A stretch of DNA of 64,000 bases from Octopus sinensis. Lineage: Eukaryota. Below the pieces are notes generated by a model that was not told where the DNA came from, ran no database searches, and saw nothing but the letters and a program-made list of their open reading frames with translations. The stretch covers positions 8,556,001-8,620,000 of the forward strand of contig NC_043003.1 in the NCBI RefSeq assembly GCF_006345805.1, written 5' to 3'. The first letter of the stretch is position 1, and each line of letters opens with the position of its first letter. The translations under genes and the position numbers were made by a program. Shown here one piece after another: positions 1 through 64,000 of the stretch.

Positions 1-627
1 TACGATCATGATGCTGACACCAAGCCATACGCCTCCACAGTCACTTTTCTTACGTTCTGGTATTTATTCTAGCTGTCTCTTTTTCGAAACCATTAAATTA
101 CGGATACATGCAGACAGACCACCATCTGCTGCCAGGTGATGGGCGGCAGACAAACATCGCATACACACGGGAGTGGGAGAAATAGTTTTGATTTTGATAT
201 TTTTAAAGTTTGAACACGAAGTAGAAAAGTGTCATTGGGCGTCTTCTGCTGTAGCCTCGGGCCGACCAAAGCCTTGTGAGTGGATTTGATAAACGGAAAC
301 TAAAAGAAGCCCATTGTATATGTGTGTTTCTGTGTGTGCATGTATGTGCGCGTGTGTGCATGCGTGTGTGTGTGTGTGAGTATGTACATTTTTGCGTCTG
401 TGTCTGCCCCACACACACCCCCATCACTTGGCAACTGGTTTTTGTGTATGTTTAGGCCCCCGTAACCTAGCGGTTTGGCAAATGAGGCAGATAGAATAAA
501 TACCGGAATCATTTGATTAAAATGCTTTAATGCGGTGCTGTAGCATGGCTGCAATCTAATGACTGAAACAAATAAAAAATAACATATAAATAAATTAAAC
601 GAATGATATAAAATCTAAGATATTTAC

Positions 628-1128
628 CCAGGATATAAAGTACTGAGTTTATCTGGATCCAGTTGGGAACATACACAAAATACTGCCCAGTTAAAGTTGA
701 AACCGGTTGGAGTGATTCAATCATCAAAACATATTCATTGTTTTGTTGTTTTGAATATTGTCCGAAGATCACAAATACTGGCTGGTTAGCGACCAGACGA
801 AAACCCGAGAGGCTGCATTGACATGAAATAGCAACCGTCTCAGAATCATTGAGAACTAAGACGTGAGAAGAAGGTGATGTTTTGACAAATGGTTTTAATA
901 TTGATTTAGATGATTCATGTGATGGCGGTGTGGTTAATGTTAAAGTGGTGTTGTTGTTATAACTCATGATGACCGTGAAATTGAAATAATTCGTTCCAGG
1001 CTGCTGGGAATTTGGTAAAATCGGGATAACGTATATATATCCCAAGCTTGATAAAGAATAGACGAGATAGACGTCGTGAAGATACTCCACATAGACACTT
1101 ATCACTTGGGATGAAGATAATTTGTAGC
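628..1128 (-). CDS. Coding exon 4 (501 nt), IgGFc-binding protein N-terminal-like domain; gene continues beyond position 1
   Basis: Acceptor tttatttttcag|GC and donor CTGG|gtaaat; overlaps ORF 527..1105. Motifs GYKLSSSQVISVY, SLSGFRLVANQPVFVIFG and MIESLQPVSTLTGQYFV resemble the IgGFc_binding pattern (G.I.S.KPISV / DL.G..I.S.KPV.V.SG / L.EQL.P...WG..Y). Confidence 0.85.
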
Positions 1129-1238
1129 CTGAAAAATAAAAACGTGGCTCATTAAGTTAGAATACATCGTTGCTTTAAAAAATTATTTGGTTACATTTGG
1201 TTATTTTAGGGGACTGGAAATCGATTACATCCACCTCA

Positions 1239-1394
1239 ATTATTTACATTATTTACATTCGACGGATATTTGTCCTCATATTGTTTGTTGTTAACACAAC
1301 GTTTTGGCTTATATACGCTCCAACCTTCTTCAGGTGTCTTGAGGAAATTTCGAAACTGGGTTCTCATTCCTAAGGTATTTTTCGATGTTGTTGC

Positions 1395-1471
<77 letters not shown>

Positions 1472-1542
1472 TCGTTACCTGGAATCGAACTCGGAATCTT
1501 GCGGTTTGTAGCTCGCGCTCATAACCACTATGCCATATACCC
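1239..1542 (-). mobile_element. tRNA-headed SINE-like element with a hammerhead-bearing 3' tail
   Basis: Minus strand reads: tRNA-like head with A box TGGCATAGTGG and B box GTTCGATTCC, then (AAT)n(AAC)n, then ccttaggaatgagaaccc..gacacCTGAAGA-ggttg..aagcc-AAAACGTT-gtgtt (degenerate core) and an (AATGTAAAT)n tail. Confidence 0.75.
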
Positions 1543-1543
1543 T

Positions 1544-1691
1544 TTCTCAAGATACTTGAAGAAGGCTGTAGGGTTTATGAGCCGAAATGTTGTGTTAACA
1601 ACAAACAAGATGAGGACAAATATCCATCAAATGTAAATAATGTAAATAATGTAAATAATGTACATAATTCCTCATCTCTTAAATATAGAAC
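1544..1691 (+). mobile_element. Inverted copy of the hammerhead tail abutting the SINE 5' end
   Basis: ttctcaagatacTTGAAGAaggctg..gagccGAAATGTTgtgtt..aatgtaaataatgtacataattcctcatctcttaaatatagaac, same family in opposite orientation. Confidence 0.8.
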
Positions 1692-2329
1692 TGTATCGAC
1701 CTCAATGTTCTACTGGTATTTATTTCATCGACTGCAAATGAATGAAAGGTAAAGTCGACCTCGAGAGAATTTGAGCTACTAAGCATTTTTTCCGGCATGC
1801 TAACGTTTCTCCTAGTTCGCCACCTTAATATCCTTCCTATTATAGGCAAAAGACATGAACTTTTGTGGTTGGGTGGAGAGCTAGTCGAATATGTCGACAC
1901 CATTGCTTTACTAGCACTTGTTTTATCGACCCCGAGTGTATGAAAGATGAAGTCAACCTCAGAAGATCTTCAACTCAGTACGTGTAGAACCGGAAGAAAT
2001 GCTGCTTAGCATTTTGTCCGGCGAAGTTAAGATACAACCAGCTCGACACCGTAATTAAATTAAGAAAGTATACGTGTTTCAGATTCTGAATGGGCGCCAA
2101 GTAATGGAATTAGAAGGCCTTTCGTTGTCAGAGTTTCAAATATATTCGAGAGGAAAGCTAAAAATACATACTTTTGAAGAAGGATTTATATTTATGCCAT
2201 TTTGAGCCACAGACGGAGACAATAAATTCAAACGAAGAAACTAAAGGAAAAAAGAGGCTGTTAAAATTAGATTCGGTTTTAAACGCAAATTGATGCTTTG
2301 AATACTAAGTTCTAAATACACATACGTAC

Positions 2330-2632
2330 ATATATAAAGACATATATATATATGTGTGTATATATATATATGTGTGTGTGTGTGTGTGCGTGCGTGTGTG
2401 TGTATGTGTATGTGTGTGTGAGCGTATATATATATATACACACACACACGCACACAAACATATTTATATACACGCATACATATATATATATATGCATGAT
2501 TGCGCTCGTACGTACGTATGTATGTATATGTATATATACACACACACGCACACACACACATATATTTATATACACGCATACATACATATATATATGCATG
2601 ATTGCGATCGTACGTACGTATGTATGTATATG

Positions 2633-2668
<36 letters not shown>

Positions 2669-3101
2669 TATATATATATAATATATATATATATATATGC
2701 ATGATTGCGCTCGTACGTACGTATGTATGTATATGTATAATATATACACACACACATGGATGTGTTCATATGCGTGTGTGCGTATATGTGTATATTGTAT
2801 ACCTATATTTATGTATATATATATATACATATACATACATACATTTATGCATATATGTATATGTATATCTATATATGTATATATATACATGTATATATAT
2901 GTATATATGTGTGCGTGTGTGTGTATGAATGTGTGAATTTATACGCAACACACACCTTAATTTACTTACATACGCATCACATAATGGTGTGTGCGCGCGC
3001 GCGTGCACGCATGAGCATATGTGAGAGTAACCTCATTCAATCTTATCACAGTTATTTATTTTATAAACATAACCACACACACACACACCACACACACACA
3101 T

Positions 3102-3152
<51 letters not shown>

Positions 3153-3190
3153 GCATGCATACACACACACACAACACGTTATACACACAC
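2330..3190. repeat. Compound (TA/CA/TG) microsatellite containing a ~100-bp minisatellite x3
   Basis: gcatgattgcg(c/a)tcgtacgtacgtatg recurs at ~2494, 2596 and 2699. Confidence 0.85.
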
Positions 3191-3449
3191 GTTAGCATAT
3201 GAAGAATCGAGCAAACGGTTTTAATTAGTCGCCATAAAAGCAACAATGTGAACGATTGAAATCAATATATATCTAACAATGGTCATTGTTAATCATTGGA
3301 TTTGTAACCCGTCAGTTTAAAGCTTGAACTTTCAATCTACTTTTGATTGCTATCATATTTTTATGAGATTATTGATCCTTCGTTGTTATCGACGATGAGC
3401 ATTTGGTTGTTCGATTAACTGGACAGCCTCATCGTTAAATTTAATATTT

Positions 3450-3862
3450 CTTTTACTCTTTTACTCTTTCACTTGTTTCAGTCATTTGACTGCGGCCATG
3501 CTGGAGCACCGCCTTTAATCGAGCAACTCGATCCCACGACTTATTCTTTGGTAAGCCCAGTACTTATTCTATCGGTCTCTTTTGCCGAACCGCTAAGTAA
3601 CGGGGACATAAACACACCAGCATCGGTTGTCAAGCAATGCTAGGGGACAAACACAGACACACAAACACACACACGCATATATATATATATACATATATAC
3701 GACGGGCTTCTTTCAGTTTCTGTCTACCAAATCCACTCACAAGGCTTTGGTCGGCCCGAGGCTCTAGTAGAAGACACTTGCCCAAGGTGCCACGCAGTGG
3801 GACTGAACCCGGAACCATGTGGTTGGTAGACAAGCTACTTACCACACAGCCACTCCTGCGCC
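3450..3862 (-). mobile_element. SINE family A (tRNA head, CORE-like body, internal microsatellite, (AGTAAAAG)n tail), full length
   Basis: Head ggcgcaggagtggctgtgtggtaag..gggttcagtccc, body accttgggcaagtg, tail ggcggtgctccagcatggccgcagtcaaatgactgaaacaagt. Confidence 0.9.
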
Positions 3863-5033
3863 TATGATTTACACAGTAATCATAAGAAAAGCAGTGTTGT
3901 AAATAAACAAACAGATGAGTTTAATATACATGGGGTGTATTTGACACTTAAAAAGGCCGCACTCACTGCTGCTTGCCCTGGGGAAAAAATTCTCGATTTA
4001 GATAATAGATGTTAGATTCTTTGCCTTGAACAACTGGTAGCAAGTGCTACCAGTTGTAGGCTCTAACGCTAGCAAGTTTCAGGGGTCATCCAGAGAAAAT
4101 GCGCTCCGTTTTGGGGCCTACCTCTCGACAGCCTCATTGTGCACAAACCCCTTCATTGAAATGAAGCCCCGCTTCCGATATCAACTGGTTATCAGATTTC
4201 GCTCAATATTCTTCTAGTCATTGCTCGTCGTCTCTTGTTAACCAAATCCAGTGGTTTGCCTTTTCCACTGTAGCTTGGATGTTCCTCATGGAGAGAGGGT
4301 AAGTTGATTACATCGCCCCTTATTTTATCAACCCCGAAAGGATAAACAGCAAAGTCGACCAATAGTCTTATGAACCGCACCCCCTTTCTAGCTTCTTTGC
4401 AATAGAAGCAACACTTAAATGACTCTGGAAATCTTCGTTTCCTTATTGTAAACCAGCATCAAAACGCGCAACTCTGCTTTATGCTGAACAAAATATTGTA
4501 GTAAGCATGTAAAAGCAGTTTTGTGAGTAAACCAACATTTATAGCGGTTCAATTTATTTGGGATATATCTGACCTGTAATAAAGGCCGTATCCACTGCAG
4601 TTTGCCTTTGAGAAAAATTTTTGCTCTAGATAATAGGTGAGGACATAGTTGTGTGGTTAAAAGGATAGATTTATAACCACGTGATTTCGGGTTCAGTTCC
4701 ACTGTGTGGCATCTGGGCAAGTGGTAGTCTACTATAGCCTCGAGTTGACCAATGTTTTGAGAGTAAATTTTGTAGCCGGAAACAGTAAGGAATCCCGTCG
4801 TGTGTTTGCATCTGTATTTGTCATAACCTTCCCTACTTGACAACAGGTCTCAGTTTATCCCCATGACTTAACGGTTTGTCACCAGAAAAACCGATAGAAT
4901 ACGTAGCAAACTTGAAAAACGTGTTCTGCGGTCAATTCGTTTGACTAAAACGCAAAATACTTCAACGCGATGCCCCAGCATGGTCGCAGTCCAATGACTG
5001 AAACAAGCAACAGAAAGAAGATAAATATGAATA

Positions 5034-5878
5034 TTCTTTTCTACTCTAGTCACAAGGCCCGAAATTTTATGGGGAAGGGTCCCAGTCGATTAGATCGACT
5101 CCAGGTCGCAACTGGTACTTAATTTATCAACCCCGAAAGGATTAAAGGCAAAGTCTACCTTGGCGGAATTTGAACTCAGAACGTAAAGACAGACAGCTAA
5201 GCATTTCCTCCGTCGTGCTATTGTTTCTGCCAGCTCGCCGCCTTTATAAATAAGAATATTCTTTTCTACTCAAGGCAAAAGGCCCGAAATTTTTTTTGGG
5301 GGGGGGGGGCAGGCAATTAGATCGACCCCAATATGCAACTGGTAATTAATTTATCAACCCCGAAAGGATGAAAGGCAACGTCGACCTCGACGGTATTTGA
5401 ACTCAGAACGTAAAGACAAACAAAATACTGCTAAGCATCTCGCACGGCGTGCTAACGATTCTTATTTCTTTATTGTCCACAAGAGACTAAACATAGAGGG
5501 GACAAAAGAGGACAGACAAAGGGATTAAGTCGGTTATATCGACCCCAGTGCGTAACTGGTATTTATTTAATCAACCCCGAAAGGATGAAAGGCAAAGTCG
5601 ACCTCTGCGGAATTTGAACTCAGAACGTAAAGACAAACGAAATACCTATTTCTTTACTACCCACAAGGGGCTACACAGAGAGGGGACAAAAAAGGACAGA
5701 CAAAGGGATTAAGTCGGTTATATCGACCCCAGTGCGTAACTGGTACTTATTTAATCGACCCCGAAAGGATGAAAGGCAAAGTCGACCTCGGGGGAATTTG
5801 AACTCAGAACGTAACGGCAGACGAAATACCGCTAAGCATTTCGCCCGGCGTGCTAACGTTTCTGCCAGCTCGCCGCCA
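5034..5878 (-). mobile_element. Four tandem family B SINEs (MetaSINE-like central domain)
   Basis: Head ggcggcgagctggcagaaacgttagc; repeated gcctttcatcctttcggggtcgat..aagtaccag resembles the Meta domain. Confidence 0.85.
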
Positions 5879-6306
5879 TAATAAATAAGCATATTGATAC
5901 AGGAGTGAAAAAGAAAATTCATTTCTATTCACTGATACCCGGAAATGCATTCTTCTTTTATCATATTGCTGCCTCGTCTACCCGTATGTCTTAGTGAGCA
6001 AATTACAAGTCCATCTTAATTACAATATAGAAACAGAAAAGAAAAATAAAGTGTTTAGCGACGATATTAACTTTACAACAAAGCCAAGGATGCTGCATTT
6101 TTCAGGTTTCAAAAGTCGGAAATCAATGCAATTAACAAAATCAATATGTACATACGAACACTGACCCAGTGCATGTGTGTGTATGAATATGTATATGTGT
6201 GTGTGTGTATACATGTACATATACATAATACACACACACGTGCCGATATGTATGCATGTATGTATACAAGTATGTATGTATATATCGATTTATCTTTCTC
6301 TCCTAC

Positions 6307-6401
<95 letters not shown>

Positions 6402-6839
6402 GTGTGTGTATGTGTGTTTGTGTGTATACAAGCACACATACATAATATACACACACGTGTACATATGTATGCGTGTATGTACGCCAGTATGTATATATGT
6501 ATCTATCTATTTATCTTCCTCTCCTCTCTATATATATACATATTTATGTGTGTGTGTGTCTATACCTCGCATGTGTGTGTGTATCTCGTATACGAATATA
6601 TGAGTCTCTATATGTGTATGTATGCTTATGTGTACGTTTATCTCCCTATCACTTGACAACCCGTCTGTCTTTGCTGAAGTCCCCAAAACGAAGCGGTTCA
6701 ACTAAAGAATTCGATAAAATACGTATCACATATTAAAATATTAGAGGTGACTTGTTCGACTAAACCCTTCAATGCAGTGCTGCAGCATGGCCGCAATCCA
6801 GTAACTCAAACAAGTTAAACAATAAAAAATGACACACAC

Positions 6840-6870
<31 letters not shown>

Positions 6871-7290
6871 GGCGCAGGAGTGGCTGTGTGGTAAGTAGCT
6901 TGCTTACCCACTGCGTGCGACCTTGTGCTAGTGTCTTCTACTATAGCCTCGGGCCGACCAAAGCCTTGTGAGTGGATTTGGTAGACGGAAACTGAAAGCC
7001 CGTCCTATATATATACGTGTGTGTGTGTGTGTGTGTGTGTGCGTGTGTGTGTGTGTGCGTGTGTGTGTGTGCGTGTGTGTGTGTGTGCGTGTGTGTGTGT
7101 GTATTTGTGTCTGTTTTTGTCCCCCACCATTGCTTGACAACCGATGCTGGTGTGTTTATGTCCCCGTCACTTAGCGGTTCGGCAAAACGAGACCGATAGA
7201 ATAAGTACTGGGCTTACAAAAGAATAAGTCCCGGGGTCGAGTTACTCGACTAAAGGCGGTGCTCCAGCATGGCCGCAGTCAAATGACTGA
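6871..7290 (+). mobile_element. SINE family A (small internal deletion in the head)
   Basis: Near-identical to the 3450-3862 copy, opposite strand. Confidence 0.9.
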
Positions 7291-7570
7291 AACAAGTAAA
7301 AAAAAAAAAAAATATATATATATTATATTCTTTCCGATATTTAATGTTATTTTCCAATCGGTTTTGTTAGCTATTCTACCATTCTTATTCTTATTTTTTA
7401 ATCGCTGCTTTTAGTTATTGAAACAGTTAGCGCTTGTCGCACAATGTAAGAGCGCATCTCTCGATTCAAAACTGATGAAATCAATCGTAAATATTGCGTA
7501 AATTTTTTCACGAATCATTTATATGCAGTGGGGTTAAAAACAGTTTGGTACTGAAACAACTGTAGCATGT

Positions 7571-7933
7571 AACAAGAGCACAAACCTCCGCCAAGGCAAC
7601 ACCAATGACCTCTCAACGATTAGCTAGAGATGATTTTTTAAATGAGATTTTCTGAAATAAACTCGACTGCTTTCACAAACGAGAATGCTTAAAAGGAACC
7701 CGACCGCTCTCAAAAATTAAGTAAAAAGAAAAACTAGAAAAATTATCCATAATCCTTGTCTGGTACCAGATCGATCCCAAAATCTAATTAATTTGTGCCA
7801 GTCACAAGGCCAAACATCTCCGAAAGTTTCATCCGAATCCATCTAGCGCTTCTTGAGATATCTCGAGACAACAAACAAACAAACAAACACGATAGTAAAC
7901 AACACTTCCGCCTTCGCTAAGGCGGAGATAATA
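7571..7933. mobile_element. Helentron-associated (DINE/HINE-like) element
   Basis: Subterminal ctccgcc motif inverted at the far end, (AAAC)n tract, and terminal hairpin ccgcctt-cgct-aaggcgg. Confidence 0.55.
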
Positions 7934-8279
7934 AAGATGCACTACAAAAGTGACGAGTAACTTACATTAACAATTTCATGGGTAAACTGTTGCTGGACTC
8001 ACGCCTATGGGATCATGCACGTAGTACTTAGGAATATGGTTGTTACATAAGTTAGAGCCGTCTTGAAACAGATGTCGAGATGAGACTTTACATAATTCTC
8101 TTCAGCTTTGTTTATTTTCTTCGTATTTTGTAATCTGTATTTTGTGTTCTTAAAGCTAATTTCGATACCGGGATGTTGGCACGCGAGAGAATAATTTCCC
8201 ACTCATTTGAGCACTAGCCTGTGATATTATATTAAACTTATATCATGTTCACCTACTCTCTACCTCTCACCCCCTCTGC

Positions 8280-8316
<37 letters not shown>

Positions 8317-8320
8317 ATAT

Positions 8321-8480
8321 ATAAGACGGATGGCCACAACGTGGACAACCTTTATGCTAGAAGTAGATCCACTATGGTCTTCCCATTAAGAAATGTTCTC
8401 AAGAAAATTTCTTACTGGTAAGATCATAGCAGGTCTACTTATAGCATAAGGGTTGTCCACGTTGTGGTAATCCTTTTTAT
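8321..8480. repeat. ~160-bp imperfect palindrome next to (TA)n
   Basis: ccacaacgtggacaacctttatgcta / tagcataagggttgtccacgttgtgg. Confidence 0.8.
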
Positions 8481-8575
8481 ATGTATGTAATATAATTTTC
8501 TGAACCTTCAGATTTTAATATGCTACACCAGTATTAAATTGATATTAATCAAATTAATATTCAATTTCTCACCCT

Positions 8576-8617
<42 letters not shown>

Positions 8618-9508
8618 TGCTTTCCTATATAAAGTTGTATATAAGAACAACACTAAACTGAAGGGTTGCTCAATATTTTTTGCGGGGGTGCATGCTTATT
8701 AAACTTTTACAAGAAGAAGGGTCACATTGACTTGGGAGTTTCGGCTTGATACCCTTTATGTGTGTGTGTGTGTGTATGTGTGTGTGCGTGCGAGTATGCG
8801 TGCATGCGTGTATGTGTTTGTATGTATGCGTGTGCACTTATATATATGTATTATTCTATATTCATATACATGTTTTTATGTATGTATATGAGTGAGAGAA
8901 ATGTGTGAGTATATGTGTGGGAGAGAAAGGGAGAGAAAGAAAAAGAGAGAGAAAGCGAATGAGAGAGAGCGGGGGAGCTCGTTATATTAGAGTAATTCCC
9001 AGATATTGTTAATATGCACAGTGCTATACGTTCGATCTGACAATATATTTGAGCACTTTTTCAACGACCGTATAGTTATCAATCATCAATATTTTCTGGT
9101 TGTTCTGATTCCGAATCACTTCCAATGTTTGTACAAGATGCAATCGGTTGCTTTAAATATATATTCTAGCTTCAATAATCTTTCAAAATGTCTGAATTTT
9201 ATTTATAACACTAACTCGGTGAATCGAAAGTTAATTAAATGCTACCAGGATTTGCCGACTTAACCGTAAATCACAACACCAACTCAAGCAACAAATTATC
9301 CGGTCCGTTTCCATTACCACTAATGCGGTGCTTAACCAACAATATATATGACAGTAAATGTATTATATCATGTACGAACTTACGAATTTGATAAGGTAGA
9401 AACCGTGATGTAGAATAGATATTTGTATAAACAGTTTCCTCTGCTACGCTCCTGTTTCGCTTTTGTTTTTATTTGAATATCTTTATCCTAGTTATATTAT
9501 GCATACGA

Positions 9509-9574
<66 letters not shown>

Positions 9575-9788
9575 ATATATATATATGTGTGTGTGTTATT
9601 TACTTGCTAAAATAAAATCAGAGACCAATTGATCCAGGAAACTAGATGGTAAAAGTTTTTTTTTTTTTCATTTCGTTCCTGTCGAATTTTATCCCTAATT
9701 TTGTGGTTATAGAACCTAGCTGTTCTTTCTAGCGTGTTGAATCCCACGAGTGGAATCCTCATGTGTTTAAATGTACACTGTATTGTAT

Positions 9789-9826
<38 letters not shown>

Positions 9827-10251
9827 CATATACGTACGCATATACAAGCGCATATATGCATACATACACAACAAACATTTTGTTCTTAGACAAGAAATGA
9901 AATGAAATATCGCTCAGAGAAATTAGTTGGGTCATGTGATCATTTTTGTTAGTTGTGTTATATGGTCATATCTTGTTAATAGGGTTATATGGTCAAGACT
10001 TTTTTTTTGGGGGGGGGCTATTGTCAGAGTCGGTAGAGCATCAGATGAAATATCTTGTGACATTTATTTCCGCGTTTTTCTGCTCGGTGTGAATCTTGAC
10101 AAGTTTAACATCATTTTACTCCTTCAGAATTCGATCTCAGTCTAGGGTGGTTGGCTAGTGGAATCGATAAAGCATTTACGAGATATCTTGTGCCATTTGT
10201 TCCGGCTTTTGTGTTCTCAGTTCAAATTCCGTCGTCAACTAATTTACTGAT

Positions 10252-10498
10252 TAAAGATTGTTTGCCAATATAACAGGGCAGTCCTGGTTAAGGACGAATG
10301 TTGCTGTAATTTAGCCGCAGGAGACATCGTCTCCAACTGGCTATACGACACGATCTCTGTCCTTATATTTTCGAACACGAGAATCTAGCACTCTTGTTCG
10401 AAAATATAAGGATACAAATCGTGTCGTATAGCCAGTTGGAGACGATGTCTCCTGGAGCTAAACCAGGACTGCCATGTTATGTTGGCACACAGTCTTTA
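10252..10498. mobile_element. Foldback (almost fully palindromic) MITE
   Basis: Arms such as caggagacatcgtctccaactggctatacgacacgat and their reverse complement, with a short spacer near 10385. Confidence 0.8.
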
Positions 10499-10519
10499 CT
10501 CTAGATACTGTTGCTGGAT

Positions 10520-10760
10520 ATCTCTCGTTGAGAGTTTTTAAAATAGTAATTTTCTAATTTACTGATAGACTCAATCCTGGTTCTTGTGTATATTTAGCAG
10601 ATCTTTCTGGCATACATTTGAGTTTGGTCTGAACCTCAAGATCGAGGATAACTTCATCTTCACTCCCAACAGTCTCGGTGGCCTGGAGTAAATCACGGGT
10701 ACTTGCTTTTCGTATTAACTTAGTGATTAGAAAATATATCATCGTCTTTAGCAAGACAAC
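10520..10760 (-). mobile_element. Very decayed LINE RT fragment
   Basis: EDEVIL..KLKCM..AKYTQEPGLSLSVN*KIT weakly resembles ADD..L..GL.IN.KKT. Confidence 0.35.
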
Positions 10761-11029
10761 AAAATATGACTGTCACTATATCCATCTGAAAATCACTTAC
10801 GGAGGAACACTTTATGTTCTTTAGAACCGGATGAGCGCTGGTTAAATAAGTAAACATTCTTATCAAAGGCATAACCATCTCGTCTTTTCTGATAGTTTAT
10901 GTCATTCTACACCATCCAGGATGTCTTCGTTTTTAAAGAAGATAGAAACTTATTTCGAGGTGTAATGGCTTCTGCTGACCAAGAGACTACTCAAAGGCTA
11001 CGTCTATAAGTTTCAAAGTCTGACCAATA

Positions 11030-11653
11030 CGAGGGAGTGTTCCTGGCTTTAAGGTTCCTGGCTTTAAGGGTATCACGAAAGGCCTGGTTGGAGGCCTAAC
11101 TTTCTGAGTTCTTCTACTGGGCTTAGAAAAACTGAAGTGCCTCTACAATAAGTGTGTGAATCTGAGGGGGGAATATCTTTATATATAAAAGTCAAGTTGT
11201 GTGTCTATCTCCTACGATTTAGATTCCTAACTACTCCCACATTTTCCGGTGCAGTTTAACCAAAACCGGGTATCTTATAGTCGTGATTCATATCGAGCCC
11301 TTCTGGGTATTAGCGCGCGTCTACGATGAGTCTACGATTTAAAAAAAAACTTACCATCATTTTTTTCCATTTTAATGCATTTTTTTCGCTATTATATAAG
11401 GGAAGTAACTCTCTAAAAATGTCTACGATGAGTCAACGATTTAAAAAAAAATTTACCATCATTTTTTTTCCATTTTAATGCATTTTTTTGCTATTTTTGG
11501 CTATAACTCTCTAAAAATGCTTATATAGTTATTTCCCTTACAAACCCGAGCAACGCCGGGCGATACAGCTAGTGTAATAATAAAATCATAATTAACTGAT
11601 TCTCTTGTATTTTCTTTTACCCAAAGTCAGGAACTTTTCAGCACCCCTTCGTG
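11030..11653 (+). mobile_element. Mariner-derived MITE split by the Helitron
   Basis: TA-flanked TIR-like ends and a residual transposase C-terminus (NKCVNLRGEYV*). An uninterrupted relative lies at ~46343-46515. Confidence 0.75.
11176..11572 (+). mobile_element. Non-autonomous Helitron
   Basis: 5' TC, 3' CTAG, subterminal hairpin cccgagcaacgccggg, inserted at A|T with no TSD. Confidence 0.9.
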
Positions 11654-12132
11654 TATTGTGAGACGAAAAGCGCACATGAACCCGTATTTTCTCTCCTCAC
11701 CCCCCTCTCTCTCTGTATATATGACATATATACCAGTGTGTATGTGTGTATGTATGGTTATATGTGCATGTCTTTATATATAAATAAACCGGTGTTGTTG
11801 TTTACGTAACCTTAAACTACATAATTTCGTGTTTCGACAAACGGAATGCTTAAATAAAGGCCTGACTGAAATTACTGGGGTAGATGGGATTGGTTAATAT
11901 CCATAAAGGTTGTGATCTAAAATGGTCGTAGTTCAATGATTAACACCCATTAAACAATAAAAGATTTATTCGATCGACTAATCAGATTCCATTTACAATA
12001 ATAATAAAAAAACTCAGTGAACCAATATTCCTGAAAAAAAAATAATAGTACTAAATACCTGAGAAGCCTTGCTCAAATATGGCTTCTCGGGTATTTAGTA
12101 CTACATTAGAGTATGGCATAGCAACTACTCAC

Positions 12133-12357
12133 CGCTTGTAAGATTCTCATCCAGGCTGTATTCTCTACAGGGTAGTGTAAAGGACTGAATATCATGGCCA
12201 TCTAGCATAAATGTCATTGGCGTTTCTGTAGAAAAGACCTTGATTTCCGTTAGATGTGAAGTCATTGACCAAATCTTTATGTGGATTCCTTTGTTATATT
12301 TGCAGAAAACATTTGGTATTAGAAAATGCGTCCCACTTGACTGATCGCATAGTGATC
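12133..12357 (-). CDS. Coding exon 3 (225 nt): (G)SLCDQSSGTHFLIPNVFCKYNKGIHIKIWSMTSHLTEIKVFSTETPMTFMLDGHDIQSFTLPCREYSLDENLTS+G
   Basis: Acceptor gttttctctccag|GA and donor AGCG|gtgagt, stop-free, phase 1-1. The S-G-T-H-F motif resembles the start of FCGBP-like N-termini. Confidence 0.85.
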
Positions 12358-14543
12358 CTGGAGAGAAAACAATGATAGATGAAACTTTAATTATAAAATA
12401 AAATTAAAAATGATTTTTCTGTTTTTGCAGAAGGACGGATGCGGCATTGAACCAACGACCACTGCATACACAGGTATTATTTGATCACTCTCTAATGGTT
12501 AGCACGCCGGACAAAATGCTTAGTGACATTTTTCCGGCTTTACATCCTGAGTTCAAATACCGCCGAGGTCTACTTTGCCTTTCATCCTTTCGTGGTCGAC
12601 AAAATAAGTACTAGTCAATTTCTGGAATCGACGTAATCGACTTAATCCCTTCCCTCAGAATCCCAGGCCTTGTGCCTATAGTAGAAAGCATTGTTATATA
12701 TTCTCTTGTCGGGAGGGGCTGAGTGGAACACAATGTTTGTTTCAACGGAATATTTTTTCACAAGTTAGTCTAAAGTTTTCAGAAATCTATACAAAATAAT
12801 AAATAAAAATAGGTGTAATCGATATGGTTGCAGTTCAATTTGAATATCATTCGGTCGATGTCTCAAAAAAAAGAGCAAAAAGAAAACGTTGATCGCAAAT
12901 CTGATGATAAAGAATTGGGGTAAATGTTTATCACAAAGGGTGAATGCTGAGACACTGTAACAGAAAAACGAGTGGGAGAGATTTGATGTCTTGCAAACAA
13001 CTTGCACATGCAAGTGCTACCACTCAAAATCTCCGCATACCGGAAGCCAGCAAGTATATGGGATCATCAGGAGAGAATGCGCGCCGTTTCGGGGCCTACC
13101 TCTCGACGGCATCAATGCGCACCGGCCCCCCCTCACTGATATGAGGCCCCGCTTGCTAGATCAGCTGGTTATCAAATAAAGCTCAATATTCTTCTAGCCA
13201 CCGCTCATCGCCTCTTTTTAACCAAATCCAGTGGCTAGCCGTCTCCACTGTAGATTGGGTATCGGCCATGGTGGTATTGACTTTACGATGAGTTAGGCCT
13301 AGCGATAACAACAGTCCAAAGCAGAAATATTTAGGTTGGTCTGATCGTCTATAAATTTTATGATTAATTCATGTAAATTTGTAACAAAATGACAACAGAC
13401 AGAGCACATAATATCACAGTACATGTAAGAGTAATAAACGTGAAAGCGGTTTTAATCAGGTGGGACCACTGCGTATTATAATACCTTCTAAAGCCGTCTG
13501 ATTTTCAACATGGCCACGCATTTGTTCCGCAACAGATTTCCTAATTGTATAGGATGAAAGCATCAATTTACTGATGAAGGTTTTTCTAAATATCAGAATG
13601 TTTCAAAATGCGTGGTAGAGTTCTGGTAATATCTATGCAACGGTTCTGCTTTTACACTCATAAATATCGCAGACTACATTTAAATGAATGCATCATCACT
13701 CACCATCAGGTTCCAATCACTAACTGTTTCTTTTCTCTCTTTTATCAGTAATGTTGCTGTAACAGCTTTTGAATCTCTGGAGTAGCTCAATCAGAGCCCC
13801 CACCCACACAATTTCACTTTGTTTTTGTCTCTTCTCACATTAACTTTTAAAATATGATGCGTAATCCACGTATTAATCACTTAATCTATCTATCCCTTCT
13901 TATATATGAAGCTCTGTGCTATCACTCATTCACTGTCTACAAATTTATTGTTGTTACAATAAATCATGGGATGAATAACCTGCAAATCTTTGACCGCACG
14001 AGGCCCGTGTGGCCATTTAGTGCGGTGTTCTGGAAGAAGTATGAATTTTGTATTAAAATATACATAATTACGTATGACTAAAAATATTCAGATCTTTCTA
14101 ATGAGTAAGAAAAACACCAAATATGTATATTTTGTGCATCTTCTTTCTTTCTTTTTCGTGTGATTTCAAATTCAAAATTCTAGTCTCACCAAGATTTATC
14201 TAGAAGTGATTATCTTCCCTTATAATAACTGGCCACCAGGGCAGGTTACATCTTTATATTTTTCATTGCATATTCTAACATTTACATTTTGACAATAGTT
14301 ATAAATGCATTTTGTACTTATTATTTGATAATATTCTTTAATAAAACCATATTAAATTCCTTTCAAATATAAAATGGTTCTCTATACCCATGTAGTAAAT
14401 AAACGTTTGACTTTCAACCTACATTCTAACCAGTCAACTAACAGTCCAACTTAATACTAACATAAAAATATATGGAACTATATTAGTTTTAATCAGACTA
14501 AATATTTTCATCAAATACTTTAAGTATTTGGATTTTAAATATT

Positions 14544-14757
14544 CTTCTCTACTATAAGCACAAGGCCCGAAATTTTGGGGCAAGGGAGCCAGTCGTTTAC
14601 ATCGATCCCAGTACGCAACTGGTACTTCATTTATCGACGCTGAAAGGATGAAAGGCAAAGTCGACCTCGGCGGAATTTGAACTCGGAACGTAACGACAGA
14701 CGAAATACGGCTACGCATTTCGCCCGGCGTGCTAACGTTTCTGCCAGCTTGCCGCCT
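14544..14757 (-). mobile_element. SINE family B with 19-bp TSD
   Basis: TSD tatttggattttaaatatt at 14525-14543 and 14758-14776. Confidence 0.92.
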
Positions 14758-15857
14758 TATTTGGATTTTAAATATTGACAAACGTAATTCATTCTTCCTT
14801 TTGCTTATGCTCTGAGAAACCCCAGACAACTGAAAAATTTGTGACTATTGTAATTGTACACATTCTAAGATTTCTTTCACTATTTTAGGTTTTGCAGTGG
14901 TAATATGTGACAGGTAATGGTTTTGTCAGGCAAAGGAAGGTAGCAATTATGTCCCTTGTCAACGGCTCTGAAACTGTTGAGTGAAAGGAAAAGTGGAAGT
15001 TCTTCTCAAACTGGTGGCGTCGCCTGAATGTTTATAACTAAATAGACACCATTAAAGGCATCAAGAGGTAAAATATCAGTGGTAAGGGGTGGAGCTCATA
15101 CGCTGTAGCATCACGTCTTTGCATCTACCATTTGTTGGTGATTGCCTACTCCTGGTGGATGACACCTTTGGCCCACTCAGGTGTCAACTCTTCAACCCAT
15201 GAGTCTGTTTTTGCGTAGTCGTTGCTGGTGAGGCTTTACGAGGGCTAGCGTAAATACTTCCTCGACCTCTTTCAGTCCCTTTTACGACACGCAGAAGAAG
15301 CGTTGGATCCATTCTTTAGCATGCCGGTCTCCACACACCAACTTAAAAATGAAGCGTTTTGCGCTAGAATACAACACGCCACCCAGTCCAAGAATTGAAC
15401 CCAGGACCTAGCGATCGTGAGGGCAAAACCCAAACCACTAGGCTACACACTTGCTCTTCAATTATACTCAGTAAGATCTTGATAAGAAAATATGGAGTGC
15501 TCTGCCAGCAACTCTCAACGAATTTCTTATTATCAAGGATTCTGTAAACCAAGCTCTTTTTTTTTTATTAATAGACTCGGATTATTTTCTAAAGCCAGTT
15601 TAATATATACGGTCGACAACTTTTATAAATACACCGTATTCTAGTATCACATTGCTTTATAAACGATGCAGGAGCAGCACAATATGGTTCACCTTTATCA
15701 TCATATTCCTCCTCCTCCTCCTTCTTTTTCTCTTCCCCTTCCTTCCTCCGCATTGTCGATATCATCCTCTTTATCGTCATCTCTCCTACTACCGTTTATA
15801 ATCTAATGTATTAGTCAACTGCTTGATACCCACAGAGAATAAATCCTATTTAATTAC

Positions 15858-15902
15858 CTTTAAAGTGGTACGCCAAACATAATCCGATGCTCATGGTAAA
15901 CA
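15858..15902 (-). CDS. Coding exon 2 (45-nt micro-exon): (L)FTMSIGLCLAYHFK+G
   Basis: Acceptor tttatttttcag|TG and donor AAG|gtaatt, phase 1-1, open frame, hydrophobic core. Splices in frame to the exon starting at 12357. Confidence 0.75.
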
Positions 15903-16483
15903 CTGAAAAATAAATGGAAATCCATCAGACACAAGTATTGCAATACGAACAAGCAGACACAAATCTACATCAAAGCAGCAAGTAGCACGATCAAATCCAA
16001 TGACACGTAACACAGAATGGTTTCGCAATACGCCGAGGTCCACTTTGCCTTTCGTGATTGATAAAATAAGTACCAGTTGAGCACTAGGACACTAGGACTC
16101 AACCTTTGTCCCCAAATTTCTTGCCTTGTGTCAAAATTTGAAATCAATATTTATAAACGAAGCATCACATCCTCATTGAAATACAAAGGTAATATAGATA
16201 TAAATATAAAATAATAAATGCTCCTTTTTAAAGCCTAGCCAGGCTCATGGGCCCGGTTTCCCGGTTACTATGGCGTATGTGTTCCCCAGCTGGACGGGAC
16301 GCCAGTCCATCGCAACGTTACTCATTTTTGCCAGCTGAGTGGACTGGAGCAACGTGAAATGAAGTGTTTTGCTCAAGAACACAATGCATCACCCGGTCCA
16401 GGAATCGAAACCACAATCTTATGATCATGATGCTGACACCCTAACAACTAAACCACAGGCCTCCACATAGACATAAATACGGA

Positions 16484-16916
16484 TCTATAAAAAAAAACGG
16501 ATCAATAACCTATAATATAAATTGGACATGGGCGATCGTTGTTTTCTTTCTTATCGTGAGGTTCACAGCCAAACGCCCGGGTGGATTCGCATGAAAAATG
16601 GCACACGTGTAGAGACGGGTGCATAGATTGGAATGCAGTTTGTATTTTTTACTTAGACCCCATACTTACCGAGAAAATCGATTAAAAATTTTCTAATGGA
16701 ATTTCCCTCTTTCTTCTGCCATTAAAACAACCAGTTGCTTAGAAGCTGTTTTCTGACGGGGTGGGGTCAGGAATTTTCATATTGTTGGAGGCTCCAACCG
16801 AAACAGGGGACCCGAAATGATAAGGTTGACAAACGCTGTTATAGATTATGCCTAACCGAAAACGATCACAGCCACATCATCCAAACAGACCGGGTGAAAC
16901 GAGGCTTAGCTGCTAG
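16484..16916 (+). mobile_element. Probable second non-autonomous Helitron family
   Basis: A|TCTATAAAA start, degenerate hairpin ccgggtgaaacgagg, and CTAG|T end. Confidence 0.55.
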
Positions 16917-17538
16917 TATAAGTATAAATATAAACGATCAATAATAGACAAGGAAACCCTTTACAAAGAAGGCTTCAAGGATTCTTTTCAAACAACACAG
17001 GAAAATAGAATATAATTATAGAAACATGTTTCCTTACTCAACAGAAAACAACATTCTTTCTAATTTTCAAGGCCCGTAGAATTTCAGGGGTAAAGGTTAG
17101 TGGATAACCCTTAAGCTTGGCTGGTACTAATTTTCTTATTTTGTGCGCCGATCCTCACCTGTGGTCATGAATGTTAGGTAACAACTGACCGGGTACGATC
17201 GCACATAAAAACAGCCGCAACGGGATTCCTGCTACGAAGGATGCTTGGAGTAACGTCCTTGGACTGGGTGTGTAGCTCGTAGAAGAGAAAGTCTCTGCAG
17301 GTCGAATCGCTACATGTAAGATTCTAGAACAGATATCACGAATGCTTTGATTTATTTCTCTTTTATTTTCCCTCTTATATCAGCATGACTAAGCCACCTT
17401 TTAAGGAAATTGAGACCAGTTGCATATGTTTATGAGAATTTAATTACTTTCCTTTTTTTAATCCATGATAATGTTCTCAAACCACGTTTTTTTTCCTTTT
17501 GTTTCATAAGGTATATCTACTCGTGTAAAAACCGCTTA

Positions 17539-17588
<50 letters not shown>

Positions 17589-17607
17589 GTATACATGATG
17601 CGTATAC

Positions 17608-17640
<33 letters not shown>

Positions 17641-17661
17641 ATATATATGTGTGTATGTATG

Positions 17662-17712
<51 letters not shown>

Positions 17713-17750
17713 CTATCTATCTATATATATATATATATGTGTGTGTGTGT

Positions 17751-17790
<40 letters not shown>

Positions 17791-18749
17791 ACACCTTGTA
17801 CGTGGATACTGAAAATTCTTCATTGAACTTTATATTTTCTTAAGACATAAAATGTCCATTAAATTCTTTATATGAGAATATATTGTCGTACTTCTAAGTA
17901 TTTGGGGAGATCACTGGCCATGCTAGATTAAGAACATTGAACCGCATATATCTACGTTTTTATGCTTATCTTCAATTAAATCAACATTACTCACTGGTAT
18001 GACTACTGTGCGTTACACAAATCGTTTAAAACATGCAATCTAAATTTTTCTGAGCTAAATTGTTTTCGCAAAGCAAAGAGACAGATTCAATCTCATTGAC
18101 AGAACAAGCCACGGAGTAAGAAGTTGCTACGTAAGAAACTAAAATAAAGCTAATTAGATACTCGTTGTGGTACTAGATGTGTAGCTTTAGTCCTCTGCCG
18201 TTTCAATATTTATTTGAAAGCCTAAGCGAAGTCGTCCATCATCTATTAGAGAATGGAAGAAAATGGCTAAACGTTTTGCTGTCATCGAAGACCAATCCTG
18301 ACTTTATTGATACGCCTACGCCGATGTTTACGCGGTTTTTCGCCTTTGAACCTCATTAATTTCTTGCCAATCACATCTATAAAACTGTTGAAATTTCGTT
18401 TATTGATAAGAAAGATTTGTATTATTCACAGAAAAGACATTTAATTGCTTCTGAGTCAAGCTCTTAGCAACGTCGCTGCTTAGCTAGCTGTTACAATCGT
18501 TCTTGGGAAGAAGAGGACAGAATTTTCAGTTTGGTCAATAGAGAAAAGATTTTCTAGGTTCATACTTTAAATACACTGTATGGAAAAAAATGAACATTTC
18601 AAGTTGTGCATCAAGGATCGACTGAGCTCTTAAACAAACACGGACACGCGCACACATGCAGACACTACATACATACATACATACATACATACATGCATAC
18701 ATACATACATACATATATACATAGTTCCGTGCGTTGGCACTTATCAAAG

Positions 18750-18818
<69 letters not shown>

Positions 18819-19068
18819 GGGTCAGTTGGGCACCGTCTGTGAGAAAAGCAGTAATTCACTCTGCTAGAAATTTGGAAACGACATGCTGCACTGTTTGGCA
18901 CAATCAAATTCAAACAACGCGCATGCGCGAAATTGGGGAACACATACGCCATAGAAACCGGGAACCCGGGCCCATGAGCCTAGCTAGGCTTTAAGGGGCG
19001 CATTTATTATTCTACATTATATCTATATTACCTTTGTATTTCGATGAGGATGCGATGCTTAGTTTGTA

Positions 19069-19184
<116 letters not shown>

Positions 19185-20829
19185 GAATGTGTTTTATGTC
19201 AGGTTGTATAAAAAAACTATTTAACATAAATTGCTCAATACATTTAAGTAGAGTACATGCTTATTAAAGTTTTTACAAGGACAGGAGTGATAGTGACTTC
19301 GCAGTCTCGTCCTGCTATCTTTCATCGGATAGTCCGACGTAGGTCAGCTGGCCGAATCGTCGGAGTCAGTCTCATCCCTCTTCTTGTAAAATTTTGATAA
19401 ATGAGTAAATACACACACTCACACACATGCACACAAGAGCCCCCTTGTGTTTGTGTAATTAAAACCAAAAATAACATACGTGTACACACTCATACAGGTA
19501 TATGTGCTATATGCACATGTGTGTGTGCGTTTACTGTCTTTCTAATTTTTTAATTCTTCCTATAAAATTAGATGTTTACTAACAGAGAAATAAAATTCTA
19601 TCACCGGAATTTTAGATAATAAAAATAAGGTAAATAAATGAATGATAAAGTTACATGTTGAATTTAAGGTAATGTTGTTCCGATATCAGATTGAACTGAC
19701 AGAGAGCATGTTAACTAGAACATTTTGATGACCCGAAAAATTGAGAATGTCGAGATCTTTACTTAATCACTTAGTAACATAACGAAGTGTATAAATGATC
19801 GTGGATGTATATCTACATTATTACCAATGTACACACACACACACACACAGTACACTCGCATGTAAGATAAATTTCTTCACTTATAGATCTTTATATGATC
19901 ATACCAAATTGTTGTATATGTACATATATATATATATGTGTATGTGAGTATAAATACATACGTTTATATGAATACAAAAATTGAGACACACACACGTGTG
20001 TGTGTGTATGTGTGTGTGAGTGTGTGTGCGCGCACAAAATGTCTGCAAAGTATATACTATGTATGTACCTCATCATCAAAGTTAATGACTTAACCTGAAG
20101 TAAGTTATGAAACAACTGTAACCAAACGGAAATATCAAATCTTCTTTTGCTTTTCATGTTTCTTGCTCCTTTCCTCTTTTGCTTATTATATACTCCACTA
20201 TGAAGGAATACTGCTCTGTTTCTCCCAGATTTTCAAAGCATAGTTATCTTAAATTATGTCGTAATTTCATTGATGTGTGATATGATAGCCAGTTCCTCAG
20301 CCAGAATGGTTACCGTGATTTCTCCGAATCTGGCAAAGTGGCAGAACCGTTAGCATAACGAACAAAATGCTTAGCTCAATTTCGTCCTTGTTTACGATCT
20401 GTACCGTTCATCATTTAAGGGTCGATAAAATAAGTACCAGATGAACACTGGGGTCGATGTAGTCGACTTACTCCCCTCCTGGTGAGTGCTCAACACCGAG
20501 TTCATGGATAAAGATGCTTTATTTCTGTATTAAGGCTACCATTTGTTTCATGTTAAGGAAGTACCTTAATATTTCAACAATTTTTCAAGCCGATCACACG
20601 GAGGAATGATTTTTGCTTCCATTTTGAAGTGAGAGTGTGTGTGTGTGTGTGCGCGCGCGCCTGTGTGTGTATGTGTGTGTGTGCGCGCGCGCGCGTGTTT
20701 GTGTGTGTGTGTGAAAGTAAGTACTTAAGTAATTATTAACTCATATTTGCAGACTGTTATCAACATGTAAAATTTGAGATTTGAAGCTGTGTTCGTCAAG
20801 CGATTTGGTCGGCCCCGAATATATATATA

Positions 20830-21342
20830 CTAGCAGTATCGCCCGGCGTTGCTCGGGTTTGTAAGGGAAATAACTATATAAGCATTTTTAGAGAGTTACT
20901 TCCCTTATAGATGCCAATTCGGGCTTTCTTAGCCATTTCTGTTTTGGTGTCTTCAAGCCATGAAGTCGTTGTTCTAAAAGAACGCTGGTCTCCTTGACAA
21001 CGCTTTACGACGTTGATTTCCTTACACTCCCTTCCCCACAGCTTCACGAGGGAGGGAAGAAGGGTGAGAGGCAAACAGGTGCAGGTGTGACCATGGACGC
21101 CAACTCCGCCGCTATCGACACACGAAAAATTATGCATTAAAATGGAATAAAAAATGATGTTAAATTATTTTTTAAATCGTAGACTCATCGTAGACGCGCG
21201 CTAATACTCAGACGGGCTCGATATGAATCACGACTATAAGATACCCGAATTTGGTTAAACTGCACCGCAAAATGTGGGAGTAGTTAGGAATCTAAATCGA
21301 AGGAGGCAGACACTCACACAACTACAGTTTTATATATATAGA
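20830..21342 (-). mobile_element. Non-autonomous Helitron, same family, different interior
   Basis: Same termini and hairpin, with a distinct ~220-bp internal segment. Confidence 0.9.
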
Positions 21343-22275
21343 TATCCAATCTTAAAAATATACCTGTTTTTAGATATAACTTTACTTCAGCCAAGTTTAA
21401 CACAATCAAATATATATTAGGCTAATTTAACTTCAGCGAAGAGATAAATAGCACAATATTATCTTCGCGAATTATTATTTATGGCTGAATAATCTCTCTT
21501 TATGTCAGCTATTCTGCCATGAAATCCCTGATGAGGTGGAAATTAGCTTATTTATAGACAAAAATAGGATGAGGCGGATAACTGTACATTCAAAAATTTT
21601 GATGTAATTTTATACATAAATTCTATACGTTAATCGCATCCTTTTAACTTTTATCATTTACTTCTTTATAGCAACTGGACTGCGGCCATGATGGAGCACC
21701 GTCTTGAAAGGAGTTTTGGTGGAACAAATTCACACCAGTACTTCTAAGTCAGATGCTTATTCTATCGGTCTTTTCTGCCGAACCCCTACGTTACAGAGAC
21801 GAGAAGAAACCAAGTGGTGGTGGTGGTGGCGGCGGTGGTGATGGTGATGGTGGTGGTGATGATGGGGGGGTGATGGGGTGATGACAATCCCAGACACAAA
21901 GACACACACACACACTCATAGACATTTATTTAATTCACTCACAAGTCATGGTAGGCCCAGGGTAGTCTCTCGCCCAAGCTGTGGCGCCAGGGGACGGAAA
22001 CTGGAACTACGTGGTTAAAAGCGAGCTTCTTAACCACAAACCATTCCTGGTCACATTCATTACTGTGACGTTATCTAAGTAAACTAAATGTTGTCGGCAT
22101 GGCAACGAATGAATCTTTGACTAATTATTATGGCAGTCGCTTGCAGGAATCCGTTATATTACAACATACAATTGCCAAGTGGAATAAACTGGATTGCAAT
22201 GAGGAAGATACCGAATAAACACATAGCTATCTCCAATTCGATTTTCATGCCTATCTTCACGTATTGTGAAGAATA

Positions 22276-22675
22276 GGCGCAGGAGTGGCTGTGTGGTAAG
22301 TAGATTGCTTACCAACCTCATGGTTTCGGGTTCTGTCACACTGCGTGGCACCTTAGGCAAGTGTCTTCTACTAGAGCCTCGGGCCGACCAAAGTCTTGTG
22401 AGTGGGTTTGGTAGGTGGAAACTGAAAGAAGACCGTCGTATATATGTACATATATGTATGTGTGTGTTTGTTGTGTCTGTGTTTGTCTCCCCAACATCGC
22501 TTGACAACCGATGGTGGTGTGTTTACGTCCCCGTAACTTGGCTGTTCGGCAAAAGAGACCGATAGAATACTAGGCTTACAAAGAATAAGTCCTGGGGTCG
22601 ATTTGCTCGGTTAAAAGCGGTGCTCCAGTATGGCCACAGTCAAATGACTGAAACAAGTAAAAGAGTAAAAGAGTA
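22276..22675 (+). mobile_element. SINE family A
   Basis: Same head, body and aagagtaaaagagt tail. Confidence 0.9.
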
Positions 22676-22685
22676 ATGTTTGTTA

Positions 22686-23305
22686 ATCCCTTCTACAATA
22701 GGCACAAGACCTGAAATTTTGGGCGAGGTGGGGGACAGTCGATTAGATCGATCCCAGTACGCAACTGGTACTTAATTTATCGATCCTGAACGGATGAAAG
22801 GCAAAGTCAACCTCGACGAAATTTGAACTCAGAACGTAAAGACAAACGAAATGCTGCTAAGCAATTCGCCCGGCGTGCTAACGATTCTTATTTCTTTATT
22901 GCCCACAAGGGGCTAAACATAGAGAGGACAAATAAGGACAAAGGGATTAAGTCGATTGCATCGACCCCAGTGCGTAACTGGTACTTAGTTTACCGACCCC
23001 AAAAGGATGAAAGGCAAAGTCGATCTCGGCGGAATTTGAACTCAGAACGTAACGGCAGACGAAATATCTATTTAGATTTCTTTACTGCCCACAAGGGGCT
23101 AAACACAGAGAGGACAAACAAGGACAGACAAACGGATTAAGTCGATTATTTCGACCCCAGTGCGTAACTTGTAGTTATTTAATCGACCCCGAAAGGCTGA
23201 AAGGCAAAGTCGACCTCGGCGGAATTTGAACTCAGAACGTAACGGCAGACGAAACACGGCTACGCATTTCGCCCGGCGTGCTAACGGTTCTGCCGGCTCG
23301 CCTCC
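22686..23305 (-). mobile_element. Three tandem family B SINEs
   Basis: Same units and junctions as the 5257-5878 cluster. Confidence 0.85.
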
Positions 23306-23324
23306 TTGAAGAATGTTTGTTAAT

Positions 23325-23550
23325 GACGAAAGAATACGATTACAAATGTAAGTGGCCGAAATGGGATTCCTCGGAAGGACTTCTAGAGTAATGTTACTCA
23401 ACAGGGTGCGTAACTCAGAGATCAGAGCGTCTCTGCAAGTTGTGTCTCTGCTTCTCCGCATTGACAGGTTACATCTCCGGTGCGATGAACATGGGATTAG
23501 AATGTTGCAGGAAAGGATCACAATATGAATCCTTGAAGCCGAGCCAACCG
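23325..23550 (+). mobile_element. RTE-clade LINE RT C-terminal fragment
   Basis: VAEMGFLGRTSRVMLLNRVRNSEIRASLQV..LLLRIDRLHLR resembles the RTE pattern AAEM.FLRR..DRVR...IR. Confidence 0.75.
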
Positions 23551-23886
23551 TCACAAGACCTAACGGTTGACGATATCCTTAGTCTCACTTGGTCACGCTT
23601 TCCACCACCCCCTAGTTTCACTTATTGAACTACAGCCATGCTGATGCACCGCGTGGAAGGGTCTTGTCAAACAAATCAAGCCATAACACTTTGTTTTAAA
23701 AGTCTGGTACTTATTATATCGGTCTGTTTTACCGAACTGCTAAGTGTAAGGGGGCAAGCACAAATACAATAGTATACATGCATACAAACATACATACATA
23801 CATACATACATACATACATACATGCATGCATGCATGCATACATACATACATACATACATACATACATACATACATACATACAACTA

Positions 23887-24060
23887 GGAAGGAGAAAGCT
23901 AATTCGAAAACTACAGATTCAATCCATAACTGGAACTGTAAAATTCTGTAAAACTTTCCAGAAGTTTCTCATTTAAATATATATGAGCATGTCTACATAA
24001 GCAGCTATATGCATAAGAATGCATACATAAAGCAAAACATACAAATTTAAACATATACAT
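23887..24060. repeat. ~170-bp direct repeat, second copy at ~25055-25225
   Basis: aaggagaaagctaattcgaa..gcaaaacatacaaat occurs twice, about 1.17 kb apart. Confidence 0.8.
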
Positions 24061-24117
24061 ACATACATACACATACACACACACATACATACATACATAC
24101 ATACATACATACATACA

Positions 24118-24192
<75 letters not shown>

Positions 24193-24735
24193 TAATATAA
24201 ATACGTTCCCTAGTAGTAGCTTTACCCGCAGTGAATTATTCACTGCAGCCCTTCGCTTCAGGAGTCTCTTAGCGCGCCGGAACCAAGACATTTGAAATTT
24301 TATTCCCGATGTAATCAGTAAGACTAAGCACGTGTCTGTCTTGACACAGAGAGCTGGGGTTAGTCTTTCAGTTTGCATCTCGAGGACCGAATGTACTGAA
24401 GAAGTCACGGACACTTGAATTATGCAAGTAATTCTTTTGTTAAGACCGAACCGAGGTATGTATTTAAGTCTGTTTTTTATTTAATTTTTCATATGTCCTG
24501 CCCGCCAAATTTGGTTCTGGTGTTCGCTGAATTCTTCCTCTAGAGAATTTCCCTTGTAGTTTGATCGTTGATGATCTATTTCTAGCATTCTGGCCGGCTA
24601 CCTAGCAGGCCAGCCCTGCCAATACACATATATTTGAATTTTCTCTGACTCCTCAGATTTTTTGAATGCTGGACTACTGGTTTTAATTGATATTAAAATT
24701 AATATTAATTTATCTCCCTCAATTTTTAATATATA

Positions 24736-24776
<41 letters not shown>

Positions 24777-25254
24777 ATGATGGCTGCCCCCTCGTTATCG
24801 AGTATGGTCATTGCACGAATCTTAACTATTATTGGTGCTGTGATCGAATGTGACTTTTTAGCCCAGCTAAGGATGTTAACATAAAGCTGAAGCTCAGTAA
24901 AAAAGAGAACACCTATGCTGAACTACTGAGAAATCTGCTGTTACTCTATCCAGATTACAAGATCAGGTTTATACCTGTAATTTATTGGGGCCCTGGGATA
25001 TGTAACACACTGCCTAAATACCAATCTTGAGAAATTAGTCTTCTCAAAACCTGAAAGGAGAAAGCTAATTCGAAGACTACAGATCCATTCCATCACTGTA
25101 ACTGTAAAAATCTGTAAAACTTTACAAAAGTCTATCATTTAAATATATATGATCATGTCTAGATATGCAACTATATGCATCAGAATACATACATAAAGCA
25201 AAACATACAAATCTGCACATATACATACATACATGCGCGCACAAACAAACACAT

Positions 25255-25290
<36 letters not shown>

Positions 25291-25293
<3 letters not shown>

Positions 25294-25447
25294 AGAATTT
25301 TTTAATAGATACGATAGAAGCACCAAGGCTGTGTAGATATTAGAGTATTTATATATAGATATCTATCTATAAATCTATCTATCTATAAATGCTCTAATAT
25401 CTACACAGACTTGGTGCTTTTATTTTATTACGCAAAAAAATTCTTAT
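25291..25447. repeat. ~155-bp imperfect palindrome next to (TA)n
   Basis: agcaccaaggctgtgtagatattagag / ctctaatatctacacagacttggtgct. Confidence 0.8.
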
Positions 25448-25624
25448 ATACACACGCTGACATAGAACCAACGTTGAACCCTTAATTCGCAATATTACCG
25501 AATCTGGAACCTAACTATGGTCTGTCTATAGCACTTATTCAGCATTGCCTGACACCTTTGGGTCTCAATGACACCATTATTTCTTATATATATAAGGCGC
25601 ATTATTTCTTATATATATATTATA

Positions 25625-25796
25625 GGCGCAGGAGTGGCTGTGTGGTAAGTAGCTTGCTAACCAACCATATGGTGCCGGTTCAGTCCCACTGCGTGGCATC
25701 TTGGGCAAGTGTCTTCTGCTATAGCCCCGGGCCGACCAATGCCTTGTGAGTGGATTTGGTAGACAGAAACTGAAAGAAGCCTGTCGTATATATATG

Positions 25797-25846
<50 letters not shown>

Positions 25847-26048
25847 TGTATCTATGTTTGCCCCCCTAGCATTGCTTGACAACCGATGCTGGTGTGTTTA
25901 CGTCCCCGTCACTTAGCGGTTCGGCAAAAGAGACCGATAGAATAAGTACTAGGCTTACAAAGAATAAGTCCCGGGGTCGATATGCTCGACTAAAAAAGGC
26001 GGTGCTCCAGTATGGCCACAGTCAAATGACTGAAACAAGTAAAAGAGT
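25625..26048 (+). mobile_element. SINE family A
   Basis: Same head, body and tail. Confidence 0.9.
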
Positions 26049-26732
26049 ATATACTAAGACCTTTCATAGAGTTTCTTTCGACCAAATTCACACTCAAGTC
26101 TATGGTCGGCCCAAGGTTAAAGTAGAAGAATGCCTCACATTGGGACTGAACTCGAAACCCCGAGGTTGTAAAGTGAGCTTCTTAACCATACAGCTATGAC
26201 TACGCCTACGTATAAAGCTTTTTTCTTGCCGCAAACACAAGAGATTTTTCATCCGACATTACTTTGAACCGACATTCATATATCACAGGTCTTAAATCAA
26301 GAACACCAATATACCAAAGCAACATTTCAGTAAAATATTTAGCTTTATATTGTCTGTGTCTTTACTATTCCTCTGTTTTACTGCCATAACATTAACAGCT
26401 ATCGATTTTAAGAGCTTTCACGACGGTGATATTATCACGTAAATCGGTGACCGAATGGCATTAGAGGCAAATTTCCGGGCCATGCTGGTTAATTAGGCAC
26501 AGATCCAAATTTGGTATGCTCACGTGAAGAGGTTTTTAATGTTAATTCCCTTTCTAATTAATTTCAGTAATACCCTTGCTCACTTTCCTCTGTCAGATAC
26601 CATTTATCAACCTAACCTATTCAACCAGATTGCAGAGATAAAGGATTCAGCTCGTTATACAGTCACTTATCATAAAAGTTTTCATAAACTTTTTATACAA
26701 TAACTATGATTATTTAAGAGCATCTCTTCTTC

Positions 26733-27430
26733 TGTTCTATATTGAAGAGATGAGGAATTATTTACATTATTTACATTATTTGCATTTGACGGATATTTGT
26801 CTTAATCTTATTTATTGTTAACACAACGTTTCGGCTGATATACCCTCCAGCCTTCATCAGGTGTCTTGGGGAAATTTCGATCCTGTGTTCCCATTTCTTT
26901 GTTTTTAACAAAATGTTTTGGCTGATATACCCTCCAGCCTTCATCAGGTATCTTGGGGGAAATTTTGAACCTAGATTTTCATTCCTTTGTTGTTAACTCA
27001 ACGTTTCGGCTGGTATACCCTCCAGCCTTCATCAGGTGTCTTGGGAAATTTTCGAACCTGGGTTCTCATTCCTTTATTGTTAACACAACGTTTCGGCTGA
27101 TATACCCTCTAGCCTTCATGAGGTGTCTTGGGGAAATTTCAAACCTGGTTTCTCATTCCTTTGTTATTAACACAACGTTTCGGTTGATATACCCTCCAGC
27201 CTTCATCAGGTGTCTTGGGGAAATTTCGAACCTGCTTTCCCATTCCTTTGTTGTTAACAAAAGGTTTTGGCTGATACACCCTCCAGCTTTCATCAGGTAT
27301 CTTGGGGAAATTTCGAACCTGGGTTCTCATTCCCCAAGACACCTGATGAAGGCTGGACGGTATATCAGCCGAAACATTGTGTTAACAACAAACAAGATGA
27401 GGACAAATATCCGTCAAATGTAAATAATGT
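26733..27430. repeat. Array of six ~87-bp hammerhead units (minus) plus one inverted unit (plus)
   Basis: Reverse-complement cores at 26854, 26941, 27029, 27116, 27203 and 27290; plus-strand CTGATGA at 27343. Confidence 0.9.
26820..26865 (-). ncRNA. Minimal type I hammerhead motif, intact, sense to the host pre-mRNA
   Basis: Minus strand reads GACAC CTGATGA A GGCTG gagggtatat CAGCC GAAACGTT GTGTT. Confidence 0.7.
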
Positions 27431-28114
27431 AGCATCTTTTCTGTGCTCAATGTATCCGTAACGAAGTTCTCTACGGTCTCTGCATCTATGGCGTTGTACT
27501 TATTCTACCATAATTCTACCTCTTACTAATTGAAGTGTGAAGATGCCTGGTCTTGTGGTTAAGGTGTTGCACTAACAGTCACAGAATCGTGGTTTCGATT
27601 CCCAGACCCGGTGGTGCATGTTGTGTTCTTGGACATAAGTCATCATTTCACGTTGCTCCAGTCCACTCAGTCGTAACTGAATTCCATCAATAGCTGAGAA
27701 GTTAACCCGGCGACACACGGACAAGTGTTTTATTCAGGTTGTGAGAGTGTCGTAACATCAGTTATTTACACGATACAGAAAACTTTATGAGTCTTTGAGT
27801 TCATGACAGATCTTTGTTTGGGGTAACTTATTTCCTATTGCCGAGAGAAGTCTCCACAGCCGGCCCAAACTAAAGTAGGCTTGCTTCAATTATTTTACAT
27901 ATAACATAACGTGCACATGATTAAGGGTGGGATGTGTATCGGGTTTTGTTGTTTTTTCCTCCAGTACGAATTCGTACCTATTTCCCATCTATTTATGCTG
28001 AAGAGTAAAGAGCTAATTTCTTTGCCCCCCGACAATATCAAACATCAATGCGTTGCATTCTAACTACAATGCATTCTGACTGCAATTGTGCATCACATAT
28101 AACCTGATGTATAA

Positions 28115-28470
28115 GTGAAGGTCCAAGGCTCAGTGGTCAGAGCATCGGGCTCACAATCATGAGGTAATGAGTTCGATTCCCGGACCGAGCTGTGTGTTGT
28201 GTTCTTGAGCAAGACACTTTATTTCACGTTGCTCCATGAAATGAGTAGAAATGAGTTGCGATGTCACAGGTGCCAAGCTGTATCAGCCTTCGCCTTTCCC
28301 TTGGATAACACTGGTGGCGTGGAGAGGGGAGGCCGGTATGCATGGGCGGCTGCTGGTCTTCCATAAACAACCGTGCCTGGGAGGGAAACTTTCTAGGTGC
28401 AATCCCATGGTCAGTCATGACCTTAGGGTGTCAGTCATGACCTTAGGGTGTCAGTCATGACCTTAGGGTG
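28115..28470 (+). mobile_element. SINE family D (tRNA head + tgtgttcttgagcaagacactt CORE-like motif) ending in a 3x 20-bp tandem
   Basis: A and B boxes present; tail (tcagtcatgaccttagggtg)x3 at 28411-28470. Relatives at ~16230-16465, 34134-34450, 47439-47900, 58555-58885 and 61790-62010. Confidence 0.8.
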
Positions 28471-28722
28471 TCTTCTTCTTTCCAATATCGTAATACCTAT
28501 TTTGAAGAAATTTTACTACAAAGAAATGTAATACTAAACAACGGGGCAAAACTGTTTAGTTCCTAGTGTTTCTCTTTGAGCCTTTTAATCTAAAGTGTTA
28601 CTGCCTTTGTGAAATTTATAATCCTAAACAGCACAAAATTTAAATCATTACCAAAGAACGGGTTTCATAATAACATCCTAACTCCTCCTCCCCAGACAAA
28701 TATATTTGCGTGTCAGTATTCT

Positions 28723-29068
28723 TGTCAAGCGATGTTGGGGGAACAAACACAGACACACAAACACAGACACACATACATACATATGTACGTACGTACATAC
28801 ATGCATGCATGCATGCATGCATTCATACATGCATGCATGCATACATACATACATGCATGCATGCATACATACATACATACATACATACATACATACATGC
28901 ATGCATGCATGATGGGCTTCTTTCAGTTTCCGCCTACGAAATCCATTCACAAGGTTTTGGTCGGCCCGATGTTATAGTAGAAGGCACTTGCCTAAGGTGC
29001 CACGCAATGGGACTGAACCCGGAACCATGTGGTTGGTAAGCAAACTACTTACCACCCAGCCACTCCTA
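28723..29068 (-). mobile_element. SINE family A, lacking the 3' part
   Basis: Head and body present, with internal (CATG/CATA)n. Confidence 0.85.
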
Positions 29069-29699
29069 CGTGTATGTATATAAAAATATAAAGAAACATA
29101 TCTATCTAATAAAGAAACATATATACATTATAATGCGATGTTGTATAAACAGAGACTAGTAATAACCACATAATTTACTTGGATATTGCAACTTTTAAGA
29201 TTTCGAAGTCCTTCAAAGTCTTGTCCAATATTTCCTTCAATTTTTCCCTTATTTAATGGCAGGAAAGAACAGCTAATAATGGCTAACTAAGACTTGAAAA
29301 TTACTGGACCAATAAAATAGATATAGTCTACTATTTTATAGTTTATGATTAACCTCGTTATTACATCCCATTTCGCCTCTTTATTACGTTTATTTAGTTA
29401 TGCAATTAGTGGCTTACTCCTGACTCTTGAAACGAAATATTTGGATATTGGTGTATCCACTGAAAGAGTGGTTTTGTGGTTGTACTGTGAAAACGCTCGC
29501 TTTACAAGCATGTGGTTTCGGGTTCCACTCCACTCTGCTGCACTTTGGGGTGAATGTATCTTATAATAGCCCTGGGCCGACTTTGGTGCTTTGCGGATGA
29601 TTTTGGTTGACCGAAAAATGTGTTTCACTGACTCGCATAAATATATATGTATGTGTGTGTGTGTGTGTGTTTGTTTGTGTGTGTTTGTGTGTGTGTGTT

Positions 29700-29731
<32 letters not shown>

Positions 29732-30013
29732 AGTGTATGTGTGTGTATTAAAGGCGGAGGCGTAGATGTGTGCTAAGAAGCTTGCTTCTAGACCACATGG
29801 TTCCTGGTTCAGTCTCACTGCGTGGCATTTCGGACAAAAGTCTTTTACTATAGCCCTGAGCCAACCAAAGCCTTATAAGTGGATTTGGTAGACGGAAACT
29901 GAAAGAAGCTCGTCGTATATATATATGTGTGTGTGAATGTGTGTGTGAATGTGTGTGTGTGTATAGATATCGCGAGATTGGTTCCTGACTAAAAGTCGTT
30001 ATTGGGTACAATA

Positions 30014-30329
30014 CAGCAATCCCTCGCCACATCGCGGTTCCCCTATCTCAGTTCTCCTATCACAGCTTATTATCTAAGCATATACTCTCTCTTTCTCTCT
30101 CTTTTACTCTTTACTCTCTTTTACTTGTTTCAGTCATTTGACTGCGGCCATGCTGGAGCACCGCATTTAATCGAGCAACTCGACCCCGGGACTTATTCTT
30201 TTGTAAGCCCAGTACTTATTCTATCAGTCTCTTTTTGCCAAACCGCTAAGTGACGGGGACGTAAACACACCAGCATCGGTTGTCAAGCAATGCTAGGGGG
30301 ACAAACACAGACACACAAATACACAAACG

Positions 30330-30367
<38 letters not shown>

Positions 30368-30703
30368 TACGACGGGCTTCTTTCAGTTTCCGTCTACCAA
30401 ATCCACTCACAAGGCTTTGGTCGGCCCGAGGCTATAATAGAAGACACTTGCCCAAGGTGCCACGCAGTGGGACTGAACCCGGAACCATGTGGTTGGTAAA
30501 CAGGCTACTTACCACACAGCCACTCCTGCGCCTATGTTGATTTCTCTATAGTGTTGTTTCGCATTTATAATAAAATAAATATATACAAATTATAAAACTA
30601 ATTTTAAAATATATACAGTACAGTACTGTTTTTACTTTGCAGATTTTCACCTATCGCTGGTGGGGAGTGAAATGCAACACACAGGATAGTCGAGGGATTA
30701 CGG
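30014..30703. mobile_element. Tigger/pogo-like MITE containing a SINE
   Basis: TA-flanked TIRs cagcaatccctcg / cgagggattacgg. Confidence 0.65.
30085..30532 (-). mobile_element. SINE family A nested in a Tigger-like MITE
   Basis: Full-length copy between the two arms of the 30014-30703 element. Confidence 0.9.
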
Positions 30704-31596
30704 TATAATAATTTCTAATTTTAATACAAAGCCAACAAGTCTGAAGCGGGGAGTTAATCGATTACATCGATCCCACTGCTCAATTATTACTTTTTAATCG
30801 ATCCTGATAAGGATCAAAGACGAAGTCGAGACCCGGCGGAATTTGAAATCTGAACGTAAATTCGAAAGAAATTCCACTGTGCATTTTGTCCGGCGTGCTA
30901 ACAAGTCTGACAGATCACCGCCCTTCATTATCTGCACTACAGGTGCAGGTCATGAAATTTTGCTGGGGAAGGGCTAACCGATTACTTCAACTTCAGTGCT
31001 CTGCTTTACCTATGTTTTCGTCCCCGAAAGGATGAAAGGCAAAGTCGACCTCGACAGAATTTGAACTCAGAGCGTAGAGAACTTAGAGAAACACCACCAG
31101 ACATTTTCCTCAACGTGTTGACGATTCTGCTTACAGCATAATGCTTTCTAATTTCGAGGTTGGGTATTAGTTGATTACATTTGCCCCAATATTAAGCTGA
31201 TACTTATTTTATCAACCCGAAAAGAGTGAAAGGGTAAAGAGACGTCGACGGCATTTGAATTTAGAGCAGAGAACTGGAAGAAATGCCGCTAGACATGTTC
31301 TTCCTCGTGGCAATCATTCTGGAAACTCGCCGTCATATATTGGCCATATATTGGCTACAACATACTAATGGAAACCAGCTTGCGTTCCCCTTCTCGAATT
31401 AAATTTACTGTTCCGTGTTCATTAGCATTTAAGCCAAAAGTCGTGTGAGATACCTTAAAATTGTTCGAGCAGTACTGACAGTTGTAAAAGCTATGAGTTA
31501 TGTGAGAAATATTTCAATATCCTCCATATATGCAATTTCAAATGAGATTTCCACGCAATTCTCCATTGGGTTACATTTGCGCCAGTCACCACTCAC

Positions 31597-31621
31597 AAAT
31601 CAATTTACGAAAACTATTCAT
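31597..31621 (-). CDS. Coding exon 1 (start codon) of a secreted IgGFc-binding-domain-like protein: MNSFRKLI+T
   Basis: ATG at 31621 has A at -3 and an in-frame upstream TGA. The exon ends at donor T|GTGAGT (phase 1) and joins the 45-nt exon in frame to give a signal-peptide-like N-terminus. Candidate upstream acceptors would start the exon at 31784 or 31640. Confidence 0.6.
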
Positions 31622-32374
31622 TATTTCAAGTGTTCGTCAGCTGAAAAGCATTAAAGAAAATGGGCCGATATCTCGATAGTTCATTGTTGATGAGTCTTTT
31701 GTACTTATCCGAGATGATTGCCAAATTTAAACTAATAATCTAAAGGAGTACGTTTTCAAGATATATAACTGTTGTTCTATCTTCCTGGGAAAGGAAATTA
31801 GAAATATTTGCAGGGCTTAATGTAATTCAAATATTAAGCAGAACACAATGACTATAAATAAACGTACCGGAAACTGTGAGACGGTAAATATATGAATGGA
31901 ATTTTCATAACTTTGTGAAACATTAAATATTCATAGATTACATGTTTGTGTCTACAACCAGAGTGTAAACGGAATTATGTAATCAATTAATGTGAAGTAG
32001 TCTCTATGCTTCTGAAGTGGTATAGCTTTGAGATTTTGAGAATTGTGAAGGAGTGTGTGCATGATGTGTATTTGATGCTATGTACTTATATTCGTTCAAA
32101 TGAACACATACGCAAAACACACACACACGTGTATGTGTGCGTGTGTGTCTGGGAGAGAGAGAGAGAGAGAGAGAGTGAGAGAAAGAGAGAGAGAGCGACT
32201 GTGTATGTGTGAAAACATGTCTGGTTAAGAATTTCAATTTCCAACCACGTCGTTTCAAGTTCTAATCTTACTGCACGACACCAGAAGTACGTGTGATTCC
32301 TACATATGAAAACCTTGTCAGTAAATTTGGTACATGCAAACTATGTGGAACTTAATCGTACGAACACACACACA

Positions 32375-32405
<31 letters not shown>

Positions 32406-33152
32406 GCGCGCGCACGTACGCACACACACACATATTATCGACAGGCTTCCACACAGTTTCCGTTCCCTAAATTCCCTTACAAGGCTTTGTTCAGCCCGAA
32501 GCTATTGTAGAAGGCACTTGCCCAAACTACCGCGCCGTAGAACTGAACCTAAAACCACATAATTGCAAAACCGTGTTTCTTAACCACAGAGCCATGCTTG
32601 TGCCTAATCATGAAGATAATGGGTTTTGTTTTCCCTCATCACCGAATGTGTTAGTTTAATTAATTAAAATTCTTGGCACACTACATTAAAGACGTTAGCG
32701 TTTCCGTCTATTGGGGACATAAAATTTAATTCGCTTGTGTATAAAATTGTTTAATTTTCACAGCTGCTGCCAAACATAAAGGCATTGATAATATTTCGTG
32801 GAAATAGGTGTGAATATTGAATCTCTTTCAGGTGGGGGAGCTGGCAGAATGGTTAGCACGCCTGTCTATACGTTCTGGGTTCAAATGTCGCCGAGCTTGA
32901 CTTTGCCTTTTATACTTTCCGGTTCGATAAAATAAGCACCAGTTGAGCACAGGGTTCGATGTAATCGATTTGTCTCTCTCCCTTGAACTTACTGGCCTTC
33001 TGCCAAAATCTGAAACCAGTATTGAATCTTCGTATATGCCTTTAGAATATACATTTGCGATTGAGGAATGAGATTAACTAGTTACAAAGATCCTGTGCGC
33101 ACATACGCAATATTCAAAAACACGTTTTCACACAACTGAAATATAATGTGTA

Positions 33153-34043
33153 CGAGTGGGTACCCAAAAGTAACCGGAAACATTCTTGTGAGACAAGCTC
33201 ATTATAATTCAGGCTTCCGCCGTAAGAAACCACTTGATGCAACATTCAAGCCTCTGTCTGTCGACCGGCATCGTCGGATTAGGTCGTATTGCTACCTGTG
33301 TGTCTTTGCTTTTCAGTGTTTCTCCCCTGACCGCCGAATTTTGCGATGGCTGAAGCGAAGGAAGAGCGTGCTTCCGTGAAATTCTGGGTTCTACTAGGGA
33401 AAATGGCGGCCGAAAAAGCTGTCATACTTCAAAAAGCTTGACGCTGCCATGAGCAAAACATAAGTTTACGAGGTTTTACGCTTTAAGAATGCTTACTTGT
33501 CGCTTGAAGACTAACCTCGTTCAGGGCGACCGTCGACCCGAACGAATAAAAGAAAAACATCATGAAAATTCATGAACTGATCTTGGAGAACCATCACCGA
33601 ACAATTGACGAGCTTGTTGATATGACTGGTGTGTCCTGGAGCTTTTGCCAACAAATTTTGAGCGAGGAATTGCGATATGAAATGAGTTACAGCAAAATTT
33701 GTGCCTCGTTTGCTCACGGAAAATCAAAAGCAGTCACGACTGAATGCATGTCGTGAACTGAAAGAAGAGTTGGAAGTTGATCTGAAACTTTTTTTCGAAG
33801 ATCCTCACTGGTGACGAAAGCTGGTGCCACGGAATTGGCAGGTGTGCAAGAGGTGAAGAACAAAACGACGAAGGCGTTATAAAGAATCACTTCGCAAGAG
33901 TTCCAGGACTGCTTCGCACCTGGACCGATACATTGCTTCAAATGGAGAATACTTAGAAGGTGATGAAAGTGTGAACATGTAAAACTAAGCGAATAAAAGT
34001 AGTATTGTAAAATTCCGGTTTCATTTGGGTACCCTCCACCTCG
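33153..34043 (+). mobile_element. Internally deleted mariner element with decayed transposase
   Basis: TIRs tacgagtgggtacccaaaagtaaccggaa / ttccggtttcatttgggtaccctccacctcgta. Remnants PRSGRPST, HRTIDELVDMTGVSW, KFVPRLLT and ILTGDESWC, with stops and frameshifts. Confidence 0.9.
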
Positions 34044-34760
34044 TATACTAATTACTGCACGAAATTAATGATACTTTGTGTCATCTTTCATTATCTTAGC
34101 TTCAGGGTTAATTATCTCATATTATGTAACTCAGTGAAGACGCGTTGCTTGGTAGACAGGGTATTTTGCTGACGATTGTAAGGCTGTGAGTTCGATTCCT
34201 GGCGGTATGTTGCGTCCTTGAGCAAGACACTTTATTTCCCGTTGCTCCAGTTCACTCAAATAGCAAAAATGAGTAGTACCTGTATTTCAAAGGGGCCGGC
34301 CTTGTCACATTCTGTGATTCACTGAATCTCCCTGAGAACTACATTAAGAGCACATGTGTCTGTGGAGTGCTCAGCCACTTGCACGTTAATTTCATGTGCA
34401 GGCCGTTCCGACGATCGGAGTATCTGGAACCCTCGTCATCGTAACCCTCGAAGGGTCACAATGTAACTCATTGACACGCCATACATATTAAATATACATT
34501 ATGTCACGTATTAGTATTATATTATGATACAGTAATATAATATGATAAGGTCTATCGTTTATTCTTGGTCTCAGTCATTATTTTAGTCGATTCTATTACT
34601 TTGTATGTGCTTTTATCGATTACGAAGGCAAAGTAGTGAAGTTAATTGCTCGTAAAAACAGGCAAATGATAATGGCCTAAAAAGCACAGGATACTTTCCC
34701 TGCCTCTTGGTCACCACACAAAGAAATTTTCCATACAACGCTTCCATACACACGCACACA

Positions 34761-34811
<51 letters not shown>

Positions 34812-34941
34812 GTATGCATGTATGTATATATATATACCTTCCTTTCTAGTTACAAACATACATCCATACAGACAGACAGACAGACACGCTTGCACAACAC
34901 ATGTGCAAGAAATATATACAGAAACACACACGTTGGCATAT

Positions 34942-34975
<34 letters not shown>

Positions 34976-35020
34976 ATACGTGTGTGTGTGTCTATGTGTA
35001 TGTATAAATATACATATAAT

Positions 35021-35103
<83 letters not shown>

Positions 35104-35490
35104 TAGAAGTGTATGTGTGTGTATTTACTGGTATGGGTGTAGATTTGTTTATGTATAATACATACCACCAACTCCTACACAGTTTCCGGTTGCAAAATTT
35201 TAATTGAAAGCCATTGGTCTATCTCAAGGTTTAGTAGCAAATACAAGACAACTTTCCATTGTCAATTTTTACACTCTTGGGGCTTAAGAACCGCTGTTGT
35301 CAGATATGTGGCGGAAGCTGTGCCAAAAGCCCCGTTTTTTGGCAGTATAACAATTAAATTGATTTCCAGCATTAACAAAAGACCATAATTTTTGGCGATG
35401 GGAATCCGGTACGAAATTGGTTCTCGTTTCAGCGACTGTAAAATGAAATGCCAAGTGTGCTTAAGCAGGATAGGAATGCAGAATGGGAAT

Positions 35491-36295
35491 CTCTTTTACT
35501 CTTTTACTTGTTTCAGTTATTTGACTGCAGCCATACTGCAGCACCGCCTCTAGTCGAGCAAATCGACCCCAGGACTTATTCTTTGTAAGCCTAGTACTTA
35601 TTCTATCGCTCTCTTTTGCCGAACCGCTAAGTTATGGGGACGTAAACACACCAGCATCGGTAGACAAGCGATGTGGGGGGAGACAAACACAGACACACAA
35701 ACACATACACACACATACATTCATATACATATATACGACGCGATTCTTTCAGTTTCCGTCTACCAAATCCACTCACAAGACTTTGGTTGGCCCGAAGCTA
35801 TAGTATAAGACAGTGGAGGCGCAATGGCCCAGTGGTTAGGGAAGCGGACTCGCGGTCATAGGATCGCGGTTTCGATTCCCAGACCGGGCGTTGTGAGTGT
35901 TTATTGAGCGAAAACACCTAAAAGCTCCACGAGGCTCCGGCAAGGGATGGTGGTGATCCCTGCTGTACTCTTTCACCACAACTTTCTCTCACTCTTACTT
36001 CCTGTTTCTGTTGTACCTGTATTTCAAGGGATCGGCCTTGTCACTCTCTGTGTCACGCTGAATATCCCCGAGAACTACGTTAAGGGTGCACGTGTCTGTG
36101 GAGTGCTCTGCCACTTACACATTAATTTCACGAGCAGGCTGTTCCGTTGATTCGGATCAACCGGAACCCTCATCGTCGTAACCGACAGAGTGCTTCCCAG
36201 TATAAGACACTTGCCCTAGGTGCCACGCAGTGGGTTTGAACCCGAAACCATGTAGTTCGTAATCAAGCTAGTTACCACACGGCCACCCCTACGCC
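35491..36295 (-). mobile_element. SINE family A interrupted by a family C SINE
   Basis: The family A sequence resumes after the 11-bp TSD agtataagaca. Confidence 0.9.
35813..36198 (+). mobile_element. SINE family C (tRNA head ggaggcgcaatggcccagtggttag), full length with TSD
   Basis: A and B boxes present; TSD agtataagaca at 35802-35812 and 36199-36209. Other copies at ~44929-45288 and ~57224-57417. Confidence 0.9.
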
Positions 36296-36455
36296 TGTAA
36301 TGCATATAATATAATTACATGTTTCATTTTTCTTCGACCATTTCTGCCTCCAAAGCGTCAAAAGGATTAGTTATATCGTATTATATATGTTATCGATTTC
36401 AAATTTTGGTACGAGGCCAGCAATGGTGTAAGAGGAATTGAATCCATTACATTGA

Positions 36456-36555
36456 NNNNNNNNNNNNNNNNNNNNNNNNNNNNNNNNNNNNNNNNNNNNN
36501 NNNNNNNNNNNNNNNNNNNNNNNNNNNNNNNNNNNNNNNNNNNNNNNNNNNNNNN
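36456..36555. other. Assembly gap (100 N)
   Basis: Run of exactly 100 n, a placeholder of unknown true size. Confidence 1.
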
Positions 36556-37134
36556 CCATTTAGCTTGCTTGTTGAGGAAGGGTGATTTTTGGACACTTAG
36601 CAGAACAAAAAATAAGACCAGTCAAAAGGCGAAAGAGCTCATGACCAGTCAACGGCCATCCAACAATATGTGTACATGTGTTTGTATGCATTTATGCATG
36701 TATTTATGTATGTGTGCGCAGGGATATGGAAATATCTCGGTTGGTGTCCAGGCGCACGGTCGGCCCACCTGGAGTGGGAAGCCCCTCTGTGTTGTCACAT
36801 ACTCTCTCCAAGGAGAGGGAAACTCTGAGAGAAAACCTGTGAAACTGACAATATTCGATGATGTAGACTAGTTCTTCTTTTTGAGTTGATGTTGTCCATG
36901 TTTAGAGGGTGGGATTGGATTTGTGCAAATCCTAAAATAATCATCATGCACAGGCATCGCTTGAAAGAAAGGTAAGGCCTGTCACGAAAATGGCTGGTCG
37001 TAGCCTTCGCATCTGAGGGACTTTCGATCAGGCAATGGCAATACTCGAACTCGAGTTTGCAGCCATTATGCATGTATGTATGTATGTATGTATGTATGTA
37101 TGTATGTATGTATGTATGTATGTATGTATGTCAG

Positions 37135-37500
37135 GTCACTTCCGAGTGCTACTGGTAACATGTAACCCAGTAGAACCTGCTGCATGGTCGGGTCGTCGGC
37201 GACTAAACCGGCAACCCCACCAAGCTTGCTTGGTGAGGAGGGTGTTTACTGGACACCCTGCGGGATGAAAAACAAAACCCGTCAAAGGGCGGAGGAACTC
37301 TTGAGAGTCAACGGCCATCCAATAAATGTCTTGAGGCTGTATCATGCGCGGGGACATAGAAATAATCGGACTGAATACCCGATTGCGCGGTTAAACCATT
37401 GGGAGTGAAGGACTCCTAGCCTTAGTTAGGGCATCCTTCTAGGAGAAGGTAACTCAGGTAACTGGGATAACTCCGACATAAAACCTGCGGCTCAGTGGTT
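37135..37500 (+). mobile_element. Dispersed repeat resembling an RTE 5' UTR
   Basis: Shared with 53675-53990 and 36556-36665; motifs ctaggagaaggtaactc and ccagacaggtcgaagggtag. Confidence 0.5.
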
Positions 37501-38316
37501 ACCGATGATGTTGACTTATTCTTCTTATAGTCTAACCCTACTTTCTGTCGTTTACGGCTACGCTGATTCACATTTTTAAGAGTAATTTCGTCATTGGGTA
37601 GCTTTTTCAACACAGCCCCATACTACCCTCTTTCTTCCTGCTTGTTCATCAGCCATCACATCTTTTGCTTCTCAGCGGTCTTCAAGAAACTCATTCACGC
37701 AATGCGTTTACAGTTTATATATGACACTTAAGCGAGGTATAGATCTGCCATTCTAAGACCTGAATGCTGGTTGTGCAAAGACCGACGGAGAGTCTTCTGT
37801 TTCAGTCATTAGACTGCGGCCATGCTGGGGCACCACCATGAAGAATTTTTAGTCGAAGGAATCAACCCCAGGACTTATTTTTTAAAGACTGGTACGTAAT
37901 CTATCGGTGTCTTTTGCTGAACCTCTAAGTTACGGGGGACGTAGGGACACCAACATCGGCTGTCAAGTGGTGGTGGGGGACAAACAGGAGTTTCACAACT
38001 GAGGCCAAATTTTAGGAGACACACGTGCATTGTCCGCCCTGTAGCTCATTTAATCATAATTTGCTGCTTATTTAGAGACCAGATGTCACGACTCAATGAC
38101 TCCAGATAACCCAGGCTAGTATTTGCAATCTTGTTAATATGGCTCTTCATGATACGATATACAGCTTTATGAAAAGTTACTCTTGACACACGTGGTTTGC
38201 TCCTGATGGTCAGCTATCGCAGAGGAGGCAATCCTTTCTAAATTAAGCAAAGCCGGATGTCAAAGTTTGAATTTTCACTCAAAGAGTAAAGGAGAAAGTG
38301 CACAGAATATATATAT

Positions 38317-38660
38317 TTTTTGATTTCATCTAGTTTCAGCTCACGAGCTGTGGCCATGCTGGGGCACCGCCATTCGGTGTTGCTACATGATTTTACTTCA
38401 CTAATGCTTTTTTAGCAATTGACATTGAGAGTTCGATGCAGCTGCCCTCATCTGCACCTCCTGCCGTGAAGTTGGTTCATCTGGGACACCTGACAGGAAG
38501 AGGTCCAGCTTTATTTTGAAGACATCTGCATCCACCCCATGCAGGTCTCTCATGTCCTTCAGGAGGATATTGAAGAGCTGTGGACCTCTGAAGCCCAGGC
38601 TATTGCAGTATCTTGTCCTACATCTTGATGGCAAATTTGGAGTCCTTGGCACTATGTACA
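38317..38660 (-). mobile_element. CR1-group LINE 3' end (ORF2 C-terminus plus 3' UTR)
   Basis: RTRYCNSLGFRGPQLFNILLKDMRDL..VFKIKLDLFLSGVPDEP..RAAASNS; the 3' tail resembles the SINE A tail. Confidence 0.8.
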
Positions 38661-39485
38661 ATTTGTTTCTTTTTCTTTTTTTGAACATTACTGTTGATAG
38701 TTCCACTGTCTTGTAATTTCCTTCGACTGCAAAGCTTTTGACTTACCGCCAGTAGTTTGTGTTTAAGAGGTATTAGTTTACATGTTGTATTTCCTATCAT
38801 CAGGTCTCGTAGATTTTGGATAGTCTGTCAGAAAAAACCGTAGTTGCCGGTTCGTGAATATATAACCAACTTTTCCTCAAATGATAGTATTCAATTCACT
38901 GTTATTTTTCAGTAGCCTATCGATGTCTTTTCGATAAAGTTAATCCATTTTAGTTGTTATCATTCCCATCGATTTCAGATACTCCTGTCTGTTACAAACG
39001 GCAATTGCCAAACAATACATTAAGACATTCCAATGTCCGAAATGTGGAAGCTACAATTTGTGGTAGATGTTCTTTAGTAAATTCATCGATCACAGTCAAC
39101 ATCAATCTCAGAAGGTTTTTCTATTGGCTCATAATATAATCGTTCTTTCATTTAGTAGCTTGTTGATTTCAGAAGTGAATTAACTTCTCTCTCTTTGAAT
39201 CTTGTGGTGAGTTATGTTGAGTTCTTTGTCTGTTAACACTGTTGCAATTGATTTTCTTTTGATGGCAACAATTCATGGTTTTAGCACTTTTCTCAGGGGA
39301 AATTTCTACTGGGCTGTTGATACTATTATTTACGGTGCAATTTTTGACGATTGATTTTATTAGGCAGAGTAGCATATTTTTTTCCCTCGAAAACGAAGCT
39401 TACTGGCATTGGCACAGGTGCTTAACAGTGAAATGTAAGTTGTTAAGGTACGCTAAAAACACTATATATATATATATATATATAT

Positions 39486-39635
39486 CCTCTCCTTGTTTTT
39501 TCTGTGTCCCTTTCTGTAGAAGAGCGTAGGCTCGAAACGTAAAAGACTTTTTCTATTCCTGAGCGTTATACTAATACAGCTCTTTGTTTTGTACACCACT
39601 TGTCTTCGTCTTTTGTTTTTTTCGTAAACTCTCCC
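39486..39635 (+). mobile_element. Second hammerhead-like short element, embedded in (TA)n
   Basis: ctttCTGTAGA-a-GAGC-gtag-GCTC-GAAACGTA-aaag. A related copy lies on the minus strand at ~51460-51620. Confidence 0.5.
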
Positions 39636-40576
39636 TATATATATATATATATATATACATATAACAAAGTGAAGTTGTAAGGTACCGCACGAGTGGAAAT
39701 ATATATGTGAAAGAAGGTTTGAAAATGCAGTTTTAAAGATGTTTGTTCACTTGACCGGTTTCACTTATTTAGAAAAAGATTGTCAAAAGTAAAATGTAAA
39801 GTTTTGTATAAGCTTTGTTGTGTTAAGTACTGGTTGTCAGTACATCGGAGTGATACAGCTACTTCTTTCGGCAGCAGTTAGTGAGAACGCTGTATGCATT
39901 TCAGCGTTCTTATGTCTTGTCAGTGACATGTACTCGCAACCACAATATCTTGTTTGTCGACGAAGTACATGTGTGTGTGTATGTATGCGTGTGTCCGTGC
40001 GCGCACGCGTTGTGTGTATTGTGTGTGCGTGTTTTGGTGTGTGTGTGTGTGTTGTGTGTCTGTGTGTGCATGCACACTAGTGGTTAGGGTGTTGCACTCA
40101 CGATCGCGAGATGGTGTCTTCGATTCTCGGACCGGGTTGTGCGTTGTGTCCTTGAGCAAAACACTTCATTTTACATCATTCTACAAACACTTCGACATCT
40201 GGCGTGTGGTACACCATGCACCTGTACAAGCAGTATCGATTTCGACAAGCAGTATCGATTTGATGAAAGAATTTAATGAAAGGATGAAAGGAGTGTGGCC
40301 AAGCATTATCCTAATGGAAGAACACCTTTCATCTTCAAACCAAAGATGGTCGATTTTCTTCTAGTGCTTACTTAAGCCACTCTTGTAGATCTCCTTTGTT
40401 ATTGTTTTGTTTGGGTTTAAAAGTTCTAAGTGGACTAGACCTTTCATATCTCACCAAACAGATAACAACACCTTAAGTGGGTGCCGGTGTTTCCCTTTTC
40501 TTTCCCCCTGTCTTCGGCGCTTGACATTTTTATACGAGACATATTTCTCATCACCAGTCACTATTCGATCAAAAAA

Positions 40577-40876
40577 AAGGATAATGCTCGGCCACATACA
40601 GCGAAGATGACATTCCAAAGGCTGGAGCAGTTTGAATGGGAAACGATACCCTACCCATCATATTCACCGGACATTGCCCTATCTGATTATCATTTATTTT
40701 GCAGTCTTCAAATTCATTCGGACAGAAAAAATATGAATTCTGTAGATAAGATCAGAACAGTAGTGGAGGAGGCCTTTTCGTCACAGACCAGGGAATTTTA
40801 GAAGAGGGGCCTTGGAAGTCTACCAGAGAGATGGAAGAGAATTGTAGAAAATGAAGGAGAGTATATTTTAGATTAA
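40577..40876 (+). pseudogene. Mariner transposase C-terminal fragment
   Basis: DNARPHTAK..PYPSYSPDIALSDYHLF..LPERWKRIVENEGEYILD*, with one internal stop. Confidence 0.9.
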
Positions 40877-40901
40877 AAAAGAACTCTATAATCCTATACC
40901 C

Positions 40902-41006
<105 letters not shown>

Positions 41007-41015
41007 ATATATATA

Positions 41016-41064
<49 letters not shown>

Positions 41065-41707
41065 CTGTGTAAATCATAAGGGCCAAAAATTAGAATAATT
41101 TATTACCAGCGGTTTGCATGCTTAATAAAAGTCATAAGAAACATTTTTCATATATAAGAGTGTATAAAGATATATACACAAAGAGAAGGCCTATGACAGG
41201 ATTTTTTACATGCTAAAAAGTGCAGTTAAATCCAAACCATGAAAAAATAATTCTAAAGTCACACCGATAAAGCACTAGAATGAAAGGTATTATTTTTAGT
41301 TAATCCCATACTTGAGTTTCATTATCAATGAGCAAAGGAATTATTTTGTTATCCGTAGTTCATCAGTGGGATCGCTAAAACAATGCCTAATTATGTAGCT
41401 TAATATGTACCGAAGAAATATGTGTGAGCTGCATCCTTATAATATTATGGATTCAAAATCTAGTGCGCAGGTGCATTCACATAACAAACAGAAAATAATT
41501 GATTTCGAAACTGCGTACTCTAAGCCTCAGATTTTGGAAGTTTTACTGAGCAAATCATAAGGGTAAAAAATTACAATAATTTATTACCAATGTTTCGTAG
41601 GCGTAATAAAAGTCATATGACATTTTTTCATATATAAGAGTGCATAAAGAAATATACACAAAGAGAACACCCATGGCAGGACTTTTTTACCCTTATGATT
41701 TACACAG
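41065..41707. mobile_element. TA-flanked TIR element with an internally duplicated left end
   Basis: TIRs ctgtgtaaatcataaggg / cccttatgatttacacag; a second copy of the left end begins ~41546. Confidence 0.8.
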
Positions 41708-41751
41708 TAAAACTTTCTAATTTATTGATTGTATATATATCTTTATACACT

Positions 41752-41808
<57 letters not shown>

Positions 41809-42093
41809 TCTGAAGAATCTAGTGCTCTTAGTTTAGATTTTCTTGGGGCCGGCCAGATTGGAGCAGTCTCGAGTGTAACCGACCGAAATTGAAACGACGA
41901 TCTGGAACTCGACTGACGATAGAAAGCTCTGAGCCGTCCTTATTTTTTCCTGTCTTTTTTTAGATCATCCAACTGTCCAGATGTTTTGTTGTCGCCTGTT
42001 GACGTTCTTGTTTTTTCAGTATACATATAGCGGCGTACGTAACTTTTGGTCTCATATATATATCTATATATATATATATATATATATAATATA

Positions 42094-42142
<49 letters not shown>

Positions 42143-43363
42143 GTGTGTGTGTATGTATGTATATATATATATATGTATATGTATGTATATATATATACAT
42201 ATATATATATACATATATATACATATATATAAGTATAAACATACATATATACACATATATATATACATACATACATACATACATACATACATACATACAT
42301 ACTACATACATACATACATACATATATATATATACATATACACATAAACGCACACACATGCATTCATTCAGGATTTAAACTCAACAGTTTTAACTGAATA
42401 TAGCCAAAGATCTATTGAAGAACATAACGAACGGTTCTCAGGGTTTCGTGACATCTTATTGTTCATTAGCAAAAGGCTGGTCTCAAATTCATGCTCACAC
42501 TATTGCGTTATTACAAGTGATGTGAATGTAAGTCGTGTCCAATGGTTTAGGCGAAACATGTGATGTGAAACATGTTGTCCAAAATAGAAACCAACTTGAA
42601 GCCGAACGCGCTGAAATATAACGTCTGCCCAACGGCGCTCACTCCGTATACACGCGTCATTAGAATACACACAGAAATAGCATCTTTAATGACGACCCAT
42701 TTAATAAATCAATAACAGTTTTTTTTTGTGTGTGTGGGAATAACTTTTTATATTTTATTTATTAATTCTTTCATTTTGGTTTTCATGAAAATAACCGAAA
42801 TATCGATTGTTCTGTGATAATTGTTTGGCATTTTATTCTATTTAAAACATATCGTGTTTAAGTCAGTTAAATAGAATTCAGCGCTAATGCTATTTTCAAG
42901 GACAATGGAGTCGAGTTAACTATTTTAAGATATTTGATTTTCTTCTACTTCTTCATTTTTAAAATCCACACCCAAAGCTATTTACTAATTTCTTTTCGTT
43001 GTTCTAGGGTAGTTGTGAAGTCAATAACACGCAGAACATATTTAATTTTCGGTACCGTTTATCGCACACGAGAGTGGCGAATGAAATAGTATCACAGTAT
43101 CAACCTGACCATCAGATGTTGTTATTCATCACTGGTCACGATGCGCTTCCGATTTTGTCTTGATTGCGCCATTCTTTTCTTTCTTGACCCTAATTGTTTA
43201 ACTAAACCGTCTTGCAAGTTCCATAGTTGCGTATCTATACCAATTCCCGGACCGGGCTGTGTGTCGTGTTCTTGAGCAAGGCACTTTATTTCACGTTGCT
43301 CCAGTTCACTCAGCTGTAGAAATGAGATTCGACGCCACTGGTGCCAAGCTGTAACGGCCTTTT

Positions 43364-43593
43364 ATTTCTTTACTACCCACAAGGGGCTAAACACAGAGAG
43401 GACAAACAAGGACAGACAAACGGATTAAGTCGATTATATCGACCCCAGTGCGTAACTGGTACTTATTTAATCGACCCCGAAAGGATAAAAGGCAAAGTCG
43501 AACTCGGCAGAATTTGAACTCAGAATGTAGCGGCAGACGAAATACCACAAAGCATTTCGCCCGGCGTGCTAAGGCTTCTGCCAGCTCGCCGCC
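43364..43593 (-). mobile_element. SINE family B nested in a family D SINE (~43243-43765)
   Basis: 18-bp TSD aagctgtaacgg(c/t)ctttt at 43346-43363 and 43594-43611. Confidence 0.9.
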
Positions 43594-43834
43594 AAGCTGT
43601 AACGGTCTTTTCCTTTCCCTCGGATAACAGTGGTGGCCTGGAGAGGGAGGCTGGTATGCATGGCCTACTACTGGTTTTCCATAAACAACCTTGCCCAGAC
43701 TTGTGCCTTGGAAGGGAACTTTCTACGTGCCATCCCATGGTCATTTATGACCAAAGAGGATCTTTATCTGTGTTCTCGAGCCCATTAGGCAGCAAGTTAA
43801 TGCCACTGGCTTCTGTTGGCTGGGGGGGGGGGGT

Positions 43835-44165
43835 TCCTGCGTCCAGGCATGTGATATTAGCCTCTATGATGTCTGTTATTAATGCTCCGTGCCATGCTGA
43901 TTTCGGTCTTTCTCTACTCCCTGCGCCCCCCGAAGTGTCCATTTAAAAGCTGCTGTAGGATGGGCGTTGTGCTGGTACCCGGCATATGTAACATGCTATA
44001 GTTCTAATCTTTGTTCTGTGATGATTTCGCTAAGTGGTTGGTGCTGGCTCTCTAGAACGTCTTTATTTGATTACGTGGTTTTTGCCAATGCGTTCTCAGA
44101 ATCTTTGACAAGTGCCTTTAGCGGAACACATCTAGCTTTCTGTCTATTTTCACGGTGCTCTTACA
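43835..44165 (-). mobile_element. RTE-clade LINE C-terminal fragment, decayed
   Basis: IDRKLDVFR*RHLSKILRTHW..SNKDVL..PLSEIITEQRL..RERPKSAW. Confidence 0.65.
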
Positions 44166-44712
44166 TGTCTCCTATTTCTTTACTACCCACAAGGGGCTAA
44201 ACACAGAGAGGACAAACAAGGACAGACAAACGGATTAAGTCGATTATATAGACCCCAGTGCGTAACTGGTACTTAATTTATCGAACCCGAAAGGATGAAA
44301 GGCAAAGTCGACCTCGGTGGAATTTGAACTCAGAACATAAAGGCAGACGAAATACGGCTACGCATTTCGCCCGGCATGCTAACGTTTCTGCCAACTCGCC
44401 TAGCAGAGACAACTGTTGATGGAACTATGCTCTTATAGAGCCGGATCTCTATGTGTAACTCGGAGAACCAGATAGCGCACATTCTGTGGAATACGGCCGT
44501 GGTTTTGCTAATTCTATGACAGTTGCATATACCAGAATTTTAATGTGATCGATATAATCGATTCAAGCCTTTCAAGTCGGTGGTCTAGTATGGTTGCAGC
44601 CCAATGATTGATTTTAATTAGTAAAGCATAAAACAATAAAACAATATACAAATGGACACACGGGTCGACATGGGCATACGAAAATGTGCGACAACCTCTT
44701 TGTTTATCTATA

Positions 44713-45418
44713 CAAGTGGTCCTTAACCGCATTCCAGATGATCCCTTGGGGTCCTTACAAAGTAGATTTGAGGGTTCATGTTAGCAAAATGGTAAATTGT
44801 GGATCCACAATAGTAATAAAGGGTTCATGTAAAATTTGGATTTAAATATATGTATTGCAAGAAGCAGCTTGATTTCTTTCTCTAATATTTTACATGGTCC
44901 AATCTACGCAAGTTAACGTGTGAATGTAGAGGCGCAATGGCCCAGTGGTTAGAGTAGGATCGCAGTTTCGATTGCCAGGCCGGGCGTTGTAAGTGTTTAT
45001 TGAGCGAAAACGCCTAAAGCTCCACGAGGCTCCGGCAGGGGGTGGTGGCGAACCCTACTGTACTTTTTCATCACAACTTTCTCTCACTCTTTCTTCCTGT
45101 TTCTGTTGTACCTGTATTTCAAAGGGCCAGCCTTGTCACACATTGTGTCACGCTGAATCTCCCCGAGAACTACGTTAAGGGTACATGTGTCTGTGGAGTA
45201 CTCAACCACTTGCACGTTAATTTCACGAGCAGGCTGTTCTGTTGATCGGATCAATTGAACCCTCGTCGTCGTAACCGGCGGAATGCCACGAATGTAGGAA
45301 TAACAGAATGGGAATTTTAGAAGTATCTATAACACTTGTTTTTAAACATCGAATGTTTATAGGGGTCCACCAGAATAAAGGAATAATCAAAGGGGTCCAT
45401 AATGGTTGAGAAACACTG
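44713..45418. mobile_element. hAT (Charlie-like) MITE with a nested family C SINE
   Basis: Ends caagtggtccttaacc / ggttgagaaacactg, with repeated ggggtcc motifs. Confidence 0.7.
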
Positions 45419-45910
45419 GTGCATACTTTCATGTGTATGCGTATGTGTGTATATTTGTGTGTGTATTTGCGTGTATGTGTGTATGTGTGTGTGTGTGTGT
45501 GTATGTGCTTGAGTGTATGTTTGTGTGTGTGAAGATTTGTGTTTGATCTCTAATTTGTAACATAAAGACCATTTTCATTAAATACACAATTTAGAAACTA
45601 ATTAGAAAAAAATGCTGTCATTAAAACATATCTGTCTTATACACAAGAAAGGTTTTAATTGGTTGATAAAAGAGTTTTGCAAATTAGTTCATAAATATTA
45701 CGTCCATCATTGGTATGACTTTAACGCTATCACAACATGGATATAATGAGCAATCAGACTTAAAATACATACTTACATACAGTCAGACAGACAAACGCAT
45801 ACACAAGTATAAATGCTCTCATATCTATACAGCCTTCGCAATATTACCGCTTCTGGAACTTAACTTTGGCCTCTCTATAGCACTTGGGTCTCAATGACAC
45901 CATTATCTCT

Positions 45911-45957
<47 letters not shown>

Positions 45958-45958
45958 A

Positions 45959-46001
<43 letters not shown>

Positions 46002-46236
46002 CAAATGGTATAATTATAAAGAGGGCAAATTTTAGCCATTTCTCAGATGAACAACCTCAATCGATTTTCGAACCTTATTGGGATCTCATCAGAGGCGTCC
46101 ACATCATTCTGAGAAACAAGCAAACAAACTGTTTATATACTCAACAAATGCAGCAGTTACTCTATGAAGGAGTCCCTAGTTTGCATACCGAAATTGTTTA
46201 ACACTATGCATGCATGTATGTATGTATGTATGTATG

Positions 46237-46306
<70 letters not shown>

Positions 46307-46748
46307 GTACGTATGTATTTGTATACCTACTTATGTATATATACGTGTGGGTGCTGAAAAGCTCTTGACTTTAAGGGTAGCGTGAAAGATCTGGCTGGAA
46401 GCCAAACCTTCCGAGTTCTTTTACAAGGCTTAGAATAACTGAAGGACCGCTGCAATAACTGCAGGAATCTGAGATGAGGAATACGTTGAATAAAATAACT
46501 GATCCTCCTGTATTTTGCTGTCTGCCTTCCTGCCTTCCTGCTTGCCTGCCTGCAAGTCTATGTATGTATGTATGTATGTATGTATGTATGTATGTATGTA
46601 TGTATGTATGTATGTATGTATGCATGCATGCATGTATGTATGTATGTATGTATGTATGTATGTATGTGTGCATGTATGTACGTATTTATGTATGTATGTA
46701 CGTATGTATGTATGTATGTATGTATGTATGTATGTATGTATGTATCTT

Positions 46749-46833
<85 letters not shown>

Positions 46834-47066
46834 ATCTTCGTGTGTGTGTGTGTGTTGTGTGTTGATTGATTGATTGACAACTAATTACTTCGCAAGTGTG
46901 CAAGTACTTGGGAATCCATCGTGACTTTCAGTGAAATGTTACGCACGCGTACAGCAACCAATTAGACCTTCGCTCATATACGTTACATAATCCTCTCGGC
47001 TTATCATTGTAAAGACTTCTATGCACAAATTGTGGTCTGCTTTGTTCTTTGGCTGAACGCAAACAA

Positions 47067-47097
<31 letters not shown>

Positions 47098-48280
47098 TCT
47101 CCCTCTCTTCGTGTATATGTATGTATTATTGCATGTGTGTGTGTGTGTGTGTATTTGTTAGAGTGTGTGTATGTGTAATTTTGTTTATGTTTATTCAAAG
47201 ATCAAAGCAGACTGCAAACTATGCAAAGAATCCAAACTGTTAAAAGGGAGTTGATTATATAATCTATATTAGTTGAAGGCTAATTACTTCACGTGTATAT
47301 ACACGCTTCACTCTCCATTACCACCCCTCACTCTTACTCTCTCTCTCTCTCTCTCTCTCGCACACTCACATACCTCCTTCCCTAACTAGCCAATTTGCAT
47401 ACACACATACGTACGTACATACATGTATACATACATCAGGAGCACTCCGTGGGTTACGACTACGAGGGTCCCAGCTGTTACGATCAACGGAACAGCTTGC
47501 TCGTGAAATTAACCTGCAAGTGGCTGGGCATTCCGCAGAGACGTGTACCCATAACGTAGTTTTCAGGGAGATTCAGCGTGACACAGAGTGTGACAAGGCT
47601 GGCCCCTTTGAAATACAGGTATAACTCATTTTTGCCAGGTGAGTGGACTGGAGCAACGTGAAATAAAGTGTCTTTCTCAAGGACACAACGCGTCGCCGGG
47701 AATCGAACTCACAACCTTACAATCGTGAGCCGAATGCTGTAACCACTAAGCCACGCCGCCTTCAGACACACATACAATAATACATCACTTTACAAGGACT
47801 TGCTTGACGAGATCCCAGGTCTACGAGCCGTCGTTGGGAATTGAACTCACGGCCTTACGATCGTGAACCGAATGCCCTAACCACTAAGCCACGCGCCTTC
47901 ATACATACATACATACATACATACATACAGACAATAATTTTTGAAGAGGAGGCCAGTCGAGTAGATCGACCCCAGTATGCAAGTGGTACTTAATTTATCG
48001 ACTCTAAAAGAATGAAAGGCAAAGTCGACCTCGGTGGGATTTGAACTCAGAACATAAAGACAGACGAAATACTGCTAAGCATTTTGCCCGGCGTACTAGC
48101 GTTTCTACCAGCTCGCCGCCTTTTCCAAGCTTATTATTAGCGATGCAAAGGTTGGTAATTGCGAGCGGACGACCGATATAATGCAGGTTACTTTCAGGAT
48201 CCGATATGCTAGAAACAGCAGCCAAATGCCCTTCAATCAGTCATCATTAGAATAGAATGGCGATATACATTGTATAAGGC

Positions 48281-49380
48281 ACATTATTTACATTTAGTGG
48301 ATATTTGTCCTCATCTTGTTTGTTGTTAATACAACGTTTCAGCTGATATACCCTCCAGCCTTCATCAGGTGTCTTGGGGAACCCAGATTCGAAATTTCCC
48401 CAAGACACCCGATGAAGGCTGGAAGGGTATATCAGCCGAAACGTTGTGTTAACAAAAAACAAGATAAGGACAAATATCCGTCAAATATAAATAATGTAAA
48501 TAGTAATAATAATCCTTAGGAATGAGAACCCAGGTTCGAAATTTCCCCAAGACACCTGATGAAGGCTGGAAGGGTATATCGGCCGAAACGTTGTGTTAAC
48601 AAAAAACAAGATGAGGACAAATATCCGTCAAATGTAAATAATGTAAATAGTAATAATAATCCTTAGGAATGAGAACCCAGGTTCGAAATTTCCCCAAGAC
48701 ACTTGATGAAGGCTGGAAGGGTATATCGGCCGAAACGTTGTGTTAACAACAAACAAGATTAGGACAAATATCCGTCAAATATAAATAATGTAAATAGTAA
48801 TAATAATCCTTAGGAATGAGAACCCAGGTTTGAAATTTCCCCAAGACACTTGATGAAGGCTGGAAGGGTATATCGGCCGAAACGTTGTGTTAACAAAAAA
48901 CAAGATGAGGACAAATATCCGTCAAATATAAATAATGTAAATAGTAATAATAATCCTTAGGAATGAGAACCCAGGTTTGAAATTTCCCCAAGACACCTGA
49001 TGAAGGCTGGAAGGGTATATCGGCCGAAACGTTGTGTTAACAAAAAACAAGATGAGGACAAATATCCGTCAAATATAAATAATGTAAATAGTAATAATAA
49101 TCCTTAGGAATGAGAACCCAGGTTTGAAATTTCCCCAAGACACCTGATGAAGGCTGGAAGGGTATATCGGCCGAAACGTTGTGTTAACAAAAAACAAGAT
49201 TAGGACAAATATCCGTCAAATATAAATAATGTAAATAGTAATAATAATCCTTAGGAATGAGAACCCAGGTTCGAAATTTCCCCAAGACACCTGATGAAGG
49301 CTGGAAGGGTATATCGGCCGAAACGTTGTGTTAACAACAAACAAGATGAGGACAAATATCCGTCAAATGTAAATAATGTA
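48281..49380. repeat. Array of 147-bp hammerhead units (seven plus-strand motifs) preceded by an inverted partial unit
   Basis: ccttagg unit starts at 48514, 48661, 48808, 48955, 49102 and 49249 (period exactly 147). Partial first unit from ~48378; inverted unit at 48281-48380. Confidence 0.95.
48551..48597 (+). ncRNA. Minimal type I hammerhead ribozyme motif (representative intact copy; also at cores 48997, 49144, 49291)
   Basis: Stem I GACAC/GTGTT, core CTGATGA, stem II GGCTG/CGGCC, then GAAA followed by the loopless palindromic stem III ACGT and triplet GUU. Confidence 0.75.
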
Positions 49381-49871
49381 TATTCTATTCTGTTCAAGGC
49401 GACCCCCATGTTCAAAAGTAGTCTCAAGTTTTCAGCAAGCTACATTCCTTGTAGCATTACATTGCAGATTTTATTATCGCTACTTATTTGTTTTGTTTTT
49501 TTCTGCCTTCGGAGCTCATTTGTGTTTGACAACAGAAAAAACTATAAGTTTAGGAAATCGTTTAGCGCGACATTATTGATGGAAAGTTGGTGTTTAGCAA
49601 ATCACGTATCAAAGGAAAGACCATATTTGCTAGCGAACGCAGTTTAAACAAGCATCTTGGAATTTAATTTCCGCTAATATTAATTAACGCCACCTGATAA
49701 ACCATTTTCTTTGATTGATGTCTCGCATCAGCATCGTCATCAGCTTCTGTACCTAGACTTCCACTAGAATTATGGATTTACTCTTTCGTTCTTAGGACTC
49801 CGATTTTTTAAATTTTGCTTTTGGTATGACGAGAGGGAGGGAGAAAAAAGAAATATGCTGTTGGTATCATA

Positions 49872-50099
49872 GCGGCGAGCTGGCAGAAACGTTAGCACGC
49901 CGGGCGTAACGCTTAGCGGTATTTCGTCTGTCGCTACGTTCTGAGTTCAAATTCCGCCATGGCCGACTTTGCCTTTCATCCTTTCGGGGTCGATAAATTA
50001 AGTAGCAGTTACGCACTGGGGTCGATATAATCGACTCAATCCGTTTGTCTGTCCTTGTTTGTCCTCTCTGTGTTTATCCCTTTGTGGGTAATAAAGAAA
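49872..50099 (+). mobile_element. SINE family B
   Basis: Full head to tail, flanked by duplicated ggtatcata. Further copies at ~44173-44400 and ~47945-48120 (minus), and degraded copies at ~30720-31330. Confidence 0.9.
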
Positions 50100-50331
50100 T
50101 TGGGTATCATAGTGGGAAAGAGAGGGAGAACAATGGGAATGTAAGGGTGAAATAAGGAGTCGTTAATGTATGGGACATAGCAAGAATGGGATAGGGTAAA
50201 GAGAAAGTGAGCGATAAATAGAGTGAGAGTGAAGGGGAAATAGTGAAAGAGTAACAAATAAAGTGAAAGATTTTGATAATTGTAAAGGAGAGAGAACGAA
50301 AGAAAGAGAGGGACAGAGAGAGAGAGAGAGA

Positions 50332-50370
<39 letters not shown>

Positions 50371-50479
50371 GATTTAAAAACAAATGATTTAGTATTGTGG
50401 GGGTGACGATGATGGTGACAGTGGAGCAAGCAAGAAACTTACATGGAAAACGAAGGGGATGAGTGGACGAACAGACATA

Positions 50480-50990
50480 CCGTAAATCCTCGAGTATAGT
50501 CCGCCCTTGAGTATAATACGCAGGAGATTTTTAGGGGACTGTACCTCTGAAAAACCTAAACCTTGTGTATAATACGCACCCCTTCTCTAACTTGAGTCAA
50601 GGAGGTCTATATAACGTCCTTGGTTTGTAAAAATGTATACAGTAACGTCCTTTATTATTATTGTATATATAACATAATGCAAACGTTTAGCTTTTTTGTG
50701 CATTTTGTTTGCAGAAAATAAAGAAATAACAGTAATAACGTTTAATAAATGTTGCTTACTGCAAGTTATGGATGATTCTTTTATGACTTCATTGCTTTCA
50801 GGCTTAGCTTAAGGTATTTTCGCGCCCGACATCACAAAATGCGTCTGAATAAACATTGTCGGACAGCAAATAGAGACTCGGACATTGCTTAGAAAATAAT
50901 TTTCATTTTTAACCTCGTATATAGTATGCACTAGGGATTTTGACCTTTAATTTTTGGGGGAAAATGCGGATTATACTCGAGGATTTACGG
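50480..50990. mobile_element. pogo/Tc-mariner-type MITE
   Basis: TA TSD; TIRs ccgtaaatcctcgagtatagtccgc / gcggattatactcgaggatttacgg. Confidence 0.9.
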
Positions 50991-51914
50991 TACACATAAA
51001 ATGTTTCAAATAAGACTAAATATAATATAATCCTTTTTACTATAGGTATAAGGTCTGAAATTTGGGGAAGAGAGGGCTCCAAGGTTTGACTTCTACTTAT
51101 TTTCACGACCCCAAAAGGGATGAATGGCAAAGCCGACCTCGGCAGAATCGGTAGTTAGAACGTAAAGACGGACGAAATGCCGCAAAGGATTTTGTGCGAC
51201 GCGCTAACGACTCCGTGATAAAGAAAGGTTGCTTCTCAACCACATTGTTCCGTGTTCAGTCCCACTGGGTAAATATCGTCTGCGATAGCCTTGGGCCGAA
51301 TAAAGCCTTGTGAGTGGATTTGGTACACGGTATCTGAAAGAGGCTCTCGTGTATATATGTATATATATTCCTTTATTCCTTTGCTTGTTTCAGTCATTTG
51401 ACTGTGGACATATATACATACATACATACATACATACATACATACATACATACATACATAGGGAAGAATTCACCCCCCCCAAAACAAACAAACAAAAGAC
51501 GAAGAAGACAGGTGGTGTAGATAACGAATAGATGTATTAGTTTAACGCTCGGGAAGTGAAAAAGTCTTTAACGTTTCGAGCCTACGCTCTTCCACAGAAA
51601 GAAACAGGGAGAGAAAATAAAGAATGTATAGTGCCTAGCGATCAGTTTCCGCCTACCAAATCCACTTACAAGGCTTTAGTCGGCCCGAGGTCACAGTAGA
51701 CGACACTTGCTCAAGGTGTCACGCAGTGGGACTGAACCCAGGACCATGTGGTTGGTAAGCAAGCTACCTATATATATATAGGAGCAGGAGTGGCAGTGTG
51801 GTAGGTAGCTTGCTTACCAACCACATGATTCTGGGTTCAGTCCGACTGCGTGACACTTTGAGCCAGTGTCTTCTACTATAGCTTCAGGCCAACCAAAGCC
51901 TTGTATTTGTATGA

Positions 51915-51947
<33 letters not shown>

Positions 51948-52226
51948 TGTATGTATGTATGTATGTATGTATATATATATATATATATTATATATATATA
52001 TATATATATATTTCAACAATTGAGGGTAAAATTAATTAATTATTAATCAATTTCACCAAGTATTCAGTATGCAAAGGGACCATTTAAGGCGAATTCAAAT
52101 TATACATTATATAAAAGGGCTTAGTAAAATAAATTACTTTGCCACATACTGAACTCATTAGAAATAGCAGCTAAAAAAATCTCTCTAAAACTATTCTAAT
52201 ACTTAAAGAAAATCTCTCTTTTTATA

Positions 52227-52274
<48 letters not shown>

Positions 52275-52433
52275 GTGTTCCAACGGCTGCTCCTGAACCA
52301 GTTGTTGAGTGTCCCACCCAAGAGGAATCGATGCTAGGTGTGTTGAATTAATGTCGTGATTAATAATAAATTCTCGTATATTCCATCTTCTGTCTTTCAT
52401 TTGCTACATACATACATATATATATATATATAC

Positions 52434-52485
<52 letters not shown>

Positions 52486-52496
52486 ATATATATATA

Positions 52497-52541
<45 letters not shown>

Positions 52542-52861
52542 CACACACACACACGTAGAAAGTGAGAGAAAAGATGAAAATTAAAAAAACAGTAAACTGT
52601 CTAGAGAGATACAAATACACGGTTATATATATTGTAAGCGCGTATTTGCGCGGACGCCTACATACGCACACACATGCCTCTCTCTTTCCCCACCCTTTCT
52701 TCCTACGCCCCTTTCCCCCCTCTCACTCTATGAATATATATATGTGTGTTTGTGTTTGTGTGTATATATTTATATATATATGGGTCTGTATATATTTATA
52801 TATATATGGGTCTGTATGTATGAACCCATACATGTTTGCGTATATGTTAACATGTACTTAC

Positions 52862-52893
<32 letters not shown>

Positions 52894-53325
52894 ACTTATA
52901 TATATGTATGGATGTATTATATATGTATATATATATATACATACAAACATACATACATCTGTGACGTTGTGTACACAGAGAGATAGAAAAAGGGGGAATT
53001 AATGACGATATAAAAACACATTAATATACAGACGTAAACGTATAATGGTTATTTTAGAATTAGCTTGAAATTAACATTGACCGTATTTAGCTGATTTCCT
53101 TTGTTACATTGTTTTCATTGAGTAATTCCATTGAATGAAACTTAAGTCTCGTGATAAGAGAAGAAAAGGGCGGAAAGCAATAAGGAATAAATAAGGAGGG
53201 GGGGGAATGAAATGATAGCTTGCTTGACGTAACAAAATAGGGGGAAGAATGAGTAGATGGAACGCTGACGTGAAAAGCAAGAAAAATAGAGAAAGAAAGA
53301 AAGAAAGATAGATAGATTTAGAAAG

Positions 53326-53371
<46 letters not shown>

Positions 53372-54429
53372 TAAGGGCAAGTAATCTTGTGTATATAGTA
53401 ATTATTATATATATTAATTATAATTAATATATATTTATAATTATGACAGGTGTAAATAGAAAAACGGAAAGAATGATAAGAATTCTCTGCTAGGCATAAA
53501 GTCCTGCGTCTTATGAGGTTCAGTCTAATAATCCTGATCCATCATCAAAGGCATTCCAGCAATGCCCAACCCATCTTATTTTCAGAATTATTCTACATTA
53601 AAGTACATTATGTAACGTGTCCTTTCTTCATTTTAAGCTTTTGCCCGTCCTCTGCTTTACATGTCCGTGTCAGGTCGCGCTTGGGCGCCACTGGTAACAT
53701 GTAACCCGGTACAACTTGTCGCATGGTCGGGTCGTCGGCGATTAAACTGGCAACCCCATCAAGCTTGCTTGGTGAGCAGGGTGATTGTTGGACACCCTGC
53801 AGGACGAAAAATAAGACCCGTCAAAGGGCGGAAGAACTACTGTGTAGTCAACAGCCAATTCAACAAGTACCTTGCCGCCTGAAGTGCCTGTGTGCCCCAT
53901 TGACCCGAAGAGCTATGCTGGAGGGAAATCTTCAAGCAGGTCTTACCAGGCCAGACAGGTCGAAGGGTAGGAGACAGACAAAACCTTAACAACAATAAAT
54001 CAAAGCTATGTCAGCAAGACCTAACAGATCAGATTCCTGGCTTTGAACTAGCAGGATGCCATGCAGAGGATCTTGAATACAAGACAATGGATGAGAGCCG
54101 TCTTTCTTTCCAGGAGCCAATATTATCATCTTCGACGTTACATTCTGGTAACCACTCCGTGATATATATTCTTTTATTCTTTTACTTGTTTCAGTCATTT
54201 AACAGTAGCCATGTTGGAGCACCGCCTTTAGTAGAGCAGAACGACCCCAAGACACATTTTTTGTAAGTCTAGTACTTCTTCTATCGATCCATTTTGCCGA
54301 TCCGCTAAGCTACGGGGACGTAAATGCACCCACATCGGTTGTCAAGCGATGGTGGCGGGGTGGAACAAACACAGACACACACAAATATATATATATACAT
54401 ATACATACATATATATATATATATGTATG

Positions 54430-54468
<39 letters not shown>

Positions 54469-54934
54469 GATCTTTACCTTTTGACCGGCAGATTTAGAAA
54501 ATAATTTTTTGTAACTAAACACTTTCAAACTTCGTATACTGGTAGAATGTGCCATAAAACATCTTTTACTCTTAGCGTTTTTGAGAAAAGTTTATATTTA
54601 CGAATTATTTCGTGTTAAAGTTGTCGTATTTCGGTAATTTCAACCAATCAATGACGTGCATTCAGCTGTGAGTTGAACAGTAAAAATGCGCAAAACCTTT
54701 TCTGAAGATCAAAATGTGATGTTTTCTTTATTTTATTATCTACTTTCCAACGATGGAGTTTTGTATCTTTGTTAGAAATCAGTTCCCCCCTCAGAGGAAG
54801 AGTCTAAATAATTACCAACTGAAGCGAAGATGCTTGCACACTCGTACATACATACGTATACACATACAGACACATACACACATGTATAAGTACATACACA
54901 CATGTTTATGTATACGTATGTATATATACATAGA

Positions 54935-55288
54935 TCTTTTACTCTTTTACTTGTTTCAGTCATTTGACAGCGGCCATGCAGGAGCACCGCCTTCAGTCGA
55001 GCAAATCGACCCCAGGACTTAGTCTTTGTAAGCCTGTTACTTATTCTATCGGTCTCTTAGGTCGAAACACTAAGTTACAGAGACGTCGGGCAAACACAGA
55101 CACACAAACACAGACACACACACACACACACAATGAGCTTCTTTCAGTTTCCGTCTACCAAATCCACTCACAAGTCTTTAGTCGTCTCGAGGCTATAGTG
55201 GAAGACACTTGACCAAAGTGCCACGCAGTGGGACTGAACCCGGAACCAAGTGGTTGGGAAGCAAGCTACTTACCACACAGCCACTCCT
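54935..55288 (-). mobile_element. SINE family A
   Basis: Head and tail match the family, with an internal deletion. Confidence 0.85.
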
Positions 55289-55309
55289 CAGCATATGTGT
55301 GTGTGTGTA

Positions 55310-55352
<43 letters not shown>

Positions 55353-55553
55353 ATATATTGAAATCTTTAAATTGTTTCAACCTCAAAGCTGCGGTCATGC
55401 TGGAGCACGACCGTTGAAAATGGAGTCTCGCGAGACAGATATAAAGACCCCCCCCCACACATATATATATATATATACACATATATATATACATATATAT
55501 ATATATATGCGCACACATATGTATGTAAATATACATATATGCATGTATACCTA

Positions 55554-55588
<35 letters not shown>

Positions 55589-56028
55589 ATTTACACACAC
55601 ACTCATATACACATATATGTTCAAAATCATGTGTATATGTTCATTTAACTACATGTAATCGTACATACTCTCTACCTACTTACCTATCTATCTATTTATT
55701 TACGTAAACATATTTGTGTGTGTTGGTGTGCGAGCGCGCGTACATGTATTTATGGTTCTTCCGCCACATGCAACTACAGCCAGGTATTAGCGTGCTGCGA
55801 GTGTAGAAAGCTATATATAGGCAGGCACTACCCTGTAGATTCTTTAACTTGACGTCAAACAGAAAGAAGATATATCAATCATTCCAAAACAGTGATGACC
55901 TTTCTTTATTGTTGCCTTTGCTACTTATGTAATCAAATTTTGCATTAGGTTTTTTTTACCGTTATCCGCATAATACAGGAATTTGCAAAATACTTCTCTA
56001 TTAAAATCTCTGTCTGTCTGTATGTCTA

Positions 56029-56084
<56 letters not shown>

Positions 56085-56515
56085 CTCTCTCTCTCTCAGA
56101 ATATGCCTCTCTCCCCTTCTCCACTAAAAGGTACGAAATTAAATTTCTACTTTCTTTACCTTTTACTCTTTGAAGTTAGTCGACTCCGTTCCCAAGTTTT
56201 TATTGTTTAAAAATCTGTCTGGTGCTTATTCTATCGTTCTCTTTTACCGTGACGCTGAGTTACGGGAGCGGAAACAAAATGGAAGAAAAAACAAACAAAC
56301 AGACACACAAAAGATACGCACATACTTACAGAATACAGTGATTTAAACAAATTATGATTTCTATATCTAGGATCTGAAATGCAACGCATATTCTCTCTAT
56401 TTGGTAATATAACCAGATGTAACTACGCGGTTTAAATACCTAATAAGTATCCGAAACTTCGTTGTTACCCTGATTGAAAAGCTAACGATTCTCTGAACAC
56501 GTTATTTAACTGTTT

Positions 56516-56575
56516 GTAAACTTATACTTCGGAGTCTCTCAATTCTTATTGAGAGACTCCGAAGTATAAGTTTAC
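56516..56575. repeat. Perfect 28-bp inverted repeat with 4-nt loop
   Basis: gtaaacttatacttcggagtctctcaat-tctt-attgagagactccgaagtataagtttac. Confidence 0.95.
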
Positions 56576-56578
56576 CAA

Positions 56579-56676
56579 CTGATGAAGGCTGGAGTGTATA
56601 TCAGCCGAAACGTTGTATTAACAGCAAACAAAATGAGGACAAATATCCTTCAAATGTAAATAATGTAAATAATCCC
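56579..56676 (+). mobile_element. 5'-truncated hammerhead tail of the same family
   Basis: CTGATGAaggctggagtgtatatcagccGAAACGTTgtatt..gaggacaaatatc..aatgtaaataatgtaaataa. Confidence 0.85.
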
Positions 56677-58033
56677 TCAAGTCATGTTAAGACATTTTAA
56701 AAAGAGGTGAAAATAATGGACAATGTGGCCTTTTCTTGCTTAAACCCTTAGCTCTCAGTGGAGCATAAGCTTTTGATAATTTTTTCTCCACTGTTTTCGG
56801 CTCCGGGTGATCTTTTCGGCTTCTCTTCAATAAAGAGGGAACCACGTATTTCCCTGAGTGGATGACACCCCTTCTAGGTCCTACTGGTTCTGAATTGCCA
56901 TCGGTGCTTCTATAACCTTGCTTTTAAACTAGGTGGAGGTGTTGGCCCTACGCAAACCCATTTTTACCGCTGGGAAGAGGTGGTTAATATTCATTGACTT
57001 GTCCGGCAAGGGAGACCATACTAACTGCTTCTGCTCCGGTGGCATAACCGTCAGGGTATTTGGGGCACAGAGGCCACATCACCGCAACAAGGACGGGCCC
57101 GTGTGGTGGAATGTGGACTTTAATATACACTGAAAAACAGGACGGTCATGGTGAGAAGACCTTTGTTTAAAAATCAGTCAGATGAAGACTGAACAGGCGT
57201 CAAATAACGACGGCAAAAACTACAGTGGAGGCGCAATGGACTAGTGGTTAGGGCAGCGGACTCGCGGTCGTAAGAACGCGGGTTCGATTTCCAGACCAGG
57301 CATTGTGAGTGTTCATTGAGCAAAAACACCTAAGCTCCACGAGGCTCCGGCGGGGGTTGTGGTGAACCTCGCTGTACTCTTTTACCACAACTTTCTCTCA
57401 CTCTTTCTTCCTACTTCTGCCACAAAGCAGAGGAACCATGGTGTAACCCACATTGGTGTGGTAAACTTTCAGACCCTTGTCTAGATTGCGAATCCTCTGT
57501 ATCCCAGGATGGTCAGCTCTCCACCCGTTAAAAGCCACTGTTTATGGAATGAGGATAACAGCGTAGCATTCGCGCCCGTGCAACCGCCAGTCTATTGCGT
57601 GTGGTGGGTGGATCTTCAAGTTGCCACACGCATTCTTAGTAGCTTAGAGTAGGCTCGAATTAGAGATTATTCTTTTTGGCTAATGGTATGAGTCCTGATT
57701 GGAAGGAGAAGAAGAACAACAACTGCAGCAGTAGCAGCAGCAGCAGGAGCAGCTAACTAGCATACATTCAGAATTCTCCAAGTAGGAGATAAAAAGCTTT
57801 TTCGACAAACCAACAGCTAGAAGTGATTTTCTCTCATTCATACACACACACACACGCACACACACATATATATATTTACATATATATGTATATATTTAAA
57901 GTGTAGCACGTAGGAATATGAAGCGGAAACACAGGCTAATGTTTGCCGCGTTCCGATGAGATAACTGTTTCCGAAATTATCTGTCTGACAAAGTGAGTCG
58001 TCCCTATTCATTATTCAGACACACCCACGCACG

Positions 58034-58084
<51 letters not shown>

Positions 58085-58141
58085 CACACACACACAAAAG
58101 CACAAGTACGTACATAGATATACACACATATACACGTTTGT

Positions 58142-58211
<70 letters not shown>

Positions 58212-58482
58212 GCGCTCGTGTGCGCGCCGCGCGTTTGTGTACGTGAAGGTGGTGAGGGTGTTAGACTCACGACCGCTAGATCGTGGGTTCGATTCCCGGG
58301 GCAGGCGATTCTTTGTGTTCTTGAACAAAACACTTCATTTCACGTTTGTTGGGCAACCATTTTAACAGAGTATGCGCGGCACATTTGTGCACCGGTCGAG
58401 GCACTATTGATTTGATGGAAGGAGTGAGCTAACGTGCGGCACAAACATTTGATAAACAAATCATCTAACGAGGCGAGAGTTC

Positions 58483-58521
<39 letters not shown>

Positions 58522-58918
58522 TTATTTATGTGTGTGTGTGCATATGTATGTGTAGATGGCGCATTGATCCAGTGGTTAGAGCGTCGGGTTCGCAATCGCG
58601 AGGTTGTGAGTTCGATTCTCCTACCTGGCTCTGTGTTGTGTTCTTGAGCAAGGTACTTTATTTCGCGCAGCTCCAGTTCACTCAGCCATAGAAATGAGTT
58701 GTGACGTCACTGGTGCCAAGCTGTATCGGCTTTTGTTTTCCCTTGGGTAACACTGATGGCGTGGAGAGGAGGCTGATATGCGTGGGCGACTGCTGGTCTT
58801 CCATAAACAAGTTTTCCCGGACTTGTGCCTTGGAGGGGAACTTTCTAGGCGCAATCCCATGGTTATTCCTGACCGAAGGGGGTCTGTACCCATATATATT
58901 ATATTATATTATATTATA

Positions 58919-59314
58919 CAAGCAGTATCGCCCGGCGTTGCTCGGGTTTGTAAGGGAAATAACTATATAAGCATTTTTAGAGAGTTATAGCCAAAAGATA
59001 GCAAAAAATGCATTAAAAAATGGAAAAAAAAATGATGGTAATTTTTTTAAAAAATCGTTGACTCATCGTAGACATTTTTAGAGAGTTACTTCCCTTTATT
59101 TAAAAATATGCATTAAAATGGAAAAAATGATGGTAAATTATTTTTATAATCGTAGACTCATCGTAGACGCGCGCTAATACCCAGAAGGGCTCGATATGAA
59201 TCACGACTATAAGATACTCGGTTTTGGTTACTCTGCACCGCAAAATGTGGGAGTAGTTAGGAATCTAAATCGTAGGAGACAGACAGCACACAACCTCACT
59301 TTTATATATAAAGA
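58919..59314 (-). mobile_element. Non-autonomous Helitron, same family
   Basis: Near-identical to 11176-11572; 3' end reads CTTG. Confidence 0.88.
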
Positions 59315-59480
59315 TTATACTATGTTATATTATATTATGGAACTTAACTGAGAGAAGAAAGCCACGAATGATCTTTTTTTTCGCCTGCCCTTCAATTGCT
59401 GTTTCGCTTGTCCGCCTCGTATCGTCTATCTGTCCGAATGTTTTATTGTCCTCTATTGCGTTTTTGTCCCATATATATAT

Positions 59481-59559
<79 letters not shown>

Positions 59560-59579
59560 ATATTATATATATATATATA

Positions 59580-59770
59580 GTTAATCCAAAGAAGAAAACA
59601 CAAAAAAACAAGAAAAACAAAAAAACACAGCAACGCGAGGACGTGGAACAATAAGGTATTATTGGACGCTCAGGAAAGAAGGGAAGAAGGAGGGTTTAAC
59701 GTTTCGAACGGAGCTCTTCGTCGGAAACATAGGAGAATGAAAGATCCCGAGAGGGAAGACACAGGAAAAA
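59580..59770 (-). mobile_element. Related hammerhead-like element
   Basis: Minus strand reads gtttCCGACGA-a-GAGC-tcc-GTTC-GAAACGTT-aaac (59694-59728), next to (TA)n. Confidence 0.5.
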
Positions 59771-60035
59771 AAATCGGCAGCGGTACTCACGAGGTCACAT
59801 ATTGAAAGACCGGAAGTAGAAAGGTGGAAGAATAATGTTTTTTAAAGCCAGGAGAGCTTTCAAAGGCAGTAGGTAGTATGTCAAAAGTCAGGCATGTTGA
59901 GAAGTGGTGAATGTTTGTGTAGGTGTAAGTGGTGGCGACACAAATGGAAAAATGGAGGTAGAAGAAGAAAGGTAAAGAAGGAAAAAGTACGAGAAAAAAG
60001 TTCGAGGAAAAAAGTAATTGTAGTCATATATATAT

Positions 60036-60066
<31 letters not shown>

Positions 60067-60823
60067 GCGGCGTACGTACACCCTTGTGCTCACCTTATAG
60101 TAGGTATGTATCTAAATTTTGTACGACTCTTACTCTATCTTTTATTCCCCCCTCTCATTTTTCTTCCTTTTTCTCGCTCTCCCTCTCTCACATTTCTTGG
60201 CCCTCTCTTTCTTTAACTCCCACTATTTCCCACTCGTTTATCTCCCCTGTACCTTTCTCTTTGTCTCTGATTTTTTCCAATCCTTCAATCCCGCTGTCCC
60301 AGACCCATCTCTCCTCCTTCCACGTGACCGGTGTCCGGCCAGCCACGATCTTTCTTTCTTGGCCTGACTGCCGACCGCTAACACCTCTTATGTCCATCTA
60401 TCTTCTTGCCTTTAGGCTTTTATTTCATACATGCCTGCTAAATTTGAATCGTTTTCAATCGAAAGACGCTTGTTGTTATTTCTTGTTGTTTGTATTCGTA
60501 ATTGTGTATCATGTTCTCCGTTCTTTTGTTCGTTTGTTTTTTGTCTCTGTTACCGTACACATTCGCTAGCTTTCTTACAAAAGGTTCTAATGCTCTTAGC
60601 TTAGACTTTTTCTTGAAGGCGGTGGGGGGGGGGGGCGACCAGATCGACCCCTCTCAAGTGTAACTGCCGAAATGGTCGTGACTTCTGGAAGTTGACTGAG
60701 GAAAGAAAGCCACGAATGACCCGTCTTTTTTTGCCTGTCCTAATTGTTGTTTCTCTTGTCCGCCTTTGTAGCATATATGTGTGTGTGCGCGCGTGTGGTA
60801 TGTGTGTGTATGTATGTATGTAT

Positions 60824-60856
<33 letters not shown>

Positions 60857-61298
60857 ATATATATATTATATATATATATATATATATATGTATTATATAT
60901 ATATATAATATACATATGCATACATACATACACACACCATATATATATATACATACATACACACACATACACACACACCACACACACACACATATATATA
61001 TATTAACAAAGTAAACAACAGGTTGTACTGTACTCTACATGGATAACCCAAAGGTTGGACAGAAAGAGCACAACAAGCGGAAATCAACAAAACAGAGCAT
61101 GTAGCAAAACAGACGATAACATAACAAACGGCAAACAGGACAAAAACAAGATACACGGATCATTCACAGCTGATTTCCTCTTCAGTCGGTGTCCGGAAAG
61201 TCCTTGCAGTTTCGCACTCCTTCTCCTCGAGACTGCTCGAATCCGGTGAGTGCCAGGAACTTAAAACTAAAACTTTCAAGCCTCTCTCTGTCTCTGTC

Positions 61299-61375
<77 letters not shown>

Positions 61376-62559
61376 AGTAGGTACTGTAAATTTAGAGTGA
61401 ATACTTGATAAGTGTAAGCACCTGTATATGCCAGATAAGTGGAAGAGGTGAGAGAGTATATATCCGTTATTACGTAATGACGGATTATTTATAAAGCTTG
61501 AAACACGTGTACGGCGATATCCTTTGTGTTCTGTTTTTAATTTATATTTGATATTTATATATATGTATATGTATATACAAATACATAAATGTATGTATGT
61601 ATGTACAGATGCATACACACTCACATGTATTCATGAAATATTGCTACACAATGCAACACATATTGCTTAACAAAAAAATATATAAAATGTATCTAATGAT
61701 CGACAATGCAAACTTTAGCTATCACTGGAATAAATCCTTTGATAAGAAACCTACATGGTATTCTATTAAGATCCTCTCCGAGTCATACTGACTCATAGGG
61801 CCGGTTTCCCAGGTTCTGTGGCGCGTATGTTCCCCAGTGGATGGGACGCTGGTCCGTCACATGATAGCTCAATTTTAGAAGCTGAATGGTCTGGAGCAAC
61901 GTGAAATGAAGTGCCTTGCTCAAGAACACAACGCACCATCCGGTCCTGGAATCGAAATCGCATTCTTACGATTATGAGTCCAACACTCTAACGACTAAGC
62001 CATGCACTTCTACACGGTACTCTATTAACTTGCTAAAGATAAACCTGACGTCATGCTGAACACAATAGGCATACAGATGTTTCCGATTCAGCCATGTGAC
62101 GTGTCTTTACGAAGGAGACGGAAGACCACACTTAGAAATGAATGGAAGACATCCCTTAGTTAAAAACAAAACATAAAGCACAGCTAAAAGTTAAAGACCT
62201 CATCACCGCCGCTGCCGCCGCCACCACCACCATCACCACTACCACACTGGCGTGTTAAGCATTGTGCGTGTGCGAGCTATATGCTTTGCGTGCGTGCGTG
62301 GGTGAATTGGAGTTGATCGGTCTTCAAACATTTTATTTCTTTGAGTTATTGGAATAAAAGACGAAATGTCATAAAATTGAAATTCAATCCGTTCCATTTC
62401 ATAAACAAGTAGCACAACTGATAAACAGACACTCACACTCACACTGACGCCCACTCACACTCACACACACACACAGAGTCTAGTCAAATTAACAGAACCA
62501 GAAGATAAAGATCGTCCTCTCATCGTCATCATCCGGTAAAATTTGTTCGGACATTTTAA

Positions 62560-62860
62560 ATCCGCACACGTCATCCGCACACGTCATCCGCACACGTCAT
62601 CCGCCTCGGCCCTGCATTGAGGGAGGTCTTCTGGGTGGCATCCAGTGTCTGTGGTGATTGATCTACAATACATTGTGTTCAGATGACCTGCTCGAGTACG
62701 GCCATGCTTTGGCATCCATAGCAGTAGACCACTTGCCAGCTCTTGTTTAGCTCGCCAGCGTTGTCCTGCAAAGCGCATGTGCTTTTCCCTTATAATGGCG
62801 GAAAAAAGGCAGATCTCCAAACTGCTGTTTCGTGATGGGATAAGTCCTCCAGGATATGAT
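62560..62860 (-). mobile_element. RTE-clade LINE 3' fragment with a 13-bp tandem tail
   Basis: MRFAGQRWRAKQELASGLLLWMPKHGRTRAG..DTG; (tccgcacacgtca)x3. Confidence 0.8.
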
Positions 62861-63068
62861 TAAGATCACTTATAACTGTTGTGATGGACGTCCCCAGGCG
62901 AGAAGTGAGCTAGTCCACTACTAATAAACGTGGTTTCTTGTTCAGTCCCACTGTGAAGCATTTTGGACAAGTCTACTCTATTATAAACCCAGGCAGACCA
63001 ATGTCGTTTGAGTGGATTTGGTTGACAGAAACTGTGTTTAAGCCTGACATATATATATATGGTGTCAT

Positions 63069-63118
<50 letters not shown>

Positions 63119-63405
63119 TCCCTTATCGCTTGACAATATACTGTGCTGGTTTGTTTACGCTCTTGTATATTCGCAGATCGACAAAAGAAACTGATAGATT
63201 AAGTAGCAATCTTTCAAAAAAAAAACCCCAAAGAAATACGATTAAGCTCTTCAAGACGGTGCCCCAGCTTGGTCGCAGTCCAATGACTGAAAGAAATAAA
63301 CGATAAAAGATGCATACGCAAACACACACCCTTACAATTATATACGCTTATGTATCCTATATATCTTAACGCCTCTCGATTAATATATATATATATATAT
63401 ATATA

Positions 63406-63829
<424 letters not shown>

Positions 63830-64000
63830 TATATACATGAACAATTGCAGCGTGGAAGATGTTTGTAAGCTATTTGTAAACCATTTAAGAACATACAAAA
63901 ACCGTTTGTTTCACTTCATCATTTAAATTAAATTTCTGCGAAAATATTTTCGTCGAGAAATTTAAATGTTGAAGTGAAACTAATGGTTTTTGTGTGTTCT

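What the first reader, a model, noticed from the sequence alone, without database searches (positions are those of the whole stretch)
26733..27430. 87-bp hammerhead-only array in sense orientation inside an intron of the secreted-protein gene
Seen: six units trimmed to little more than the ribozyme and its 5' flank, on the same strand as the host gene (intron 15903-31596), followed by one inverted copy. Unit 1 is fully intact; units 3 and 5 keep the core with a stem mismatch; units 2, 4 and 6 have core mutations. Units 2 and 6 share variants (aacaaaa.gttttgg, ggtatc), as do units 1 and 5 (ttcccatt), implying a 4-unit higher-order duplication. Inferred: the same element was multimerised independently with a different unit length that still retains the whole ribozyme. 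Intact units could cleave the pre-mRNA, or pair with the inverted copy to form dsRNA.
Basis: partly seen in the sequence, partly recalled or inferred. Interest (0 to 1): 0.72.

Follow-up and report, generated by a model that had tools for sequence, protein, structure and literature searches.

The report
Decaying Penelope end-repeat hammerhead minisatellite
This is an old, decaying insertion of the end of a common jumping gene, in which an 87-base piece carrying a hammerhead-ribozyme motif is repeated six times beside a mirror-image copy; it is likely a harmless passenger of a kind already described, and its place inside an intron is unproven.

Summary
The array is real: six 87-bp units (26811-27333), each with a minimal Penelope-type hammerhead on the minus strand. 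The inverted copy lies 5' of the array in ribozyme sense, and an 11/12-bp target duplication flanks the composite.

The unit is a slice of the end repeat (pLTR) of a protein-coding Penelope-like retrotransposon; earlier notes of this scan found that on other DNA and I re-tested it. There are 761 exact copies of the motif, and a 5' inverted arm occurs at 33 of 60 sampled loci.

Retention of the whole ribozyme is not special: among arrays of three or more units, 6 keep it and 7 cut or lack it. Private mutations hit ribozyme positions at the neutral rate (7/26, expected 0.38). The stated intron donor (31596) is unsupported, and the host protein has a C-terminal membrane-like segment.

One mild surprise: a separate insertion 8.5 Mb away shares the 87-bp junction and two rare variants, so the multimer likely existed in a mobile source. 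This fits published non-LTR retrozymes born from pLTRs. Low interest.

The parts
27431..27442 (-). Target-site duplication, copy 5' of the composite (11 of 12 bases match the other copy)
27330..27430 (+). Inverted, 5'-truncated pLTR arm (positions 146-245 of a single reference copy), no tail; its hammerhead (27338-27383) has a broken stem III palindrome; joins the array through a 4-nt microhomology
27247..27333 (-). Unit 6 (hammerhead 27256-27301): G12, stem III and first stem I pair changed; type A variants shared with U2 and with L033
27160..27246 (-). Unit 5 (hammerhead 27169-27214): core intact, stem II mismatch; rare column-8 variant shared with U1 and L033
27073..27159 (-). Unit 4 (hammerhead 27082-27127): G5 changed, stem II mismatch; substrate half intact
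26986..27072 (-). Unit 3 (hammerhead 26995-27040): enzyme half intact, mismatch in the stem I 3' strand
26898..26985 (-). Unit 2 (88 bp; hammerhead 26907-26952): G12, stem III and first stem I pair changed; type A
26811..26897 (-). Unit 1 (hammerhead 26820-26865): intact minimal type I motif with extra A between 9 and 10.1 and loopless palindromic stem III; predicted cut after 26825
   Evidence: 761 exact copies genome-wide
26734..26810 (-). 3' end of the pLTR (to about 26772) and the one-sided 'tail', which is the start of the parent element's ORF region
26719..26730 (-). Target-site duplication, copy 3' of the composite
15858..15902 (-). Exon of the neighbouring IgGFc-binding-domain gene (holds the first Met of P0005); the donor of the intron upstream of it is unknown

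Best explanation
The locus is a fold-back insertion of the end repeat (pLTR) of a protein-coding Penelope-like retrotransposon, in which an 87-bp slice holding a minimal hammerhead motif stands in six decaying copies; it was likely pasted in by the element's own enzymes and is likely a neutral passenger today. Shown: the same repeat follows the C-terminal end of an RT-bearing ORF elsewhere and its tail runs into that ORF's start; inverted 5' arm, one-sided tail and target duplication are all present. Inferred steps: (1) a source copy gained an 87-bp internal duplication, possibly guided by a 7/8-nt near-match beside the junction, and one of its two units lost its core; (2) Penelope RT/endonuclease primed on both target strands and the two cDNAs joined at a 4-nt microhomology, giving mirror arms; (3) the sense arm grew to six units at or soon after insertion, by unequal exchange, slippage or repeated template jumps; (4) all units then decayed by about 5% with no sign of selection. 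Any cleavage would need two units folded as a dimer and is predicted to be weak.
For: Parent element: 29 of 30 loci of the ORF's C-terminal piece carry the repeat directly downstream; near-full-length copies have Pfam RVT_1 (E 1e-9) and an RT 31% identical to RTs linked to Pfam GIY-YIG hits. Footprint: inverted piece 5' of the ribozyme in 33 of 60 loci and 3' in 0 of 60; tail on one arm only in 23 of 28 fold-back loci; target duplication 11/12; the same inversion junction at 7 places, with the tail on either side. No selection on the unit: 6 whole against 7 cut or absent among arrays of 3 or more units, and the two longest (77 bp x61, 46 bp x50) lack a whole ribozyme. Neutral decay: 7 of 26 private substitutions in core or stems, 0.38 expected, p=0.31. 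Common source with L033: column 8 G is in 0 of 61 and column 76 T in 0 of 71 unselected copies, yet both are shared; L033 has its own 14-bp target duplication. Literature: inverted 5'-truncated copy and one-sided tail are typical (PMC8557442, passages); pLTR-derived tandem units of 51-972 bp, 42-44% of copies intronic in Xenopus, 8 of 9 tested dimers did not cleave (bioRxiv 10.64898/2026.07.22.740005, parts 1-3 of 5); PAc extends both strands and its ribozyme cut only with protein (PMC11167929, passages and second half of main text).
Against: Among periods over 110 nt, 19 of 23 duplications keep the whole ribozyme, although that range was searched mainly with a ribozyme anchor and most such units end at the standard pLTR end. 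The neutrality test has only 26 changes and leans, without significance, towards conservation (non-CpG 5 of 22 against 0.36, p=0.27). Intact enzyme halves (U1, U3) and substrate halves (U1, U4, U5) survive, so an active dimer is still possible on paper. The parent's endonuclease domain was not recognised by Pfam or by tblastn against 50 GIY-YIG loci; it is called from recalled motif likeness. The route from two units to six is not resolved.
Confidence: 0.72

Rival explanations
1. A newborn retrozyme: an 87-nt (or 4-unit, 348-nt) self-cleaved RNA circle was copied rolling-circle fashion by Penelope RT, so the array was written at insertion and the multimer spread briefly as its own non-autonomous element.
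For: Cut-to-cut distance is one unit; the unit start coincides with the 5' end of the sense arm; units are about equally diverged from each other and from the inverted arm, so array and insertion are of similar age; the junction occurs at three places, one inside a full head-bearing copy; the order A-B-x-y-A-B fits 1.5 turns on a 4-unit circle.
Against: One 87-nt circle would give identical units, but U6 and U2 share three changes the others lack, and that type is core-dead. Only 3 places carry the junction (pattern with 1 mismatch). Seven arrays of the same repeat formed without a whole ribozyme, so no circle is needed. PAc inserts uncut RNA in vitro (PMC11167929).
Confidence: 0.17
2. The array is kept because it cleaves, or forms dsRNA in, the host pre-mRNA and so tunes the gene.
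For: Same strand as the gene; U1 intact; U3 enzyme half with U1, U4 or U5 substrate half has no broken pair; a long hairpin with the inverted arm is predicted. An intron upstream of 15902 must exist, since P0002 splices there.
Against: Three of six cores are dead and decay is at the neutral rate. In the equilibrium model the inverted arm sequesters U1 (mean pairing 0.98). Hundreds of exact motif copies and many fold-backs exist, so nothing singles this one out. The intron's donor is unknown. Published min-HHRs cleave poorly even as dimers (PMC4209133, parts 1-2 of 4).
Confidence: 0.05
3. The link to L033 is DNA-level: ectopic gene conversion between two similar fold-back insertions on one chromosome copied the 87-bp dimer, with no second retrotransposition.
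For: Both lie on C7 and share the same inversion junction and the same tail side.
Against: They are 8.5 Mb apart with different flanks and target duplications; the same inversion junction recurs at five other places without the 87-bp unit; the first L033 unit carries the column 8 variant that U6 and U2 lack.
Confidence: 0.06

Closest known systems
Non-LTR retrozymes derived from PLE pLTRs (Li, Clavereau, Pollet, bioRxiv 10.64898/2026.07.22.740005, parts 1-3 of 5 read; Cervera and de la Pena 2020, PMC7229834, passages)
   Same: Head-to-tail units each with a type I hammerhead; homologous to a PLE end repeat; unit length inside the reported 51-972 bp; six units fits the report that 75% of families reach at most seven; the proposed birth route (pLTR, then local tandem growth) is what is seen here.
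   Different: Minimal rather than canonical hammerhead; no two neighbouring units are both fully intact; circular RNA not shown; only three places share the junction; host is an octopus, which I did not see treated in the parts read.
[quoted passage not shown]
   Same: Type I order, 5-bp helix I, extra base between 9 and 10.1, G10.1-C11.1 pair, loopless palindromic helix III, opposite-strand pairs 100-700 bp apart.
   Different: Helix II is 5 bp with a 10-nt loop, not 7-8 bp as in the Schistosoma families; here it is multimerised in an 87-bp unit.
Penelope/Poseidon-type PLE insertion units, e.g. PAc of Anolis (PMC11167929, passages and second half of main text; PMC8557442 and PMC8969392, passages)
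   Same: Inverted 5'-truncated copy at the 5' end, tail on one end only, hammerhead near the ORF start, repeat end about 120 nt into the predicted ORF (111-118 in PAc).
   Different: The predicted ORF starts about 30 nt before the ribozyme rather than at stem II; the parent pLTR carries a head with tRNA-like A/B-box motifs (recalled consensus; ARAGORN and Rfam gave no tRNA call), which this insertion lacks.
Schistosome SINE-like hammerhead repeats and newt satellite 2 (seen only as described in PMC6765202 and PMC7229834 passages)
   Same: Tandem hammerhead repeats in an animal genome; dimeric folding needed in the amphibian case.
   Different: Those units are about 300 bp with a promoter in each unit and are abundant transcripts; this unit has no promoter part.

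Membership tests
Minimal type I hammerhead (PLE type) | CUGANGA and GAAA boxes, helix II with G10.1-C11.1, helix I of 4-5 bp, UH site | tested here: met
   U1 complete; U3 and U5 core complete
Minimal type I hammerhead (PLE type) | Palindromic 15.2-16.2 region that allows a dimeric helix III | tested here: met
   Intact in U1, U3, U4, U5; broken in U2, U6 and the inverted arm
Minimal type I hammerhead (PLE type) | Match to an Rfam hammerhead model | tested here: not met
   No hammerhead family at gathering score or at E up to 10; my reading is that these models expect a closed helix III
Minimal type I hammerhead (PLE type) | Self-cleavage | not testable with these tools
   Folding cost of a double hammerhead is 12-41 kcal/mol here, but 14-19 in the intact 147-bp control, so the model does not discriminate
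PLE pLTR-derived insertion | Sequence is the terminal repeat of an RT-coding element | tested here: met
   Repeat follows the ORF end in 29 of 30 loci; RVT_1 in near-full copies; tail continues into the ORF
PLE pLTR-derived insertion | C-terminal GIY-YIG endonuclease in the parent | tested here: inconclusive
   No Pfam or tblastn match for the decayed domain; motif likeness is recalled; the RT is homologous to GIY-YIG-linked RTs
PLE pLTR-derived insertion | Inverted 5'-truncated copy at the 5' end, tail at one end | tested here: met
   Present here; 33 of 60 and 23 of 28 family loci
Non-LTR retrozyme | Tandem units each holding a type I hammerhead | tested here: met
   Six units, each spanning the motif
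Non-LTR retrozyme | Two consecutive units with complete motifs ('active' in the bioRxiv definition) | tested here: not met
   Units with intact cores are U1, U3, U5, never adjacent
Non-LTR retrozyme | Mobilised as its own unit | tested here: inconclusive
   One other insertion shares junction and rare variants; a third shares the junction only
Non-LTR retrozyme | Expressed as monomeric linear and circular RNA | not testable with these tools
   Only contigs of guessed RNA runs were on offer
Intronic regulatory ribozyme | Lies inside a spliced intron on the sense strand | tested here: inconclusive
   Strand matches; acceptor 15903 supported; donor not found
Intronic regulatory ribozyme | Purifying selection on core and stems | tested here: not met
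   7 of 26 private changes in critical sites against 0.38 expected; three of six cores dead; low power

The most novel reading that the evidence does not exclude
A retrozyme lineage caught at birth: a fold-back composite with an 87-nt hammerhead multimer became a non-autonomous element and was re-inserted by Penelope enzymes at least twice, possibly from a circular RNA. With some 45 other tandem duplications of the same end repeat, this genome would be a natural series for asking which pLTR slices turn into mobile retrozymes and which stay local minisatellites.
Probability: 0.3. Interest if true: 0.45.

Novelty: new member of a known kind. Interest (0 to 1): 0.18.

Why it matters
As one locus it matters little: it is a worn retrotransposon end among hundreds of exact and many more diverged copies. 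As data it gives an invertebrate example of the published idea that hammerhead tandem repeats arise from Penelope end repeats, and adds that the same repeat yields arrays without a whole ribozyme about as often, so a whole ribozyme in a tandem unit is not by itself evidence of function. If the multimer was mobile on its own, it would show how small a retrozyme monomer can be and make the rolling-circle model testable on a defined case. I saw no paper on this element's hammerhead in seven library searches; supplements and repeat databases were not seen and may already list it.

Tried and rejected
Rfam: no hammerhead in the window or the array, and no tRNA family on four head-bearing loci; ARAGORN found no tRNA in one head.

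RNA evidence: no RNA holder listed on record; 15 runs are only guessed to be RNA. The proposed first exon near 31597-31650 had no cover in contigs of 4 runs; a blank in contigs proves nothing.

First exon: six-frame scoring and a degenerate donor scan of the window plus 80 kb upstream found no good match to P0002's first 11 residues; a genome-wide pattern gave 1 hit on another contig, equal to its control.

Parent element: Pfam GIY-YIG hits (147; 50 loci examined) belong to other PLE families and none carried this repeat. The parent was found instead from sequence shared upstream of the head.

My first reading, a stand-alone tRNA SINE, was dropped once the head proved to follow an ORF end. That 87 is 29 codons starting 3 nt before the predicted start codon was considered and rejected as meaningful: stops occur in U4, U3 and after U1, and U2 shifts frame. 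Folding costs of the double hammerhead were not used as evidence because the intact control scores alike. A look-up of earlier notes by sequence gave nothing; the notes on permuted hammerheads concern other elements.

Full report
Observation. The window is G000:C7:8556001-8620000 of a 2.72-Gb animal genome; the neighbouring gene's named relatives are Octopus proteins. TRF finds 26811-27333, period 87, 6.0 copies. On the minus strand each unit holds 33 nt of flank, a 46-nt motif and 9 nt after it. The motif is a type I hammerhead with a 5-bp stem I, the CUGAUGA box, one extra A, a 5-bp stem II, GAAA and a loopless palindromic stem III; the predicted cut in U1 is after 26825. This matches the min-HHR described for Penelope-like elements, which needs two copies to fold (PMC4209133, parts 1-2 of 4). 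Rfam does not score it. The inverted copy (27330-27430) lies 5' of the array in ribozyme sense, and a 12-bp target duplication with one mismatch flanks the whole composite.

What the unit is. The intact 46-nt motif has 761 exact copies in G000. I fetched the first 65 listed places of the 761 as 60 stretches. An inverted piece of the repeat lies 5' of the motif in 33 of 60 and 3' in 0 of 60; a head with tRNA-like boxes is nearby in 37 of 60; two tandem ribozyme units occur in 2 of 60 (the script counted one, L232; L238 is seen in the listing). In 23 of 28 fold-back loci the tail is on one arm only. Both traits are described as typical of PLE insertions (PMC8557442, passages; PMC8969392, passages). 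I first read the repeat as a SINE. Earlier notes of this scan said it is the pLTR of a coding Penelope, so I tested that. Five of 65 head-flanking sequences share an upstream stretch that reads as a decayed ORF end. A search with it gave 42 matches among 40 scored of 2861 candidates, and 29 of the 30 loci returned carry the repeat directly downstream. Three extended loci show an RT; two pieces hit Pfam RVT_1 at E about 1e-9, and the RT is 31% identical to RTs linked to Pfam GIY-YIG hits. The tail sequence runs on into the ORF. The C-terminal domain was not recognised as GIY-YIG by Pfam or tblastn; that label is recalled from motif likeness. The head was not called a tRNA by ARAGORN or Rfam.

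Is a whole ribozyme per unit special? Five gapped searches with exact anchors in the ribozyme, its 3' half, the 5' flank and the 3' end, plus L033, gave 47 places. I dropped two (C26, no tandem; C25:10.23M, another family). Of 45, 24 repeat the whole motif and 21 cut or lack it (C3:4.13M and C23 were classed by hand, and C801 counted as two units). Periods under 46 nt cannot hold it (11 cases). Periods of 46-110 nt: 5 whole, three of them the same junction, against 6 cut. Arrays of three or more units: 6 whole (87x6, 147x7, 140x3, 134x4, 134x15, 220x4.5; the two 134-bp arrays share a unit and may be one locus) against 7 cut or absent (33x11, 77x61, 132x5, 29x10 or more, 46x50, 38x3, 30x3). Exact anchors see only little-decayed arrays, so all counts are lower bounds.

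History of this array. Units differ by 7-14 substitutions. Leaving out four columns shared with L033, 26 private changes remain over six units, about 5%; 7 fall in core or stems, against 0.38 expected (p=0.31; non-CpG 5 of 22, p=0.27). On the scale quoted for O. vulgaris (0.065 is 18 Myr; PMC13282606, passages) that is roughly 14 Myr, a rough figure. The 87-bp junction occurs at only three places: here, L033 (C7, 93.6 kb) and L036 (C10, inside a full head-bearing arm). L033 is an inverted arm plus two units plus tail, with its own 14-bp target duplication and the same inversion junction. It shares columns 8, 37, 68 and 76 with U1/U5 and U2/U6. Among copies not selected for exactness these states occur in 0 of 61, 3 of 71, 14 of 71 and 0 of 71. 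So the dead type A and the intact type B units predate this insertion, and the 'four-unit repeat' is better read as an A-B pair present twice. The inversion junction alone recurs at five more places without the 87-bp unit, with the tail on either arm, so it is a microhomology hot spot.

Could it cut? U1 and U3 have intact enzyme halves, and U1, U4 and U5 intact substrate halves, so five pairings have no broken pair. In the equilibrium model the inverted arm pairs with U1 (mean 0.98); in growing transcripts it pairs with U6, then U5. Forcing a double hammerhead costs 12-41 kcal/mol, but the intact 147-bp control costs 14-19, so this does not discriminate. Published evidence points to low activity: weak cleavage of min-HHR dimers (PMC4209133), no cleavage of PAc's ribozyme without protein and no reads ending at its site (PMC11167929, passages and second half of main text), and 8 of 9 Xenopus dimers inactive (bioRxiv 10.64898/2026.07.22.740005, parts 1-3 of 5; supplements not seen). 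Against that, PMC7229834 (passages) reports efficient cleavage for most invertebrate retrozymes with canonical motifs.

Host gene. The minus-strand exon near 626-1132 hits Pfam IgGFc_binding (E 3e-11). P0005 starts at 15894 and matches the window exactly in its first 60 residues. A 2790-nt contig of run X1 (RNA by guess) covers 12132-12356 with 473 letters upstream of it; bin depth suggests that about 45 of them are the small exon (my inference). So an intron ends at 15903, but its donor was not found, and the array is intronic only if that donor lies beyond 27430. P0002 and P0005 end in a hydrophobic 19-mer, which suggests a membrane anchor.

Verdict. A real, decaying minisatellite made from a Penelope pLTR slice inside an ordinary fold-back insertion. 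It works like the published route from pLTR to non-LTR retrozyme, but fails the 'two adjacent intact units' test for an active one. The shared source with L033 is the only feature beyond the ordinary. Seven library searches showed no paper on this element's ribozyme; PMC6962438 and PMC10886601 (passages) added nothing, PMC6765202 (passages) gave background, and Lunse et al. was seen only as cited there. Interest 0.18.

Noticed in passing
window 48281-49393: Second fold-back insertion of the same pLTR: inverted arm plus about seven 147-bp units at 97% match, younger, with adjacent intact-core units; a better candidate for dimeric cleavage than the 87-bp array.
   Followed up: partly
window 1239-1691 and 56576-56673: Two more copies of the same repeat: a head-bearing fold-back inside the 11-kb intron of the IgGFc-domain gene, and a truncated single copy.
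   Followed up: partly
L031 (G000:C508:11790-16500): 61 copies of a 77-bp unit that holds only the 5' half of the ribozyme, behind a full inverted arm.
   Followed up: partly
L045 (G000:C25:19674300-19674700): Eleven 33-bp units made of the two core boxes and stem II only, without stems I and III.
   Followed up: no
L083 (C18:2.49M) and L310 (C2661): The same 134-bp whole-ribozyme unit as 4 copies on a chromosome and 15 copies on an unplaced contig; may be alleles of one locus or a second mobile multimer.
   Followed up: no
L303, L304 (C1:206.75M; C9724): Near-full-length decayed parent element: inverted pLTR arm, ORF with RT, C-terminal domain, head, hammerhead; the predicted ORF starts about 30 nt upstream of the ribozyme and reads through it.
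   Followed up: partly
L141 (G000:C25:10227240-10227370): A 118-bp tandem pair of a different repeat with a similar palindromic stem III motif, probably another PLE family's ribozyme.
   Followed up: no
L149, L150, L253 and related loci: A separate, young GIY-YIG PLE family with 760-880-codon open frames and no copy of this repeat nearby.
   Followed up: no
window 530-15902 and L181: The IgGFc-binding-domain gene continues beyond the window start and ends in a membrane-like segment; predicted N-termini differ between the named proteins.
   Followed up: partly
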